IMG/VR virus record: IMGVR_UViG_3300042868_005134
Coordinates: 1 to 64,000 of that record
DNA: 64,000 bases
Direction: 5' to 3' (one strand)
Shown: positions 1 to 64,000 of the stretch, piece by piece
Layout of the letters: each line of letters opens with the position of its first letter
How positions within the stretch are numbered: the first letter of the stretch is position 1
Translations under genes and position numbers: made by a program
Notes under the pieces: generated by a model
The model's database searches: none
What the model was told of the DNA's origin: nothing
What the model saw: only the letters and a program-made list of their open reading frames with translations

Positions 1-77
1 ATGCCGAACTTGCCGTCAGTAATGGCAGCAAATGCATTTGAGCATACTAACAATAAGGCTAATAATATCTTTTTCAT
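1..77 (-). CDS. Secreted protein, N-terminus only (runs off window); next gene of the curli operon
   Basis: Not in ORF track. ATG at 77 overlaps the FecR-gene stop (ATGA). Reads MKKILLALLLVCSNAFA-AITDGKFG, a Sec signal peptide. Confidence 0.75.
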   Translation of the reverse strand, partial: MKKILLALLLVCSNAFAAITDGKFG

Positions 78-1246
78 CTGAAATTCTGATTGATAACAAT
101 CTGCCCCACTGCTTTACCGCTGCTAAAGTTCCAGCTGTTAGTCTGCATGTCCTGTGTAACAACGACCTGCACCTGTGTATTGATAGGCATAACCACATTG
201 GCATAGTTTCTACTATTAGGGCTTAAACTTTCATACTGCCAACCAACCTGTTGTGTTTCGCTCTTGTCTTTCCACAATTTCTTAACATAGGGATTTTCAG
301 TGTCACTGACTGCGGCTACATCATTAACTAGTGCATCTTTATTTCCAGCTGTATCTAGTCCAATCTTGGTTCTATTCTCAGGATCTTCGTCACCCTCATT
401 GGCACTACGACCCTGCTTTGCCGAACGAGCACCACCGCCTTCTTTGTTGGCAGCTTGTTGTCGTTCTTCTTTAGCATCATCCTTGTCTTCTTTATCTTCT
501 TTCTTGTCTTTGTTATCTGACTTTTTAGCATCGCCTGTGGCCACTGCGGCAGCACGAGCAGCAGCAATAACATTTAGGCCGGTAGTTGTTCGTGGCGGAT
601 TAACCATTAAATTGTTGCCAATGGCCATACCGTTAAGAGCAACGACAACAGCAGGGCTAGGCATGCCATTTAGTGTTTCGACTAAAGTAGCTTGATAAGG
701 ACGATTCAACTTAACGATACCTGCTGGTGTTTCCACATCAATAGCACCACTGCCACAGGTAAGACCTTTAAGGTTTACATTTTGTTCTATTTCACAACGT
801 GGCATCAGCATGATCATGCTGGCGCCGGTTTCGCTCACAGCCATGACAAAGTCAGTGCCACGAACAGCAATGGCCGCTGTGGGTGTGTTGATTTTTACGT
901 TCTTGGGATCTTTGGCTATACTGCCTGACACATAACGAACTGTTCCTGCGGCTGCTTTAAGCCCTAACTTACCCGCGCCGCTTTTAGGATCATATACAAA
1001 ATCGTCAATAACAAGGCTACTGGACTCAGTAACAGTAACATTTGTATCGTCTTTAAAAACAATCTTAACCTTACCGTTCTTGGTTTCAATCTTGTCATTA
1101 ACTTCAATTACTGTGCCTTTGGCAATCTGGATTGTATCCTTGCCGCGCTTGATAATGGCAGTACCGGACGATTCAGTGACCGACCCAATATTTGCCCATG
1201 TAGAGCATGTTATTAATAAGCCGACAGCAAGGATGGCAATTTTCAT
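74..1246 (-). CDS. FecR-domain secreted protein
   Basis: Signal peptide, then FecR-like segment (DKIETKNGKVKIVFKDDTNVTVTESSSLVID...KINTPTAAIAVRGTDF); charged low-complexity linker. Confidence 0.8.
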   Translation of the reverse strand: MKIAILAVGLLITCSTWANIGSVTESSGTAIIKRGKDTIQIAKGTVIEVNDKIETKNGKVKIVFKDDTNVTVTESSSLVIDDFVYDPKSGAGKLGLKAAAGTVRYVSGSIAKDPKNVKINTPTAAIAVRGTDFVMAVSETGASMIMLMPRCEIEQNVNLKGLTCGSGAIDVETPAGIVKLNRPYQATLVETLNGMPSPAVVVALNGMAIGNNLMVNPPRTTTGLNVIAAARAAAVATGDAKKSDNKDKKEDKEDKDDAKEERQQAANKEGGGARSAKQGRSANEGDEDPENRTKIGLDTAGNKDALVNDVAAVSDTENPYVKKLWKDKSETQQVGWQYESLSPNSRNYANVVMPINTQVQVVVTQDMQTNSWNFSSGKAVGQIVINQNFR

Positions 1247-1255
1247 TGCCAGTCC

Positions 1256-2044
1256 TTAGTTCTTCTGTGTTATATTGAACATGCCACTGTTGGACACACT
1301 CTTGATGTTGATAACGCTGTCAATAGTACCAGTTTGACTCAAGGTAAAAGTATTGCTGTTGCCTGTTAAGTCCACCCAAATACTAGAACCAGCGGCACCT
1401 GTTGAGCGTTGGTTGATATCAAATGTATTAGTGTCACCTACCACTTTGATAGTTTGGCTATGCTTGTTACCAATAGCATCGATACGGAATATATTACTGT
1501 CGCCTGTGACATCAACTGCGCTCTTTAGATCATCGCCAGTACCACGGAATTGGAAATCGTTACTGTCGCCAGTGAACTTCCAATTGAAGTCAGCAGCCTT
1601 ACATCCCGATAATGCTGTAGTACCATCGCTGGCATTCCCGTAACCGCAGGCAGCATCAACTCTATTGTTGTCACCAATTTGCTGAATAGTGATGTTAACA
1701 CCTTGTCCAGTTCCGGTGGTGTTGTTTACCGCTTCTAAACTGATTTCATTGTTAACACCAATTTGACGAGTAACGATGGTTTGGTCAATACCACGTAGGT
1801 ATATAGGGCGGCCGCCACTGCCAGCAGCATTGCCTGTGCCGTCTTGTGTCATATTGACATTAGGGTTGTCACCGCTTTGGTCGATAAAAATTTTGTTGGT
1901 TGTAGCAATGGCCAATGCAGCTGTTGCGTTGGGACTAACTGTGACCATGTTTGGAATCACAGGCGCACTTGGTGCTGACACAGCGGTCTGGGCCATTACT
2001 GGAAATGCCGCTGCTAATAATATTGTTATAATTGTTTTTTTCAT
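1256..2044 (-). CDS. Curlin-like (CsgA/CsgB-type) amyloid repeat protein
   Basis: Signal peptide; repeated Q/T-x-G-x-x-N units (IDQSGDN, TQDGTGN, RQIGVNN, QQIGDNN, FTGDSN, VTGDSN, VVGDTN, LTGNSN); adjacent to csgG/csgF. Confidence 0.75.
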   Translation of the reverse strand: MKKTIITILLAAAFPVMAQTAVSAPSAPVIPNMVTVSPNATAALAIATTNKIFIDQSGDNPNVNMTQDGTGNAAGSGGRPIYLRGIDQTIVTRQIGVNNEISLEAVNNTTGTGQGVNITIQQIGDNNRVDAACGYGNASDGTTALSGCKAADFNWKFTGDSNDFQFRGTGDDLKSAVDVTGDSNIFRIDAIGNKHSQTIKVVGDTNTFDINQRSTGAAGSSIWVDLTGNSNTFTLSQTGTIDSVINIKSVSNSGMFNITQKN

Positions 2045-2072
2045 TATATTCTCCTAACCTTGTGGGTTATTT

Positions 2073-3026
2073 TTATTTTGTTGATGTGATTGGGTTTCCG
2101 TTGCCATCAACTGCGTTTGTTGTAACTTGGTTTGATCCCACAGTTTTTCCGCTATCGGACTGCTGTGGTGCGGGTGTAGCTTTGGTTGTGTCCTGGGCCT
2201 TGGTTTGTGTTTGAACCAACTCATTAGGTTTCTCCTTGAATTTCCACAAGCCGTTGCGTTCGCCTTTATTAATCAACTCGATAACTGCTGTTTCAATAGC
2301 TGAACGAAGAGCATAGTTACCTGGTTCGTTGAATGTTTGGCTAGAGTCAAACTCAAATGCTTGAGTAGCTTGGTTGAAAAACTTCAACGCTGTGGCGCCA
2401 TCGGCGGTGCTGAGCAAGTTCTTCTCCACTGTTACTGTGGTTAAGACTTCGCCAGTTTGAACACTGACTAGACGTAAACTGATAACAACCACGTCCTGTG
2501 TGTAGGCAGTCTGTGCTCCGATACCAAATATTCTAGCACCTGTTCCGCCTGTTAGTGTGTTGCTGTTGTAGTCAATGATGCCGCCTTCTAGTATAACGCC
2601 GGCCATCTGTAATGGAGGTAGCATTTTAGCGTTAGCACCGTCATAGATTTCACGAGTCTGTTTAATCATCTGACGCTCTTTTAACAAGTTGTCAAGGCCA
2701 ACACGTTCAACAACTGTGAACCATTGACGATTGCCAACTTCTTGTAAACTTTTCATTAGGTATGCTTCTGCACCCTGTGTAACTGCTGTAGAGAACAAGC
2801 TGAGTGTTGAACTTGGTTTACGCTGTCCTGTTAGGTCTTTAAATCCATACACTGCTACTGTTACTGCTGGGCCTGCTGGTGCGGGCACATTGGCAAAACT
2901 CTTGTTGATAGTGTTTGAAACTGTGGCTTCTTCTTTGATTTTTGTGTTACCCAATGGGCGTACTGTTGAGCAGCCTGCTAGAGCTACTACGGCTAGTGTG
3001 ATTAAGGATAGTTTGATTGCGTTCAT
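2073..3026 (-). CDS. csgG: Curli secretion channel lipoprotein CsgG
   Basis: Lipobox LAGC; VAVYGFKDLTGQRKP, STAVTQGA, WFTVVERVGLDNLLKERQMI, ILEGGIIDY, LRLVSVQTGEVL. Confidence 0.92.
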   Translation of the reverse strand: MNAIKLSLITLAVVALAGCSTVRPLGNTKIKEEATVSNTINKSFANVPAPAGPAVTVAVYGFKDLTGQRKPSSTLSLFSTAVTQGAEAYLMKSLQEVGNRQWFTVVERVGLDNLLKERQMIKQTREIYDGANAKMLPPLQMAGVILEGGIIDYNSNTLTGGTGARIFGIGAQTAYTQDVVVISLRLVSVQTGEVLTTVTVEKNLLSTADGATALKFFNQATQAFEFDSSQTFNEPGNYALRSAIETAVIELINKGERNGLWKFKEKPNELVQTQTKAQDTTKATPAPQQSDSGKTVGSNQVTTNAVDGNGNPITSTK

Positions 3027-3035
3027 ATGTTCTCC

Positions 3036-3515
3036 TTAAAAACTAAAACTGGCAATTGGAACTACTACTGTAGTCACTGTGCCTTTGGCATCCACCACTG
3101 TTAGTGTGACTTTGTCATTGGCTTTTGCCCAAGTAACTGTATTACCATCTAGGGCAAAAGTTCCAGTTGTTGGATTGACACAACCAGGAATTGCTGTGCC
3201 ATCTGCGGCACTACATTTGTTTGTGAATAGGTTGTTGCTTAACTGTGTGGCCAGTTGAGCATATATTTGACTTTGAAACAGACTCATAAATCTATTCAAA
3301 GGAGTGTTTAGCAGTTCTGCTTCTGCTTTGGCAATGGCAGCTTTTTTGTCTGCTTCGATAGCGTCTTTACGTGACTTTTCAATACTGTCAATCGTCAAGA
3401 CGTGGCTGCTGAATCCAATGCCGCTAAAGGCTGGATTTTTAAATTGTTGTACTAGCTCTGCTTGCGACACTGTCGCAATCGCACTTAGACTTAGTGATAC
3501 TAAGATTTTTTTCAT
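3036..3515 (-). CDS. csgF: Curli assembly factor CsgF
   Basis: Signal peptide followed by ELVQQFKNPAFSG (cf. CsgF FQFRNPNFGG); immediately upstream of csgG. Confidence 0.8.
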   Translation of the reverse strand: MKKILVSLSLSAIATVSQAELVQQFKNPAFSGIGFSSHVLTIDSIEKSRKDAIEADKKAAIAKAEAELLNTPLNRFMSLFQSQIYAQLATQLSNNLFTNKCSAADGTAIPGCVNPTTGTFALDGNTVTWAKANDKVTLTVVDAKGTVTTVVVPIASFSF

Positions 3516-3538
3516 CGGTTCGCTCCCGGTTACAAAAG

Positions 3539-3544
3539 TATTTA
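3539..3544 (-). promoter_or_regulatory. TAAATA late-promoter-like motif upstream of curli operon
   Basis: Core of the T4-type late promoter TATAAATA; same motif recurs in about 20 intergenic positions. Confidence 0.55.
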
Positions 3545-3575
3545 ACCGAAAGCTGCGATAGATTAAACTCTACTA

Positions 3576-3947
3576 TTAAAGGATAATTAAAATGTATGCC
3601 ATTGCCATATAGCATACTTGATGGGCTAGTTGATCTAGGCCAAACTGGTTCCAAAACAATGGTTTAGTATTGTCCTTACAACCGTATTTTACTTTTGTGT
3701 AATCGATTGTGTAATGTAGTATACCTTCTACGAACACGATAGGAATGATTAACTGAGCATTAATTGGAAATAATATTGCGAAAACCAGTAAGGCAACCAA
3801 CGAGCACCAGATATGATCCATAGTATGACTTATGCCGATCGGGTCTAACCACACGCCTTTTTTGATAGTTTGCATGTAGGTTTGAATCTTAAAATCAGCG
3901 TACCAGTGCTTGATTTGTAGCAGGGTTAAAAGTGCTAGTATTTCCAT
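3576..3947 (-). CDS. DUF3307-like membrane protein
   Basis: KHWYADFKIQT, H..IDYTK and FGLDQLAHQ motifs; hydrophobic helices. Confidence 0.7.
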   Translation of the reverse strand: MEILALLTLLQIKHWYADFKIQTYMQTIKKGVWLDPIGISHTMDHIWCSLVALLVFAILFPINAQLIIPIVFVEGILHYTIDYTKVKYGCKDNTKPLFWNQFGLDQLAHQVCYMAMAYILIIL

Positions 3948-4000
3948 GTGTTTTTATTTATTAAAACACAGAGGGAGATTTTAGTAAAAAAGGCCAGTTA

Positions 4001-5791
4001 TTAGCTCGAAATTATACTAGCGTTATAGGATGGTGTTGGAGTTTGTTGGGCATCGTTCCAGTTGAATCCACTTGTGATTACAACTGTACCGTTTTGGATT
4101 TTATCTAAGAAATCTGTAGGATCGCCACCTGATCCACGCATAATTGTATAATCTAGTGTAGTAGTGTTTAAAAACATAATATTTTCAACACCGTCTTCTA
4201 AATGGTAACTTACGAAAGAAATAGCAGTTACAGCTTTGTTCATTTCTTCAAAATTAACAGACTTACCGTTCCTAGCAATAGCTTTTCCTATCATACCTTC
4301 TGGAGAATCTATACCTAGTTCTTCCATGTGCTGTTTAACAGCGCCCCAGTTGTTTACAATAGACTTCATCGTGTTAAGAAACAAACCAACTGTTTCTGCA
4401 CGTGTGCTGTGCGGTAGTACTTCGTTGTTTAACGCATCGAAGCCTTTCTTATTCCAGTTATACTTTGACGCAGTTTTACCCGATGAAAGGTTAACCATGT
4501 TCGAACTGTACTGTTTAGACTTAACCGAAACAGGATTGCCTTTTTTATCTGTATTTTGGAATGTAGCAGTGGGAGGAGCGTTCTTTTGTATAAGTTCATC
4601 GATAACTTGACTCCAGATTTTCCAACCTGTTGTTGCTTTACCAATGCCCTTACTATTCAAACGGCCACCGTTCTTTTTACCTGCTTTAATCTCATACATC
4701 TCGCCATTGATTTCCAAGTCGCCGTGCGTTTCGGCTTTTCTAGTTGGGCTACCCATCATAGAAAGAGCCATTTCACCAGGACCTACAGCGCCGGATGTTG
4801 TACCTGGACTGTATTCAAAGATATTGTTTTCAGGTCTTGTAAACAAGTCGAACACATCAGCCCATTGGCCATTTAATGCGTCGCGGATGTTTCCGCGATC
4901 TTGTCCAACTACTGCTGTCATGTCGATAACTTTCTTATCAACACATGCTTTTAAGAAGTTTTTAATTTGATCAGGTGTTACGCTTGTTTCACGCTTGTTA
5001 GCCATTTCAATGATTAAGCCAAACAATGCTTGTCTTAGTGTACTAGTAAACTGCTGTGCGTTAACGATTTTTTTCTTTTGTGCAGCTTTTAACGAGCTAG
5101 TATCGATGCTATCGATAGTTTCACTATAGCCTTGTACACGATCACCTAATACTGTTAAGTAGCCAGCAATGTCTTTTAAGAACTTGTCGGCTTCTTCTTT
5201 TTGCTTCTTGTATAAGTCACGCTCTTCGACTGCCGCTTTAAAGCCTTTAAAAGTAGCTGTAGCACTTTCTAACTGTTGATTAGCAAACTGTAATCCGCGA
5301 TCACGTAATTGTGTTTCTTTTGGTGTTTCGGGCTCAACTGATTCTAAGTAACGAATTTCTTCTTTGATAGTTTCTAAGTTGGCTTTGGCTGCTTCTAACT
5401 GATCTGGAAAATGATATTCGCGTCTTCTGTTATATTTTACACCTTCTGTTACAGGCGCTTCTGGAGCAATCGGTGACACTGCTTGGGCAGGTTGTACTGA
5501 AGCAGGCACTGGTTGTACTGGGGCAGGAGCAGGCACTGGGGCAGGAGCAGGCGCTGGAGCAGACTGAGCCAGAGTAGACTTTGCCCTAAAGTATTCTGTA
5601 AACTTGCCAATACCATCAATAATCTTTTCTAGCGTATCGTTAAATTTAACTAGTCGCTGTCCGTCTTCTTCGGGTATTTTGTCAGTTACTGAAGTTAACA
5701 AGTTTACAGTATGTAAAGCATTGTTTGCTGTTAGTCGAGGGTCTGCGGCAGCTTCGTAAAGGTTGGTGATTTTAAATTCGCGAAATCTCAT
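4001..5791 (-). CDS. Large hypothetical protein with coiled coil and putative PD-(D/E)xK nuclease-like domain
   Basis: N-term MRFREF..LYE; Pro/Ala linker; GPGEMAL...HGDLEINGEMYEIKAG resembles E...D-x(n)-ExK. Confidence 0.5.
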   Translation of the reverse strand: MRFREFKITNLYEAAADPRLTANNALHTVNLLTSVTDKIPEEDGQRLVKFNDTLEKIIDGIGKFTEYFRAKSTLAQSAPAPAPAPVPAPAPVQPVPASVQPAQAVSPIAPEAPVTEGVKYNRRREYHFPDQLEAAKANLETIKEEIRYLESVEPETPKETQLRDRGLQFANQQLESATATFKGFKAAVEERDLYKKQKEEADKFLKDIAGYLTVLGDRVQGYSETIDSIDTSSLKAAQKKKIVNAQQFTSTLRQALFGLIIEMANKRETSVTPDQIKNFLKACVDKKVIDMTAVVGQDRGNIRDALNGQWADVFDLFTRPENNIFEYSPGTTSGAVGPGEMALSMMGSPTRKAETHGDLEINGEMYEIKAGKKNGGRLNSKGIGKATTGWKIWSQVIDELIQKNAPPTATFQNTDKKGNPVSVKSKQYSSNMVNLSSGKTASKYNWNKKGFDALNNEVLPHSTRAETVGLFLNTMKSIVNNWGAVKQHMEELGIDSPEGMIGKAIARNGKSVNFEEMNKAVTAISFVSYHLEDGVENIMFLNTTTLDYTIMRGSGGDPTDFLDKIQNGTVVITSGFNWNDAQQTPTPSYNASIISS

Positions 5792-5801
5792 AGTTTAATA
5801 T

Positions 5802-6482
5802 TTAGCGAATTTCAGGGAACAAGCAGTCCTGAATGAACACTTTTACATCTTCTTCGTTTAGCCCTAGACTAGCCATAACTTTAGGAGTATGCGGATTCTG
5901 CTTTTGATTCTGTGCGTAGAAGTTCTGTGCGTCTTTAGTGCTTTCCACAGTATTATTAGTTTCTGACACAGTGGCAAGGTAATGATTTAAATTCTTACGT
6001 GCCATGGCAAGAATCTGAGTTAGCTCTTCGCCTTCGCTTACATTGCCTGCTGCCACCATGTGTTTGGTAAAAATACGTTGTGCCCAATCGGGTAATGGGC
6101 GTGGCTTGTTCCATTCTAGCTTGCTAGATTCATGTTCGAACCAGTCAATCATAGGATGGGCTGGATCTCCGGCGGGACTGAAATCATGAAAACAACCGGT
6201 AATTTTATTCTTACCTGCTACTACATCAAAGCCAAATATTGGTGCTGGATTGTGTAAGTGCGGAAACACACAGCAATGCATCATCCAAAGACCCCGAGTG
6301 TCTCTAGCATCTACTATGTCAATGTGCGCTCTACGGTAACTGTCGCTTTCCCACACCAAGTTAACCCACCCTGGTTTGTTAAAACGATCCATATTTTTTT
6401 CATGTAATAACCAGCCGCTGTTGTGAAAGGCTATTTCGAAATATTCTTGTACATCTACAAGTGTGTTCCAAACTTGACTCAT
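5802..6482 (-). CDS. pcyX: Ferredoxin-dependent bilin reductase, PcyA/PcyX type
   Basis: RRAHIDIVD, WMMHCCVFP, PIFGFDVVAG, RPLPDWA, QKQNPHT. Asp at the PcyA Glu76 position suggests PcyX. Start revised to 6482 (ATGA overlap with heme oxygenase stop). Confidence 0.8.
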   Translation of the reverse strand: MSQVWNTLVDVQEYFEIAFHNSGWLLHEKNMDRFNKPGWVNLVWESDSYRRAHIDIVDARDTRGLWMMHCCVFPHLHNPAPIFGFDVVAGKNKITGCFHDFSPAGDPAHPMIDWFEHESSKLEWNKPRPLPDWAQRIFTKHMVAAGNVSEGEELTQILAMARKNLNHYLATVSETNNTVESTKDAQNFYAQNQKQNPHTPKVMASLGLNEEDVKVFIQDCLFPEIR

Positions 6483-7018
6483 AATTCTGTGTTCAACGCT
6501 TTCATCAGTTTGATAGCCCACTCGAAAGCCACTCGAGCTTCATCGCCCAGGTCATCTGTGAGTTCTGCTCTAATTGCTGCCTTAAGAGCTTCTGAATCTT
6601 TAAACTGATAAAATCTGCCTTGTCCTGGAACTTTTTTAGCAATTATTTGTCCGCCAAACAAATCGCCCATGTGTCTACAGTACAGGTGAGCCTTGACTAG
6701 ATGTTTACGATCACTGTAGTTGAGTGCTAGTAAATATTGATAGTAATCAATAGTTGCGGGCAACCATTTAAGTTGATGGTTGGGTCCGACTAGTTCAATA
6801 CAATCTTGATAAATTTTATGTGCTCGTTCAATGTCGGGTAAGTTTTTTAACATACCCTGGCTATTTGCAGCTACCTCAATGCCGTTATAAACAAGTGTCA
6901 TTTGCCAAAGATAATTGGCGTATTCTTCTGTTGAAATACTGCCTGTAACTAATTTTTTGGCAAACAGCGTTCGTTCTGCGTCCGTGTGTAAATCTTTTGT
7001 TATGTCTCGTAAGCTCAT
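6479..7018 (-). CDS. hemO: Heme oxygenase
   Basis: LRDITKDLHTDAE (proximal His) and AHLYCRHMGDLFGGQII signature. Confidence 0.9.
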   Translation of the reverse strand: MSLRDITKDLHTDAERTLFAKKLVTGSISTEEYANYLWQMTLVYNGIEVAANSQGMLKNLPDIERAHKIYQDCIELVGPNHQLKWLPATIDYYQYLLALNYSDRKHLVKAHLYCRHMGDLFGGQIIAKKVPGQGRFYQFKDSEALKAAIRAELTDDLGDEARVAFEWAIKLMKALNTEL

Positions 7019-7317
7019 TCTTCCTCCATCTTTATTTGAAGCGGAAAACCGTTGCTTCTTGCGAGTTGTGTTGACTCTACTGCTTTTGCTTCAGCAATTT
7101 CAAAACTGTACACACCAGCAACGCCGCTGCCTGTATTATGTACCTCTATTGTGATTCCTTTAGCAGTTTCCTGAGTGTGCTTGAAGATATCTGTAAGTAT
7201 ACCCACAACAAAATCCATGGGTGTTGTTTCGTCATTTAGTAGTAATACTTTCCAACGTTTAGGTTCATGAATTTTCTGTTTGATTTTTTCATCAATTTGA
7301 ATTTCGGTAGTTGACAT
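7015..7317 (-). CDS. clpS: ATP-dependent Clp protease adaptor ClpS
   Basis: WKVLLLNDETTPMDFVV, EVHNTGSGVAGVYSFEIAEAK, GFPLQ; start revised to MSTTE after GGAG. Confidence 0.92.
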   Translation of the reverse strand: MSTTEIQIDEKIKQKIHEPKRWKVLLLNDETTPMDFVVGILTDIFKHTQETAKGITIEVHNTGSGVAGVYSFEIAEAKAVESTQLARSNGFPLQIKMEEE

Positions 7318-7362
7318 AATATTCTCCAAAAGTGGGAGAGAACAACTCCCCCGGTTTTATAT

Positions 7363-7788
7363 TTACTTGATTTCGATTCTACGAGGCTTAAGAGCTTCTG
7401 GTACAAGACGGTGTATGTCAATTTGTAACATACCGTGTTCTACTTTGGCGCCGCGAACTTCCATATACTCAGCAAGAGTAAATGTCTGTTCAAAGTCACG
7501 AGCTGCCAATCCACGATGTAAGTACTCAACTCCAGCATCTGCGTTGGGTCGATTTTTAATACCACGAATTGTTAATTGGTCCTGATCCACTTCTACAGTA
7601 ACTTCTTCTTTATTGAAGCCTGCCACTGCAACTTCAATAGCATACGTATCGTCGCTATATTTTACAATATTGTGCGGAGGATAGTTACCATTTTGGTGAT
7701 GTGTCGCACTGAAGTAGCGATCAAATCCTACTAGTGCTCTACTTAGTTGGGCAAGGTCTGCCGCGTTGATAGTTCTTAGCTGTGTCAT
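7363..7788 (-). CDS. Small heat-shock protein (Hsp20/IbpA family)
   Basis: NYPPHNIVK, IEVAVAGF, EYLHRGLAARDF, GMLQIDI, KPRRIEIK. Confidence 0.93.
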   Translation of the reverse strand: MTQLRTINAADLAQLSRALVGFDRYFSATHHQNGNYPPHNIVKYSDDTYAIEVAVAGFNKEEVTVEVDQDQLTIRGIKNRPNADAGVEYLHRGLAARDFEQTFTLAEYMEVRGAKVEHGMLQIDIHRLVPEALKPRRIEIK

Positions 7789-7843
7789 AATAATCTCCTT
7801 TGATAAGCAAGAATGAATGAGGGCCTTGTTATAAGCGCCCTCG
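7789..7843 (-). promoter_or_regulatory. ROSE-like RNA thermometer in hsp20 5' UTR
   Basis: 5' hairpin GAGGGC...GCCCUC, then UCUUGCUU-AUCA-AAGGAGA hairpin occluding the SD with a bulged G. Confidence 0.75.
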
Positions 7844-7854
7844 TTTGGTTTTAA

Positions 7855-9750
7855 TTAAGCCTTGTCTTTGACTTCGGTAAACTCTGCGTCTACAATGTTG
7901 TCATCGTTGGGCTTGGGTTGGCTGTCAGCTTGTTCAGCTTTGGCCTTGGCTTCCATTACTGGCATGCCCGCAGTGAATAAATCGCTTGTGGCCTTTTGAA
8001 TGGCTTCAGCGTCATCACCTTGTTTAGCATCCTCTACAGCTTTAATAGCATCTTCGATAGCAGTCTTCTGCTCGTTGGTCAACGAGCTTTCAACTTCTTT
8101 CATATCAGTGCGTAGGCTGTGTACAGATGCTTCCGCTTGGTTACGTGCCTCAATGAGTCCACGTTGTTTCTTGTCAGCTTCAGCGTTAACTTCTGCTTCC
8201 TGAACCATGCGTTCGATTTCTTCCTTGGTAAGTCCACTATCACTCTTGATAGTGATTTTGTTTTCCTTGCCTGTGTTCTTGTCCTTGGCGCTGACATGCA
8301 TGATACCGTTGGCGTCGATGTCGATAGTGACTTCAATTTGCGGTTGTCCTCTACGGCTAGGAGCGATGCCTTCTAGGTTGAACTCACCTAACATTTTATT
8401 GTATTGGAACAGTTCACGTTCACCCTGTGCTACCTTGATAGTAACAGCTGGTTGATTGTCTTCTGCTGTACTGAATGTTTGACTAGCTTTGGTTGGAATA
8501 GTTGTGTTCTTGTTAATCAACTTGGTAAACACGCCACCCATTGTTTCAATACCCAAGCTCAATGGCGTAACGTCTAACAATAACACGTCAGTGCGGTCGC
8601 CTGCTAGTACACTGCCTTGAATGGCTGCGCCTGCGGCAACTGCTTCGTCTGGGTTAACATCACGACGTGGTGCTTTGCCAAACAGTTTCTCAACTGTTTC
8701 TTGTACCTTAGGCATACGTGTCATACCACCAACAAGAATAACTTCATCAATGTCAGAGGCTGTGACGCCTGCGTCACTCATAGCTATCTTACATGGCTTA
8801 ACACTACGCTCGATGAGTTCTTCAACTAGACTTTCTAGTTTAGCACGATTGATCATGATGTTCATGTGCATCGGGCCGCCGGCATTGGCAGTAATGTATG
8901 GAAGATTAACAGCCGTTTGTTGTGTGCTAGACAATTCAATCTTGGCTTTTTCAGCTGACTCTTTCAAACGCTGTAATGCCAACACATCAGTCTTAAGATC
9001 CACACCTGTATCTTTCTTGAACTCGTCAACAAGGAAGTCCATGATACGTTGGTCGAAGTCTTCACCGCCTAGGAATGTATCGCCGTTAGTGCTTAATACT
9101 TCGATCTGTTTGTCGCCATCTACTTCCGCAATCTCAATGATTGATACATCGAATGTACCGCCACCAAGGTCGTAAACAGCAATTTTCCTATCTTTTTTAT
9201 CAGACTTATCAACACCATAACTAAGAGCTGCCGCAGTAGGCTCGTTGATAATACGCAGTACTTCCAAGCCTGCGATTCGGCCAGCATCTTTAGTTGCCTG
9301 ACGTTGACTGTCGTTAAAGTACGCAGGAACTGTGATAACGGCTTGAGTAACTTCATGTCCTAAATAGTCCTCGGCTGTCTTCTTCATCTTGCGAAGAACT
9401 TCAGCACTAATTTGTGGAGGTGCAAGTTGCTCTCCATTTGCTTCGACCCAAGCATCGCCATTGGCTGCTTCTGTAATCTTATAAGGCATAAGCCCTATGT
9501 CTTTTTGTACTGCTTCTTCTTTGAACTTTCGTCCAATGAGACGCTTGGCAGCATAAATTGTGTTTTTGGGGTTTGTAACTGCTTGACGCTTTGCGCTTGC
9601 GCCTACTAGAATTTCATTGTTAGCATAAGCAACAATACTTGGTGTAGTACGTGCGCCTTCGCTATTTTCAATTACTTTTGTAACACCGTTTTCAATAACG
9701 GCTACGCATGAATTTGTGGTACCTAAATCGATACCGATGACTTTGCTCAT
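7855..9750 (-). CDS. dnaK: Chaperone DnaK (Hsp70)
   Basis: [39 protein letters not shown]-terminal DAEFTEVKD. Confidence 0.98.
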
Positions 9751-9806
9751 AATTTTCTCCTTATATTAAGCAAGAATTTGTAGACCCTCGCGGCGTTCTA
9801 CAAATT
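9751..9806 (-). promoter_or_regulatory. ROSE-like RNA thermometer in dnaK 5' UTR
   Basis: AAUUUGUAGA...UCUACAAAUU hairpin, then UUCUUGCUUA-AUA-UAAGGAGAA SD-occluding hairpin; TAAATA at 9807-9812 just upstream. Confidence 0.7.
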
Positions 9807-9814
9807 TATTTATC

Positions 9815-10099
9815 TCAGATATTCTCTAAATTAAAGATATTGGACCATTTTTTTAGCTTGTCTATTTTAGCTAATTTTGCGGATTCTAAACTGTCTAAGT
9901 CCACAATCTGCATATCCACTAAAATGTCAATCATAGCCAATAAATCGCCAAGTTCTTCTTCTAAGTGTTGGCAATTAGTTTTAGGCTTGCCTGGCTTTAA
10001 ATTATCCAGTCCAAATCTATGACACTTGCTAACTGCTTGAATTACTTCCGCACATTCTTCTGAAAGAATGTTCATTGCTTCGCGTTCACGTTCGTTCAT
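9815..10099 (-). CDS. MazG-like nucleotide pyrophosphohydrolase
   Basis: LSEECAEVIQAVSK...LEEELGDLL acidic metal-binding motifs. Confidence 0.8.
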   Translation of the reverse strand: MNEREREAMNILSEECAEVIQAVSKCHRFGLDNLKPGKPKTNCQHLEEELGDLLAMIDILVDMQIVDLDSLESAKLAKIDKLKKWSNIFNLENI

Positions 10100-10101
10100 A
10101 A

Positions 10102-10686
10102 TTACCTTTGATTTGCAAATGGTGAAATCATTTTACCGTTGTACATTGTACTGCCGCGTAATTTTTGAAATATGTGTTGTACACCAACTGCTTGATTCCA
10201 AGCATCCTCTAGTGCGTGATGTTTTAGTACTGGTGGACGTTCTGGATCAATACCCAAGTCGAACAATGTGCGAGTATCGCGTACTTCCCAGAAACTCCAA
10301 GGAATTGCCCTGCCCACTTTTCTAAAAATGTGCTCGCACATCACAACGTCAAATGCGGACCCATGACTCCAAACACGTTTTGCGCCCCAACAAAATTTAT
10401 ACAGTTGAGCCATTGCTTCCACAATGTCAATTCTATCCGCTGGGTCGAATGCTTCGTCTTGTGCTTCTTTACTTTGCTGTGCCCACCAAGCAATAGTGTC
10501 GTCGTTGGTAACTAGCCCAATCCTATCGCAACTATCAAGGTCAACTCTACAGTAAAATTTTACACATTTAGGATCTGACAATTCGTCTCCAAACGGATCA
10601 AATTTTACTGCGCCTATTGTGAGAATGGAAGCATCTGGAGTAGTTGCCAATGTCTCTAAGTCAATCATAATGTCTGTTAGTGCCAT
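10102..10686 (-). CDS. DEDDh 3'-5' exonuclease (Rv2179c/ExoVIII-like)
   Basis: IMIDLETL, WSHGSAFD, RDTRT, HHALEDA. Confidence 0.85.
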   Translation of the reverse strand: MALTDIMIDLETLATTPDASILTIGAVKFDPFGDELSDPKCVKFYCRVDLDSCDRIGLVTNDDTIAWWAQQSKEAQDEAFDPADRIDIVEAMAQLYKFCWGAKRVWSHGSAFDVVMCEHIFRKVGRAIPWSFWEVRDTRTLFDLGIDPERPPVLKHHALEDAWNQAVGVQHIFQKLRGSTMYNGKMISPFANQR

Positions 10687-10712
10687 AAGTTCTTTCTTTA
10701 AAAGTAACTTAC

Positions 10713-10742
10713 ATTATAACAGACACTGTGCTGAAATGTCAA
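10713..10742 (-). promoter_or_regulatory. Sigma70-type promoter
   Basis: TTGACA-18 nt-TATAAT with TG extension, upstream of the exonuclease gene. Confidence 0.65.
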
Positions 10743-10981
10743 TACATTTTCTTAGGTAATTCTTGTTCTCTGAGCTTCTTGGCCCAACGACTTTTGGCTG
10801 CGGCAGCTTTGCGCTTGCGAGCAGTCGTTGGCTTTTCGTAGAACTCTTTCTTTTGAAGATCTTTTAGCTTGCCGCTATCTTCAATTTTATTTTTGAACTT
10901 TCTTAAAGCACGGCCGACATCGTCGCCATCTTTAAGAAACACTGTCGAGCCATATAATTTTACCACGTTATTTTCCTTCAT
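10739..10981 (-). CDS. rpsU: Phage-encoded ribosomal protein bS21
   Basis: DDVGRALRKFKNKIEDSGKLKDLQKKEFYEKPTTARKRKAAAAKSR; start revised to MKENN after GAGG. Confidence 0.9.
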   Translation of the reverse strand: MKENNVVKLYGSTVFLKDGDDVGRALRKFKNKIEDSGKLKDLQKKEFYEKPTTARKRKAAAAKSRWAKKLREQELPKKMY

Positions 10982-11396
10982 TGTCTTCCTCTTCTGAGTC
11001 TTCCTCGTCTTCTCCATTGGATTCTAAAATTTCCAATATCCAATCTAAATTATAGATTCTATTTCTACTAATTAAATTCCAGGGTGTTATTTCATCGCTG
11101 GTCATATAATAAGAATTGGGTTGCGCCAACATAAAGCTAACGAAGCTTTTTGTTATTTCGTCGCAGTTGTCAACATCAATGATAACAAAGTCTGCGTGTT
11201 GACTAGCATTTAACATCCAAGCAATGTCCGCTTCTTCTGTATCATAAACATACACATTGATATCATCGTCTACGGCACTTAACAAAGTTTGAAATTGCAT
11301 CTTCAACTTGGTGCTGGGTTTTACCAACAAGTAACCGGGGTTCAAATTAAATAAATTATCCGGCGGTGTTATTAGATTGATTTTTCCTAAGTTCAT
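10968..11396 (-). CDS. Hypothetical protein with acidic tail
   Basis: 142-aa ORF in operon context. Confidence 0.7.
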   Translation of the reverse strand: MNLGKINLITPPDNLFNLNPGYLLVKPSTKLKMQFQTLLSAVDDDINVYVYDTEEADIAWMLNASQHADFVIIDVDNCDEITKSFVSFMLAQPNSYYMTSDEITPWNLISRNRIYNLDWILEILESNGEDEEDSEEEDNEGK

Positions 11397-11697
11397 AAAT
11401 CCTACTTACAAATTGTTCAAGTTTTTCTGATGTATAATTATTAAATTTTGGTCCTTTTATATTCGTTTCTTCAACAAATTTACTCAATTCCAAATCTATA
11501 GTTTTGTCTACTACCAATGTTTCAAATACATTGTTACCATACAGCTTATATAGTTCATCCGCAGGTCTAAATCCTGTTCTATTGATTAGTTTTGACCACA
11601 AAGTATCATGTCCTTGTTCTTCATTTTGAACATATTCGGTTAATTTTTGATCTTGACTATCTGCTGTTCCCCTTGCTTGATCATGTAGCTCTTTTTT
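11356..11697 (-). CDS. Probable -1 frameshift extension of the upstream membrane protein
   Basis: Frame open from A_AAA_AAG (11697-11691): KELHDQARGTADSQDQKLTEYVQNEEQGHDTLWSKLIN...; only a weak TTG start at 11601. Confidence 0.55.
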   Translation of the reverse strand, partial: KKELHDQARGTADSQDQKLTEYVQNEEQGHDTLWSKLINRTGFRPADELYKLYGNNVFETLVVDKTIDLELSKFVEETNIKGPKFNNYTSEKLEQFVSRIYELRKNQSNNTAG

Positions 11698-12779
11698 TTT
11701 GATTCTTCTTCTAACTCAGGTAGTATTTGGTATGTTGGTTCATCAACTTTAACTTCCGAGCTATCAACTGTAGTAGGTGTTATATCTTCATAATTTGCTA
11801 AAAATTCAAAATCGTCTTCTTTCTTTTCAACTTTTGGTTTATGAACCATAGGTTTTAGATCTTTGAAATGACTAAATGGTTCATGAAGATAGGCATGTTT
11901 GCTGATATCAAATTCAGATTTTATTTCCTCAACAGGAGGCTTACTCATTTCTTTTAACTGTTCGATTTGCTCGTCAGTTAACGGACCGTCATCGGGTTCG
12001 TAAGCGGGCGCAAGTTGTTCTTTTTGTTGCCTCAACCAACCAAATGTCATCTGTGCGGCTAGCAACATGATAACTGCCAATGGATCGAACACAATAACAA
12101 TTAAAATAATTACCCAAGTGACTGCTTTTTCTAATAATCCTTCGTTGGTCTCACCATAGATGAAGGCGGCAATGTATTTGATAGGTCCTACTTCTGCTTC
12201 GACCTTGCGTACTTCTGCGCGAATAGGTGCGGCTTCGTCATTAAGTTTAGCAATAAGCTTCTGGTTGGTTTCAATGTCTTTGGCCAACGCACTGCGATCA
12301 CGAGACTGAGCCTTGCGTATTGAAACCGCTTTGTCCGCACCTTTTTCATCTGAACTGCGGCCCATGACTTGGTCAACTGCCTCATCCATTTGTTTGAGTT
12401 GCTTGCGGTTGGTTTCAATATTTTCTCGTGCTGTTTTAATTTTTTCATCATAGATAGCAATCTTGCTTTGAACATCACCGCTTACTAAGTTTTGATCATT
12501 GTGTGCTTTAGAGAGGAATCCAAAAATGCCCATACTGGTGATTAGCATGAGAATAGCCACAGCGGATATCATGTAATACTTCATGTAAGCAGGAGCACGT
12601 TCCCAATTGGCTTTTAACCAGCTGGCGCATACTAGTTTACCTACTTCAAGTGCTGACCCCATGACAATGATAGGAATCACTGCCGCTGAAAAGATAGCGG
12701 TCAAACCTATTACCGAATAATAGATTGCGACCGCTGAAATGGTGAGACCAGTAAGTAATAATAACCAAGCAAGAATCAT
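11640..12779 (-). CDS. Multi-pass membrane protein with coiled coil
   Basis: Three N-terminal hydrophobic segments, long coiled coil, further TM (VIILIVIVFDPLAVIMLLA), acidic tail. Confidence 0.8.
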   Translation of the reverse strand: MILAWLLLLTGLTISAVAIYYSVIGLTAIFSAAVIPIIVMGSALEVGKLVCASWLKANWERAPAYMKYYMISAVAILMLITSMGIFGFLSKAHNDQNLVSGDVQSKIAIYDEKIKTARENIETNRKQLKQMDEAVDQVMGRSSDEKGADKAVSIRKAQSRDRSALAKDIETNQKLIAKLNDEAAPIRAEVRKVEAEVGPIKYIAAFIYGETNEGLLEKAVTWVIILIVIVFDPLAVIMLLAAQMTFGWLRQQKEQLAPAYEPDDGPLTDEQIEQLKEMSKPPVEEIKSEFDISKHAYLHEPFSHFKDLKPMVHKPKVEKKEDDFEFLANYEDITPTTVDSSEVKVDEPTYQILPELEEESKKKSYMIKQGEQQIVKIKN

Positions 12780-12782
12780 GTA

Positions 12783-13394
12783 TTACAATTCAGTGCCGTT
12801 GATTGCAGCAACAGATATGTCATCATAAACGTCACCATCTGTGTCTGGACGATTGATTGTTATGCTTGGTTGATAGCCATTAGTGTTGGCAAATGAATAC
12901 GTATTATGTGTACGAGTATATCCAGCTGTGCCGCCACGTTGAACACCCTGACCCACTAGATAACGTATTGCTTTTGCTGTATTATCAATAGTAACTGCAA
13001 CACCTGTGGTAGGAGCAAATGTTGTAGCAATTTTTTGAACTGCGCCTAGTACAAAATCGTCTCTATCGTATTTTACACTAAACGCAATGGCAGTAGGAAT
13101 ATTGTTGGCATCTGTGAGACCCGCACTGGTTACTTCCACATCGAGAATTTGAGCATCAGAATGTTTAGTAAGCTCTTCGAGAATGGCTTGCCAACGCATG
13201 TTGCCGCGACTTAGTCTTTGACCATTAGCATCGCTACTGGGCAATGTTGTATAGCTGTCCCAGTTGTATGGGTTCACAGCGCCGTTTGCTGGGCTGGCTG
13301 CTGTCCAAGTGGCAGTGCCGCCACTCATTGTGATTACCACACGATAAAAATCTGGTGATAGTTGGTTTATGTCTTGTTGAAATCCTGAGGCCAT
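12783..13394 (-). CDS. Hypothetical, probably virion protein
   Basis: 203 aa, Thr/Ala/Gly/Asn-rich; TAAATA at 13419-13424 and GGA SD. Confidence 0.65.
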   Translation of the reverse strand: MASGFQQDINQLSPDFYRVVITMSGGTATWTAASPANGAVNPYNWDSYTTLPSSDANGQRLSRGNMRWQAILEELTKHSDAQILDVEVTSAGLTDANNIPTAIAFSVKYDRDDFVLGAVQKIATTFAPTTGVAVTIDNTAKAIRYLVGQGVQRGGTAGYTRTHNTYSFANTNGYQPSITINRPDTDGDVYDDISVAAINGTEL

Positions 13395-13414
13395 TTTGAG
13401 CTTCCTATTTTATT

Positions 13415-13813
13415 CTAGTATTTATCAATGAAAGTCCAAGTCTGTCTATTATTGTCCAAACAGGCAGTGTCCTGAAACGATCTGTACGACGAATTTATAC
13501 GTACATAACTATAAATCCGTCTACATACACCTGCGCCGCCAGGCCAAGTGTAGGCAATTTTTACTTGACCAGCTGTATCAGCTTGATCATTGTGCCAAGA
13601 GACTAGCTCTCCATTGTCTAAGTTATTTAACGCATGATACACAGAAGTTCTATGAGTATGTATATCTGTTTTAGACAATGAGTTGCCGAACCAACGATCC
13701 GCCAATGTGGCAATCACATTGGAAGTTTCAAAAGCAGGGCTTTGTGCGTTGGCTGTGTTAAGGGCTAACAGTAGGCACAATTTCCCAAGTACCATCCCAT
13801 TTTTTACACGCAT
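13415..13813 (-). CDS. 17-kDa surface antigen-like (RT0821/Lpp0805) exported protein
   Basis: ALNNLDNGELVSWHN...VCRRIY...TACLD...WTF pattern; start uncertain. Confidence 0.65.
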   Translation of the reverse strand: MRVKNGMVLGKLCLLLALNTANAQSPAFETSNVIATLADRWFGNSLSKTDIHTHRTSVYHALNNLDNGELVSWHNDQADTAGQVKIAYTWPGGAGVCRRIYSYVRINSSYRSFQDTACLDNNRQTWTFIDKY

Positions 13814-14075
13814 AATTACGCCTTTCAACTGGTTTACCATTTAAGTTCATTACATACCTGTACTCGCCGCAATCGCTGGCAATGCCGGTACGCTTCATTA
13901 CTACACGTTCGATTGGATCATCTGAACAGCTAACTATAGTTTTACTGGCAACAGATGCCCCGTTGTCAACTTCAATAGTTTTACTAGTATGACAGAATTG
14001 ACTTACTTGTTTGGGCGGTGTGCTACCGCATCCAGATAAACCAATTGCTGCCATTAATACAATTAGATATTTCAC
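13758..14075 (-). CDS. Lipoprotein
   Basis: Lipobox LSGC; C-terminal CGEY...ACKKWDGTWEIV resembles a surface-antigen end. Confidence 0.7.
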   Translation of the reverse strand: MKYLIVLMAAIGLSGCGSTPPKQVSQFCHTSKTIEVDNGASVASKTIVSCSDDPIERVVMKRTGIASDCGEYRYVMNLNGKPVERRNYACKKWDGTWEIVPTVSP

Positions 14076-14545
14076 TGCTTTTTGACCTTGGATTCAGCAA
14101 TCAATTGATCAAAGATTGCTTTGGGCATTTCCAAACGCACAAACGTATGATGCTTCCCGTTCATGGTAAAGTGTGCGGTTTCTGTACGGAGGTGCTCGCG
14201 TATGGTAGTATCCTTTACCACATAGGAAATCTTAGTGTACGTACTCTTTCGGTCGTTGTCGAATTTAATTTCGGTAACTGAGTTTACTTCACTGTTAATT
14301 CGTTTGGCAAAGTTGTTCATGGCGATGGCATACATCTGCTCTTCAGCGGCCTGTGCGTAAGTGCTTTCGCCGCCACCGCAGGCATTGGCAAATTCTTTCT
14401 TCCACCAGAAGTAGCCTTTAACTGAACTTTGCTGACAGTCTTGATACCAATCAGGTACTGCGTAGGACTTGCGTTCTTCAACAGTTTTCATGCCTGAACA
14501 GGCAGTGAGTGCCGCAACGATAGGTACTAGGATAAGTTTTTTCAT
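14072..14545 (-). CDS. Lipoprotein (LPP20-like)
   Basis: Lipobox LTAC; VPDWY motif. Confidence 0.65.
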   Translation of the reverse strand: MKKLILVPIVAALTACSGMKTVEERKSYAVPDWYQDCQQSSVKGYFWWKKEFANACGGGESTYAQAAEEQMYAIAMNNFAKRINSEVNSVTEIKFDNDRKSTYTKISYVVKDTTIREHLRTETAHFTMNGKHHTFVRLEMPKAIFDQLIAESKVKKQ

Positions 14546-14667
14546 TTTGCCATCTCCTGACTTTGCGTTTTAATTGTGTCAACGCCTCTATCGAACATTT
14601 TAGCGATGCCGCTAAAGCCCACGGTGGCGAGCACCATTCCAAAAACAATACAAATAATGTATTTCAT
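14542..14667 (-). CDS. Small membrane protein (41 aa)
   Basis: MKYIICIVFGMVLATVGFSGIAK; SD AAGG; ATGA overlap with next gene. Confidence 0.6.
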   Translation of the reverse strand: MKYIICIVFGMVLATVGFSGIAKMFDRGVDTIKTQSQEMAK

Positions 14668-14710
14668 ACTAACCTTTCTGTGTGTGTAAAAATAAAGCCT
14701 CTGAGTACAT

Positions 14711-14739
14711 AGTATACTACAAAGGCTTGGTGTGGTCAA
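14711..14739 (-). promoter_or_regulatory. Sigma70-type promoter for lipoprotein operon
   Basis: TTGACC-17 nt-TATACT. Confidence 0.6.
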
Positions 14740-14748
14740 GTCTTTTGG

Positions 14749-15051
14749 TTATTTAAAAAATATCAAAACCATCAAGACTGATTGGATAATAAATCCAACT
14801 CCAATTGTGATAATATTCAGCATGTCTTTTTGAACTGCGGCTTTGACAAACAATAGAGTCAGTCCCGTCCATGCTAATAGAATCAAATCAGCACCTGGCA
14901 TCTTGTCTGTTAGTCCAGTCATTACAGCCAGCAAGCTGGGAATGGTTGCGGCATGAATGGCAATAACAGCCAACCATCCTAATGTTTCTGCTGACACATG
15001 AGCAAACTTTTCACGAACGAATGTGCTAACTTTTTCAATATCGAAATCCAT
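14749..15051 (-). CDS. Small three-TM membrane protein
   Basis: Three hydrophobic segments; directly downstream of cell-wall hydrolase. Confidence 0.65.
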   Translation of the reverse strand: MDFDIEKVSTFVREKFAHVSAETLGWLAVIAIHAATIPSLLAVMTGLTDKMPGADLILLAWTGLTLLFVKAAVQKDMLNIITIGVGFIIQSVLMVLIFFK

Positions 15052-15053
15052 GA

Positions 15054-15593
15054 TTATTCCTTATAAAAGATGTGACGACCAATTTTACCAACTACGGGTT
15101 TACCCCAGCCTGGATTAACGTAGTCGGCATGAAAGTACATGGCCTTCTTCATTGTGTCCAAACGGAATCCTTCTAATAGAACTTTTTTGGCAACTTCATA
15201 ACTTTCATTATACATTGCTGTGTTCTTAATAATTGCTTTGCCGCCATTTTGGCAGTACCAACTAAATTGGCACACAACCTTTTCCATGAATATATTTTTT
15301 TGGTAGACAACTCCGCAAATATCTTTTGGGAATCTACCACTTTCACTTCTGTTTATGGTTACTTGTGCCACAGCCACTTTACCCTCAAAAGGTTCGCCGC
15401 CTGCTTCGTGATACACATTTTTAGCTAGGCAATCTAGCTGGCGTTCTCTGTCTTTGGCTGTTATGATTTCTGTAGAAGCCATGGCTTCTTTATCTTCCAA
15501 ATACGAGAATTTTCGCATTGTCACGGTTTGTATCAAACTTGCTATAAGCATGAAGCTGATAACAAAGATACCGAATCGTATCATTTTTTCCAT
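15054..15593 (-). CDS. SleB/Hydrolase_2 family cell wall hydrolase with N-terminal membrane anchor
   Basis: CLAKNVYHEAGGEP..GKVAVAQVTINR, CGVVYQ, CQFSW, YFHADYVNPGW, IGRHIFY; start revised to MEKM after AAGGAG. Confidence 0.9.
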   Translation of the reverse strand: MEKMIRFGIFVISFMLIASLIQTVTMRKFSYLEDKEAMASTEIITAKDRERQLDCLAKNVYHEAGGEPFEGKVAVAQVTINRSESGRFPKDICGVVYQKNIFMEKVVCQFSWYCQNGGKAIIKNTAMYNESYEVAKKVLLEGFRLDTMKKAMYFHADYVNPGWGKPVVGKIGRHIFYKE

Positions 15594-15636
15594 ATATTTC
15601 TCCTTGAGTAAGTAGTTATCCTCGGCAGATGCCAAG

Positions 15637-16032
15637 TTATCTACGCATTTTGCTAATGTCAATAGCTTCTTCGTCACTAAACACCGGCACCGCATTGCTC
15701 TTATGCATGGTTGCGATACCTTTTACCTTAGTCCCAGTATAGACATTTGGTGTTTTTAGGGTTGCGTTACCGCCAGTATCTACACTTTTGAGATGTGCGG
15801 TAGTGTTGCGGCCTGCTGGTATGGTCAACGAGTAATTGCCACTTAGTGGTTCAGCGGCTAGTGCTCGTTTGCGTTTCTTTTCTTCTAGTTCAACGCCCCA
15901 GCGTTTTTGAAGTTCTTTCCAATCTTTATCCAATTGTTCGCTTTTCCGTTTTGCTTCTGCGCTGGCAAATTTTACTTTGCCTTTCTTCTTGCCACTGGTA
16001 CTGAGCCACGGGCCTTCTAAATGCATTGTCAT
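15637..16032 (-). CDS. Conserved basic phage hypothetical protein
   Basis: C-terminal YTGTKVKGIATMHKSNAVPVF...DISKMRR motif seen in T4-like phages. Confidence 0.7.
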   Translation of the reverse strand: MTMHLEGPWLSTSGKKKGKVKFASAEAKRKSEQLDKDWKELQKRWGVELEEKKRKRALAAEPLSGNYSLTIPAGRNTTAHLKSVDTGGNATLKTPNVYTGTKVKGIATMHKSNAVPVFSDEEAIDISKMRR

Positions 16033-16062
16033 ATTCGTTACCAAAAGTTAAACATAGTCTAT

Positions 16063-16091
16063 AGTATACTACATATAGACAACAGTGTCAA
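16063..16091 (-). promoter_or_regulatory. Sigma70-type promoter
   Basis: TTGACA-17 nt-TATACT. Confidence 0.65.
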
Positions 16092-16101
16092 CTAAATTGG
16101 T

Positions 16102-16428
16102 TTAGATTCTAAATGACTCGCCGCAACCGCAACGATCCTTTTCATTTGGATTGACAAAGTCAAATCCTTCATTGAGCCCATTACGAACCCAATCCATAGT
16201 CAAACCATTTAGATATACTATACTTTTGGCATCTACCAATACCACAAAGTCAGTTTGGGCATAGTTAGTAACACCTGCTTCGGCTGTGTATTCGTCTACA
16301 TATTCTAACACATAGGCTAGTCCACTACATCCAGTAGTCTTTACACCAATACGAATGCCCACACCCTTGCCACGCTTTTCCAGATTTTGTTTAATCCGTT
16401 TACTTGCTGTGTCGGTTACGGTAATCAT
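16102..16428 (-). CDS. iscA: Fe-S cluster A-type carrier IscA
   Basis: GVKTTGCSGLAY and NPNEKDRCGCGESF. Confidence 0.93.
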   Translation of the reverse strand: MITVTDTASKRIKQNLEKRGKGVGIRIGVKTTGCSGLAYVLEYVDEYTAEAGVTNYAQTDFVVLVDAKSIVYLNGLTMDWVRNGLNEGFDFVNPNEKDRCGCGESFRI

Positions 16429-16783
16429 TTACGGCCGCTTTGATAGCATCTTCTGCTAGGATACTACAGTGTATCTTAACTGGGGGTAAGGCTAGTTCTT
16501 CAGCAATTTCCGAATTACTAAGTTTGATAGCATCATCAAGATGCATTCCTTTAACCATCTCGGTGACAAGACTTGAGCTGGCGATTGCTGAACCACATCC
16601 ATATGTCTTGAAACGAGCATCTCTAATAATGCCATCACTGTCAACCTTTATCTGTAATTTCATTACGTCGCCGCAAGCAGGTGCACCAACCATACCAGTA
16701 CCAATATCAGGATCACTCTTGTCAAAAGATCCGACATTCCGGGGATTTTCATAGTGATCAATCACCTTTTCTGAATAAGCCAT
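16400..16783 (-). CDS. iscU: Fe-S cluster scaffold IscU
   Basis: YSEKVIDHYENPRNVG, APACGDVM, YGCGSAIAS, LPPVKIHCS. Confidence 0.96.
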   Translation of the reverse strand: MAYSEKVIDHYENPRNVGSFDKSDPDIGTGMVGAPACGDVMKLQIKVDSDGIIRDARFKTYGCGSAIASSSLVTEMVKGMHLDDAIKLSNSEIAEELALPPVKIHCSILAEDAIKAAVNDYRNRHSK

Positions 16784-16815
16784 ACTACCTCCTATTGGAT
16801 ATTGTATTTATGCTA

Positions 16816-17007
16816 TTATTTTGGTTCTTTACGTGCGTTCTTAACTGCGGTAACATCATTGCGTGTTTCTTTACACAGCTTGGCTAGCTCTTGTAAATGC
16901 TTACGAACTCTAGTACCTGCGGCACCGACTTCTTTATCGTAAAACTTTTCGAAATCGCTTTCCATTGCTTCTACGATTGCTGTGAACTCTGAATATTTGT
17001 TTGACAT
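16816..17007 (-). CDS. Histone H1-like Hc1 family protein
   Basis: DFEKFYDKEVGAAGTRVRKHLQELAKLCKETR pattern. Confidence 0.7.
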   Translation of the reverse strand: MSNKYSEFTAIVEAMESDFEKFYDKEVGAAGTRVRKHLQELAKLCKETRNDVTAVKNARKEPK

Positions 17008-17031
17008 ATTAGTCTCCTTGTTTAATAGTTA

Positions 17032-17223
17032 TTACCAGTGCTTAATTGTGTTGGCAATTATGAAACAACAGGTAACGGTGTGTATTATAACCCAAAATGT
17101 TTTTAGGAATAATGCGATGCGGGCTTCACGTAGAGTCAAAATTGGAATATCTGGACGATCCTCGTCCGTTTGACCCATTAAGTGACCCGTTGCTCTTGCC
17201 CAAATTTTTTCTAAACTGTTCAT
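17032..17223 (-). CDS. Small membrane hypothetical protein
   Basis: C-terminal TM (FWVIIHTVTCCFIIANTIKHW). Confidence 0.6.
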   Translation of the reverse strand: MNSLEKIWARATGHLMGQTDEDRPDIPILTLREARIALFLKTFWVIIHTVTCCFIIANTIKHW

Positions 17224-17798
17224 CGAGTGACCAATTCGTGGATTTCTTTCCAGTTTTTCACAATGCGATATTTTGTATTTTTATGCTCCATGTTGTGACC
17301 GTGTTCCATCAGATAACTACGTAGTCCCAAGTTGGCGCCTACAAGTGCGTTATCAACTTTGTCTTCTATCCAAATGTAGCCTGAGCCTTTGTACTCTGCC
17401 AGTGCCTCATCTTTGTCAGCACCAGTATCTAAAAACACAAAACGATCAAAGGCTGTGTTGCCAAACAACTTTCGCAAATTCATTTTGCGAAGTTCTTGTG
17501 CGTTTTCATCTTTGCTTAGGCTAGTGATACAATGGAACACATATCCATGTTCTTCATGTAGTCGTTTAACATAGTACATGGCATCTCTTAGAGCAGGCAA
17601 GAAGCCAATGGCTGCTGATTCGTTAAAGACTTTGATTAGTTTTTTGCCCTGCTCCATGTCAATACCATAGCGTTTGCCAATATTGTATTTGAGAGGTTCT
17701 TGGAGTGTGAAGCCGTGTTGCTCCATCCATACATTGAAAGCATATTCCCAATCGAGAAGTACGCCATCTGCATCAGTGAGTATGATCTTATTTTTCAT
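17220..17798 (-). CDS. HAD-superfamily phosphatase (T4 30.2-like / 5'-nucleotidase-like)
   Basis: ILTDADGVLLDW motif I; WIEDKVDN motif IV. Confidence 0.8.
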   Translation of the reverse strand: MKNKIILTDADGVLLDWEYAFNVWMEQHGFTLQEPLKYNIGKRYGIDMEQGKKLIKVFNESAAIGFLPALRDAMYYVKRLHEEHGYVFHCITSLSKDENAQELRKMNLRKLFGNTAFDRFVFLDTGADKDEALAEYKGSGYIWIEDKVDNALVGANLGLRSYLMEHGHNMEHKNTKYRIVKNWKEIHELVTR

Positions 17799-17804
17799 AC
17801 TCTA

Positions 17805-17833
17805 ACTATAACAGAATTTTGTTTGTAGGTCAA
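17805..17833 (-). promoter_or_regulatory. Sigma70-type promoter, probably giving a leaderless mRNA
   Basis: TTGACC-17 nt-TATAGT; ATG 6 nt downstream. Confidence 0.55.
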
Positions 17834-17834
17834 A

Positions 17835-18098
17835 TTAATTGGCAAACACGTTGCCTGAACCGCTAGCTGGATGGCCACATGTGGCAGGATCGCCGGCTCG
17901 ACAAACTGCTATGCCGTTGGCAAATACATTGCCGCTGCCAGCAGCCATTACAGGACTTCTATGTGGGCCGCGGCCGTGGCCTGCTACTGCATCGCCGACT
18001 CGTGCTACAGGACTACCATTGGCAAACACATTACCCGAGCCTTGAATAATGGCTCCACCGGCTGCGTCCGTGCCTGCGTTTCTTGCTATCCCAGGCAT
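17835..18098 (-). CDS. PAAR spike-tip protein
   Basis: GSGNVFANGSPVARVGD and GSGNVFANGIAVCRAGDPATCGH repeats. Confidence 0.9.
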   Translation of the reverse strand: MPGIARNAGTDAAGGAIIQGSGNVFANGSPVARVGDAVAGHGRGPHRSPVMAAGSGNVFANGIAVCRAGDPATCGHPASGSGNVFAN

Positions 18099-18099
18099 G

Positions 18100-18570
18100 T
18101 TAAAACTCCTTGGAAATATTATTTTTGATCAACTCTGAAAGACGTCTTACTTCTATCAACGCTTGAGCGACTTGTTCAGGAGTTGCTGTGGCTCCTGTAG
18201 ATTCTAGAATCTTGGCCTGTTCTATCATCATTCGATATATTGAAACTAATCCAAATACTTCGTACGGTCCAATAAAATGTATGCCGGGACCTTCGCCTAG
18301 CTCTTTCATTTTCTTTTGATAAGTTTCAATGGCTGTTAGTTTACTAGCAATGGTGGTAGTGTTAGTGGCCATTGTTGTTGAGTTAGTGGCCATTGTGCCA
18401 AGGCTAGTTGCTATCAACAATAACGTTGCCGCCGTGGCAGTAGTGTCGATGTCGATGTCAGCCAACTCTTCTCTAACTTGATTTAGATATGTTGATATGT
18501 TACCGTAAACACTGCCATAGTCGTATGTGGGCGGTGCTGCAGGTGCAGGCTCAAATAAGTAAGCAGCCAT
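18100..18570 (-). CDS. Hypothetical protein
   Basis: 156-aa ORF with MATNST/MATNTT repeat. Confidence 0.65.
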   Translation of the reverse strand: MAAYLFEPAPAAPPTYDYGSVYGNISTYLNQVREELADIDIDTTATAATLLLIATSLGTMATNSTTMATNTTTIASKLTAIETYQKKMKELGEGPGIHFIGPYEVFGLVSIYRMMIEQAKILESTGATATPEQVAQALIEVRRLSELIKNNISKEF

Positions 18571-18881
18571 TATGGTATCTCCTTTCCTTCTACACGGATA
18601 CTAAAATTACTAGGGCTATAAAGGTAAATTCCTTCACCAGTTTTCACTAAAACATCATTGAGAATAAATGTTCCTTTGGATGCCAAAGGAAAGTCGTATA
18701 GTATAGATTCCGATTCGCTAGGGCTACTATTTGAAATGCCTAATCGAAAATTTCCGCTTGAGTTACTTCTATTTGTAATATAGATATTACATTGTGTATC
18801 TGCGGCCAAGGCCGCATCCACTAGCGTAAACGTATTAGCAGTACCAGTGTTGATAGCAAGTGTTTTAGAAATAAAGGGCAT
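18570..18881 (-). CDS. Small beta-rich probable virion protein
   Basis: Similar pattern to 51005-51340 (NIYITN...LYDFPL...LVKTGE). Confidence 0.6.
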   Translation of the reverse strand: MPFISKTLAINTGTANTFTLVDAALAADTQCNIYITNRSNSSGNFRLGISNSSPSESESILYDFPLASKGTFILNDVLVKTGEGIYLYSPSNFSIRVEGKEIP

Positions 18882-18888
18882 ATAATAT

Positions 18889-19179
18889 TTATGCTAGGGC
18901 AATACCAGTGGTGCTTTCAATAAACTGCTTGGCAAACTGTTCATCAGTTCCTTCAGCTACTGTAACAGTGGATTTGGCCAATTTGATTTCTCTATCAGGA
19001 CTAACTGTAAACAGGTAGGGCATCAAACCAGGGCCTTTTGGGCCCATGCCAATAACTTGAGGGTTCTTTAACTTGTAATACATTGGGCCGTCTTCCACTA
19101 ACTTGGCCACGATTTCTTCTCCACTGGTCAGTTTAAGTGTGACTACTTCGCCTTCTGTTACGCCTTTTGAAATTAACAT
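18889..19179 (-). CDS. Sm-like fold hypothetical protein
   Basis: VVTLKLTSGEEIVAKL N-terminal motif. Confidence 0.6.
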   Translation of the reverse strand: MLISKGVTEGEVVTLKLTSGEEIVAKLVEDGPMYYKLKNPQVIGMGPKGPGLMPYLFTVSPDREIKLAKSTVTVAEGTDEQFAKQFIESTTGIALA

Positions 19180-19180
19180 A

Positions 19181-19408
19181 TTATACCTTTTCTAAATGTT
19201 GTTTGAGTTCTGTAAATCCGCCGATTAATTGTTCGTCAATAAAAATCTGCGGAACTGTTCGTGCTGAGGGCACTGCTTCTAATAATTCTTCTCGAGTAAA
19301 CCCATCTCCAATTTTCTTCTCTTCAATGATGTATCCTCGTTGTTTTAACAGTGCCTTAGCTTGATCGCAGTAAGGGCAATGATACTTACTCCATACAGTT
19401 GCTTTCAT
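19181..19408 (-). CDS. Glutaredoxin
   Basis: CPYC active site, RTVPQIFID, IGGFTEL; start revised to MKATVW. Confidence 0.92.
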   Translation of the reverse strand: MKATVWSKYHCPYCDQAKALLKQRGYIIEEKKIGDGFTREELLEAVPSARTVPQIFIDEQLIGGFTELKQHLEKV

Positions 19409-19575
19409 TATGCTCGCTCCACTTCCACAATGATACCTGCGCCTGCAAGCTCTTGAGCCACTTGTTCGATAGCTGAACAAAACTCGTCGTCAGCCAGCAT
19501 CAAATCTGCTCCGTCTTTTTCTTTAACCAGTTTACTTAATTTAAGTACAACTACTTCTTCGTGTAATTTTGCCAT
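19408..19575 (-). CDS. Small hypothetical protein (55 aa)
   Basis: Not in track. MAKLHEEVVVLKLSKLVKEKDG...AGAGIIVEVERA; SD AAGGA; TAATG overlap with glutaredoxin. Confidence 0.7.
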   Translation of the reverse strand: MAKLHEEVVVLKLSKLVKEKDGADLMLADDEFCSAIEQVAQELAGAGIIVEVERA

Positions 19576-19593
19576 TTTAATTTCCTTTTATTT

Positions 19594-20694
19594 TTATAAT
19601 GCTGGTAGCGCATCATAGTCGATGCCTTCTCCCATGACTCCAATAACATAGTTAGTGCTTTCGTTTTCTTGTAAGGCTGTTTGCTTCTTGCTAGTATCAC
19701 TATGTTTGTTGAACCAAGGAATCGGTGTGCTCTTAGGAGCAGGACTTTGATATTTGATACCAATATCTTTAAGTGCGCCAACTGCTGTGTAGTCTACAAA
19801 GTCTTTAAGAATGTTAGCGTTAAGACCAATAACTGGACCTTTGTTAAACAAATAGTCCGCCCACTGTTTTTCTTCACGTATCACATCTAGATATAACGCA
19901 TACACTTCGCGTTCACATTCTTTTGCGGCGGTGGTGAAACGAGAGTCTTCTTTGACCACTTGATTGATGATGTACGCTGTCCAGCCTTTGTGTAACAGTT
20001 CGTCTTGTAGAATCAAACTGATAATATTTCCGTTACCAATAAAGATCTTGTTCTCAACCATGGCCAAGCTGGTGGCAAATGAAACCATGAAGCGAAATGC
20101 TTCTAATGCGTAGCTGGCGTGTAGGGCCATGTAAACTGCTCTAACATGTTCTTGTTCAATGACTGCTTGGCCCAATTCTTTTTGACAGTTAATCTTGTGT
20201 AATTCATCATAGTACTTGCCCACACTACTTGCCATGTCTACAATTTCTTTAGTGTCATGAATTGTGTTAAACACATCCTTGGGTACATTGTAGATGTTGC
20301 GAATGATATGACTGTAGCTTTTGCTGTGAATGTTAGTTTCAAAAAAGCCCCAGTTGTACATCAACGCTTCAAGTTCGGGCAGTGAACACACAGGAGTAAA
20401 CACCTGTGTTGGCCCTCTACCTTGCAAACTATCAAGTGCTGTTTGACGTAGTAGGTTGCTAGTAAAAATATGTTTAACGGCATCACTTGCATCCTTAAAA
20501 TCGTTTGCGTCTTTGCTAAGACTAATCTCTTCGGGTTGCCAAAAGAATCCACGGGCAGTACTATCAAAGTCCGCAATCTTTTTATATTTTACTTCTTCGA
20601 ATCGTTGGATAGTAACAGGACCTGCTGGATCTAGAAACATTTTACGATTAAGGTAGTCTGTTTTTGTTGATAAGTTATATTGTGCTTTACTCAT
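19594..20694 (-). CDS. nrdB: Ribonucleotide reductase class Ia beta subunit
   Basis: FFWQPEEI, LDSLQGR, ETNIHSKSY (radical Tyr), LEAFRF, DELLH, QENESTNY. Confidence 0.95.
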   Translation of the reverse strand: MSKAQYNLSTKTDYLNRKMFLDPAGPVTIQRFEEVKYKKIADFDSTARGFFWQPEEISLSKDANDFKDASDAVKHIFTSNLLRQTALDSLQGRGPTQVFTPVCSLPELEALMYNWGFFETNIHSKSYSHIIRNIYNVPKDVFNTIHDTKEIVDMASSVGKYYDELHKINCQKELGQAVIEQEHVRAVYMALHASYALEAFRFMVSFATSLAMVENKIFIGNGNIISLILQDELLHKGWTAYIINQVVKEDSRFTTAAKECEREVYALYLDVIREEKQWADYLFNKGPVIGLNANILKDFVDYTAVGALKDIGIKYQSPAPKSTPIPWFNKHSDTSKKQTALQENESTNYVIGVMGEGIDYDALPAL

Positions 20695-21345
20695 TTAATA
20701 TTTTCCTGATGCAAGTACTATCTTGCAAATGTGTTCTAATCTTTCTATATGCTCGTATGCTCGCCACGGTGTTGTATCGATAGCAACAACTCCGTGTCCT
20801 TTAATACCAACTATGTCGTAGGCAATATTTCCACGGTCATCCAATTCTAACCGATAATGGCATTGATCCGCAAGCTCTTGGCTGATGGGTTTTACATCAC
20901 CTACATTTGGTGCTACTTTAGTATAACGATTGAGTTCTGGAAACGCTGAACTGACTGTGCTCAAATCAATTCCGGCATGCATGGCCGCAATACAGTAAGT
21001 GGGGTGAACGTGTACTACTACACGAACTTCACCGGTGTGCTGTCCCATTTCTTTTTGTAGGCCAAAGTGTAAGGGTAGTTCTCCACTGGGCTTTAAGTTG
21101 GCACTGATTTCAGTATAGGGTAGTTCTTTGCTCGCATGATAAGGACGAGGAGGTTGGTCATAGTATCCTGTCTCAATGCCAATCTTTTTAAACTGGTCTG
21201 GTTGTAGAGTCTGCTTACGCACACCACTGGGTGTGATGTAAAAGTGGTCACGGTCATGATGTCGTATGCTTACGTTACCATCACGACTGGTAATCCAATT
21301 ACGCTTGTAAGCGTCTACCATTATGTCACATATAGTTTCTAACAC
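20695..21345 (-). CDS. Class II aldolase/adducin family protein
   Basis: SRDGNVS, ITPSG, PSGELPLH, VVHVHP, GHGVVA. Confidence 0.85.
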   Translation of the reverse strand: MLETICDIMVDAYKRNWITSRDGNVSIRHHDRDHFYITPSGVRKQTLQPDQFKKIGIETGYYDQPPRPYHASKELPYTEISANLKPSGELPLHFGLQKEMGQHTGEVRVVVHVHPTYCIAAMHAGIDLSTVSSAFPELNRYTKVAPNVGDVKPISQELADQCHYRLELDDRGNIAYDIVGIKGHGVVAIDTTPWRAYEHIERLEHICKIVLASGKY

Positions 21346-21543
21346 TTATTCATGTCCTCTGTGAATTAATTGATTAACCATATTGAGATCAAACTCCAAC
21401 TTAGAAATTTGATCTCGTGCCTGTTGATACTCTATGCTATGAACATCACCGTCATTGGTAACAATGTTCAAATACATATTTGAGGCACGGTCGTGCGCTT
21501 CTTTGAGATCGCGTTCTAATAATACTCTTCTATCTTTTAACAT
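21346..21543 (-). CDS. Hypothetical protein
   Basis: 65-aa ORF filling the gap in the nrd operon. Confidence 0.6.
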   Translation of the reverse strand: MLKDRRVLLERDLKEAHDRASNMYLNIVTNDGDVHSIEYQQARDQISKLEFDLNMVNQLIHRGHE

Positions 21544-21552
21544 ATCGATTCC

Positions 21553-23874
21553 TTAGAGCTTGCAAGATTCACAGTCTTCTTCGTCATCAAAGTTAATAGG
21601 CTCTAACATTGTTGGCGCAATTTCAGCAGCCATCTTACTGCCTGCTTTGTTAATCAAACTATAGTAGAAAGTTTTTAAGCCCCACATGTGTGACTGCATT
21701 AAATTCTTAGCAATCAACGTAGTTGGCACTTTGCGATCCGCGAAGTGCGCTGGGTTGTAGAATGTGTTAGTGCTGATTGATTGGTCCACATAGGCTGCGA
21801 TCACCGCACTAGTCTTTAAATAGCCTTCACAATCTTTTTGTTCCCACATGAGTTGATATTTGTTCTTTAACTTATGGTACTCAGGTACAACCTGTACAAA
21901 TGATCCTGCCTTACTTTCTTTAACGCTAATCAAGCTCATGGGCATTTCTATGCCATTGGTGCTGTTAATGACAACACTTGAGCTTTCAACTGGAGCAACT
22001 GCCATTTGAGTAGCATTACGAACACCATGTTCTTTCATTTGACCACGTAGTGTTTCCCAATCTAGTTCCGGAGCAAAGTCTGTTAGTTCATTAGCACCTT
22101 TAGCACGAGTCTCCCATGGGAAGGTTCCTTTACCATATCTTGTGTGGTCGCTGCCTTCACAACGACCACGTTCCTTGGCCAGTTCAACTGACGCTTCAGT
22201 TAGATAGAACGCTTGATGTTCCATCCACGATTTAACTTCAGCTAACGAATCTTTCTCTCCATACTTCAAACTACGTTTGGCATGCCAGTAGGCTAGATTA
22301 GTAATACCAATACCCAGGGGGCGAATTTCATCATTGCTCAACTTACTTTGAATACTCAGGAAGTCCTGGTAATCAAGGATATTGTTAAGACTGCGGTGAA
22401 GTATACGGCAAGCCCTACGCATATCTTCTGGATTACGGAAAGCTCCCCAGTTAATACTACCCAACGTGCATAAAGCAATGCGACCATCAGCATCATCGAG
22501 ACGTTTAAAAGACTTAGTAGGTAATAGGATTTCACAGCAAAGGTTACTCTGGTAAATTGTATGATACTCTGGATCAAAAGGTCCTTGGTTCATGACGTTG
22601 TCAATGAACACTAGATAGATACGTCCTGTATCTGTACGTTCTTTTAAGATGCCACTCTTGAATACTTCTTCAGCACTCATTGTTTTCTTACGAAGTCCTG
22701 ATTGCTTTTCGTACTTAACATACAGCTCTTCGAATCGTTCAGTATTTTGATAGAACGCTTCGTACAAGTCTGGCACTTCGTTAGGATCAAAGAATGTTAT
22801 TTGTTCTTTGTTTTTAAATCGTCTCCAGAAGAAAGCACTAAGCACAACCCCATAATCCATATGACGGACTCGGGTTTCTTCTGTTCCTTGGTTGTTCTTA
22901 AGTACAATAAGATCATCAAACTGATGATGCCAAATAGGATAAAATACAGTAGCACTTGCATTACGAATACCTCCCTGTGAGCATGAGCGCAAATCACCGA
23001 ACCATTTTTTCAGGAATGGTATCATACCTGTGTGCATAATCTCACCGCCTCGGATGGGACTACCTAACGGACGTAGCCGCCCGATCTCCAAACCAATGCC
23101 GGCACGTTTGCTGGCATACTTGGCCATCATCTCGCCCGAAGCAAAGATACTGTCTAGATCATCATCCGAACGAATGAGTACGCAAGAGCTAAACTGTTTA
23201 GTAGGAGTACCAAGGCCAGCCAATACAGGAGTAGCAAGAGTAAAAAGTCCATCGCTTGCGGCGTTGTAATATTCTTTGATATAGCGCATACGAGCACTGT
23301 TAGGTTCTTCTGTATGGAACACAGTAGCGGCCGCCACCATATATCTAATTTGTGGAGTTTCATATGTTTGTTTTGTACTGCGGTTCTTAACCAAGTACTT
23401 CTCTATTAATTGTTCAATTGCGGCGTACCCGTACTCTTCATCTTTGTCATGCTGAAGCATGTCATCCATTCGACTCCAATCTTCTTCAGTATACCATACA
23501 AGTAATTCTGGAGTATATAAACCAATCTCAACATTTTTCTTTACAACTTCGTAAAGGTGTGGTACTTCGTAGCTGCCGTAAACATCTTTGCGAAGCATAC
23601 TGAGTCGTTGCTTGCCTGCTACGTATTGATAGTTTGTATGTCCAACGTCAGGATTATTTTCCACATCAATAAGATCCACTATGGCTCTTAGTGTGATTTC
23701 GTCAATTTCTTGTGTGGTGATACCATCATAAAAGTGCGGCTGACTTTTGATCTCAATCATGCTTTGACTAACATCTGCTATACCTTTACAAACTTTGGCA
23801 ATCTGAGTTTGCCATTTTTCAATCATTAGGTATTCTTTTTTGCCGCTTCTTTTTATTACAGTTATGTTCGTCAT
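21553..23874 (-). CDS. nrdA: Ribonucleotide reductase class Ia alpha subunit
   Basis: ATP-cone start VIKRSG, FSSCVL, SQGGIR, SNLCCEI, GLKTFYY, C-terminal CESC. Confidence 0.96.
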   Translation of the reverse strand: MTNITVIKRSGKKEYLMIEKWQTQIAKVCKGIADVSQSMIEIKSQPHFYDGITTQEIDEITLRAIVDLIDVENNPDVGHTNYQYVAGKQRLSMLRKDVYGSYEVPHLYEVVKKNVEIGLYTPELLVWYTEEDWSRMDDMLQHDKDEEYGYAAIEQLIEKYLVKNRSTKQTYETPQIRYMVAAATVFHTEEPNSARMRYIKEYYNAASDGLFTLATPVLAGLGTPTKQFSSCVLIRSDDDLDSIFASGEMMAKYASKRAGIGLEIGRLRPLGSPIRGGEIMHTGMIPFLKKWFGDLRSCSQGGIRNASATVFYPIWHHQFDDLIVLKNNQGTEETRVRHMDYGVVLSAFFWRRFKNKEQITFFDPNEVPDLYEAFYQNTERFEELYVKYEKQSGLRKKTMSAEEVFKSGILKERTDTGRIYLVFIDNVMNQGPFDPEYHTIYQSNLCCEILLPTKSFKRLDDADGRIALCTLGSINWGAFRNPEDMRRACRILHRSLNNILDYQDFLSIQSKLSNDEIRPLGIGITNLAYWHAKRSLKYGEKDSLAEVKSWMEHQAFYLTEASVELAKERGRCEGSDHTRYGKGTFPWETRAKGANELTDFAPELDWETLRGQMKEHGVRNATQMAVAPVESSSVVINSTNGIEMPMSLISVKESKAGSFVQVVPEYHKLKNKYQLMWEQKDCEGYLKTSAVIAAYVDQSISTNTFYNPAHFADRKVPTTLIAKNLMQSHMWGLKTFYYSLINKAGSKMAAEIAPTMLEPINFDDEEDCESCKL

Positions 23875-23939
23875 TGTTATTCTCAGTGTCCTCTGTTGCT
23901 AGACAATTCCAGCCAAAATGCTTTTAATAGAAAACTTAT

Positions 23940-24374
23940 TTAGTGAAGTGGCGGCATCACATAAATCTTTAAATCTGTTAGGGTTTCCGGTAGTGCGTGA
24001 GCCGATATCCAGCCCTCTGTGTCGTACCCATAGATCTTATCATCTAAGCAAAGTAAATAATACACTGTTTTAATGTTTTTGTCTAGTGATATTTTTATCA
24101 ACGGAGTACTATTTTTAAAATGACTAGTTAATTGAAGTGTATAACATATTGCCAAAACTATATTGAATGGGCAATATTCATTTTCGTCTATTAATTCCCA
24201 TGCGGTGGGCCAAGTTGATTGGTCGTATGGATCTGTGTATATTTTTACTTTTGGAACTTGTTGAAAGTAATTGTGTACATCTTCCATGGGCATAGAAGAT
24301 GTTTCCAAACGTTGCCTAAAGTCGTACCAATCAGTTAATCTATGTTTAGATTTTCTATCTACATCTTTGAACAT
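23940..24374 (-). CDS. Hypothetical protein
   Basis: 144-aa ORF, DPYDQSTWPTAWELI motif. Confidence 0.7.
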   Translation of the reverse strand: MFKDVDRKSKHRLTDWYDFRQRLETSSMPMEDVHNYFQQVPKVKIYTDPYDQSTWPTAWELIDENEYCPFNIVLAICYTLQLTSHFKNSTPLIKISLDKNIKTVYYLLCLDDKIYGYDTEGWISAHALPETLTDLKIYVMPPLH

Positions 24375-26290
24375 TAGCTAATAGCTGAGTATGAGTATGT
24401 GAATGTGTTAACATCACCAATATTGTCATTGGTGTAATATACTACTACAGTTTTCACACTGCTGGTAGTAACAACTTGAGCACTTAATGTGATGCGACTA
24501 TCTTCTGAAGGTGTTCCTACATATTCGTATTCGTCAACTAACTGTACAGTGCTGTTATTTTTATCAACTGCAATGTGTAGTTTTCCCTTGCGCATCTGTG
24601 TAAAGTTTGTGCTTTGAAATACATAATCAACTTCAAATCCACTACTGGTGTTAAGTGGCAATCTAAAGGCTTGTGCGTTAGTGGTTGCGTATAGCAAGCT
24701 AATGGTTGTTGGCATATTTTGTTGTAGTTGAGCATGACCTTCTATTTCAGGAATATATGCTTCAGCCCAATTGCCTGTGGCTAACTCGATTGCTCTATCA
24801 AAGCTGTCTTGTAAACTGCTGTTGCCTGCTGTGGTAAATTTGATTTGTCCGTATAGATTATTTGCGTTGCCGCCGCCGTTGTTACCCACATCAATATAGG
24901 TATTTGCCTGTGAACGATTGCCGTACCCCTTGTCAACTAACAATCCATATTGACTGATTGTGTCAAACAAACTGTTACTCACAGTGTTCTTGCGTGGTCC
25001 AGGATCTCCGCTGCCAGTGCCTTCCCCAAAACTTACACCTTTCTGTAATGTTTTGAATACACAGTCATCGAAATGGTTGTGTATGATGTTGGTGTTAGAA
25101 TAGGCACCATAGGTAAACCCGTCTGCTTCTATGCCTATAAACTTATTTCGTTGCGTTGTTACCACTGAACTAGTTGCTTGTAGTTCCATGGCAATACTGT
25201 TAGCGACTGCGCCGTCTGCGTGTACCCATGTGCCAGATGTTCGTAAGTTTACGAATTCACTGTCTCTCACATTAACAATATAAAAAGATCTAATACCGTC
25301 CACATTGGTGGTCACGCTAAAGTCTTTTAAAAGAACATCTCTAACTTGATTGTTGTAGGTAGTTGGGCTGGTATTTCTACTAAGCACAGTACTGGTGTTG
25401 TTTACAAACTCAAACACTGTAGTGGTATTAAACACTGGGTAATCATAAGCACCTGCTTCGTTACTGCCTAAAGTGATTGTTAAATCGTTTGCCGGTGTTG
25501 CGCCGCCAAGTGCAGTGCCCAACACTTTGATGACATCGCCAATAGCGTATCCACTACCGCTGTTTAGAACTGTTATCTGTGTATTCGAAGTTTGATATGT
25601 TGAACTACCCGCGCTAGTTCTAGTTATGGCAAGAATTGCTCCGCTGCCACTGCCGGTTACTGCGGCAGTGGCCACTGTTGGGTAACTGGCAGTGGCTCCT
25701 GATGCCACGGCAATGGCCACTCCAGGTGTTAGTGCTAGACTGGTACCAGTGTTAATGCCACCTTTTACAAAGTTAAACACAGTGTGATTTTTGCCCGATC
25801 CGATAAGTCTCACATAGCTGGGAATATACAATGTTCCTGTAATTCTATAGGTACCTGGATCAAATTCAATTGCCACTCGATTTGAAGCAGTGACTGTGAT
25901 GTATACACTGTTGATAGCATTTTGTATTAGTGCTGTTTGATCCACTGCGCTATTCAGCCCGCTGATGCCAAAACTGGCAGCATTAACTCTACCTTCGTCT
26001 AGTCGTTGTTGTACAGTGCGTTCAGTAACATTGCCATTGAGCCCTGTTAGTATTGATGTGTCGGCGGGCTTATATTTGTATTGATCTAACAGATCGAGAA
26101 TGCTATCGTGTTCTGTAAGAATTTTAGTGTTTCCCACTAGAGGTGCGCCTTCGCTGACAGCGCCGTTACCCACGTACAATTCCTGTGTATCAATGGCCCA
26201 AGCCATTTCACCACTGGCCAACTGTGGAAGACCTGAATCTAATTTCTTCCCGCGTCTTAATTGAATTTTACTTATTTGGACAACAGCCAT
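24374..26290 (-). CDS. Virion structural protein with pectate-lyase-like beta-helix
   Basis: MAVVQISKIQLRRG...LPQLASGEMAWAID N-terminus; DQTALIQNAI...FDPGTYRITGTLYIP. Confidence 0.7.
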   Translation of the reverse strand: MAVVQISKIQLRRGKKLDSGLPQLASGEMAWAIDTQELYVGNGAVSEGAPLVGNTKILTEHDSILDLLDQYKYKPADTSILTGLNGNVTERTVQQRLDEGRVNAASFGISGLNSAVDQTALIQNAINSVYITVTASNRVAIEFDPGTYRITGTLYIPSYVRLIGSGKNHTVFNFVKGGINTGTSLALTPGVAIAVASGATASYPTVATAAVTGSGSGAILAITRTSAGSSTYQTSNTQITVLNSGSGYAIGDVIKVLGTALGGATPANDLTITLGSNEAGAYDYPVFNTTTVFEFVNNTSTVLSRNTSPTTYNNQVRDVLLKDFSVTTNVDGIRSFYIVNVRDSEFVNLRTSGTWVHADGAVANSIAMELQATSSVVTTQRNKFIGIEADGFTYGAYSNTNIIHNHFDDCVFKTLQKGVSFGEGTGSGDPGPRKNTVSNSLFDTISQYGLLVDKGYGNRSQANTYIDVGNNGGGNANNLYGQIKFTTAGNSSLQDSFDRAIELATGNWAEAYIPEIEGHAQLQQNMPTTISLLYATTNAQAFRLPLNTSSGFEVDYVFQSTNFTQMRKGKLHIAVDKNNSTVQLVDEYEYVGTPSEDSRITLSAQVVTTSSVKTVVVYYTNDNIGDVNTFTYSYSAIS

Positions 26291-26313
26291 AATATATCCT
26301 CTTTATACGATAT

Positions 26314-27003
26314 TTAGCTGTTTTCCCTGTAGTATTGTTCCACACGCTTACACCATTCTTCAGTCCAGTAGTCAAAGTCTTTGGGTTCTAGCGTAAACTC
26401 TTGATATTCAAAGTCCTTGCTACACATCAGGATAACACCTTTGCGTATGTTAGTGCCGTGTACTTCATTGTGTGCCAGCGCATAGGCTGTTAACTGTAGG
26501 AAGTAGTCGCTGATGTATTCTAGTTTCTTGGGCTTGTTGGTTTGTTTAAAGTCAAGAATACTTTGGTCACCGGCATGTACTCCCACACAGTCAGTAGTTC
26601 CCGCATATAGTTCAGGAAAGTACAAGGGCACTTCACTGCCCCATACTTCAGTAACATTCTTCATGCCTTCAGCAATAACAATACTTGCCATCTTGTGGCT
26701 TTGTTGACTAAAAGGATTTGTGCCTGGATCGTTGATATTACCCTGCTTGACAAAGTCCTCTAGGAACTTGTGCATTCGTGTTCCACGATTGGCAGCTTCT
26801 GTGGTAATCTCTTGTGCCTTCTTTTCGCCCACTGCTTTCCTCCAGTTGGCTAACGCAATGCGTGATTCAGCAGGCTTGGTTTTGTCTAGGATGGTTGTAA
26901 CACTGGGAACTTTTGAACCATCAGGTGTTGCGTACAATCGCTTGCCCTGGGATTCGTCTCTGGCTAATTTGGTATATTGGTATCGTTCAATTAATAATGT
27001 CAT
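26314..27003 (-). CDS. PD-(D/E)xK exonuclease (MGME1/ExoA-like)
   Basis: PSVTTIL, RGTRMH, YAGTTD, ILDFKQT, YFLQLTAYA. Confidence 0.85.
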   Translation of the reverse strand: MTLLIERYQYTKLARDESQGKRLYATPDGSKVPSVTTILDKTKPAESRIALANWRKAVGEKKAQEITTEAANRGTRMHKFLEDFVKQGNINDPGTNPFSQQSHKMASIVIAEGMKNVTEVWGSEVPLYFPELYAGTTDCVGVHAGDQSILDFKQTNKPKKLEYISDYFLQLTAYALAHNEVHGTNIRKGVILMCSKDFEYQEFTLEPKDFDYWTEEWCKRVEQYYRENS

Positions 27004-27008
27004 AGTGT

Positions 27009-27037
27009 ATTATATAGCACTACGACATTAAAGTCAA
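27009..27037 (-). promoter_or_regulatory. Sigma70-type promoter, probably giving a leaderless mRNA
   Basis: TTGACT-17 nt-TATAAT; ATG 5 nt downstream. Confidence 0.6.
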
Positions 27038-27345
27038 CCTACCATCTTGGCGGCGGCACGTTTGGCAGCGGCATTTACACCTGCCTTGGCCTTGTCCTTG
27101 TCACTGGGTGTGCCAGGTTCTTGTTTTTTAGCTTTGGTTTTGATAGTGATGCCATTTTCGTCGAAGTTGTCAACTAGCTCTTTTAGAGCAGGGTTAGCAT
27201 CAAATTGTGCTTTGAACGCATCATAGTCAACTTCTTGACCTGTTGTGTTCTGCATCATTTTGGAAACAGCGGGCCACGAGAATTGAGCTGTAACGCCCTT
27301 GCTGTCGGCACGGCTTTGAAGATTAGAAAGGATGCGGATAATCAT
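27034..27345 (-). CDS. Hypothetical protein, possibly made as a -1 frameshift fusion to the upstream ORF
   Basis: Frame is open back to the A10 run (KKINEDAD-MIIRIL). Confidence 0.65.
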   Translation of the reverse strand: MIIRILSNLQSRADSKGVTAQFSWPAVSKMMQNTTGQEVDYDAFKAQFDANPALKELVDNFDENGITIKTKAKKQEPGTPSDKDKAKAGVNAAAKRAAAKMVG

Positions 27346-27359
27346 ATCCGCATCTTCAT

Positions 27360-28274
27360 TTATTTTTTTTTTGAGCTTAAAATTGTGCCTAGCTTGCGGC
27401 TGTATTGAATGCTTTCTCTTTTCATTCTGCCTGCGATGTCGTCGCCACCAGTTGCTGGTTCGCTTGCGCCAAACTCGTCACCACCTTCTTCAGGTGCTGA
27501 CATAGTGCTTGGCATTGATGCGCCCATATCAACGGCTGGTGCTGCGCCTGCCATGCCCATAGGAGCTTCTTCGCCTGTTAGGATACTGACTGCCTGTGCC
27601 AATGTTGTGCGATGGCCTTCTAGGTTTGTATATAAATCTTCAAGAGCAGGTTTTACTTTATCATTAAACTGTTGGCTAACATCACTGCCCATTTCGTCTC
27701 TTATAGAGTCGACTAACTCTAACATTGTTTCAGCTTTCATGCTGGATACATCTTCTAACCAACCAGTGACACGATCAACCATATCACGAGCACTCATAAT
27801 TAGAGCTGCCTTTTCTTCTTCGCCTTCTAGTAGTGTGCGCTCGCTGAGTACAGCACGTAACACTTCCATGGCTTCGCCTACGCTTTCTTTCTTTGCCATC
27901 TTAGTGGCAGTGGCATTCATGACTTCATCGCCTTTTTCACCATAACGCTTTTTAAATTCGCCTTTGGTCTTCTTCATGCCTTTGACATACTTTTCTTTCT
28001 TGCCTTTCTCGTCGTCGCTTAGTGTACGCTCTTTGATTGCTTGACGAATAACATCAAGCATGGCACGATTTTTTTGATAGTCGTTGTTTTCTAGTACGCT
28101 GTCAAAACTGTTTGTTTTTTCAAAGCTATTGATTCTTTCTGATAGTTGTAGTTGTACATTTTCTAATTGTACGTCACTGAATTTGTCAATGCTCAAGCGA
28201 TAGCCAAATTTCTTTGCTAGGCTTTCATTTAGCGATTCGCTGGTTAATTTATTCGATAATTCTCTGATTTGCAT
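27360..28274 (-). CDS. Acidic/helical probable head (scaffold/internal) protein
   Basis: MQIREL start; many L-x-E sites; ends SSKKK on an A10 run; TAAATA at 28303-28308. Confidence 0.65.
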   Translation of the reverse strand: MQIRELSNKLTSESLNESLAKKFGYRLSIDKFSDVQLENVQLQLSERINSFEKTNSFDSVLENNDYQKNRAMLDVIRQAIKERTLSDDEKGKKEKYVKGMKKTKGEFKKRYGEKGDEVMNATATKMAKKESVGEAMEVLRAVLSERTLLEGEEEKAALIMSARDMVDRVTGWLEDVSSMKAETMLELVDSIRDEMGSDVSQQFNDKVKPALEDLYTNLEGHRTTLAQAVSILTGEEAPMGMAGAAPAVDMGASMPSTMSAPEEGGDEFGASEPATGGDDIAGRMKRESIQYSRKLGTILSSKKK

Positions 28275-28308
28275 GTTAGCATCCTAAAAGACTTGTTAAT
28301 GTTATTTA

Positions 28309-28740
28309 TCAAAACATGGCCTTAAACTTGGCCTCTATTTGAGATTTAGTTCGTTTAGCCCGTTCGCTAGTTAGTTCCCAGCGCCATAGAGCTAAGTCTC
28401 GTTTGTCTAAATCTTTGTATGTTTTATAGTTGTGTTTGAAAAGTTCAGCATCTGTTGAATTTTGATGATAGTGATTGTCCAAATTCTTAACTTCGTTATA
28501 GGGTGTTAAACTATTAACGCTGTAGTACTTAGCCGCCATCAGAGCACAGGCCTTTAAATTAAATACATCTATTAAATTTCCGCCTATTCTATATAAACTA
28601 TAGCCGCCTGTTTTGTTCTGTTTAATTTTGAAGTTCTTATAGACTATGCTGCCGTTAGGCATCACGGCTATGGGCAGTGTATTTTTAAATTCTGCTTCTA
28701 AATACTGCTCTAATTTTTCTGCTTGGCGTTTAAAATTCAT
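28309..28740 (-). CDS. Hypothetical protein
   Basis: 143-aa ORF, coupled to neighbours. Confidence 0.65.
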   Translation of the reverse strand: MNFKRQAEKLEQYLEAEFKNTLPIAVMPNGSIVYKNFKIKQNKTGGYSLYRIGGNLIDVFNLKACALMAAKYYSVNSLTPYNEVKNLDNHYHQNSTDAELFKHNYKTYKDLDKRDLALWRWELTSERAKRTKSQIEAKFKAMF

Positions 28741-28930
28741 TTGCTATTACTCTAGGATTGTCTGTTCCTATCTTAATTACCAAACTTTTACGTATCATAC
28801 CCTCAATCGTGAAACGATCGTGTTCGTTAAAACTATTGAGGTATACCATACTGTTTAATCGTTCAAGCAAGGCTGCTTCTTCACGGCTAGTGAATATCTC
28901 GAAGTTGCTGATTAGCTCGTTAATTTTCAT
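28730..28930 (-). CDS. Hypothetical protein
   Basis: MKINEL start; 66 aa. Confidence 0.65.
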   Translation of the reverse strand: MKINELISNFEIFTSREEAALLERLNSMVYLNSFNEHDRFTIEGMIRKSLVIKIGTDNPRVIANEF

Positions 28931-31029
28931 CTTAATTTTGCAATAGTTAGCATCTTGTCAAGTTCTTCGTAGTACTGCCTGTCTTCCGATTTTGTTCCGC
29001 CTGCGGGTATGCCTAATTTTGCTCTACCTTGATCAATTACAGAAGGCTGTGTTGCCATTCTTTGACTAACTGACAGTTTAGTTGGGTCTACTGGTGCTGC
29101 TGGGCTTGCAGCTTGTAGTGCTGGTTGATTTACTCCGGGTCTTGGAGCAGCTTTCATCTGAGCGGCAGTTGGGCCGCCTTGCCCTCCACGGCCGCCACCG
29201 GCATTACTATTCATGTTTACACCAGTTCTGATCTGTGTGTTAGCAGTTTGATTTGGTTGATCTAATCTACGTGGATCAGGAGCAGTCCCGCGCCCTGCTC
29301 CTGCTGTACTGGGAGCAACGCCTTGAGGCAACGGAACATTGCCACTGACTGCTTTTGGAAATTGTTGCATTGCTGTTCGTGTAGCTGGTCCCATGACACC
29401 GTCTGCTTTAATTTTTGCGCCAGCAGCAATTAACTTATCTTGTAATGCTTTTATGTTAGGGTCGCTTTTAGCTAGTGTTTTAGCTGGTGCTGCAGGACTT
29501 GCGGCTTGGCCACCTGCTGGTGCTGCAGCGGTAGTTGTCTTCTCACCTGTTTCAGGATTTGTTCCATCTGGCATTGTAACATTCTGACCTGCTGCGTTCA
29601 CACCATTGGCCGCTTGAGTAGCTGCTTGGGCATTGGCTGTCATTGCCGCTCCCATGTCAGCATCATCTTGATCAGCTGCTGTCATTGCTGGAACCGCTGG
29701 GCTTGCTGCTTGTTGTGGTTGGGCAGCGGCAGCATTAGCTGTCATAGCTGCACCTAGTTCAGCATCGTCTCTGTCTGCTTGATTAGGGTCAACTTTTTGT
29801 GCTGTTGGTGTACCAGCTAATTGTTTTATTCTAGCTAATTCTGCTGCTGCTTCTTCTCCGGGATTTCCTGCTCCTGTGGCTGCGCTGGTTGAGTTACCAC
29901 CGGCTGCATTTGCTCGCATAGCTGCTCCCTGCTCAGCATCGTCTCTGTCTGCTTGATTAGGGTCAACTTTTTGTACTGCCGCTGGTGCTGGTGCTGGTGC
30001 TGCCGCTGGTGCTGGTGCTGCCGCTTGTGCAGCCTGTACCACAGCCTGGCCACCGCCGGAAACTAGATCTGAGCCATCTCCTGTTTTGATCGGTTTTCCG
30101 TCGCCACCAACTACTTTTCCAGCGTTTGGATTGGCTGTTTGGAATGCTGCAATATCTTGTTGTGTAGCAGGCTTGTATCCCATTCTTTGTCGAATAACTG
30201 GATCAATAGGAGTTCCCGGAGGAGCATCTTTTAGTTCAGTAGGTTTCATACCAAACAATCCTTTGACTGAATTAAGGTTCTTTTGACCTTGAGCCATTTG
30301 CTTGGCATAGTCGGCGTCAGACATTGGCTCATCGCCAGCCCGCTCAACTAGTTGTTCCGTTAACCTGTCAGCGGCGTTGTGTAGGCCCGCAAGTCTTAAC
30401 ATTCTGATAGTTTCATTCATTTTTTCAATTCCTTCTGTAGTTGCTGGCTGAAACACAGTTTCGCCTGGTTTGGGTTCGTCTGGTTTTTCTCCGCCAGCCG
30501 CGGGAGTTTTGGACAGTACAAAACCTTTACCAGTTGGGTCGCGTGTCAAGCTGGCCTTGGGCGCAATGGTTTGTGTTCCGTCTTTGTTGTCAATAGTTAC
30601 CTTATCACCGGTGGCTGCTAGTATTTGTCCAGGTGCTCCGTCCATCTCAGCAATACTGGATTCTGGTGTAGGATTGTCTTGTTTATCACTGGCAGTTGTT
30701 GTCAGTGTAAACTTTTTATCTCGGTTAAATGGTTTAGACATCATGGTAACTGCCGCTTTGTTAGCCGCTTCTTTACCTCTAAACTGATAAGGCTGACCTT
30801 CTTTATTTTTTAAAAGTTTGCCGTTGATTCGAATGTAGTATGTGCTGGACTGTTCTTTGCGTTGTTGTTCATCTTCATGCCCCAACTCATGTTCCATCTC
30901 ACGACGTTTGAATTCTCGTTTGCCGTAATCCATTTGATCCTGTTGATATCTGTCATAGTTGCCAGGGCTCATGGTATCTGGATTGCTACTACCGTAGCGG
31001 CCGCCTTCATTTACTTGTCTAACTTTCAT
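28927..31029 (-). CDS. Low-complexity modular protein with peptidoglycan-binding-like domain (probable internal head protein)
   Basis: SDPNIKALQDKLIAAG..IKADGVMGPATRTAM resembles PG_binding_1; Ala/Pro/Gln-rich; internal repeats. Confidence 0.6.
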   Translation of the reverse strand: MKVRQVNEGGRYGSSNPDTMSPGNYDRYQQDQMDYGKREFKRREMEHELGHEDEQQRKEQSSTYYIRINGKLLKNKEGQPYQFRGKEAANKAAVTMMSKPFNRDKKFTLTTTASDKQDNPTPESSIAEMDGAPGQILAATGDKVTIDNKDGTQTIAPKASLTRDPTGKGFVLSKTPAAGGEKPDEPKPGETVFQPATTEGIEKMNETIRMLRLAGLHNAADRLTEQLVERAGDEPMSDADYAKQMAQGQKNLNSVKGLFGMKPTELKDAPPGTPIDPVIRQRMGYKPATQQDIAAFQTANPNAGKVVGGDGKPIKTGDGSDLVSGGGQAVVQAAQAAAPAPAAAPAPAPAAVQKVDPNQADRDDAEQGAAMRANAAGGNSTSAATGAGNPGEEAAAELARIKQLAGTPTAQKVDPNQADRDDAELGAAMTANAAAAQPQQAASPAVPAMTAADQDDADMGAAMTANAQAATQAANGVNAAGQNVTMPDGTNPETGEKTTTAAAPAGGQAASPAAPAKTLAKSDPNIKALQDKLIAAGAKIKADGVMGPATRTAMQQFPKAVSGNVPLPQGVAPSTAGAGRGTAPDPRRLDQPNQTANTQIRTGVNMNSNAGGGRGGQGGPTAAQMKAAPRPGVNQPALQAASPAAPVDPTKLSVSQRMATQPSVIDQGRAKLGIPAGGTKSEDRQYYEELDKMLTIAKLR
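29759..29974. repeat. Exact 42-bp direct repeat (29759-29800 and 29933-29974)
   Basis: Encodes QKVDPNQADRDDAE twice. Confidence 0.85.
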
Positions 31030-31742
31030 TTGTGTTCTCCGAGGCTAAGGGCCTTGTCTTGTAATTTGTCAATGTGTTGCTGTAACTGCTGAATAAAACC
31101 CTTGGCTCTTAGCACTTTGAACGCCACGTTCTCCACACTAAATTCGCCACCTTGTTCCAAGCCTGACTGACGTAGTTTTCTAATTTCCTGGTACATCTCT
31201 TTTGCTTCGTCAATGTCATCGGTAGTTAAAGCCTGCATAATCTTATTTAAGTAATTTTCAACTTTAGCCTCAACATCTCCGTCATCTATCTTGATGGTGG
31301 CCATTGTGGGTTCACTGACCCACTTGTTATCTAACACGCTGTATATGCCCAAACTGTGATGCTTTTGATCTTCTGGCTGTACATAAACTTCCACGTCAAT
31401 GCCTTTGATTTTGATGTCGTGTACGTAATTATACTGATTTTTCTTGGCGTCGTAAAGTGGCTTCAGTAACAGTTCGCGCTCTCGAGGCACTGTCACTATG
31501 AGATGTAAATCTATGTCACTTTGAGCTGTGTAACTGTAGGCAGCATTGCTACCTGAAATAGTAACGTCCTTGAGCAGAAGTTCTGGGATGTCGATAAAAT
31601 CTATAAAATGTTTGGCTATTTGTAACAACTTGTATCTAACTTGAGATTTAAGTACAGATCCGCGCCATAGTAGTGGGTTGAGTTCCTTGTGAAACTGAAC
31701 AGCTGAGTCTACTATGCCTTCTGTAAATTCTCTTAGATACAT
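31026..31742 (-). CDS. Pol-beta superfamily nucleotidyltransferase
   Basis: ISGSNAAYSYTAQSDIDLHL (GS...DxD) and third carboxylate VEVYVQ. Confidence 0.75.
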   Translation of the reverse strand: MYLREFTEGIVDSAVQFHKELNPLLWRGSVLKSQVRYKLLQIAKHFIDFIDIPELLLKDVTISGSNAAYSYTAQSDIDLHLIVTVPRERELLLKPLYDAKKNQYNYVHDIKIKGIDVEVYVQPEDQKHHSLGIYSVLDNKWVSEPTMATIKIDDGDVEAKVENYLNKIMQALTTDDIDEAKEMYQEIRKLRQSGLEQGGEFSVENVAFKVLRAKGFIQQLQQHIDKLQDKALSLGEHK

Positions 31743-31745
31743 ACA

Positions 31746-32051
31746 TTACTTTAGAAATTTAAGCACAGTGTCTGCGTGAGCTGATGCCCAACTTACTACC
31801 ACCGCGCCACCGGCAATCATGTAAAGCCACTTTTGTTTCCATTTTTCTAAATCGGAAATTTTAGTTGCCAGTTCTTCATGTTGATTACAAGATGCTGAAT
31901 ACATTTCGTCTAGTTTACCTAACAAACTATCTCTAGTCTGATCCAAGCAATCGTGCATTTCTTTGACATCCCCTTTGAGGTCGTCCATCTTTTCGTTCAA
32001 ATTCTCTACCTTGGTTTCTACTATACCAAGGCGTTCCACTGTAGTTGCCAT
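31746..32051 (-). CDS. Coiled-coil protein with C-terminal TM (XhlA/holin-like)
   Basis: ERLGIVETKVENL coiled coil; LEKWKQKWLYMIAGGAVVV. Confidence 0.55.
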   Translation of the reverse strand: MATTVERLGIVETKVENLNEKMDDLKGDVKEMHDCLDQTRDSLLGKLDEMYSASCNQHEELATKISDLEKWKQKWLYMIAGGAVVVSWASAHADTVLKFLK

Positions 32052-32139
32052 CAAGGGCGTCTCCTATTGCTTAGTTTGGCTGAATGCCGCTATTGTAAGT
32101 TTGTATCAACGCCTTGTGTGCCTAATTGTTATAGTATAT

Positions 32140-32541
32140 TTATTCGCGCAAGTGGAAAACAATATTCTTCCCTGGATCCTGGGTGTTGAATACTCTATGC
32201 GTTTGGGTCATGCTTTCCCCCAAATTGCCAATATAAGGCACTAGATGAAAGTCTTGTTTCAAGAAACCCAATGGATCGTTGTCCATGGTATAGTAGTCTG
32301 CTTCCGTGGTCCAATCAAAACGCCATACTCGCAGTATGTCGTCTGTACCGAATCCCACCAAGGATCCCTTGACTTCTAGCGGCTGTGAGCCACCACTATA
32401 AAATATGTTTGATCGTAGTCCCAGTGTGTGTATCACTGTGTTGAAGTTTTGTTCCTGCTGCCACAGTCGTTCTTTGCCCTGCTCGTGACGATATTGTCCC
32501 GTGTGTGTTATGTCCACTAGTGTGTATAGCTTGTAATTCAT
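32140..32541 (-). CDS. Hypothetical protein
   Basis: YTLVDITHTG...QEQNFNTVIHTLGLRSN; start revised to MNYK. Confidence 0.65.
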   Translation of the reverse strand: MNYKLYTLVDITHTGQYRHEQGKERLWQQEQNFNTVIHTLGLRSNIFYSGGSQPLEVKGSLVGFGTDDILRVWRFDWTTEADYYTMDNDPLGFLKQDFHLVPYIGNLGESMTQTHRVFNTQDPGKNIVFHLRE

Positions 32542-32559
32542 GATGTATTTAACAGTCAT

Positions 32560-32585
32560 AAAAAAGCCCTAGTCGAAACTAGGGC
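32560..32585 (-). terminator. Rho-independent terminator
   Basis: GCCCUAGU-UUCG-ACUAGGGC followed by a U run. Confidence 0.85.
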
Positions 32586-32612
32586 CATCTTCCCATCCCG
32601 AGAAAGATTAGA

Positions 32613-33077
32613 TTAAGACCATGTAACGCCAGTACAAGTGCTGGTAGTTACTGCCACTGTGGCGCCGCCTAGGGCACCACTGATTGCTGCTTCAAGAATA
32701 CTGAAAGTTTCAGTGCCTGTTACAGGATCACCAGTTGTTGCGCCTGGGTTTGTGTTGAAGTCTGGAGCCATGTAAACAATAGTGCTGTCGCCACCGCCTG
32801 ATACTGAAGGTGCAAATACTGCAAATAGTTCACTGGTCACTTGTAGAGCACGTACTACTTTGCTGTAATCGCTGTTAGCTGCTTCAGGTGTCGCTGTGAT
32901 GTCTACACCAGTGATAACCACTTTGTAGCCACGCAGGTTTGGTGTGCTGAATGTCAACAATGGTGATGTTGCTGTACCGTTTAGGCCGTCATAGGCTGCG
33001 CCTGGACTTTGTACTGCTTTTAGATAGTTTGCGGCAATGCTTACACCACCGCTGGTTGTTCCGATTAAACTTGGCAT
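32613..33077 (-). CDS. Probable abundant virion protein (monocistronic)
   Basis: TAAATA (33133-33138), 5' hairpin GCCACA-GAG-UGUGGC, strong GAGGAG SD, own terminator; small-residue-rich. Confidence 0.65.
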   Translation of the reverse strand: MPSLIGTTSGGVSIAANYLKAVQSPGAAYDGLNGTATSPLLTFSTPNLRGYKVVITGVDITATPEAANSDYSKVVRALQVTSELFAVFAPSVSGGGDSTIVYMAPDFNTNPGATTGDPVTGTETFSILEAAISGALGGATVAVTTSTCTGVTWS

Positions 33078-33168
33078 AATAATATCTCCTCTGATTTATG
33101 CTTTAAGCCACACTCTGTGGCCTTTGTAATATTATTTAGTTCAAATGGAAAAAACTAGCCCAAAAGGG

Positions 33169-33834
33169 TTATTTTTCGCGATTGTAACTTTGTGGGTTTT
33201 GAAGGTGTTGAACCAGTATGGGCAGCAGATCAAAGTTAGGCAGTTTGTTTCTAAAGCTGTTTAATATGCGATAGGCCAGTTGCTGTATGTCGCTGTCCAA
33301 AGGATCGTGATAGCTCAACATACGGCGTATTTCTTTATACTCATAGTTTTCTATAGTTAATGCTTGTTCCAACTGCATGTAAAAATAGTTGCCGCGTCCT
33401 GAGTTGCCGGGCAAGCTGTGTAACCAGCCGTTTAGGGCAGTTACAGGCAAGAATGTGCGTTCCCTAGACAGTTTTGCTTGACTGCTATTGAATATAGTTT
33501 CAACACGACTGGCAGGTGCTGTAACAAAGAATATAAAGTTGTGTAGATCCGTTGCGCTGGATCTAAATTCAGTATAACCGCTGTACTGTGAGGTTTGTCT
33601 AGCATAGTTAACGGCAGCATCCTGGCCTTTCTTTAACCTACTTAAGAACTCCAATGCCAATACACAAAGGTACACTGATTCGCAAGCTTCTTTAAAGGTT
33701 ATCTTTACATCAGCTTCATTTTGAATGATACGGGCTTCATGTAGTTCTTTGATAAAACTCATCATGCCTTTTGCTCTTGGTTCCAAGCTGTGTCCGCCTG
33801 CCATTACAGCACGATCCATGTCAGTAAACATCAT
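33169..33834 (-). CDS. Hypothetical protein
   Basis: ATGA overlap with upstream gene; internal MSFIKELHEAR. Confidence 0.65.
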   Translation of the reverse strand: MMFTDMDRAVMAGGHSLEPRAKGMMSFIKELHEARIIQNEADVKITFKEACESVYLCVLALEFLSRLKKGQDAAVNYARQTSQYSGYTEFRSSATDLHNFIFFVTAPASRVETIFNSSQAKLSRERTFLPVTALNGWLHSLPGNSGRGNYFYMQLEQALTIENYEYKEIRRMLSYHDPLDSDIQQLAYRILNSFRNKLPNFDLLPILVQHLQNPQSYNREK

Positions 33835-34982
33835 GTAGGTGTCCAACGCTTTCTAGGCACTAGTTTTACTTTACCAAACTGCTTAGATGCGTCAGGATAA
33901 CGAACTCGGCCTTCGCCATTTGTGTCCCATATTTCGGCCTGCTGGCCTGCTTCCACTTGATCAATGATGCTGTCTTTTAGGTTCATTATCTGTATGACTA
34001 GACTAAAAATAGCAGCCAACGAATTTTTATTCATTTGTGCCAATTCTTTGATCTTGGTCTGCTTGTTGGTACTGACCTTGCTGGTAGCTAGCCAATTGTA
34101 AAAATGATCTGGATTCATGGCACCAAGTTGTTTGGCCTTGGCTGTTTGATTCACGTAGGTGTACAATATATTTTTAAGGTCGCCTAGTCCAGCAGTGCCT
34201 TGTAGAAAGCTATCAATCTGTGCGGCATGTTGATTTAGGTATACTTCAACATCGGTAATGGCATCTGCGTCCACGCTGGGTGTAGTAGAGTTATATATAG
34301 GGCCTTGTACAATTAGGTCAGCTGTTTGATCAAACATGCTAAAGTCGTCCATGGGTTCTTGTTCATCATCGCCCATGCCAAACTCAGGAAAGAAAGCATG
34401 TCCAACCACCATGGCTTGTGCTTGACTAATACGCTTGCCTAGTTCACCTGTGCCTCTTACATGATAGCAAGTTTTACTCTTGGGATTAGGGCAGAATGTG
34501 TACACACCTTGCTGATCTATTTCTGGACGTTTTAAAAACAAGCCGTCAGCATACACAAATCCCACAAAGTCTCTTGGTGTTGCTCTATCAAACAACGGAT
34601 ACAACTCTGCGAACTGTTGAGCAAATTGTTTGCGGCCAGCCAGTTCTTCTGGAGTCTTCGCGCTGCCGCTTTTGTTCACTATAAAATCAGTTAGTTCTGC
34701 CGGGCTAGTGGTCATTGCTCCGCGGCTCCAGCCATTGTGTCCTGCTAGTACTAAGGGTCCACCTTTCTTTGCACGTCCCCAATAGATTTGAGGATTACCG
34801 TCCCACTTCATACGCAGGCTACTAGCACCTTCTGTAGTGGCTAGATCTTTAACGTGACTCAGGGCTTCCAGTGTGCCTTTGCTGCCATGGAAGAATACTA
34901 GATCTTCCAGGTGATTAAATGCTCTGCCTAACTTTTTAGTTACGGCAGCTTCTGCTTCTTTTAGGAACTCTGTTGCTCTCAT
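33831..34982 (-). CDS. KxDG-motif (ligase/ATP-dependent nucleotidyltransferase-like) protein
   Basis: RAFNHLEDL, MKWDGNPQIYWG, YADGLF, GEGRV, VKLVPR resemble ligase motifs I, III, IV and V. Confidence 0.5.
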   Translation of the reverse strand: MRATEFLKEAEAAVTKKLGRAFNHLEDLVFFHGSKGTLEALSHVKDLATTEGASSLRMKWDGNPQIYWGRAKKGGPLVLAGHNGWSRGAMTTSPAELTDFIVNKSGSAKTPEELAGRKQFAQQFAELYPLFDRATPRDFVGFVYADGLFLKRPEIDQQGVYTFCPNPKSKTCYHVRGTGELGKRISQAQAMVVGHAFFPEFGMGDDEQEPMDDFSMFDQTADLIVQGPIYNSTTPSVDADAITDVEVYLNQHAAQIDSFLQGTAGLGDLKNILYTYVNQTAKAKQLGAMNPDHFYNWLATSKVSTNKQTKIKELAQMNKNSLAAIFSLVIQIMNLKDSIIDQVEAGQQAEIWDTNGEGRVRYPDASKQFGKVKLVPRKRWTPT

Positions 34983-35773
34983 ATCTTGCTCAATATATTA
35001 CGGAACCATTCGTTAACTGGCGGTGCGCTTGGCACTTGCGGTACTGGTGTTCGCTGAACCCAATTCTTGTCTTGTTGCGCTTGTGCCAACAAGGCTTGTC
35101 CTTGTTGGGCTGGAAGACTTGACACAATAGCTTCCACACTGTCTATGGCAGTACCGTTAGGCACACCAACTAGTGCCTGTGCTATCTCGTCCCAGTCATC
35201 TGTTACTAGCTCGCCCTTTTTGTTATCAGGTGTACGATTATACAATCCTTCCCAGGCACTGTAAACATAACCTTTTTGTTTGGCTAGCATTGCTAGCATC
35301 AATTGCTTGCTAACACCTTTGTAAGGGCTACCTTTTGGTATCTTGTGTTGATGGTAGCGGGCAATTTTCTTTACTTTGTAAATTGTTTCCAAGTCCACTT
35401 GGTAAGCATTTTCGCCAAATGGCACACGCACAAACACGTTGACACCCGCTTGTGCTGTTTTAAATCCACGCTCATCAAAATAGCTGGCCAGGGCCTTACG
35501 TGCTAGTTTTGCTTGTTCTTTAGGGTCTTGCGAAATCTTTGCTGTTTCAAAGTGCTTGATAACATCTGCTAGTTCAACTTGTAGGTCTAGATCACCACTC
35601 CATTCTTCGGGACTCTTATCAGGGTCTGGTTCATAGGTACTGCCCACAGCTTCAGATGACAAGTCGATGGCGGCCAATTGTTTGTCCACTATGGCTCTTA
35701 CTTCGTCGACAAACTTGGGATTAATTTTCCTGGTGTCTGGGAATATAGCGTTTTTGCTCTCACGGAGTATCAT
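34979..35773 (-). CDS. Pol-beta superfamily nucleotidyltransferase
   Basis: AVGST...SGDLDLQV and YQVDL third acidic residue. Confidence 0.65.
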   Translation of the reverse strand: MILRESKNAIFPDTRKINPKFVDEVRAIVDKQLAAIDLSSEAVGSTYEPDPDKSPEEWSGDLDLQVELADVIKHFETAKISQDPKEQAKLARKALASYFDERGFKTAQAGVNVFVRVPFGENAYQVDLETIYKVKKIARYHQHKIPKGSPYKGVSKQLMLAMLAKQKGYVYSAWEGLYNRTPDNKKGELVTDDWDEIAQALVGVPNGTAIDSVEAIVSSLPAQQGQALLAQAQQDKNWVQRTPVPQVPSAPPVNEWFRNILSKI

Positions 35774-36020
35774 CTTTGTTTTCCTGTATTCGTTTGATGC
35801 CGCGTTTGAATTTAGCTGGTTCAGCAGTTCTAATAGCGTTTAGAAAGCGGCGCTCTAATTCGGCTGCTGTTTCTAAATCGTAGTTTTCACGTATCAACGT
35901 AAGTAGATTAATAGCACTTTCAATCAAGTTAGTGCCACGACTTTCAATAACCAAATCTTTATTACGGTTAACGCCTAAGTCGCTAAGTTCTTGTAGTATT
36001 GACCTTGTGCTTTTTCTCAT
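35760..36020 (-). CDS. Hypothetical protein
   Basis: MRKSTRSILQEL...ELERRFLNAIR; TAAATA at 36044-36049. Confidence 0.7.
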   Translation of the reverse strand: MRKSTRSILQELSDLGVNRNKDLVIESRGTNLIESAINLLTLIRENYDLETAAELERRFLNAIRTAEPAKFKRGIKRIQENKDDTP

Positions 36021-36157
36021 TGTGTTACAGCATCCCTTTGCTATATTTACCGTTTTTCTCTTGCTAAAAGTTTTTTGTGCGATGCCACATTAGTTTGTAT
36101 AAATACTCAGTAGAAACCATGATATGGTTCTATACACACTTACACAAGGATTATAAC

Positions 36158-36334
36158 ATGAAAATGCTATCAAAGCAAATGATTAGGCTAATGGAACGTC
36201 TATCTGAAATGTTCCCAGGCTCATCATATCAAAGCCGATTAGACAGTTATCTAAGTACCAAAGGCATTACCGATGCCGCTCAGCTTGAAAACTACATCAA
36301 GCAATTCAATTCTCAAAAGGAAAGTTATCTATGA
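36158..36334 (+). CDS. Small protein, DUF3563-like
   Basis: YQSRLDSYLSTKGITDAAQLENYIKQF; SD AAGGA; TATAAATA at 36098-36105. Confidence 0.55.
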   Translation: MKMLSKQMIRLMERLSEMFPGSSYQSRLDSYLSTKGITDAAQLENYIKQFNSQKESYL

Positions 36335-36450
36335 AAACAATCTTAAACTCAATCTGGTCATTTTTAGAAGCATTTGGGCAAGCCCGTGTGGCCGCAAGTC
36401 TTGCTCGTCAGGGCCGTATAGAAGAAGCCAAAGCCGTATACAGAGCCTGA
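36331..36450 (+). CDS. Small protein (39 aa)
   Basis: Not in track. MKTILNSIWSFLEAFGQARVAASLARQGRIEEAKAVYRA; ATGA overlap. Confidence 0.6.
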   Translation: MKTILNSIWSFLEAFGQARVAASLARQGRIEEAKAVYRA

Positions 36451-36461
36451 TAAATATTGGC

Positions 36462-37037
36462 ATGAACTTGGTGTATATTCACGGGGCTAATGCCACTAGC
36501 GAGAGCTTTAACTATATTAAGAGTAAACTAGGCCAAGGTCTAGACATTAACTATGACAGTCGAAATGGGTTTGAAAATAACCTAAAAGACATGCAATCAA
36601 CATTGAGCAACTACACTGACATGGTGTTCGTTGCCCATAGCTTGGGCGGCATATACAGTTTACATTTGGCCAACGCAATGCCCAGTGCCGTTAAAGGTGC
36701 TGTGACATTAAGCACACCTTATGGTGGTGCCGAAGTAGCGGACTATGCTCGCTACTTCTTGCCGTTTAGCAGACTGATGCGCGACATTGGTCCTAGCAGT
36801 TGGGTTATGAAACAGGCAAGGAACATTAAGATACAGCATCCTTGGACCAACATAGTAACAGTCAAGGGTCAAAGTGCCTTTATGCACGAGCCCAATGACG
36901 GTGTAGTTACTATTGCCAGTCAAAAACATCACGAAGACATGGAATTAGTAGAAGTGGATTATAACCACTACGAAGTTGTGCTCAGCGACGAAGTGATTAA
37001 ACTTATTAAAGAACGAATAAAAAAGTTTAAAAAATAA
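36462..37037 (+). CDS. Alpha/beta hydrolase (lipase/esterase-like)
   Basis: YIHGA oxyanion motif, AHSLGG nucleophile, NDGVV Asp, NHYEV His; start revised to 36462. Confidence 0.85.
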   Translation: MNLVYIHGANATSESFNYIKSKLGQGLDINYDSRNGFENNLKDMQSTLSNYTDMVFVAHSLGGIYSLHLANAMPSAVKGAVTLSTPYGGAEVADYARYFLPFSRLMRDIGPSSWVMKQARNIKIQHPWTNIVTVKGQSAFMHEPNDGVVTIASQKHHEDMELVEVDYNHYEVVLSDEVIKLIKERIKKFKK

Positions 37038-37047
37038 CTCATATCAC

Positions 37048-37081
37048 TTTACATATAGTATTTGTGATAGTATAATAAATA
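37048..37081 (+). promoter_or_regulatory. Overlapping sigma70-type and late-type promoter
   Basis: TTTACA-17 nt-TATAAT overlapping TAAATA, followed by hairpin GACAGCA-AAA-TGCTGTC. Confidence 0.55.
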
Positions 37082-37132
37082 CATGGACAGCAAAATGCTG
37101 TCACATACAGACATTACACACAGGAGATTATT

Positions 37133-37420
37133 ATGTCAGATTACACACCAAAGCTACCAGAAGTTAAATTTAACAAGAACGGATACGAGATCCGTACAGA
37201 TATCCTTGCCATGGCAAAAGATATGATTCAATCAGAACACAGTACCAAGTTTCATGGTTGGGAAATGTCAGCTACACGTGATGAGAAGACTGGTCAGATC
37301 GTTACCACAGTTGGTATGCCAGAGTTCCCAGGATTAGACAAAGTATTAGAAACAGCTGAAAAGATGTACAGCTTTGTCAATCAAGGCGTTAGTCAAGTAA
37401 GTAAAGCTACTAAAAAATAA
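37133..37420 (+). CDS. Hypothetical protein
   Basis: NKNGYEIRTDILAMAKD...VLETAEKMYSFV; AGGAG SD. Confidence 0.75.
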   Translation: MSDYTPKLPEVKFNKNGYEIRTDILAMAKDMIQSEHSTKFHGWEMSATRDEKTGQIVTTVGMPEFPGLDKVLETAEKMYSFVNQGVSQVSKATKK

Positions 37421-37461
37421 TTGTATTACGCTCCTAGAGCAAACTATATTATATCATAAAC

Positions 37462-37488
37462 AAAAAGGACCTTCGGGTCCTTTTTTTT
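37462..37488. terminator. Bidirectional rho-independent terminator
   Basis: AAAAA-GGACC-TTCG-GGTCC-TTTTTTTT between convergent genes. Confidence 0.9.
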
Positions 37489-37490
37489 GA

Positions 37491-38198
37491 TTAGATTTTT
37501 GTAGAATCTTTGCCTTTATACACTGTCCAGTTCAAACTTTCCACAGGAATACTAAGCCCTGGCTTATTAGCTACACCGGTAGCTGATCCAAGTCTACTCA
37601 CAAACTTAGTCTTGTCGATATATGGTACCATCTCAGGCCAGTGTTTATCAAACCAGTCGGCATCAAAGCCTGAGAGTACTTTTAACTTATGCTTTCTTAC
37701 AAAGTTTTGCATCATCTTGTGCTCGATATGCATTTGTCTCCATAGCCGATGATCTTCACCATACCATTTATAACTAGGGTATTCAATATCAAATCCTCCC
37801 GAGTCATGCCACATGTTAAAACTCATTTCAACATTACGTAGGGACATGATGACGTCAACTTCTGGTAAGTTTTCAGCAATCCAATCTAGTTGATAAGAAA
37901 ACCAGTGGCACTGTACAAATCTAATCTGATGTTGATCGTTGGTGTCGTAGGCTCTATCAATTTCTCCAAAGATTGCTTCTTTGTTAGGATACGTACTAAG
38001 TGCATCAAACTGTTCACCAATTTCATTATACGGGCCAGCAAACACTAGTCCTGTATGATGAGCTAGACTTCCTTTTGCGTTATTAACACGCCAAGGCTTT
38101 GCTCCTGACGGGTCAACGAGATTAGTAGCTGCAGACAAGTAGTATGCGGGCCACCCCCAACAGCTACCTGCAACTCCTGATATAAAAACATATTTCAT
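37491..38198 (-). CDS. Hypothetical protein, P-loop/sulfotransferase-like fold possible
   Basis: N-terminal VFISGVAGSCW loop; WHDSGGFDIEYPSYKWY. Confidence 0.5.
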   Translation of the reverse strand: MKYVFISGVAGSCWGWPAYYLSAATNLVDPSGAKPWRVNNAKGSLAHHTGLVFAGPYNEIGEQFDALSTYPNKEAIFGEIDRAYDTNDQHQIRFVQCHWFSYQLDWIAENLPEVDVIMSLRNVEMSFNMWHDSGGFDIEYPSYKWYGEDHRLWRQMHIEHKMMQNFVRKHKLKVLSGFDADWFDKHWPEMVPYIDKTKFVSRLGSATGVANKPGLSIPVESLNWTVYKGKDSTKI

Positions 38199-39157
38199 TT
38201 GGCAATAGTATCAATCAACGGTTTCCAGTCCTGTGTTTGCTTCTTCATATAAGCGCCGATTACAGCAGGAGTGTTCAAGTTAGAGTTAATTTCAAATTGT
38301 TGTTTTTTAAACAATTCTTTCAGTGCTGGGTTAGCATATGCTTTAGTGAATTCTATATGATACCATTGTAACACATCAGGACTTACATCCTTTTGTAATG
38401 CCAGGGCCCATTCTGAATTAATATCAAATCCGGGTAACACTGAATTCAGTGTGTTAATTTCTGGAAATGCTACAGATTTTTTCTTGCCGGCAATGGCAAT
38501 AATTTTAAGTTTTTTGTCCTTGTATAATTCTGAGACTATACTGATAGGAACAACAGCAAATCGTATATGCCCACCAATTACATCTGTTATTGCGAGAGTA
38601 GGGCCTCTATGATCTATACGTTGTACACCATCGACACCTTGTTTAAATTTAATTCGATTGGCTAACTCTTCATAGATTAGTCTTGCTCCGCCACTGGCAG
38701 CAAACGAAATTTTTTCATTTTTCAACACTTCCACTAATTGTGGCGGTGTTGATACAGGATCAGTTGGTAAGGTTACCACTGCAAATGCCGACTCCGCAAG
38801 ATGTATTGGATATACAAAACTTTCTGTCTTGTATGTTCTGTTTTGTTCTGATGGCACAGCAACACGGTCCATTGCGACGATTCCGTTTATGCTGGCTGCT
38901 AATACACTATGTCCATCAGCTGGTAGTTTGCTAAAATATTCGTTGCCAATGACACCACCAGCGCCTGGCTTATGTATAATATTGAATACCACTCCAGTAT
39001 TCTTGGTAACTTCTTCTGAAGTAATTCTAACCAATACTTCGTTGGCACTGCCCGGCGCAAACGGAACCACTACTTCAACTGGTTTGGTTGGTTGCCACGC
39101 AAAGGCTAAAGCTGGAACCATGACTAATACTACTAGCAATCTCTTAATTGAAACCAT
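38195..39157 (-). CDS. Bug/TctC tripartite tricarboxylate transporter substrate-binding protein
   Basis: WQPTKPVEVVVPFAPGS, HKPGAGGVIG, PADGH, DVIGGHI, KLKIIAI. Confidence 0.88.
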   Translation of the reverse strand: MVSIKRLLVVLVMVPALAFAWQPTKPVEVVVPFAPGSANEVLVRITSEEVTKNTGVVFNIIHKPGAGGVIGNEYFSKLPADGHSVLAASINGIVAMDRVAVPSEQNRTYKTESFVYPIHLAESAFAVVTLPTDPVSTPPQLVEVLKNEKISFAASGGARLIYEELANRIKFKQGVDGVQRIDHRGPTLAITDVIGGHIRFAVVPISIVSELYKDKKLKIIAIAGKKKSVAFPEINTLNSVLPGFDINSEWALALQKDVSPDVLQWYHIEFTKAYANPALKELFKKQQFEINSNLNTPAVIGAYMKKQTQDWKPLIDTIAK

Positions 39158-39222
39158 GTTTGTTAAACTCCTATAAAAACTTTATATTATATAGCATCAA
39201 GTGCTACTTTATCAAAAATAAA

Positions 39223-39825
39223 TTATATACTAATCCAAAATCCCAATCTATCTCCGCCTGGGCTTGGATACCATGTGGTATTTTCAGGTTGCGGTTGTGT
39301 ATCTTCTTTCCATACTGGATATATTACGTCACTGCTGTGATTACTAAAATCATCATTCCAACGTAGATGTACTTCAATGATTTTACCATCTACATACTCT
39401 ACATTGATCCAGGGTGTTAGTCTCCACAGTTCGCCCAGTACCTTAGGAAAACTGTATTGTTCGTTGATACGTTCCCAACGACTAAATCTATCTAATCTAT
39501 CGCTGTTGCGAAACCCTTCAACTACCAACTTAGGTATACCATAGTGAAAATCCACACTGGTATGGCGACCAGTAAACCATTCTGTCCAAAAGTATCCATC
39601 TGGTACGAGGTCAGTGTCAGCAGGTGTTAGCCATTGTTTTGTGGCACCACGACTCATCATGCGTATGTTGGTTATAGGGCGAACAATATAGTGTGCTGGC
39701 TTAGGCACTGCTACGCCAGCTGGTCCTGCTGAGTATCCTAACTTGCGAGCCAGTATCAGTTTATCATAGATCCAAAGGTAATCTGTAGGGCAGGTAGACC
39801 ATACATCTTTATCATCTATGAACAT
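39223..39825 (-). CDS. Hypothetical protein, ATP-grasp-like
   Basis: YIVRPITN, EWFTGRHTSVDF, INVEYVDGKIIEVHLR. Confidence 0.5.
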   Translation of the reverse strand: MFIDDKDVWSTCPTDYLWIYDKLILARKLGYSAGPAGVAVPKPAHYIVRPITNIRMMSRGATKQWLTPADTDLVPDGYFWTEWFTGRHTSVDFHYGIPKLVVEGFRNSDRLDRFSRWERINEQYSFPKVLGELWRLTPWINVEYVDGKIIEVHLRWNDDFSNHSSDVIYPVWKEDTQPQPENTTWYPSPGGDRLGFWISI

Positions 39826-39870
39826 TAGAATCCGTTAGTGGCTGTGTACTTCCAGTATCTTGTGCTCTTA

Positions 39871-40842
39871 TCAATACAGTTTAGATGCTGACCAAGTTTC
39901 AGCTAGTGTTATTTCAGCTTGTGTTGACGTAGCTCCACGAATTACTGCTCCATAGAAGTTGCCTGTAAAGAAGAAAGTTGTGCCGTTTCTGGCTCCAATG
40001 TACAATGGCAAGTTGCCAAACATACTGGCAGTACTACCAGTATCGGTACCTACGTAGGCCAAAGCCGGAGCATTATAACCATTCAACCTTGGGATCAAAC
40101 CCAATGTTCTATCAGACTGTGACAAATCATATAAACCTGTTATCACATCGTGTTGAGGATCGTTGTTGGAAAACACTGCGTAAAGTGATGCTGTTCCTCG
40201 AGCTCCTATGGAATGATCTCGCATGTTGTTTTTGGCAGTGATATAAAATGAACCGTTGACGTTGCCAGCACCAAGTTCTATCATTATTCTTGATGTGCCT
40301 GTGCCTGGTGGAATCAGGTGGAATCCTGTAGTGGCCGTGACTTTGTTTGTTCCAGTAAAGTCTAATGAACCGGTGACCATGAAGTCATCAACTCCATCAA
40401 AATGTAGGGCACTGTACGCAGTTCCTGGATAGTTATAATAAGTTGGGCGTTTGGTTGGGTCACTTTGTGTAGCGTGGGCATTATTACCTGACTTGTCGTT
40501 GATTCGAGCCACTGATTGTCCGCTGGCTGTGACCGGAACAGTTCCCGAAACATCTTGGAACAGTGTTGTGATATCGCTTGGATCATACCAAGCACCTTTT
40601 TCACCTGCGGCAAATAGTGATGCAATTCCAGCGGGCTGTGTACTCCATGGACGGCCTTGAACTAGTCCACCTACGTTAGGATTATCTATAACGCTATTGC
40701 CGCTATACTGTGTAGGTAGTTTTGTGATATCGTAATGGTGTCTTTCATTACCATGCCCTGCACGATCTAAACTGGCGTGATCTAGTTTAGCTTTTTGACG
40801 TAGCTCTTTAGTTGCCAATGTTGAAATTCCGTTAGCTGCCAT
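39871..40842 (-). CDS. Probable virion protein with lectin/LamG-like C-terminal domain
   Basis: WYDPSDITTLFQD, DKSGNNAHATQ, FDGVDD, LYIGAR. Confidence 0.6.
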   Translation of the reverse strand: MAANGISTLATKELRQKAKLDHASLDRAGHGNERHHYDITKLPTQYSGNSVIDNPNVGGLVQGRPWSTQPAGIASLFAAGEKGAWYDPSDITTLFQDVSGTVPVTASGQSVARINDKSGNNAHATQSDPTKRPTYYNYPGTAYSALHFDGVDDFMVTGSLDFTGTNKVTATTGFHLIPPGTGTSRIMIELGAGNVNGSFYITAKNNMRDHSIGARGTASLYAVFSNNDPQHDVITGLYDLSQSDRTLGLIPRLNGYNAPALAYVGTDTGSTASMFGNLPLYIGARNGTTFFFTGNFYGAVIRGATSTQAEITLAETWSASKLY

Positions 40843-40866
40843 ATTAATATATTCCTTAATTAATAT

Positions 40867-43800
40867 TTATCGTTTGACAAAGTGATAATCACCGTCAGGC
40901 CCGTTATTGCTAAACAAACCCTTACAATCAAATCCTATTGTGTCCATATAGGCTATAACAGTGTCTTTTAACGGAGCACCTTTGTTATATTCTACCGATT
41001 GTAGCTCTAGTATAACATGTTTTACAGTTTGCAACACTTGGCTTGCACCTTTTATTACATCCAACTCAGCACCTTGCACATCCATCTTGATTAACTCAGG
41101 CAAGGGAAACTGTTTTAATCTAACCACCGCATCCAGTGTTGCAGTTTTTAAAACTCGTTTGTGCTTTTCATTAAAGTACTGGGGTGCTTCTGGATTGACT
41201 TCGGCATTTTCTTTGTAATAGCTGTTGCCACCAGGATGCCAGTCATTTTGATAAAATTCAACTTCTTTGCCAGTAACATCGCTCAATGCTCCCATAAAGT
41301 ACTTTAAGCCCTGTTCCTTGTATAGGAATTCGCTAGAGTCCATAGCTTCAAACGCTACTGTTTCTGCATTGGGCCATATTCTTCGTGATTCATTAGTCCA
41401 ATGTAACACACATGCTCCTATGTCATAGATCACTCGAGGTTCAAATCCTTGTGCTTTTAATGCAGCCAAATAGTCAACGTGATCTTTTGGTATCAATCTT
41501 TGACTACCTAATTCCCTGAGTCTTGCTTTGATGTCCACTTGTTGGGACTCTGCTGGTGCCACGGCAGGGATGTTGTTGTCCACTGCAAAAGTAAAACTGC
41601 CAGTATGCTGACATTGTATAGTAGTGTCAGCATAAATTTTAAATCCTTTGCCCAGGGCTTTACGACAAAAATCTACATCTTCTGAAACAGTGTGATTGTG
41701 ATCCAATGCACTGTGATATTTAAACTGAGGATACCCAACATCCTTTAACACTTGACTCTTGACTAACACACAGCCAAACCCGCAGCTGGCAATTTCTATT
41801 AATCCATGTCCTTTTATTTTACCATAAGGAATATTGCTGACTCCACCGCGATCATTGTGTTCATACAGCTCTAGTATGTGTTGTCCAGGCTTACGTTGTA
41901 TATACAATCCTGACACCACAGGCTTGTCATGTGCCAATAACTTGACCAATGTGTCGGGAGCAAAGCTGATGTCGCTGTCCACACTGAACAAATAGTCATA
42001 ACCTTTTACTGTCCAGTCAGCGATCAAGTTTCTTACTTGATCAATGTTATAGCCGTAGAAGTATTGAAATGTGGTTTGGTAACCCTCGGGCACTATTAGG
42101 TCGTAGATGCTCTTGTATGTCTCGGGCTCTATGTTCTTGGCTGTGGGTATTGCTATCAATATTCTTTTTTTTTCGGTTGACATTTTTACTATTTCTCTTG
42201 CGTTTTTGTTTTGTTCTTGACCGTTGACTTTGTAGTCATTAAGTGGGTTGACGTCATTGTAGTTGTAAACCACGTCCTGCAGACATTTAACTTTGTCAGC
42301 ATCAGCTACTTCTATCAGTGAATAAAATACTGATCCGTCACCACCTGCTCGGTACCATTGTCCTGCGTCATCTTTAAATTGTATATCTTCGCAACTGTTC
42401 AATAGATGCTTTTTAAATGTTCTTAAATGCGTATACGGCAAGATCCAGTTGAAGTGATGTTGTCTGTATGTCTTGTTCTGTCGAACTGTTTGAGGATAAG
42501 GCTGACTGATCAAAGGAATACTGTCCGCCATACTCCAACAGCTTCCGTAGGTAAACTCTGTTGAGCCATCGTATATACTGTTGTAGTAACTGAACACAGT
42601 GTTGTCATTGACCAATGTGTCATCACCATCTAACAACATTACAATAGCATCGTCATCTAATGGTCTAATGTTTTCTATTTGATTACGAACAGCGCCGCGA
42701 TTTTCCTTGTTGTTTATTAATAAAAATTTGCCTTTAAGTTCTTGTGGCAAATTGCTTAATGCTGTTTTGACCACATCGGCAGAATCGTCAGTGCTGGCAT
42801 CGTTGATCAAATAATGCAGATAGTTGTCGTAATCTTGTGCAGCCACGCTGGCAATACATTTTTCAATATACTTGCTGCAATTATAAAACGGACTGATTAC
42901 TACAATCTGTTGTTCTCTGCCTGCTTTGTAGTTCTCCAACTCAACTGTGTTGTGAAACTTGCGATTGTATATCTTGTGTAGTCTATGATTGATTTTACTC
43001 ACAGCACGATAGTCTTGTTTGCTGAGATAGTGTTCTGACTTTTTATAGAAGTGCTGCTTCCATTGTAGTGCTACACTGTCCCATCCCGCAATATCTTTGA
43101 CAATGTTGCAGTAGTATTGTTTTTGTTGATGTAGGTATGGATTGCGATACGCTTCTATAGTGGTCTTGACAAACTGTTCAACTTGTTGCGGAACGTTTAT
43201 GTCAGGAAACAAACTATTGGGTTCTACAGCATAGTCAATTAGATAGCAGGCACCTGCTAGAGCAATTTCTTCCAGTGCTCCGAAGCGACAAGTTATGATA
43301 GGAGTGTTGTAGCATAGACTCTCCATTGAGGAGATGCCATATGTTTCAGGAAAGGCAGCTGGATACAACATGAAGTTAGCCTGTGCCAGTATATCAGCAA
43401 TTTCCCGTTGGCTAATAACGCCTGTAAACTCTATATCCAACTTGGCCAGTTCTGGATCAGCAGCCATCACTCGCCAATCTTTTTCCTGTTGATCAGGTTC
43501 TGCATTGGTACTGAATCTATAATAGCCGCCTATGACTTTTAATCGAGCTTCGGGTATGTGTCGCTTGACATGCGGCCATATCATCTTGACTAATGGTATC
43601 ATGCCTTTGGTAACACTTGCATTGTAGACAAACAAGTTTTTGTTTTTGGCTGCGATGTCAACTTCGTCGTGATACAGTCTAACACCGTTACGTGTTATAA
43701 ACAGCTTGTTCTTCAATACTTCAAAGTTTCGTCTACGCCCGTGATTGCAGTTGGCAATGTAAGTGGTGTGCCAGTCGCTCAGCGTAAAAATGTCTGTGAT

Positions 43801-44235
43801 GCGATTGTTCACAGTCAGGTCTTCAATCAAGTTGTCACCAAGACAAAATGTATCGTGCATCCAAAGTACTCGCATCTTGGCCTTGCTGAGAATCCTATCA
43901 TAAAGATTCATAGCGGCAAAACGATTGCTTCTATTGTCGTTTAGTTTAGCATAGTCTTTTGGATCAGTAAATGGGATCACAGTTCTTGAACTGATCACTA
44001 TGTCAAATTCATAGTCTTGTGCCAAGGCAGACAGTGGGCAGTAGGTCACTGTGTCGTAAATGCCTGGTTTAGCATGATCCATGTCACAGTTGTTAAAAAC
44101 TGTAACTTCGAATCCAATTTGTGATAGTTCTTTGGCCATCAGGGTGACAGCACTTTCGCTACCGCCTAGGCCTTGTTTGAATACTGTGGTACCATCGTAT
44201 GGGATACCTATAATGTCTATAATAGCAATCTTCAT
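40867..44235 (-). CDS. Multidomain glycosyltransferase (GT4 + GT2 + GT-A) fused to FkbM-type methyltransferase
   Basis: GLGGSE...FPETYGISSMES; SPFYN...INDASTD...LDGDD; FSVDSDI...SEDVDFC; IYDIGA...IKMDVQGAELDVIKGA. Confidence 0.88.
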   Translation of the reverse strand: MKIAIIDIIGIPYDGTTVFKQGLGGSESAVTLMAKELSQIGFEVTVFNNCDMDHAKPGIYDTVTYCPLSALAQDYEFDIVISSRTVIPFTDPKDYAKLNDNRSNRFAAMNLYDRILSKAKMRVLWMHDTFCLGDNLIEDLTVNNRITDIFTLSDWHTTYIANCNHGRRRNFEVLKNKLFITRNGVRLYHDEVDIAAKNKNLFVYNASVTKGMIPLVKMIWPHVKRHIPEARLKVIGGYYRFSTNAEPDQQEKDWRVMAADPELAKLDIEFTGVISQREIADILAQANFMLYPAAFPETYGISSMESLCYNTPIITCRFGALEEIALAGACYLIDYAVEPNSLFPDINVPQQVEQFVKTTIEAYRNPYLHQQKQYYCNIVKDIAGWDSVALQWKQHFYKKSEHYLSKQDYRAVSKINHRLHKIYNRKFHNTVELENYKAGREQQIVVISPFYNCSKYIEKCIASVAAQDYDNYLHYLINDASTDDSADVVKTALSNLPQELKGKFLLINNKENRGAVRNQIENIRPLDDDAIVMLLDGDDTLVNDNTVFSYYNSIYDGSTEFTYGSCWSMADSIPLISQPYPQTVRQNKTYRQHHFNWILPYTHLRTFKKHLLNSCEDIQFKDDAGQWYRAGGDGSVFYSLIEVADADKVKCLQDVVYNYNDVNPLNDYKVNGQEQNKNAREIVKMSTEKKRILIAIPTAKNIEPETYKSIYDLIVPEGYQTTFQYFYGYNIDQVRNLIADWTVKGYDYLFSVDSDISFAPDTLVKLLAHDKPVVSGLYIQRKPGQHILELYEHNDRGGVSNIPYGKIKGHGLIEIASCGFGCVLVKSQVLKDVGYPQFKYHSALDHNHTVSEDVDFCRKALGKGFKIYADTTIQCQHTGSFTFAVDNNIPAVAPAESQQVDIKARLRELGSQRLIPKDHVDYLAALKAQGFEPRVIYDIGACVLHWTNESRRIWPNAETVAFEAMDSSEFLYKEQGLKYFMGALSDVTGKEVEFYQNDWHPGGNSYYKENAEVNPEAPQYFNEKHKRVLKTATLDAVVRLKQFPLPELIKMDVQGAELDVIKGASQVLQTVKHVILELQSVEYNKGAPLKDTVIAYMDTIGFDCKGLFSNNGPDGDYHFVKR

Positions 44236-44242
44236 ACTATTA

Positions 44243-44270
44243 ATTATACATAGATAATCAAAGATGTCAA
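44243..44270 (-). promoter_or_regulatory. Sigma70-type promoter, probably giving a leaderless mRNA
   Basis: TTGACA-16 nt-TATAAT; ATG 7 nt downstream. Confidence 0.6.
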
Positions 44271-44280
44271 CTGATTTGAT

Positions 44281-47200
44281 TTAATTCCAGTACTCTACTT
44301 GAGCTGACACAAGTAGGCCGCCTTCTCCTATTACCAATGCTCCAGCAGTTCCATAAGGAGCCAAAGTGAACGATCTTGATAATCCTGAATTTACCCCTTG
44401 CGACGCCGTTAATGTAGTACGTATCTGACTTGCAACTATAGAGTCTGTTATTACTGTTTTTGTTATAGGTTCTAACGGAAAAGACTCTAACAGGGATTGA
44501 CCAAATATTGTTGCTGTAGTTGCTAGGTTAGAAAAACTTGATACATGTCTAGATAAAACATTAGGTTTATTTGCTGTTGTTATTGAAAAGGCATTGCTCA
44601 ATGAAGGTCTCACATAACTATTAGGAATTTTATTAGCATTAACAGTCACCACTACTGAGTTAGGTGTGTAACCGTTGTTAACAGAGTTGGTAATAATCCA
44701 TTTAGGTTTGTTACTGCCGTTTATAACTGTATCTCGTATATAGACTAACACCGGTTCCGTAGCTTCATTACCAATATTGTCATTTGTTTGGCGTGCAAAA
44801 CGGTTACTGTAGATTGTTTGAACTGCTGAGTTAGGAGAGCCTACTGGATTGTAGACAAGTGCCGGAATTATTGTTTCTAATGCTAATGAATTATTAATCG
44901 TTACAGACTTAGAGATAGTCGATAAAGGTACAGCAGTTTGATTAAAGTCAGTAACACCGAGAATACTAACTTGTGTTACTGAATGTCCTTGTCTTCCTAA
45001 AGTTGTACTGCTGAAGGGATTGAGTTCGGAATTTTTAACTTCGCCAAATTTTGTTATAGTGAATGAATTGGATGATTGATCTACTATTGGCGCTGGTTTG
45101 CAAGTCAACAAACTGGTACCAGCTATGGCAGTTAATGGGCTGGTGGGCGGTGTGAAAGCTGAGGTATATACTGCGGTGCCCTTTACTACTCGTAGATTAG
45201 AAATATTCCCGTTTAAGAACGCACCTTGCCCCGTTTCGCATCCGATAAATGTATTTGCTCCTGTACCAACTGATCCGCTAAATGCTGCTGATCCTTTTGC
45301 CACCCCGTTAACATAGAAATAAAAGGTATTTCCGTTTCGAACATAAGCAAGATGATACCAAGTGTTTACAGCCATGCCGTGTGCAGTGCCGGCATACTGC
45401 GTGTCGTTATTTTGAATCAATAATTTAGTCTGTCCAATAATAAACCCAATACCGTCACCTGCGTTAAAAGTACCAACAGTGGCAAGCATCATGTGTAATG
45501 AATAACTTGTTGGCCAAGCATCGCTTGTTGGCAGTGCATTTAAGTAAACCCATGCTTCAACAGTAAAATCAGTACTTCCGAAATCCATAACAACATTTCC
45601 ATTGATTTGCAGATAATCTCCACTGCCGTCAAAATATGTACTAAATGAATTTTGGTAAGGCCCAACTAGAGAAAAGTCCCCTGTATTAGGAAATCGGGCA
45701 ACAGTTGCACGGGCTGTGGAACTGTTGTTAGTCACTGTATCGCTGTAGTTGACACCGTTATTAGTTCCTAATATAGGAATTCTACTGCTAATTCCTGTTG
45801 TGGTCGTACGAGCACCGTTCGACACGACTATTGTATTGTTTACAGTTGTTATAGAGTTAAAAATTCTAGCAGGCAAGTTTGGTTCAATGGTTGAGTCAGT
45901 TATTACTGTCTTGATGCTCGAAATGGCGTTTTGTCTAAAAAGCTGTTTACTTACTATAGGAGTTGTTAATAATGAAGGTACTGATACTATTGTACTATCA
46001 TACCATACGACAACAGCTTCTTGAGATTGAGAACCTGTACTAGACACATTTGTTGTTGGAAATGCTTTGCCGGGTCCCCATACAATTCTAACTGCGCCTC
46101 CGCCTCCGAAACCACCACCATAGCTGGTACCAGAGCCGCCTCCACCACCACCAAATGCGCCACCATTGATTATTCGATAACCGCTTTGTCCGGAACCTTC
46201 TCCACCTGTACCATTAGCGCCGCCGGAACCACCACCGCCGCCTAAAAATTGACCGCGAGCTGCGCCGTCTGCGCCTCGGCCATATATACCAACACCGCCG
46301 CCGGCTGGCACACCATATGTACTTGAGTAATAGCCAGCAGCAGCACCGGCACCAGAACCGGTTGGAGCGGCAGTTCCTGAAGAAGTGCCTGAGTCGGCAC
46401 CGTTGCCAGAATATCCGCCGGCGCCTCCGCCTCCTCTGTACCACCCTCCGTCATAGCCACCGTTGCCGCCACGACCACCACCATCACCAGTATAGCCGCC
46501 ACCATAGCCATTTGAAGCAGCAGTTGCTCCAGTGCCGCCACGGCCGCCGCCATAGCCCGCCACAGTGGCTAAACTGATAAAATAACTGTTGCCGCCTTCT
46601 GATCCAGCACTAGTAGCATTAGTATTACTAGTGCCACCCACACCAACTACAACGGTGTATGTTTGACCTGGAGTAACTGTAATATTATTTTTCCATCCGA
46701 GGCCACCGCCTCCGCCACCGCCAGAGCTCCATTGGTAGCCGCCACCGCCACCACCACCCACTGCTACTACACTTACTAATCCAACACCAGTTGGAGCAGT
46801 CCAAGTGTACGTGCCGGGTGTAGTAAATTCATTTTCTCCGTTTGGTGTAAACGGAATATTTGTACCTGTCTTTGAAAGACTGGAAATTTTACCTACTGTA
46901 GGAGAAGCTGACCCGTTTATAGCTGTGCATGTAATTTGATTAGTGTTAGGCAGACTGATTACGTACACTGTGTTTCCAGTGCCTAAATTACCAAGATTTC
47001 CCGATCCTGTAACTACAGATATTGCATCTCCAATTAAAAATACACTACTATCAAAAATACCAGAAATAGTCAGTCTCCATTCGGTCGCTGAAATCGCAGT
47101 AACCGACGATATACCAAGTTCAAATAATCTTCCAGAGTCTTGTACAGTTCTAACAATACCTTGAACTGGTGCAGTAGGGCCGCTGGCAATACAAGATATC

Positions 47201-47724
47201 GTTGTGCTGTTAATTACAGAATCAACAACAACTGTGGAACTAAATCTGCCGGTTCCTGGTGCAGATGTTATAATTTTACCATTCGATAATGATCTAGTAG
47301 TAGATAAATCTGAAAGATTGAAAGTCCATACATTTGCACCGTAGCTGGTAACCGACGTAGTTACAGCGCCGATAGTTCCGTTACCATATCCAGAGCTTGC
47401 TAGTACAGGCTGAACAACAGTACCAGTTGTGAAAAGTTTAGTCGGATTACTGTTAGCAACACTGACTGGTGTATTAAACTTGTTAGTATTAAATATGTTG
47501 TCAGTGCGAAATATCGTCGATGGCATAGCAAGACGAGTTGCTTGCTGAATGACAGTGACGGGTATTACTGGCCTGGGATATACGAATCCCAGTGCAGGTC
47601 TGTTTCCAAACTCTTTAGTCCAAGGCGGATAATACTGCCTTAGTTCTAAAGGACGTACTGTACTTTGAACTACAACAGATATCGACGGAACGTCAACATA
47701 ATTAAAGTTGCGTACAGATGGCAT
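44281..47724 (-). CDS. Virion fibre/adhesin with Gly-rich and LamG (concanavalin-like) domains
   Basis: FTTPGTYTWTAP..VVAVGGGGGG Gly-rich domain; FDGSGDYL..DFTVEAWVY..WYHLAYVR..NISNLRVVKG. Confidence 0.75.
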   Translation of the reverse strand: MPSVRNFNYVDVPSISVVVQSTVRPLELRQYYPPWTKEFGNRPALGFVYPRPVIPVTVIQQATRLAMPSTIFRTDNIFNTNKFNTPVSVANSNPTKLFTTGTVVQPVLASSGYGNGTIGAVTTSVTSYGANVWTFNLSDLSTTRSLSNGKIITSAPGTGRFSSTVVVDSVINSTTISCIASGPTAPVQGIVRTVQDSGRLFELGISSVTAISATEWRLTISGIFDSSVFLIGDAISVVTGSGNLGNLGTGNTVYVISLPNTNQITCTAINGSASPTVGKISSLSKTGTNIPFTPNGENEFTTPGTYTWTAPTGVGLVSVVAVGGGGGGGYQWSSGGGGGGGLGWKNNITVTPGQTYTVVVGVGGTSNTNATSAGSEGGNSYFISLATVAGYGGGRGGTGATAASNGYGGGYTGDGGGRGGNGGYDGGWYRGGGGAGGYSGNGADSGTSSGTAAPTGSGAGAAAGYYSSTYGVPAGGGVGIYGRGADGAARGQFLGGGGGSGGANGTGGEGSGQSGYRIINGGAFGGGGGGSGTSYGGGFGGGGAVRIVWGPGKAFPTTNVSSTGSQSQEAVVVWYDSTIVSVPSLLTTPIVSKQLFRQNAISSIKTVITDSTIEPNLPARIFNSITTVNNTIVVSNGARTTTTGISSRIPILGTNNGVNYSDTVTNNSSTARATVARFPNTGDFSLVGPYQNSFSTYFDGSGDYLQINGNVVMDFGSTDFTVEAWVYLNALPTSDAWPTSYSLHMMLATVGTFNAGDGIGFIIGQTKLLIQNNDTQYAGTAHGMAVNTWYHLAYVRNGNTFYFYVNGVAKGSAAFSGSVGTGANTFIGCETGQGAFLNGNISNLRVVKGTAVYTSAFTPPTSPLTAIAGTSLLTCKPAPIVDQSSNSFTITKFGEVKNSELNPFSSTTLGRQGHSVTQVSILGVTDFNQTAVPLSTISKSVTINNSLALETIIPALVYNPVGSPNSAVQTIYSNRFARQTNDNIGNEATEPVLVYIRDTVINGSNKPKWIITNSVNNGYTPNSVVVTVNANKIPNSYVRPSLSNAFSITTANKPNVLSRHVSSFSNLATTATIFGQSLLESFPLEPITKTVITDSIVASQIRTTLTASQGVNSGLSRSFTLAPYGTAGALVIGEGGLLVSAQVEYWN

Positions 47725-47736
47725 TTATCCGCCTGT

Positions 47737-49470
47737 TTAAATGTCAATGCTAGCAATAATATTGTTAATACCGCCGCCTGTTATTGTTAAGTTTACAGTA
47801 GTAGTTGCGCTAGCACTGGTAGTAACCACTATGTTTTTAGTGCCGGTGCTGGCAAAAATCATACTTCCGCCGTCAATAGCAAGATTGATAGGTGCTGCCA
47901 ATCTTAGTCCATCGGCTCCGTAAGCATCTACTGTACAACTGGTTGAAATATTTGAACCAGTAAATGTATAACTTTGACTTGCCATAACCACGCTGATAGT
48001 AATAGGTAACGTAGGAGTTATCATGTGTAAAGTATTATTTCCCTTTTCTTTACTAATACCCCAAATTCTATTAGTTTGATCTAATCCTATTGTTCTAAAC
48101 TCATACGGATATGTACCAGTGGGCGACCACCCTGTGCTAGTGTTGAAACTAAAGAATCGCATTTGCAGTGTAACTGGTACTGCTACCTGTGTTCCTTCAG
48201 CATTAATAGGCAAGAAATCCCTAGGAATATCATTGACTGTGGGGAAAGTATAAGAACTGTGATATGTCAATGTATCATCTCCTGTTCCTGTTCCTATAGT
48301 GTAAGTCATCATGGTGCGTTTTAGTGCAGTGCTCCAACGAGTTAATCCGTTATTTACATGAGCATATTTGTCAGTTATCCAGAAAGTTATATAATTTGTT
48401 CCGCTTACTGTGAACTGGTGGCCTTTGCTATGCCAGCTGTAAAAAGAATAAGTGCTGTTATCTTCTGTGGTATATCTTGCAGAATACGTAGAATACGTAT
48501 TTGCGCCAGGATATACCATTGTACAGTTAGTGGCTACGACTGCTCCGTCAGCTGGATTCCATACGTAACGAATCGGCGTTAGATTGTTGCTTGAATCGTA
48601 ATGTCCGCTGTATAAAACTCGTCTAGTGGTAGTGGCCCTTCGAATGTTACTGGGCCAATGTCGAGGACCAGTTGTGCCACTGGCATTTCTCACACTTTGA
48701 TTTATTATTGTCGTCACAGCATGTGTAACAGGGTTTACTTTCCAAAAAGTATATTGACTATAATAGCTTATGCCATCTTGAACGCCGACAAAATGTAGGA
48801 ATCCACCGTCATCCACCCCCAAGAAGAAACCTTGCATTCTAGTGTTGTTTGGTGGAGTAACTTGGGCTACTTTACTCGGAGCAGTTTCATAGTTATTATG
48901 AGCACTAACATAGTGCCCCTCGCCACCACCGCTTTCAAAACACCACATCTTGTTATTACTAACATCTTCGTATATAAAAGCAGTGCCAAAGATATTAGCT
49001 ATGTAATAGCTGGCGCCAGCACCGGAAGTAATATCAGTTGTAGGATACACATAACCGTAAGTAGTACTTACTCCAGTAGTAGATGTGCCAGGAGGTGCCA
49101 TCGGTACAGCATATAAAATTTTATTGTTCACTGTTTTCCAGTGCTTTTTAACCGGATAAAATGCAGGATCCAATGATTGATGATACGGGGCTTGCCAAAA
49201 GTTGTCGTAAAATGTGTCAGGGCTTGGAGCCCAGCATTGTACCACAGCTTTTTCTAAATACATTATTCCCATGTCATTTGTTATACCGGCATCGTACGCT
49301 CTGTCCATAGTATCACTACGGTTAAAGTGAAAGTTTTTTTGAAATAATGGAGCTAAGGTTGTAGTATCATGCCCCACAGTACTTAAAAACAATCGATTGT
49401 TGGATAATACTGGATCTTCGAATAATGTAACAAGGTCATTTCCGATTTTTTTAACGTGTATTTCAGCCAT
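47737..49470 (-). CDS. Probable virion protein (beta-rich)
   Basis: 577 aa, Thr/Tyr/Asn-rich, within the fibre cluster. Confidence 0.6.
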   Translation of the reverse strand: MAEIHVKKIGNDLVTLFEDPVLSNNRLFLSTVGHDTTTLAPLFQKNFHFNRSDTMDRAYDAGITNDMGIMYLEKAVVQCWAPSPDTFYDNFWQAPYHQSLDPAFYPVKKHWKTVNNKILYAVPMAPPGTSTTGVSTTYGYVYPTTDITSGAGASYYIANIFGTAFIYEDVSNNKMWCFESGGGEGHYVSAHNNYETAPSKVAQVTPPNNTRMQGFFLGVDDGGFLHFVGVQDGISYYSQYTFWKVNPVTHAVTTIINQSVRNASGTTGPRHWPSNIRRATTTRRVLYSGHYDSSNNLTPIRYVWNPADGAVVATNCTMVYPGANTYSTYSARYTTEDNSTYSFYSWHSKGHQFTVSGTNYITFWITDKYAHVNNGLTRWSTALKRTMMTYTIGTGTGDDTLTYHSSYTFPTVNDIPRDFLPINAEGTQVAVPVTLQMRFFSFNTSTGWSPTGTYPYEFRTIGLDQTNRIWGISKEKGNNTLHMITPTLPITISVVMASQSYTFTGSNISTSCTVDAYGADGLRLAAPINLAIDGGSMIFASTGTKNIVVTTSASATTTVNLTITGGGINNIIASIDI

Positions 49471-49472
49471 TT

Positions 49473-49676
49473 TTATTCTTCTCCAGTAGATTCAGTAATG
49501 TTAAATTGTTGTTCATAGGGCGCCTTTGCGCTGTCCCACCATGCCAATGCAGCAGCTTCGTTAGGAAATAGTTCCTGTGAACCGTCGCTAGAAGGTTGGA
49601 AAGGTTGATGTATAACATGTTTTTCTTCAAAATAAACATCTAATCTTCCGTTGTCATATAATATTCTAAAACTCAT
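49473..49676 (-). CDS. Small hypothetical protein (fibre chaperone-like position)
   Basis: 67 aa; HQPFQP...ALAWW. Confidence 0.55.
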   Translation of the reverse strand: MSFRILYDNGRLDVYFEEKHVIHQPFQPSSDGSQELFPNEAAALAWWDSAKAPYEQQFNITESTGEE

Positions 49677-49677
49677 T

Positions 49678-51012
49678 TTAAATCCTCGTATAAGTGAACG
49701 TAACTGTTAGATCTGCTCCAGCTATATTGGTTCCTACGCTCAGTATATCTACAGTGACAAATTTATTAATTAAAACTGTCAAGGGCGTAGAAAATACATT
49801 TGAAGCTTTGTCTAAGTTATTTATGTTTAAAGTAGCTACAGCAGTTTTATTCCCAACAGTATCGGTTACATTAACACCTATTTGAATTCCATTAGAAGTG
49901 CCAGTTGGTGCAGTTTCTACCCTAGCAATTATTCCAATTATAGTACTGTCCAGCGGTATATACCATTTTTCACTGCCTACAGAAACTGTAAGAGTTCCTG
50001 TTTTTCTATAATGTCTTTCTAATACCGTAGTGCCACCACTGCCAGAGCCGGAAGATCCAGTAAATCCTTGTATACCTTGATCACCTTTGCTGCCAGTAAA
50101 TCCTGCGGCGCCGTCTGTGCCATCGGAACCCGCTGCACCGCTGCCAGTAAATCCTATATCACCTCGACTGCCAGTAAATCCTGCGCTGCCACGGCTTCCA
50201 GTAAATCCTAGGTCACCCTGTGATCCAGCAAATCCCGCACCTTGACTGCCAGTAAATCCAACTGATCCATTATAACCAGCACTGCCCACAAATCCAGTGT
50301 CTCCTCGATCACCTGTTCTAGCAAATGTAACAACAACAGTCATCCCATCTGTAAACGTTGCTGTACCTGATAGATATGAAACAGGTATATGAAAGTGGTT
50401 AGCTGACGGGATACCTTCTTCAGTGTGTGATCCTGTTATAGCAAATAGGGCAAAATTACTAGGATCTGCTTTTTCTGCTATTGAAAAGTGACCTTTAATC
50501 TGCGAGGTAGAATCATCTATGGTTTGCAGATACGCATAAATTGATTCTCCTAGCTTATCATTAAAATTGATGTAGGCTACTGTGGTGCTTCCAGAAAAAG
50601 TTAACGTATTAAATTCTATTTCTCCGCTGAGAGGATCCGTGCCTGTTATATCAGTGCTATATAAGAACTCAAAGGCTGCTCCGCCGAAACTACCCTGCTC
50701 ACCTTTTGATCCAGTGTAGCCAACATCTCCTTGACTGCCTACAAATCCTGCTAAGCCATCTGAACCAGAAGAACCATCTGACCCAGACGTGCCAGCTGAA
50801 CCAGTAAATCCTTTGAATTCTTCTGCATAATCTGCAATATCAATCCATGTACGACTGCCGTCTAAGTCTCCTTTCAGTATACTGTTGTCAACTGTAGGCA
50901 AACCTAAATCAGGTTCGGCATTACTGATATCTAAATAGTCGTAACGCTCTGCACTAAGATCGGCACCGGTTAGTTTTTTCTTTTTGCCGCTGAGTAGCCG
51001 ATTTTTACTCAT
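49678..51012 (-). CDS. Collagen-like (G-F/Y-T-G-S) fibre protein
   Basis: GFTGS/GFVGS repeats flanking a globular domain. Confidence 0.75.
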   Translation of the reverse strand: MSKNRLLSGKKKKLTGADLSAERYDYLDISNAEPDLGLPTVDNSILKGDLDGSRTWIDIADYAEEFKGFTGSAGTSGSDGSSGSDGLAGFVGSQGDVGYTGSKGEQGSFGGAAFEFLYSTDITGTDPLSGEIEFNTLTFSGSTTVAYINFNDKLGESIYAYLQTIDDSTSQIKGHFSIAEKADPSNFALFAITGSHTEEGIPSANHFHIPVSYLSGTATFTDGMTVVVTFARTGDRGDTGFVGSAGYNGSVGFTGSQGAGFAGSQGDLGFTGSRGSAGFTGSRGDIGFTGSGAAGSDGTDGAAGFTGSKGDQGIQGFTGSSGSGSGGTTVLERHYRKTGTLTVSVGSEKWYIPLDSTIIGIIARVETAPTGTSNGIQIGVNVTDTVGNKTAVATLNINNLDKASNVFSTPLTVLINKFVTVDILSVGTNIAGADLTVTFTYTRI

Positions 51013-51340
51013 TTGAGGTTTCCAATATGCTCAATACTAAGTTTAGTATGGAATTTGCACTGGCCACTGCGCTGACACTGGCGCCCTCTTCTATAACTAG
51101 TTTTCCTGTTGTCATTTCGGCTGCGTCATTTGGAGGTATTTCAAATGCATTGAGCATGACAAAATCTACGTTATTTTTTCTAAGCGTAAATGTAACAGTG
51201 GCAGGCACTGAACCTATGTTACTTGCTTGTGCTCCTAAAACGATGGTGGTAAGTCCTGTAGGAGTTGTATATATAGTTTGATTTGTAGTGGTCAACTCGA
51301 ATGTTTTAGTTTTAAACGTATTTAAAGGCAATGTTGCCAT
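51005..51340 (-). CDS. Small virion protein
   Basis: LPLNTFKT..IYTTPTG..IVLGAQASN..GKLVIEEG..LSILETSNE. Confidence 0.65.
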   Translation of the reverse strand: MATLPLNTFKTKTFELTTTNQTIYTTPTGLTTIVLGAQASNIGSVPATVTFTLRKNNVDFVMLNAFEIPPNDAAEMTTGKLVIEEGASVSAVASANSILNLVLSILETSNE

Positions 51341-51343
51341 ATT

Positions 51344-53593
51344 TTATTCTCCAATCGCTAATATGTAAGGAGTCATAACAGCAAACAAACTTTTTGTAAA
51401 TGTTCTACCTGTAATCGTTCCAGTATTTCTGTTGATCACTAAGTCATCTCCAATTCGGAAGTCGCCTCTTTGATCAGTTCCTGTATAATATATTTTACCT
51501 TGATTGGCAGAAACCACTTGATTTTCAGTTATTGGCACACCACCGAGATACGGTAAAGCAGTATTTACGTTTGTTCCGGCACCTACCCATTCAAAAGTTT
51601 GTCCTGCGGCAGTAATCAAACTGAACTGATGAAAGGTAACAACAGTGTTATCTGCAAGTTGATTTATTACTATTTCTTCTATTGTTATAGTGCTTGAATA
51701 AGCATTGGTTATTAAGTTTGTCACAATGTCAAACAGTTGATTAGTTACTGCTATTTCTTCTGTGCCAGCTGCCGGATTAGCTATGTTTTGCGTTACTGTA
51801 GTATTCAATCTAGTTATTTGCGTATTATTTAAACATGCGGCAGCAACTGTTTTTAAATAGTCAAATGTATCAGATGTGGCTTGTTTTTCTCCGCTGGGCA
51901 ATTGTAACGTTCCTGCACTGTAATATTCATCGGCTGCGTCTACTGTTTGGCTGTTGCCACCATATAACATGTCATATGTGACAGAATCTATAATAAATCC
52001 AATGTCTCTGCGGCATTTTGTACTGTCATAAGTTAAAGAAGGATAGTTTACAGAAACAAATGCGATGCCTTCTTCTATGAAAAAGTTACGGTTTTCTTGT
52101 AATATTGTTTTGGCGTTAACTGCGTTGTTTGTAACACCTGTGGGAGAATTAAACTGATAACTAGGAGTATTATTGACATCATTAATAATACTAACAATCG
52201 TGTTAAAATTAGTCTGTACTCTTGAATATTCTGTACTGCCTTGAGATAATATCGCTAAAACAGCATCTTTAGCAAAATTTATTCCTGCAACAGTTTGTGT
52301 TCTTTGTACAGTAATTACAGTTGAAGCTGTTCCTCTATAATAGCTTATGCCAGCCTGAATGCTTTTATAATTTGTGTTAAGTATCATATCATCAACAACT
52401 GAATCGATGATTAACCCTACATCTCTACTACATTTAAATTGATTAAACTCGAAATTTGGAAACGTTTCATTTAGATAGTCGATTACATCTATTTGAATTT
52501 TACTTTTTGCATCAAGAATAGTTTGCCTAGAATTTCTGATAGTGGCTGATTCAAGATTATATCGAGGATATGTAACAGCAGTATTTCCACTGGTGAACTG
52601 GGTGCTAGTGGCCAATGTATAAAAGGTATTGTCTCCTTCAAATTTAACAGCATCACCTACATTTGGTCTTGTTGTTAAATTATCTATAACAAAAGTTCTT
52701 CCTAACGTTGCACCATTTATTCTTCCGGAATATAAAGTTGAACTCACGCCGTCTGCTTTTAAACCAAAGTTACCAAAACTGCTATTACTGTTGGTTAAAG
52801 AACAGAATCCTCCGCTTTCGCATAGCACAGCCACATCACAACATATAGTAAACACAGAGACTAACTGTGAATTTCCTCTATTAAGGTGATGTATACCAAT
52901 CCCACCTTGGTTAAACTGAGTATAAGCGTCAACAACCATACTTCTTAGGCCACCAACGTGTGCTCCGTCTACCCGCATGCCTGTTCCAGTGGTTGTCATG
53001 CTTGTGCAGTTTTGTACATAAGGGCTTGTGTATATAACACCTGCACTTCCGTCTGGATTGAAAGCAACCGCAGACGACGGAGATTCATGATCCTTAAATG
53101 TCATGTGTGCCAAATATGAACCGTTATTAACATAAAACATATCTTGCGTTTTATTCAATGGTCTTACGGTTACAGTTCTTAAACTGTCTCCAACAACAGC
53201 AACGTTGTCGGGCACAGTCATAGGATTGTTTTCTGTGTAATCTCCACTTTTGACAAATATAGTGGTGCCAGGTGTGGCTGCTTCTAAAGCAGACTTGATA
53301 GTCAACTTGCTGGTATTTAATGAAGATCCGTCGTCAATATCATCACCGCTTTTGCTAACATAAAGCACATTGTCAACTGCGATATTTCCTATACTACCAG
53401 TAAATCCAGTGACACCACTACCAGTATATCCGCGAATACCCCCATACGGAAGTTCATTCCACGTGCCGACTCCATTACCAATCTTGAAAAGATTGGTATC
53501 GATTTCTAAACACATTTCTGCAAGTGCAAGCACAGGATTAACTGTGCTCCACTCTTCAGCTGTGCCTCTTCTTAGTTGAACATTAATAGCCAT
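51344..53593 (-). CDS. Virion structural protein with Mtd-N-like N-terminus
   Basis: QLRRGTAEEWSTVNPVLA..FKIGNG..WNELPY; YVSKSGDD; SPYVQNCTS; KCSRDVG/KCRRDIG repeats. Confidence 0.7.
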   Translation of the reverse strand: MAINVQLRRGTAEEWSTVNPVLALAEMCLEIDTNLFKIGNGVGTWNELPYGGIRGYTGSGVTGFTGSIGNIAVDNVLYVSKSGDDIDDGSSLNTSKLTIKSALEAATPGTTIFVKSGDYTENNPMTVPDNVAVVGDSLRTVTVRPLNKTQDMFYVNNGSYLAHMTFKDHESPSSAVAFNPDGSAGVIYTSPYVQNCTSMTTTGTGMRVDGAHVGGLRSMVVDAYTQFNQGGIGIHHLNRGNSQLVSVFTICCDVAVLCESGGFCSLTNSNSSFGNFGLKADGVSSTLYSGRINGATLGRTFVIDNLTTRPNVGDAVKFEGDNTFYTLATSTQFTSGNTAVTYPRYNLESATIRNSRQTILDAKSKIQIDVIDYLNETFPNFEFNQFKCSRDVGLIIDSVVDDMILNTNYKSIQAGISYYRGTASTVITVQRTQTVAGINFAKDAVLAILSQGSTEYSRVQTNFNTIVSIINDVNNTPSYQFNSPTGVTNNAVNAKTILQENRNFFIEEGIAFVSVNYPSLTYDSTKCRRDIGFIIDSVTYDMLYGGNSQTVDAADEYYSAGTLQLPSGEKQATSDTFDYLKTVAAACLNNTQITRLNTTVTQNIANPAAGTEEIAVTNQLFDIVTNLITNAYSSTITIEEIVINQLADNTVVTFHQFSLITAAGQTFEWVGAGTNVNTALPYLGGVPITENQVVSANQGKIYYTGTDQRGDFRIGDDLVINRNTGTITGRTFTKSLFAVMTPYILAIGE

Positions 53594-53625
53594 ATTTTAT
53601 CAATTCACGTTGTATGCTATATTTA

Positions 53626-61314
<7,689 letters not shown>

Positions 61315-61337
61315 AGTATTGTATTTACCCTATGTTA

Positions 61338-63179
61338 TTATGCTCTTACGGTCAAGTCTAATATGTCAAAATATCCTAACCCGGTATCATAACAAATATA
61401 TATGGCAGCATTGACATCGTCGTAGTAATAATCTCCAGGTTTAAGATCGCTCAGGCTCAGCCCATTGGCTGCATCTGCATTGGTATACATTCTAGGTGCT
61501 GCTGATAGTTGTCCCGACCCGTCTGGGAATATTAGAGTATAACCTGATTGTATAGTGATAGAACTAACGCCATCCGACACTAATCCTTCTACGGCACTAC
61601 CAGTGTAACCTATCGATCCTTCGCTGCCTGTATAGCCATCTCGTCCTATTACACCGTCAGCACCTGCACTACCAGTGTAACCTATCGATCCTTCTGATCC
61701 AGTAAATCCAGTATCACCTTGTGATCCAGCAAAGCCAGCGCCTTGACTACCAGTATAGCCCAAGTCTCCTTGTGATCCAGCAAAGCCAACATCTCCTTGA
61801 CTTCCTGTATATCCATCAAGACCCGCACTACCAGTATAGCCAGTATCACCAAATGATCCAGTGTACCCCACATCTCCTTGTGATCCAGTAAAGCCAGTAT
61901 CACCACGACTACCAGTGTAGCCGGTGTCGCCAAATGATCCAGTATAGCCAACATCTCCTTGACTGCCTGTATAGCCAGTATCACCAAATGATCCAGTAAA
62001 GCCAACATCTCCTTGTGATCCAGTATACCCTACATCTCCTTGACTTCCTGTATAGCCAGTATCACCAAATGATCCAGTATACCCTACATCTCCTTGACTT
62101 CCTGTATAGCCAGTATCACCAAATGATCCAGTATACCCTACATCTCCTTGACTTCCTGTATATCCTTTTGGTCCTACAATATTACCTACATCTGACCAAA
62201 AATTTCCGACCCATACGTTTAAATGTCCGTTATCCAAAGTGATATACCCGTCGCCTGTATCTCCTGTGTAAGATGCCGGGAGGTCTGTATATGTAGCAGT
62301 ACTTCCTACAATTTTTACAGAAGTGCCGTCTACGCCCGCACTACCAGTATAGCCAGTATCACCAAATGATCCAGTGTACCCAACATCTCCTTGTGATCCA
62401 GTATAGCCAGTATCACCTTTTGATCCAGTGTAACCGATATCTCCTTGGTCACCCTGACTACCAGAATACCCCTGACTACCTAGGAATCCTCTAGATCCTG
62501 TATAACCAATTACACCCTGTGGACCTTGCTGCCCCTGACTACCAGTAAAACCTCTAAAACCTTGTTCACCTGAAATACCAGTATCACCTTTTGATCCAGT
62601 GTAACCCAAACTACCTGAATAACCATTACTGCCGGTAAATCCATCTCCTCCCTTACTTCCAACGAAACCAGTACTGCCGGTAAATCCTTCACTGCCTGTA
62701 TAGCCTATGTTGCCTTGGCTACCCGTAAATCCAGTGATACCTCGACTACCAGTAAATCCACTAATAGGTGTCTGAGCTGCACCAATATCAAGCCATTGAG
62801 ATCCGGTCCAAATGTATAGATGTGTATCGTCTATACTGACAAGTGCATCGCCAAGATCACCAACGTAGTTTTGCGGTAAATCGGCTTCGGTATTGACACT
62901 GCCTACTAGTTTAAAAGAACTACCCGATGAAGCATCAACAAATTCTAAAGAATCTTCTGTGGCATTTACTGCTAGAAATTTTCCAGCGGCGCCCAAATAC
63001 GAACTTGGTGTATCTGGAAGTTGAAGAAGAGTAAAAATGGGCAGGCCGCCCGAGGTGACACCGTTACCTAGTCTAAACTCTCCGGTTTCGACATTAAAAA
63101 CTATTTGGCCTTCTTCGGCTACATAATCTTCAAAGTCACTCTTTACTAAACCTGCTTTTATCTTTCGAAAGAATGCCAT
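61338..63179 (-). CDS. Collagen-like fibre protein
   Basis: [18 protein letters not shown] repeats with two small globular modules (GDGYITLDNGHLNVW) shared with the 2562-aa protein. Confidence 0.8.
   Translation of the reverse strand: MAFFRKIKAGLVKSDFEDYVAEEGQIVFNVETGEFRLGNGVTSGGLPIFTLLQLPDTPSSYLGAAGKFLAVNATEDSLEFVDASSGSSFKLVGSVNTEADLPQNYVGDLGDALVSIDDTHLYIWTGSQWLDIGAAQTPISGFTGSRGITGFTGSQGNIGYTGSEGFTGSTGFVGSKGGDGFTGSNGYSGSLGYTGSKGDTGISGEQGFRGFTGSQGQQGPQGVIGYTGSRGFLGSQGYSGSQGDQGDIGYTGSKGDTGYTGSQGDVGYTGSFGDTGYTGSAGVDGTSVKIVGSTATYTDLPASYTGDTGDGYITLDNGHLNVWVGNFWSDVGNIVGPKGYTGSQGDVGYTGSFGDTGYTGSQGDVGYTGSFGDTGYTGSQGDVGYTGSQGDVGFTGSFGDTGYTGSQGDVGYTGSFGDTGYTGSRGDTGFTGSQGDVGYTGSFGDTGYTGSAGLDGYTGSQGDVGFAGSQGDLGYTGSQGAGFAGSQGDTGFTGSEGSIGYTGSAGADGVIGRDGYTGSEGSIGYTGSAVEGLVSDGVSSITIQSGYTLIFPDGSGQLSAAPRMYTNADAANGLSLSDLKPGDYYYDDVNAAIYICYDTGLGYFDILDLTVRA
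62016..62162. repeat. Perfect 54-bp tandem repeat (about 2.7 copies)
   Basis: tgatccagtataccctacatctccttgacttcctgtatagccagtatcaccaaa at 62016, 62070 and 62124 (partial). Confidence 0.85.
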
Positions 63180-63197
63180 TTTCGCTCCTGGCCGTTC

Positions 63198-63467
63198 TTA
63201 TCTAGTAAACGGGCTTCTTAATGGACTTAGTGGAGGTGATGGTTCTGTTTCGTTCTGTGTCAGGTCTTGGATGACCGGACTTAGTTTGCCTACCTGCGCT
63301 TTCTTTAATTCCAACTCCTGTTGTAGTGGACTAACCATTACGGGATTGTCGTCTAATTCTGCTGGATCTGTCGCCTGGTCGGTTCCGGACATGTCTATCT
63401 CAGGATCGCCGTCGCCGTTGATCTTGATAGTGATTGGTACATTAATGGTAAATTCTCTTGCTCTCAT
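63198..63467 (-). CDS. Hypothetical protein
   Basis: MRAREF start; MVSPLQQELELKK motif; TAAATA at 63487-63492. Confidence 0.7.
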   Translation of the reverse strand: MRAREFTINVPITIKINGDGDPEIDMSGTDQATDPAELDDNPVMVSPLQQELELKKAQVGKLSPVIQDLTQNETEPSPPLSPLRSPFTR

Positions 63468-63500
63468 ATGTTTTTCCAGTATTAGATATTTATCGTATAG

Positions 63501-63529
63501 TTGACATGCTCAGTGAAAGACTGTATAAT
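63501..63529 (+). promoter_or_regulatory. Consensus sigma70 promoter, probably giving a leaderless mRNA
   Basis: TTGACA-17 nt-TATAAT; ATG at 63535. Confidence 0.75.
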
Positions 63530-63534
63530 AACTT

Positions 63535-63849
63535 ATGCGAATAAAACCTAACGAAAGTATTGCTGATTGGGCCAAAAGAGTCCAACAATACGAGTACGGC
63601 TACGCACTACAGCAAGTGGCCAAAGGTCAAGATGTAAATTTGGTTATGGAAGCAATGTCTGCTAGGATTGTTCAAAAAATGATACATCCCATGGTAAAAG
63701 CCTTACAAACTGGTACAGAAATTAGTCCTGAAGAGTTTGAAAAACATAAAACTCAGTATAACGAAGCTTATGCCAAACGCAGTCCCGTTGCTGACCACGT
63801 GGTTGATGACTCAGACGAGACTGATCAACTGGGTAACACCAAAGACTAA
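63535..63849 (+). CDS. Stand-alone glutamyl-tRNA reductase (HemA) dimerisation-domain-like protein
   Basis: EYGYALQQVAKGQDVNLVMEAMSARIVQKMIHPMVKALQ resembles the HemA C-terminal A...L..G.D...V......L..K..H.P..AL. Confidence 0.6.
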   Translation: MRIKPNESIADWAKRVQQYEYGYALQQVAKGQDVNLVMEAMSARIVQKMIHPMVKALQTGTEISPEEFEKHKTQYNEAYAKRSPVADHVVDDSDETDQLGNTKD

Positions 63850-64000
63850 CATCTGCTTAGATTCCAAGCTATCTGCTTCTGCTTCCAAAGCGTCAGTTCT
63901 AACCAAGTCTTCCAGTATGGCTCGATATTCATCTGTGCTCACTTGTCCTGCTTGGTGTGCCGCTACTAATTGTAACGCATACTGAGCACGTTGGGCAGCA
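63811..64000 (-). CDS. C-terminal part of a hypothetical protein (truncated by window)
   Basis: AAQRAQYALQLVAAHQAGQVSTDEYRAILEDLVRTD...LISLV*; not in track. Confidence 0.6.
   Translation of the reverse strand, partial: AAQRAQYALQLVAAHQAGQVSTDEYRAILEDLVRTDALEAEADSLESKQMLVFGVTQLISLV

What the first reader, a model, noticed from the sequence alone, without database searches (positions are those of the whole stretch)
27360..36020. Shared T4-CTS-like N-termini mark a putative capsid-packaged, injected protein cargo
Seen: unrelated proteins start alike: MQIREL (28274), MKINEL (28930), MKVRQVNE (31029), MYLREFTE (31742), MRATEFLKE (34982), MILRES (35773), internal MSFIKELHE (33762), also MRFREF..LYE (5791) and MRAREF (63467). 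The recognisable metabolic genes lack this. Known: T4 internal proteins use a 10-aa capsid-targeting sequence (MKTYQEFIAE) removed by the prohead protease after Glu. Inference: this phage tags a suite of enzymes (two nucleotidyltransferases, a ligase-like and a nuclease-like protein) for packaging and delivery at infection, acting before any transcription.
Basis: partly seen in the sequence, partly recalled or inferred. Interest (0 to 1): 0.76.

Follow-up and report, generated by a model that had tools for sequence, protein, structure and literature searches.

The report
T4-like capsid-targeting leaders, jumbo phage
About nineteen unrelated proteins of this uncultured 383-kb T4-core jumbo phage, several of them enzymes, begin with the same short leader, which closely matches the tag phage T4 uses to load proteins into its capsid, so the virion's protein cargo can probably be read from the sequence.

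Summary
In the 383,411-bp phage genome holding the window, M-x-x-[RNTQ]-E-[FL] starts 11 of 427 called proteins against 1.4 expected; M-x-x-R-E-[FLI] starts 8 against 0.7. The conservation is at amino-acid level and the carriers are not paralogs.

The T4 reading holds up computationally:
- The phage has a gp21-type prohead protease, a scaffold and a gp23-type capsid protein in T4 gene order.
- T4's own packaged proteins (IPI, IPII, IPIII, gp24, Alt) carry the same core one residue later.
- 11 of 18 leaders are followed by a phi-x-E|A/S/G site, against 25 of 409 other proteins. That motif is densest in the scaffold and aligns with the T4 gp23 cleavage point.
- The leader is a separable add-on: it is absent from many DUF6267 homologs and has low confidence in AlphaFold models.
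- It recurs in a sister genome on other cargoes.
- In the cultured relative PA5oct, similar leaders are enriched among virion proteins found by mass spectrometry (8/93 against 2/320).

Cargo includes a ligase-fold protein, Pol-beta-fold nucleotidyltransferases, a cytidylyltransferase and peptidoglycan-binding or -hydrolysing proteins. Packaging, cleavage and injection remain untested. The internal MSFIKELHE is not an N-terminus, and the one recognisable nuclease has no leader. This is a new variant of a known kind.

The parts
33831..34982 (-). g053, 383 aa. Leader MRATEFLKE|AE is followed by a DUF6267 domain with a ligase-type fold.
   Evidence: Pfam DUF6267, E 2e-14. In 116 orthologs M1, R2, E5, F6 and E9 are invariant or nearly so. 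K59-W-D-G62, E357-G358 and K373 are conserved like ligase motifs I, IV and V. AlphaFold pLDDT is 93.8 overall but 54-58 for residues 1-20. The top structural matches are all ATP-dependent RNA/DNA ligases, Z 5-7. Diverse homologs exist with and without the leader.
31026..31742 (-). g048, 238 aa. Leader MYLREFTE|G is followed by a Pol-beta-fold nucleotidyltransferase.
   Evidence: phrog_36119, E 8e-48. In 111 orthologs E5 and [FL]6 are invariant and R4 is present in 106. S63-G-S65, D76 and D78 are invariant. AlphaFold pLDDT is 83 overall and 48 for residues 1-10. Foldseek matches aminoglycoside adenylyltransferases and CD-NTases at E 2e-4.
34979..35773 (-). g054, 264 aa. Short leader MILRE|S; probably a second Pol-beta-type nucleotidyltransferase.
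   Evidence: Orthologs at about 30% identity keep MILNEGG. ESM Atlas neighbours carry NTP_transf_2 or Pol-beta palm domains, and fusions with DUF6267, CTP_transf_like or PDDEXK_1 exist. A GS..DLD motif is visible by eye. No Pfam hit above cut-off.
27360..28274 (-). g044, 304 aa. Leader MQIRELSNKLTSESLNE|S; function unknown.
   Evidence: The SLNE|S site is conserved in orthologs at 62% identity. Weak match to phrog_14154 'virion structural protein', E 1e-8. No match in cultured phages.
28303..28309 (-). ATAAATA, a T4-late-promoter-like motif 35 nt upstream of g044.
   Evidence: This is the most enriched upstream 7-mer in the genome: 52 genes against 2.2 expected. It lies upstream of many tail and head genes. 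Coordinates were checked. Its role as a late promoter is inferred from T4.
28730..28930 (-). g046, 66 aa. Leader MKINEL, identical to residues 3-7 of T4 gp24 (MAKINELLRE).
   Evidence: Orthologs keep MKLNEL.
28927..31029 (-). g047, 700 aa. Variant leader MKVRQVNE|G; low-complexity protein with a peptidoglycan-binding domain.
   Evidence: PG_binding_1, E 3e-5, above cut-off. The ortholog in L020 starts MKVRQIKE. Same sub-type as g212 (MKVHQIVSE) and g309 (MKAHQIVDE) elsewhere in the genome.
4001..5791 (-). g006, 596 aa. Leader MRFREFKITNLYE|A; function unknown.
   Evidence: No Pfam, PHROG or PDB match. Only viral neighbours in the ESM Atlas.
63198..63467 (-). g072, 89 aa, acidic. Leader MRAREF, with ATAAATA at 63487-63493.
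   Evidence: The first 19 residues are identical in the G001 ortholog.
33169..33834 (-). g052, not a member.
   Evidence: Upstream residues are conserved in L027, and in L020 the ORF runs on further upstream.
26314..27003 (-). g042, a PD-(D/E)XK nuclease with no leader.
   Evidence: PDDEXK_1, E 3e-5, above cut-off. N-terminus MTLLIERYQY.

Best explanation
The shared N-terminus is a capsid-targeting propeptide of the T4 type. It is a 6-to-17-residue address label with core M-x-hydrophobic-[R/K/N/T]-E-[F/L], usually followed by a hydrophobic-x-E|A/S/G site.

Proposed mechanism: the label docks a protein onto the scaffolding core while the prohead assembles. The gp21-family prohead protease then clips it off after the Glu. 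The mature protein stays inside the head with the DNA.

The label is ancestral on the small gp67-like core protein encoded between portal and protease. In this lineage it has spread to about 19 otherwise unrelated proteins:
- a ligase-fold enzyme;
- one or two Pol-beta-fold nucleotidyltransferases;
- a cytidylyltransferase;
- peptidoglycan-binding and -hydrolysing proteins;
- a protein whose mature end would be a transmembrane helix;
- several small basic proteins.

Shown here: the motif, its enrichment, its modularity, its match to T4's tags, the matching protease, scaffold and cleavage motif, and the enrichment of similar leaders among virion proteins of one cultured relative.

Inferred: actual packaging, cleavage, ejection into the host and early action there.
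For: 1. Enrichment at amino-acid level in unrelated proteins.

2. T4 control. IPII/III MKTYQEFIAE, IPI MKTFKEF, gp24 MAKINELLRE and Alt MELITELFDE share the core one residue later. In T4 the regex ^M...[RNTQK]E[FL] hits only those proteins, alt.-1 and the small gene 61.1.

3. The genome has a Peptidase_S77 protease (E 7e-27), a gp23-type capsid protein (E 1e-82), a portal and a scaffold in T4 order.

4. A phi-x-E|[ASG] site ends at residues 6-20 in 11 of 18 leader proteins against 25 of 409 others (p 7e-9). The same motif is 8-fold denser in the scaffold than the proteome mean (10 sites, p 6e-7), and the scaffold has the highest density among proteins of at least 150 aa. The protease itself ranks second. 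The capsid protein's LAE|S aligns with T4 gp23's LTE|A maturation site.

5. Modularity. DUF6267 homologs begin either 3-6 residues before the conserved GRAFNHLEDL or with a 14-20 residue leader of the same consensus. Cyanophage homologs lack it. AlphaFold leaves residues 1-20 of g053 and 1-10 of g048 at low confidence next to confident folds. The DUF6321 domain of g185 starts at residue 18.

6. Selection. E5, F6 and E9 are invariant in 116 g053 orthologs, and E5 and [FL]6 in 111 g048 orthologs. Residues 2-8 are 61% identical between G000 and G001 orthologs, against 39% for other genes of equal divergence (p 0.02).

7. The sister genome G001 (364 kb, protease 82% identical) shows the same enrichment (12 against 1.7). 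It also has leader-bearing genes with no G000 homolog.

8. The gp67-position protein carries the leader across the clade: G000 and G001 MILRELF, PA5oct MKINDIITE|G, Vibrio phage MKLVELFE|A, CBB MLDEIFE|A. The PA5oct protein is detected in virions.

9. PA5oct virion mass spectrometry. ^M[KRHQ][ILFV].[ED][ILFVM] occurs in 8 of 93 detected against 2 of 320 undetected proteins (p 1.5e-4). A broader regex gives 10/93 against 9/320 (p 0.003). Both hold when short ORFs are removed. PA5oct's leaderless cytidylyltransferase homolog was not detected.

10. Eleven of 18 leader genes lie in operons headed by the late-promoter-like ATAAATA, against 140 of 409 others (p 0.02).

11. Related Rak2-like phages have an inner body of unidentified proteins inside the head (PMC7247149).
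Against: - There is no virion proteome, N-terminal sequence or injection assay for this uncultured phage.
- The strictest PA5oct regex was written after I had seen the detected proteins. A position matrix trained only on G000 did not separate detected from undetected PA5oct proteins (4/93 against 7/320, p 0.22). The PA5oct list also contains obvious contaminants such as ribonucleotide reductase.
- Only one G000 leader protein (g207) has a PA5oct ortholog.
- Seven of 18 leaders lack a canonical downstream site.
- The main window cluster (g055 to g045) has no ATAAATA in front of it, so late expression there is not supported.
- The Rak2-like phage CBB and Vibrio phage 2.275.O show little or no enrichment, so no independent proteome replicates the association.
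- The register differs from T4 by one residue.
Confidence: 0.6

Rival explanations
1. The leader does send proteins into the prohead, but they are core or scaffold components. Like T4 gp22, gp67 and gp68 they are chopped up and expelled before DNA packaging, so they are not a delivered cargo.
For: g207 occupies the gp67 position. g174 has four phi-x-E[ASG] sites and is among the five densest proteins. Several carriers are small, acidic or low-complexity.
Against: The large folded enzymes (g053, g048, g312, g084) have one site, at the leader boundary only, as T4 internal proteins and Alt do. PA5oct leader proteins of up to 482 aa are detected in mature virions.
Confidence: 0.12
2. The leader is a recognition helix for something other than the capsid. 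Candidates are the phage's own chaperone or protease systems (Hsp70-like g011, ClpS-like g009), a degron that times protein turnover, or a shared assembly partner.
For: The genome and PA5oct encode Clp and Hsp70-type components. A short exposed N-terminal helix is the usual form of such signals. The window cluster lacks a late-promoter-like motif.
Against: This does not explain the match to T4's packaged proteins. Nor does it explain the following protease-type site, which is shared with the scaffold and capsid protein, the leader on the head-module protein across the clade, or the enrichment among PA5oct virion proteins.
Confidence: 0.13
3. The similarity reflects shared descent of a short N-terminal module that moved by recombination between neighbouring genes, and it has no function now.
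For: Many carriers are clustered or adjacent: g044-g054, g084/g085, g184/g185 and g307-g312.
Against: There is strong purifying selection on E5, F6 and E9 in more than 100 orthologs. N-terminal conservation is higher than in other genes. Codons differ between carriers. The same consensus appears on distant DUF6267 homologs.
Confidence: 0.05
4. The pattern is a chance or compositional effect, or a translation-initiation preference for A-rich early codons.
For: Lys, Ile and Leu are common at positions 2-6 of all N-termini. The motif was defined after looking at the data.
Against: No permutation that preserves column composition reaches the observed counts. Codons are not conserved. The pattern replicates in G001. 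An independent second feature, the downstream site, co-occurs at p 7e-9.
Confidence: 0.03

Closest known systems
T4 capsid-targeting sequence on internal proteins IPI, IPII and IPIII, on Alt, and the gp24 propeptide (Mullaney and Black 1996, as cited in PMC5694885 and PMC3012670)
   Same: A 10-to-20-residue N-terminal tag on unrelated proteins, with core [polar]-E-[F/L] followed by x-x-E|A/S. The phage has a gp21-family protease, a scaffold core and a gp23-type shell. In T4-even phages the cargoes are diverse and change quickly while only the tag is conserved.
   Different: The register is one residue shorter. There are about 19 carriers instead of about 5. The cargo includes sizeable enzymes (ligase fold, Pol-beta nucleotidyltransferases, cytidylyltransferase, cell-wall hydrolase) rather than small anti-restriction proteins and one ADP-ribosyltransferase. 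The genome is 383 kb, from the PA5oct/Rak2 branch and not the Straboviridae. Nothing has been shown experimentally.
Propeptide-guided ejection and inner-body proteins of phiKZ-like giant phages (phiKZ, 201phi2-1, SPN3US)
   Same: Many head-internal proteins, enzymes among them, are loaded through N-terminal propeptides and trimmed after Glu by a T4-related prohead protease. One, SPN3US gp47, matures to an N-terminal transmembrane helix, as predicted here for g212.
   Different: Their propeptides are mostly 80-130 residues long and have no common short consensus. The cleavage motif there is reported as S/A/G-x-E (my knowledge; one search shows only one example, ALE). There is no sequence similarity to the proteins here.
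Phage P1 Dar system (DarA, DarB, Hdf, Ulx)
   Same: Enzymes and anti-defence proteins are packaged into the head and injected. Incorporation depends on N-terminal regions and head-morphogenesis proteins (papers listed).
   Different: The head lineage is different and loading is ordered and protein-dependent. No short shared consensus tag is known to me.
Inner body of the Rak2-like phages phAPEC6 and 121Q
   Same: Same broad clade. Bubblegrams show a protein mass inside the DNA whose components are unknown.
   Different: The Rak2-like genome CBB shows no clear enrichment of the leader beyond the gp67-like protein. The tag may therefore not identify that body.

Membership tests
T4-type capsid-targeting sequence / gp21-cleaved propeptide | Short tag (about 10-20 aa) at the extreme N-terminus of proteins that are otherwise unrelated | tested here: met
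   18-19 carriers with no BLASTP similarity to one another. The starts are supported by orthologs. No missed alternative starts were found.
T4-type capsid-targeting sequence / gp21-cleaved propeptide | Consensus resembling the T4 tags (MKTYQEFIAE, MKTFKEF.., MAKINELLRE, MELITELFDE) | tested here: met
   The same [polar]-E-[F/L]-x-x-E core, shifted by one residue. g053 EFLKE|A compares with T4 EFIAE|A, and g046 MKINEL with gp24 (M)AKINEL.
T4-type capsid-targeting sequence / gp21-cleaved propeptide | Tag ends at the prohead protease's cleavage motif (hydrophobic-x-Glu) | tested here: met
   11 of 18 against 25 of 409. The motif is validated by its density in the scaffold and protease and by alignment with the gp23 cleavage site. 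Seven carriers lack a canonical site.
T4-type capsid-targeting sequence / gp21-cleaved propeptide | Genome encodes a gp21-family protease, a scaffolding core and a gp23-type capsid protein | tested here: met
   Peptidase_S77 at 91.8 bits and Gp23 at 275 bits, both above cut-off. The order portal, small core protein, acidic protein, protease, scaffold, capsid protein matches T4 genes 20-67-68-21-22-23.
T4-type capsid-targeting sequence / gp21-cleaved propeptide | Tag is separable from the folded cargo | tested here: met
   DUF6267 homologs exist with and without it. AlphaFold gives low confidence for the tag only. A Pfam domain starts after it.
T4-type capsid-targeting sequence / gp21-cleaved propeptide | Tagged proteins are physically inside the mature head | tested here: inconclusive
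   This cannot be tested for the uncultured phage. In PA5oct, leader-like N-termini are enriched among proteins detected by mass spectrometry (8/93 against 2/320). That regex was chosen after seeing the data, and the matrix trained on G000 was not significant.
T4-type capsid-targeting sequence / gp21-cleaved propeptide | Tag is removed by the protease, and it is sufficient to target a foreign protein | not testable with these tools
   Needs N-terminal or semi-specific mass spectrometry and reporter fusions.
ATP-dependent ligase / covalent nucleotidyltransferase superfamily (g053) | Motif I KxDG with the catalytic Lys, motifs IV (EG) and V (K), and the adenylyltransferase fold | tested here: met
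   K59, W60, D61, G62, E357, G358 and K373 are at least 90% conserved in 77 diverse sequences. 19 of the top 20 structural matches are RNA or DNA ligases, with Z 5.3-7.0 over 158-197 residues. The Z-scores are middling, and the substrate (RNA or DNA) is unknown.
Pol-beta-superfamily nucleotidyltransferase (g048) | hG[GS] followed by a DxD catalytic motif on the Pol-beta palm fold | tested here: met
   S63-G64-S65, D76 and D78 are invariant. Foldseek gives E 2e-4 and probability 0.98 to AAD(9), with further matches to CD-NTases, ANT enzymes and TENT5. Pfam NTP_transf_2 is only sub-threshold, E 0.067. The subfamily is undetermined.
Pol-beta-superfamily nucleotidyltransferase (g054) | The same motif and fold | tested here: inconclusive
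   A GS..DLD motif is visible by eye. ESM Atlas neighbours carry NTP_transf_2 or Pol-beta palm domains. There is no Pfam or PDB sequence match, and no model was made.

The most novel reading that the evidence does not exclude
An abundant, uncultured lineage of T4-core jumbo phages has turned the T4 capsid-targeting tag into a general address label. With it the phage loads a ready-made enzyme kit into the head and delivers the kit with the DNA: a ligase, Pol-beta-type nucleotidyltransferases, an NMNAT-like cytidylyltransferase, cell-wall hydrolases and a membrane-inserting protein. The whole injected proteome could then be read from sequence alone and compared between metagenomic genomes.
Probability: 0.33. 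Interest if true: 0.8.

Novelty: new variant of a known kind. Interest (0 to 1): 0.62.

Why it matters
Proteins that a phage injects with its DNA act before any phage gene is expressed, and they decide many contests with host defences. Outside a few model phages they can only be found by virion proteomics, which is impossible for uncultured viruses.

If this leader is a true targeting tag, it gives a sequence-only way to list the head cargo of a jumbo-phage lineage that is widespread in metagenomes. More than 1,400 homologs were found for each of two cargo genes.

It would also show that a T4-type tag can carry large enzymes naturally, and it points to a ligase, nucleotidyltransferase and cytidylyltransferase set as a candidate pre-loaded repair or modification kit. 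It offers candidates for the unidentified internal proteins of related giant phages, and natural variants of a tag already used to engineer T4 as a protein-delivery particle.

Tried and rejected
- Nucleotide-level motif or translation signal: rejected, because codons differ between carriers.
- Paralogy: rejected, with no BLASTP hits among carriers.
- Megablast of the region against cultured phages found nothing. tblastn of g044 and g174 found nothing. PDB sequence searches of g053, g054 and g006 gave nothing useful.
- A position matrix trained on G000 did not transfer to PA5oct. Looser regexes did.
- The PA5oct supplementary proteome table is not held. I used the 'ESI-MS/MS' notes in the GenBank record instead.
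- Replicating the virion association in CBB, whose record marks structural proteins, was abandoned. CBB has no clear leader enrichment (R1 1 against 1.4). Vibrio phage 2.275.O shows only weak enrichment.
- The sigma-70 promoter scan of the window cluster was uninformative: 11 sites against 15 expected.
- The PA5oct paper describes no late-promoter motif that could be compared with ATAAATA.
- Foldseek alone gave no significant match for g053. The VIA-align second look ranked ligases first.
- MSFIKELHE was rejected as a leader. MSLRDI (heme oxygenase) and MSTTEI (ClpS-like) were rejected as false positives.
- Literature searches found no description of a CTS-like tag in the PA5oct/Rak2 clade.

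Full report
**What the window is.** The window is the first 64 kb of a single 383,411-bp IMG/VR virus record. It has no close cultured relative at DNA level. Its major capsid protein is about 70% identical to those of Pseudomonas phage PA5oct, the Rak2-like phages (GAP32, CBB, BF), Vibrio phage 2.275.O and Sinorhizobium phage Phosso. The genome encodes a T4-type head module in T4 order:
- portal, g208;
- a 79-aa protein, g207;
- an acidic 298-aa protein, g206;
- a Peptidase_S77 (gp21-family) protease, g205;
- a 364-aa scaffold, g204;
- a gp23-family capsid protein, g203.

No gene caller was installed, so I wrote one that uses dicodon scores, Shine-Dalgarno strength and start-codon type. It gave 427 genes.

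**The observation.** Counts genome-wide against permutations that keep the composition of each N-terminal column:

| Pattern | Observed | Expected |
|---|---|---|
| ^M..[RNTQK]E[FLIVM] | 14 | 4.1 |
| ^M..RE[FLI] | 8 | 0.74 |
| ^M..[RNTQ]E[FL] | 11 | 1.4 |
| pattern derived from the T4 tag | 12 | 3.5 |

No permutation out of 2000 reached any observed value, and internal Met sites give still lower rates. The Arg codon differs between carriers (CGC, AGA, CGA, CGT), so the conservation is in the peptide. The carriers share no detectable similarity beyond the leader.

After adding close variants (MKV[RH]Q[IV]..E, MILRES) and removing two false positives, I count 18-19 carriers. The false positives are a heme oxygenase whose Pfam profile covers the N-terminus and a ClpS-like protein. 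Eight carriers are in the window: g006, g044, g046, g047, g048, g053, g054 and g072. The others, in genome coordinates:
- g084, 69767-71200;
- g085, 71197-71448;
- g174, 120346-121332;
- g184, 129496-129873;
- g185, 129870-130163;
- g207, 168671-168910;
- g212, 174604-175926;
- g268, 247373-247780;
- g307, 272732-272971;
- g309, 273602-274312;
- g312, 275039-275896.

The 'internal MSFIKELHE' is not a start, because the ORF's upstream residues are conserved in relatives.

**Comparison with T4, from the T4 record itself.** I translated the T4 genes. They read: ipII and ipIII MKTYQEFIAE, ipI MKTFKEFTST..ITE, gp24 MAKINELLRE, alt MELITELFDE, gp22 MLKEQLIAE, gp67 MEGLIE. The packaged, protease-trimmed T4 proteins therefore carry [polar]-E-[F/L]-x-x-E with Glu at position 6. 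The proteins here carry it with Glu at position 5. The pair g053 MRATEFLKE|A and T4 MKTYQEFIAE|A shows this best, and g046 begins MKINEL exactly as gp24 does after its Ala2.

As a positive control I called 263 genes on the whole T4 genome. The regex ^M...[RNTQK]E[FL] then hits only ipI, ipII, ipIII, gp24, alt, its truncated duplicate alt.-1 and the 54-aa gene 61.1. In a phage where the answer is known, this kind of N-terminal pattern is specific for capsid-targeted proteins.

**A second, independent feature: the cleavage site.** A hydrophobic-x-E motif followed by A, S or G, ending at residues 6-20, occurs in 11 of 18 leader proteins and in 25 of 409 others (odds ratio 24, p 7e-9).

That this motif is what the phage's protease cuts is supported in three ways:
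- The scaffold g204 has ten such sites. This is the highest density among proteins of at least 150 aa (2.75 per 100 aa against a proteome mean of 0.33; p 6e-7). The protease itself ranks second. T4 gp22 and gp21 behave likewise, according to the literature quoted.
- The capsid protein's YLAE|S aligns with T4 gp23's FLTE|A. I know that T4 site to be the maturation cleavage point; the alignment is.
- PA5oct has FLVE|N at the same place.

**The leader is a modular add-on under selection.**
- Among 116 orthologs of g053 (68-99% identity), M1, R2, E5, F6 and E9 are invariant or nearly so, while position 4 varies among R, N, K and H.
- Among 111 orthologs of g048, E5 and [FL]6 are invariant and R4 is present in 106. 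The linker that follows has an indel (TE|G or TQE|G).
- Across representatives of the DUF6267 family at 50% identity or less, the conserved GRAFNHLEDL is preceded by either of two things. Some have 3-6 residues (MKKYGRAF.., no leader). Others have a 14-20 residue leader of the same consensus: MRAKEFLAE.., MLLRELFTE.., MKINEVTEA.., MRIRHLIEA...
- Cyanophage homologs lack the leader.
- AlphaFold models are confident for the folds (pLDDT 93.8 for g053, 83.4 for g048). They are not confident for the first 20 residues of g053 or the first 10 of g048.
- In g185 the DUF6321 domain begins at residue 18.
- Between G000 and the sister genome G001 (IMGVR_UViG_3300042350_002797, 364,554 bp, protease 82% identical), residues 2-8 of leader proteins are 61% identical. 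Other orthologs of the same overall divergence reach 39% (p 0.02).
- g084 and its ortholog are 32% identical overall but share MRFNEFK.
- G001 repeats the enrichment (12 against 1.7). It also has leader-bearing genes with no G000 homolog, as expected for a portable tag on a changing cargo.

**Link to the head.**
- The small protein encoded between portal and protease, the position of T4 gp67, carries the leader across the clade: G000 and G001 MILRELF, PA5oct MKINDIITE|G, Vibrio phage MKLVELFE|A, CBB MLDEIFE|A.
- The PA5oct GenBank record marks the 93 proteins found by virion ESI-MS/MS, and this protein (gp150) is one of them.
- Across PA5oct, ^M[KRHQ][ILFV].[ED][ILFVM] matches 8 of 93 detected and 2 of 320 undetected proteins (p 1.5e-4). 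One of the two undetected proteins is a 64-aa ORF next to two detected carriers.
- A broader regex gives 10/93 against 9/320 (p 0.003), and ^M...E[ILFVM] gives 7/93 against 9/320 (p 0.045). The first two survive removal of proteins under 70 or under 100 aa.
- Caveats: I wrote the strictest regex after seeing the detected set. The matrix trained on G000 alone was not significant. The PA5oct list contains contaminants.
- PA5oct's homolog of the cytidylyltransferase g312 has no leader and was not detected.
- Only g207 has a PA5oct ortholog. The other cargoes are lineage-specific, as T4-even internal proteins are.

**Expression.** ATAAATA is the most enriched 7-mer upstream of genes (52 genes against 2.2 expected). 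It resembles the T4 late promoter TATAAATA (my knowledge). It precedes many tail, baseplate and head genes. It lies directly upstream of 11 of 44 orthologs of PA5oct virion proteins, against 44 of 383 others (p 0.016). Eleven of 18 leader genes lie in operons headed by it, against 140 of 409 others (p 0.02). The window cluster g055 to g045 has none, apart from the one in front of g044, so its timing is open.

**The cargo.**
- g053 is a member of the ligase/covalent nucleotidyltransferase superfamily. KWDG, EG and a C-terminal Lys are conserved, and RNA and DNA ligases take 19 of the top 20 structural ranks (Z 5.3-7.0).
- g048 has the Pol-beta nucleotidyltransferase motif and fold. Its matches are aminoglycoside adenylyltransferases and CD-NTases at E 2e-4.
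- g054 is probably a second nucleotidyltransferase. In other viruses its relatives are fused to DUF6267, cytidylyltransferase or PD-(D/E)XK domains. In cyanophages the DUF6267 gene sits next to cytidylyltransferase genes. These proteins therefore probably work together.
- g312 is a cytidylyltransferase with the GRFNPPHxGH signature.
- g084 combines GDSL hydrolase, PG_binding_1 and SleB-like cell-wall hydrolase domains, and g047 has PG_binding_1. Both make sense for proteins that leave the head and cross the cell wall.
- g212 would mature at LNE|A to an N-terminal transmembrane helix. SPN3US gp47, an inferred ejection protein, is described the same way.
- g085, g185, g307 and g309 are small and strongly basic.
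- The only recognisable nuclease nearby, g042, has no leader.

**Limits and breadth.** The expansion is lineage-specific. CBB (Rak2-like) shows no clear enrichment and Vibrio phage 2.275.O only a weak one. No paper I could find describes such a tag in this clade. Rak2-like phages are reported to hold an inner body of unknown composition. Packaging, cleavage, ejection and early action are all inferred.

**Verdict.** The T4-like targeting-tag reading is the best explanation (confidence about 0.6). The stronger claim of an injected enzyme kit that acts before transcription is plausible but untested (about one in three). It is a new variant of a known mechanism, of above-average interest because it is directly testable.

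Noticed in passing
T4 record NC_000866, 18966-19130 (-), gene 61.1 (locus L075): This 54-aa hypothetical protein starts MKTFKEFIKE, the same leader as internal protein IPI. It is the only hit of the T4 regex that is not a known packaged protein or its duplicate. It may be an unrecognised capsid-targeted peptide.
   Followed up: partly
genome 74-3026 versus 380712-383354 (window 74-3026): The first three genes (signal-peptide-like N-termini) are repeated at the other end of the record at 88-93% protein identity. This could be a diverged terminal duplication or an assembly of a terminal repeat.
   Followed up: no
whole genome; in the window for example 28303-28309, 63487-63493 and upstream of 39871-40842: ATAAATA is 24-fold enriched within 60 nt upstream of genes (52 genes). 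It looks like the T4 late promoter and often lies 11-35 nt before the start codon.
   Followed up: partly
window 6479-7018, 7855-9750, 16102-16783: Host-like auxiliary genes. The heme oxygenase has Pfam E 5e-19. An Hsp70/DnaK-like protein and IscU- and IscA-like proteins were recognised only by their N-terminal signatures.
   Followed up: no
window 49678-63179: A 2562-aa protein (53626-61314) is built of many internal repeats. Its neighbours at 49678-51012 and 61338-63179 share the repeats. It is probably a fibre or adhesin family.
   Followed up: no
L034 183-1040 (Synechococcus phage S-CRM01 g127): A T4-like cyanophage cytidylyltransferase-like protein starts MKLFNQFFKEAE before its GRHNPGHLGH motif. 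This is a T4-register leader on the same enzyme type as g312, and the gene lies two genes from the g048 homolog.
   Followed up: no
window 33169-33846 versus L020: In the 93%-identical relative L020, the g052 homolog lies in a much longer open frame. The match begins at residue 181 of that stop-to-stop frame, which suggests a fusion or a different upstream gene.
   Followed up: no
window 27360-28274 and genome 129870-130163: PHROG phrog_727 (450 aa) matches g044 with its N-terminal part and g185 (DUF6321) with its C-terminal part. In other phages the two leader-bearing proteins therefore exist as one fused protein.
   Followed up: no
window 31746-32054: g049 is a 101-aa coiled-coil protein with a hydrophobic C-terminal segment and weak XhlA/holin-like Pfam hits. 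It sits inside the leader-gene cluster but has no leader.
   Followed up: no

What the first reader, a model, noticed from the sequence alone, without database searches (positions are those of the whole stretch)
33169..36049. Four-gene late operon pairing a Pol-beta nucleotidyltransferase with a KxDG ligase-like protein
Seen: overlapping ORFs of 86, 264 (GS...DLD), 383 (KWDG...EG...KLV) and about 221 aa behind TAAATA, with a second NTase at 31026-31742. Known: KxDG is the adenylated-lysine motif of RNA/DNA ligases and capping enzymes; Pol-beta NTases include CCA-adding, AMPylating and cyclic-nucleotide-synthesising enzymes. Inference: an uncharacterised RNA end-repair/tailing, protein-NMPylation or anti-defence system. 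This is the best candidate here for a new enzymatic system.
Basis: inference. Interest (0 to 1): 0.7.

Follow-up and report, generated by a model that had tools for sequence, protein, structure and literature searches.

The report
Phage mini-polymerase X paired with ligase
A giant freshwater phage carries, behind a conserved late promoter, a stripped-down family-X-type polymerase next to an unrecognised ligase-fold enzyme (Pfam DUF6267); the two are neighbours or fused in hundreds of uncultured phages, and the ligase-like half is a near-universal gene of marine T4-like cyanophages, which are known to lack a recognisable DNA ligase.

Summary
Four overlapping minus-strand genes (86, 264, 383 and 221/225 aa) sit behind a TAAATA element that relatives conserve at the same place.

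- **Core module.** These two genes form the functional pair. They are adjacent in 40 of 49 dereplicated loci and fused, in both orders, in at least 28 representative proteins. An NMNAT-like adenylyltransferase is often added.
- **Flanking genes.** The 86-aa and 221-aa genes are syntenic companions that also occur without the pair.

Most likely this is a fill-and-seal polynucleotide repair or maturation module. I favour DNA; RNA repair of the RlaP type is the main rival. No biochemistry exists for either protein.

The parts
36044..36049 (-). TAAATA core of a T4-type late-promoter-like element (context GGTAAATATAG), 24-29 nt upstream of the 86-aa gene's ATG
   Evidence: Sequence read. ATAAATA occurs 72 times in the genome, and 50 genes have it within 60 nt upstream of their start. 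A TAAATA core is conserved at about -22 to -29 in 26 of 30 distinct relatives.
36098..36105 (+). Divergent perfect TATAAATA for the plus-strand genes (small ORF and class-3 lipase/esterase)
   Evidence: The inverted ATATTTAT is conserved in relatives' upstream regions. The lipase family is identified.
35760..36020 (-). 86-aa protein of unknown function (phrog_11854). Very conserved (83-87% identity where the ligase-like protein is 65-71%). A syntenic companion, not specific to the enzyme pair.
   Evidence: phrog_11854 at E 3e-13. Homologues lie directly downstream of the DnaB-like helicase in PA5oct (annotated there as a virion structural protein), Vibrio phage 2.275.O and Atu_ph07. Synteny. 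The Pfam TopoV_HHH hit (E 1e-3, below cut-off) is not supported by the sequence.
34979..35773 (-). 264-aa minimal family-X-polymerase-like nucleotidyltransferase: palm plus thumb, no 8-kDa or fingers domain, and about 50 aa of C-terminal helices
33831..34982 (-). 383-aa ligase-fold protein, a Pfam DUF6267 member. Putative Lys59 nucleotidyl acceptor (KWDG), EG (357-358), K373. Helical insert at about 200-350. No OB domain.
33169..33834 (-). 221-aa protein (225 aa from TTG at 33846), probably helical, unknown function. Variable companion (cluster 5).
   Evidence: No family hits. Only weak HEAT/ARM-like leads. Homologue Atu_ph07 gp064. Present downstream of DUF6267 in about 24-30 of 49 loci, often after an extra ~135-aa gene.
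32613..33077 (-). 154-aa gene downstream. Possibly co-transcribed, and also has its own TAAATA at 33138.
   Evidence: Its depth in lake metatranscriptome X3 is about 126, against about 5 for the four upstream genes.
32565..32586 (-). First strong terminator-like hairpin on this strand (9-bp stem followed by a T run)
31026..31742 (-). 238-aa second Pol-beta-type NTase (GS...DID). A different family, part of the same conserved gene block.
   Evidence: phrog_36119 at E 8e-48. Homologues in cyanophages, Lak phages and Maribacter phages. Cluster 22 in the synteny analysis.

Best explanation
The core of the finding is a two-enzyme 'fill-and-seal' module for broken polynucleotides.

- **264-aa protein.** A minimal family-X-type polymerase (palm plus thumb, like ASFV Pol X). 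It adds one or a few nucleotides to a 3'-OH at a gap or recessed end.
- **383-aa DUF6267 protein.** A lysine-nucleotidylating ligase. Lys59 of KWDG takes AMP, transfers it to a 5'-phosphate, and the 3'-OH attacks to seal the break.

I think the substrate is most likely phage DNA: gaps and nicks left by lagging-strand synthesis, by recombination-dependent replication, or on DNA being readied for packaging late in infection.

In many relatives a third part, an NMNAT-like adenylyltransferase, is fused or adjacent. It may supply or regenerate the nucleotide cofactor, possibly NAD+.

The 86-aa and 221-aa proteins are conserved neighbours of unknown role.

**Shown:** the folds, the catalytic-motif conservation, the gene linkage and fusions, and the conserved late-type promoter.
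**Inferred:** the catalytic activities, the order of action, the DNA substrate and the cofactor.
For: **Fold and motifs of the polymerase-like protein**
- Both palm and thumb are covered, whereas other NTases cover only the palm.
- The carboxylate triad is invariant in 189 homologues.

**Ligase fold and motifs**
- Searches support the fold.
- K59 is conserved in 181/182, D61 and G62 each in 181/182, E357 in 186/187, G358 in 187/187 and K373 in 186/187 homologues.

**Functional coupling**
- The gene directly upstream of DUF6267 hits the PolX-like HMM in 40 of 49 dereplicated viral loci, down to about 30% identity.
- 28 of 61 long representative proteins carry both domains in one chain, in both orders.
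- One fusion ORF was seen intact on contigs from two samples.

**DNA context**
- In other lineages the pair follows the DnaB-type helicase directly.
- In T4-like cyanophages DUF6267 lies in the uvsX-gp41 replication cluster.
- DUF6267 is found in 469 phage records, 454 of them cyanophages.
- The two complete cyanophage genomes tested have neither an ATP- nor an NAD-dependent DNA ligase.
- This matches the published statement that cyanomyoviruses lack g30 and rnh homologues 'or have distant homologues not yet identified' (PMC2984593).

**Third partner**
- NMNAT-like fusions occur in at least 15 representatives.
- From general knowledge, NAD+ dependence is known only for DNA ligases.

**Late promoter**
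-.
Against: - DUF6267 has no OB domain, which all characterised DNA ligases possess.
- This phage and two jumbo relatives already encode a gp30-type ATP DNA ligase, so DUF6267 is not needed as the sole DNA ligase here.
- The genome lacks any canonical RNA ligase and carries 41 tRNAs, which fits an RNA-repair role.
- No PolX-like gene was detected in the two cyanophages, so the pairing is not universal.
- Complex prediction gave no answer.
- No residue-level superposition was available, so the assignments of motif III/IIIa and of the steric-gate residue (Y140) are inferred from order and spacing only.
Confidence: 0.45

Rival explanations
1. RNA repair. The PolX-like enzyme restores one or two nucleotides at the 3' end of tRNAs or other RNAs trimmed by host nucleases, and DUF6267 religates the break. 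This would be a functional analogue of the RlaP NTase plus RNA ligase pairing, which counters anticodon-nuclease-type defences.
For: - The best structural neighbours of DUF6267 are RNA ligases: NgrRnl/Rnl5, T4 Rnl2, REL1, Trl1 and Rnl1. An AFDB cluster is named 'RNA ligase domain'.
- An architecture without an OB domain and with a helical module is typical of RNA ligases.
- The 383-kb genome has no Rnl1, Rnl2 or RlaP family member yet encodes 41 tRNAs and a tmRNA.
- Literature: Pol-beta NTases that accompany RNA ligases are common in jumbo phages and are predicted to restore lost nucleotides (PMC7824862). RlaP has been shown to add 1-2 NMPs to damaged RNA 3' ends (bioRxiv 10.64898/2025.12.29.696909).
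- T4 Rnl1 (gp63) is also expressed late (general knowledge).
Against: - The NTase matches the templated PolX palm+thumb. It does not match the RlaP architecture (NTase plus all-helical domain), nor CCA-adding enzymes or TUTases.
- It is not a PF10127 member.
- No end-healing kinase or phosphatase was seen in the conserved block, apart from one HAD-like lead in a single fusion.
- In several lineages the context is the replisome.
- DUF6267 is near-universal in cyanomyoviruses, which carry few tRNAs and lack a DNA ligase.
Confidence: 0.3
2. Virion-delivered or end-processing enzymes. The late-made pair is packaged or acts on genome termini. It would fill and join the ends of the incoming or maturing linear genome (circularisation, nick repair of packaged DNA, protection from exonucleases), rather than serve general replication.
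For: - A late-type promoter is conserved.
- The 86-aa neighbour's family is annotated as a virion structural protein, and in PA5oct neighbouring gene products were detected in virions by ESI-MS/MS.
- The block lies among structural and lysis-type genes in this phage.
Against: - There are no proteomic data for the PolX-like or DUF6267 proteins themselves.
- The PA5oct neighbours are not homologous to them.
- Metatranscriptome depth of the four genes is low compared with the adjacent 154-aa gene.
- Cyanophage homologues sit in the replication module.
Confidence: 0.1
3. Not a polynucleotide ligase at all. The ligase-fold protein, together with the NMNAT-like partner and the NTase, makes or transfers a nucleotide-containing small molecule or modifies a protein, for example NAD-related metabolism, nucleotide signalling or NMPylation used against host defence.
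For: - Recurrent fusion to an NMNAT-like HIGH-superfamily adenylyltransferase.
- Extra invariant residues not typical of ligases (H24, E26, D27, K336).
- Weak overall fold scores.
Against: - The full set of ligase-type motifs (KxDG, EG, K) is conserved in the right order and secondary-structure context.
- The partner is a palm+thumb polymerase-like protein, whose thumb is a nucleic-acid-binding element in PolX enzymes.
- Cyclic-nucleotide synthases and AMPylators match far worse.
- No defence or anti-defence family hit was seen.
Confidence: 0.1

Closest known systems
African swine fever virus Pol X with its DNA ligase (viral base-excision gap filling and sealing)
   Different: There is no detectable sequence similarity. 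The phage protein has about 50 extra C-terminal residues. The partner here lacks the OB and DNA-binding domains of the ASFV ligase, carries a 160-aa helical insert, and is frequently fused to the polymerase. The host is a bacterium. No activity has been shown.
RlaP (PF10127) NTase with RNA ligases in bacterial and phage RNA repair
   Same: A Pol-beta-superfamily NTase is genetically linked to a ligase. The proposed order is the same: add missing nucleotide(s) to a 3'-OH, then ligate (PMC7824862; bioRxiv 10.64898/2025.12.29.696909).
   Different: The 264-aa protein is not a PF10127 member. Its second domain is an alpha/beta PolX-type thumb, not RlaP's helical domain. The ligase is DUF6267, not RtcB, Rnl1 or Rnl2.
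Nick-sealing RNA ligases: Naegleria NgrRnl (Rnl5), T4 Rnl2, trypanosome REL1
   Different: About 7-9% identity and no Pfam RNA_ligase hit. DUF6267 has an N-terminal H-x-E-D helix and a large helical domain inserted between the motif IIIa region and motif IV, instead of a terminal accessory domain.
Bacterial LigD (NHEJ polymerase-ligase fusion)
   Same: A polymerase and a ligase in one polypeptide or operon, for filling and sealing DNA breaks. In LigD the ligase prefers a 3'-ribonucleotide, which shows that RNA-ligase-like preferences can serve DNA repair (general knowledge).
   Different: The LigD polymerase is an archaeo-eukaryotic primase-type enzyme, not PolX. The LigD ligase has an OB domain. 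No Ku partner was seen here.
Pfam DUF6267 (PF19782), 'T4-like gene cluster 71' of cyanomyoviruses
   Same: The 383-aa protein is a divergent member (54 bits, cut-off 27). The P-HM1 protein scores 457 bits.
   Different: The family has no assigned function. In cyanophages it pairs with an NMNAT-like 'cytidyltransferase' rather than with the PolX-like gene.

Membership tests
Covalent nucleotidyltransferase superfamily (ATP/NAD ligases, capping enzymes) | Adenylyltransferase (NTase) domain fold | tested here: met
Covalent nucleotidyltransferase superfamily (ATP/NAD ligases, capping enzymes) | Motif I KxDG with the nucleotidyl-acceptor lysine | tested here: met
   K59-W-D-G lies in a loop between strands 56-58 and 65-70 of the model. 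K is conserved in 181/182, D in 181/182 and G in 181/182 homologues.
Covalent nucleotidyltransferase superfamily (ATP/NAD ligases, capping enzymes) | Motifs III, IIIa, IV (EG) and V (K-x-K type lysine) in order | tested here: inconclusive
   E357-G358 (186/187 and 187/187) and K373 (186/187) fit motifs IV and V. D146 (165/185) and Y173 are candidates for III and IIIa. These are assigned by order and secondary structure only; no residue-level superposition was available.
Covalent nucleotidyltransferase superfamily (ATP/NAD ligases, capping enzymes) | Formation of a covalent enzyme-NMP intermediate | not testable with these tools
   Needs alpha-32P-ATP, NAD+ or GTP labelling of purified protein with a K59A control.
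DNA ligases (ATP- or NAD-dependent) | OB-fold domain following the NTase domain; Pfam DNA_ligase_A_M or DNA_ligase_aden match | tested here: not met
   All 383 residues are accounted for by the NTase core plus a helical insert. There is no Pfam ligase hit. The genome's PF01068 match is a different gene at 332740-333300.
RNA ligase families Rnl1 (PF09511) and Rnl2/Rnl5 (PF09414) | Sequence-profile membership | tested here: not met
   Only 2 of 71 family members touch PF09511, at E 0.048. There are no genome matches.
Pfam DUF6267 (PF19782) | Score above the gathering threshold | tested here: met
   54.2 bits against a cut-off of 27. 70 of 71 aligned homologues match.
Family X DNA polymerases | Palm with G-S and the DxD...D carboxylate triad | tested here: met
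   G44 166/166, S45 141/166, D61 183/183, D63 183/185, D127 187/188.
Family X DNA polymerases | PolX-type thumb (N-subdomain) following the palm | tested here: met
Family X DNA polymerases | 8-kDa dRP-lyase and fingers (HhH) domains | tested here: not met
   Absent from the 264-aa protein, as in ASFV Pol X. The 86-aa neighbour's TopoV_HHH hit is below the cut-off (19 bits against 27) and no GhG hairpin is visible.
Family X DNA polymerases | Sequence-profile membership (PF14792 palm, PF14791 thumb) | tested here: not met
   No match at E<=10 in the genome, and none in the hmmscan.
Family X DNA polymerases | Template-directed dNMP insertion into gapped DNA | not testable with these tools
   Needs primer-extension and gap-filling assays with dNTPs and rNTPs.
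RlaP (RNA-ligase-associated Pol-beta NTase, PF10127) | PF10127 profile match and NTase plus all-helical C-terminal domain | tested here: not met
   No PF10127 hit. The model's second domain contains a three-stranded sheet like the PolX thumb, whereas the RlaP crystal structure has a helical domain.
T4-type late transcription unit | TATAAATA-like element about 25 nt upstream of the first gene, enriched upstream of genes genome-wide | tested here: met
   Presence of a gp55-type sigma factor and of a mapped 5' end was not tested.

The most novel reading that the evidence does not exclude
DUF6267 is a previously unrecognised family of polynucleotide ligases. It is the 'missing' replicative DNA ligase of T4-like cyanophages, where it is a near-core gene in about 450 sequenced genomes that lack gp30. 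It works with an NMNAT-like partner that supplies or regenerates its nucleotide cofactor. In a large clade of uncultured freshwater and marine phages it is coupled or fused to a minimal PolX, giving a self-contained gap-filling and sealing enzyme: the first phage PolX-ligase machine.
Probability: 0.3. Interest if true: 0.8.

Novelty: new variant of a known kind. Interest (0 to 1): 0.66.

Why it matters
If the activities are confirmed, four things follow.

1. **A new ligase family.** The ligase/capping superfamily would gain a branch with an unusual architecture: a helical domain inserted into the NTase core and no OB domain.
2. **A testable candidate for an old gap.** Since 2005-2010 it has been noted that marine T4-like cyanophages have no recognisable DNA ligase or RNase H. 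DUF6267 is present in 454 cyanophage records and sits in their replication cluster.
3. **Minimal PolX enzymes beyond ASFV.** Palm+thumb family X polymerases, so far best known from ASFV, would be shown to be widespread in bacteriophages and repeatedly fused to a ligase.
4. **Possible tools.** A compact natural polymerase-ligase fusion could be useful in molecular biology.

If the substrate turns out to be RNA, the pair would instead be a new RNA-repair counter-defence module. It would explain why a 383-kb phage with 41 tRNAs has no canonical RNA ligase.

Tried and rejected
**Sequence searches that found nothing**
- PDB sequence searches with both proteins and with the DUF6267 profile.
- NCBIfam on the operon proteins.
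- Megablast of the region against phage records.
- tblastn of the 264-aa protein against phage records.
- Literature search for DUF6267.
- PolX Pfam models against the genome.

**Tests with negative or uninformative results**
- I tested whether the genes between the 86-aa and 221-aa homologues in PA5oct and Atu_ph07 are hidden homologues of the pair. hhalign probabilities were below 1%. Atu_ph07 gp065 did turn out to be PolX-like by BLAST to fusion segments.
- I tested whether the cyanophage genes upstream of DUF6267 are PolX-like. They are not.
- The search for related loci with the whole alignment failed because no stretch was conserved enough. Single-protein queries worked.
- Complex prediction of the two proteins gave 'no answer' and is not used as evidence either way.
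- ESM Atlas look-ups of the 86-, 139- and 221-aa proteins gave only sub-threshold leads.
- Pfam and PHROGs on ten conserved neighbours gave only a lipase and one 'virion structural protein'.

**Ideas considered and dropped**
- The 86-aa protein as an HhH or 8-kDa domain supplied in trans. The hit is below the cut-off, there is no hairpin motif, and the family occurs without PolX.
- DUF6267 as this phage's only DNA ligase. A gp30-like gene exists.
- The first read-laying run failed. The second worked on a shorter stretch.


Full report
**Setting.** The window is the first 64 kb of a 383,411-bp viral record that CheckV rates as complete. It is a jumbo phage with about 41% G+C and 41 tRNAs plus a tmRNA. 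It has a ribonucleotide reductase, collagen-like tail fibres and a gp30-type ATP-dependent DNA ligase at 332740-333300. Near-identical sequence occurs in freshwater and lake metatranscriptome libraries. A minus-strand block of 47 predicted genes runs from position 74 to 36020, and the finding sits at its head.

**The observation.**
- All four ORFs are present as described: 86 aa (35760-36020), 264 aa (34979-35773), 383 aa (33831-34982), and 225 aa from TTG or 221 aa from ATG (33169-33846/33834).
- They overlap by 14 nt, ATGA and ATGA, which is typical of translational coupling.
- TAAATA lies at 36049-36044.
- A k-mer enrichment over all gene upstream regions gave (G/A)ATAAATA(T/C) as the top motif. 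ATAAATA occurs 72 times in the genome, and 50 genes have it within 60 nt upstream of their start. This is the T4/cyanophage late-promoter type.
- The local copy (GGTAAATATAG) is a weaker variant.
- In 26 of 30 distinct relatives a TAAATA core sits about 22-29 nt before the ATG of the 86-aa homologue. It is usually paired with an inverted copy serving a divergent lipase gene.
- On the minus strand no terminator-like hairpin separates the four genes. The first good one (32586-32565) follows the next 154-aa gene, which has its own TAAATA at 33138.
- Lake metatranscriptome contigs cover all four genes at low depth (about 4-17). In one run the 154-aa gene reaches about 126. This uneven profile fits transcription better than DNA carry-over but does not prove it.

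**The 264-aa protein.**
- No Pfam, PHROG, NCBIfam or PDB sequence match exists.
- About 140 close homologues were found.
- A model built on 44 of them is confident (pLDDT 92.2).
- Foldseek against PDB gave 220 hits at E<=1e-3. The top 50 were all DNA polymerase beta or lambda.
- Against Swiss-Prot models, residues 17-212 align to Pol beta 150-334, to Pol lambda 385-570 and to B. subtilis PolX 146-321. That is exactly the palm plus thumb.
- TUTases, poly(A) polymerases, CD-NTases, OAS, CCA-adding enzymes and MenT follow with mostly about 100 aligned residues, which is the palm only.
- In 189 distinct homologues, including distant and fused ones, G44, D61, D63, Q125, D127, G153 and G176 are invariant or nearly so.
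- The protein is therefore a minimal PolX-like enzyme with ASFV Pol X architecture. It lacks the 8-kDa and fingers domains and has about 50 extra C-terminal residues.
- A Tyr-His pair 13 residues after the third carboxylate may correspond to the Tyr-Phe steric-gate position of Pol beta. This is inferred from spacing only.

**The 383-aa protein.**
- It is a divergent member of Pfam DUF6267 (54 bits, cut-off 27).
- The family is large: 1,412 clusters at 90% identity and 383 representatives at 50% identity.
- A model from 71 diverse sequences is very confident (pLDDT 94.7, pTM 0.90).
- Foldseek alone found nothing significant. Its best hits were fungal tRNA ligase, LigIV, an archaeal RNA ligase, Rnl2 and REL1.
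- In the unbiased search of 48,161 clusters, all the long matches were ligases: NgrRnl 7.0, T4 Rnl2 6.5-6.6, REL1 6.6, Trl1 6.2-6.3, then LigIV, LigIII, a minimal bacterial ligase, T4 Rnl1, Lig1, ASFV ligase, and T7 and Chlorella virus ligases.
- The remaining hits were short helical bundles that match the insert.
- AFDB clusters added an 'RNA ligase domain' protein (E 8.6e-4) and two 'cytidyltransferase-like' fusion proteins.
- In 199 distinct homologues the conservation is as follows: K59 181/182, D61 181/182, G62 181/182, E357 186/187, G358 187/187, K373 186/187. H24, E26, D27, R70, D146, N166, Y173 and K336 are also nearly invariant.
- The lysine lies in a loop between two strands, as motif I does in ligases.
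- About 160 residues of helices are inserted before motif IV, and there is no OB domain.

**Linkage of the two.**
- I fetched 78 viral loci with DUF6267 homologues, from 100% down to about 30% identity. I called their genes and searched them with HMMs of both families.
- In 40 of 49 dereplicated loci the gene immediately upstream of DUF6267 belongs to the PolX-like family.
- One distant example was confirmed by profile comparison (probability 88%, E 3e-6).
- Among the 61 representative proteins of 450 aa or more, 28 contain both domains in one chain. PolX-like is usually N-terminal, but C-terminal in P0289, P0322 and P0362.
- One 1,118-aa fusion is an intact ORF on contigs from two samples.
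- Fusions in both orders, together with conserved adjacency, are strong evidence that the two act together.
- At least 15 representatives carry a further domain homologous to the cyanophage 'cytidyltransferase'. Its weak best matches are NMN/NaMN adenylyltransferases, all below their cut-offs.
- This phage encodes a stand-alone copy at 275039-275896, with GRFNPPHQGH and ISSATDLR motifs.

**The other two genes.**
- The 86-aa protein (phrog_11854) is strikingly conserved: 83-87% identity where DUF6267 is 65-71% and PolX-like is 30-55%.
- Its family also occurs directly after the DnaB-like helicase in PA5oct, Vibrio phage 2.275.O and Atu_ph07, where no homologue of the enzyme pair lies beside it.
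- The 221-aa protein has a homologue in Atu_ph07 (gp064) and is replaced or displaced in many relatives.
- Both belong to a longer conserved block: 86 aa, PolX-like, DUF6267, a ~135-aa gene, the 221-aa family, ~104 aa, the 139-aa family, ~79 aa, the 238-aa NTase, and further small genes.
- I found no function for these neighbours. They are companions by synteny. Nothing shows that they belong to the enzymatic system.

**DNA or RNA?**

For RNA:
- RNA ligases are the nearest structures.
- There is no OB domain.
- The genome has no Rnl1, Rnl2 or RlaP despite its 41 tRNAs.
- The literature describes Pol-beta NTases (RlaP) that accompany RNA ligases and add 1-2 nucleotides to damaged RNA before ligation.

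For DNA:
- The NTase has the templated-polymerase palm+thumb rather than the RlaP architecture.
- In other lineages the pair follows the replicative helicase.
- In T4-like cyanophages DUF6267 lies between gp41/uvsX and the NMNAT-like gene.
- DUF6267 is present in 469 phage records, 454 of them cyanophages.
- The two complete cyanophages tested have neither an ATP- nor an NAD-type DNA ligase.
- A 2010 review states that cyanomyoviruses lack g30 and rnh homologues, 'either distant homologues not yet identified' or absent (PMC2984593).
- The NMNAT-like partner hints at NAD+, a cofactor known only for DNA ligases (general knowledge).

Against the DNA reading, this jumbo phage and two relatives keep a gp30-type ligase as well.

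I therefore favour a DNA fill-and-seal role (about 0.45) over RNA repair (about 0.3). The common mechanism, nucleotide addition to a 3'-OH followed by Lys-AMP-mediated sealing, I hold at roughly 0.7-0.75.

**Novelty.** Both proteins belong to known superfamilies, so this is not categorically new. But DUF6267 has no assigned function and no paper in the searchable library. The PolX-like family has no profile in Pfam, PHROGs or NCBIfam. The pairing, the fusions and the NMNAT-like third partner are, as far as I could find, undescribed. I rate it a new variant of a known kind, with above-average interest because it offers a concrete candidate for the missing cyanophage ligase.

**Limits.**
- No coordinates were available for residue-level superposition.
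- The ligase fold scores are moderate.
- The complex prediction was uninformative.
- The expression evidence comes from assembled metatranscriptome contigs.
- All functions are inferred.

Noticed in passing
window 28927-31029 (-), C-terminus; proteins P0124 and P0202: The 700-aa low-complexity protein with a peptidoglycan-binding domain ends in ...ELDKMLTIAKLR. Long variants of the PolX-like family in other phages end in ...LDAMLRIARLK and ...ELIAMLSIAGLR. It is the only protein of this genome with that tail. This may be a shared docking or processing peptide.
   Followed up: partly
window 32613-33077 (-): The 154-aa gene just downstream of the operon is represented at about 126x in one lake metatranscriptome, against about 5x for the four genes. 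It has its own TAAATA at 33138. It has no family hit and may be an abundant late or structural protein.
   Followed up: no
genome 274310-274606 (-) (L086:2310-2606) and protein P0225: A 98-aa ORF ends in ...NNIRPGDAEWFKLWFSLPYMTGEQPR. This closely resembles the C-terminal extension of a PolX-like variant (P0225...NNTQPGTEEWFKLWFSRPYLTGEKPE). The window's PolX-like protein keeps only ...NEWFRNILSKI. A mobile C-terminal peptide module, perhaps a docking motif, is possible.
   Followed up: no
genome 275039-275896 (-) (L086:3040-3897): A stand-alone NMNAT-like HIGH-superfamily adenylyltransferase (GRFNPPHQGH ... ISSATDLR) is homologous to the domain fused to DUF6267 in other phages. It lies next to a Dps/ferritin-like gene and a ClpB-like ATPase.
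   Followed up: partly
window 36273-37037 (+): The divergently transcribed gene is a class-3 lipase/esterase (HSLGG). It is conserved opposite the operon in many relatives and served by a perfect TATAAATA at 36098-36105.
   Followed up: partly
whole genome, e.g. 355745-364320: The genome has 41 tRNA genes in two main arrays plus a tmRNA at 375530-375935. A second upstream motif, TGTATAAT (an extended -10 type, probably early promoters), is also enriched.
   Followed up: no
L007:4148-4981 (Agrobacterium phage Atu_ph07 gp065): This 277-aa hypothetical protein matches N-terminal segments of the PolX-like family by BLAST and keeps G-x-G...SGDIDV. It lies just upstream of the homologue of the 221-aa protein. 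The PolX-like family therefore reaches cultured jumbo phages.
   Followed up: partly
phage records, e.g. S-RIM2, S-RIM8, P-SSM7 (hits H61-H79): In many cyanomyoviruses the DUF6267 match spans only about 885-900 nt for query residues 8-400. These versions are about 100 residues shorter, so part of the helical insert may be missing.
   Followed up: no
L018:7119-8639 and L018:755-5677: In one 93-kb contig the DUF6267 gene (65% identical to the window's) has no PolX-like neighbour. It is followed by a 506-aa protein with the NMNAT-like domain and preceded by a 1,640-aa ORF.
   Followed up: no
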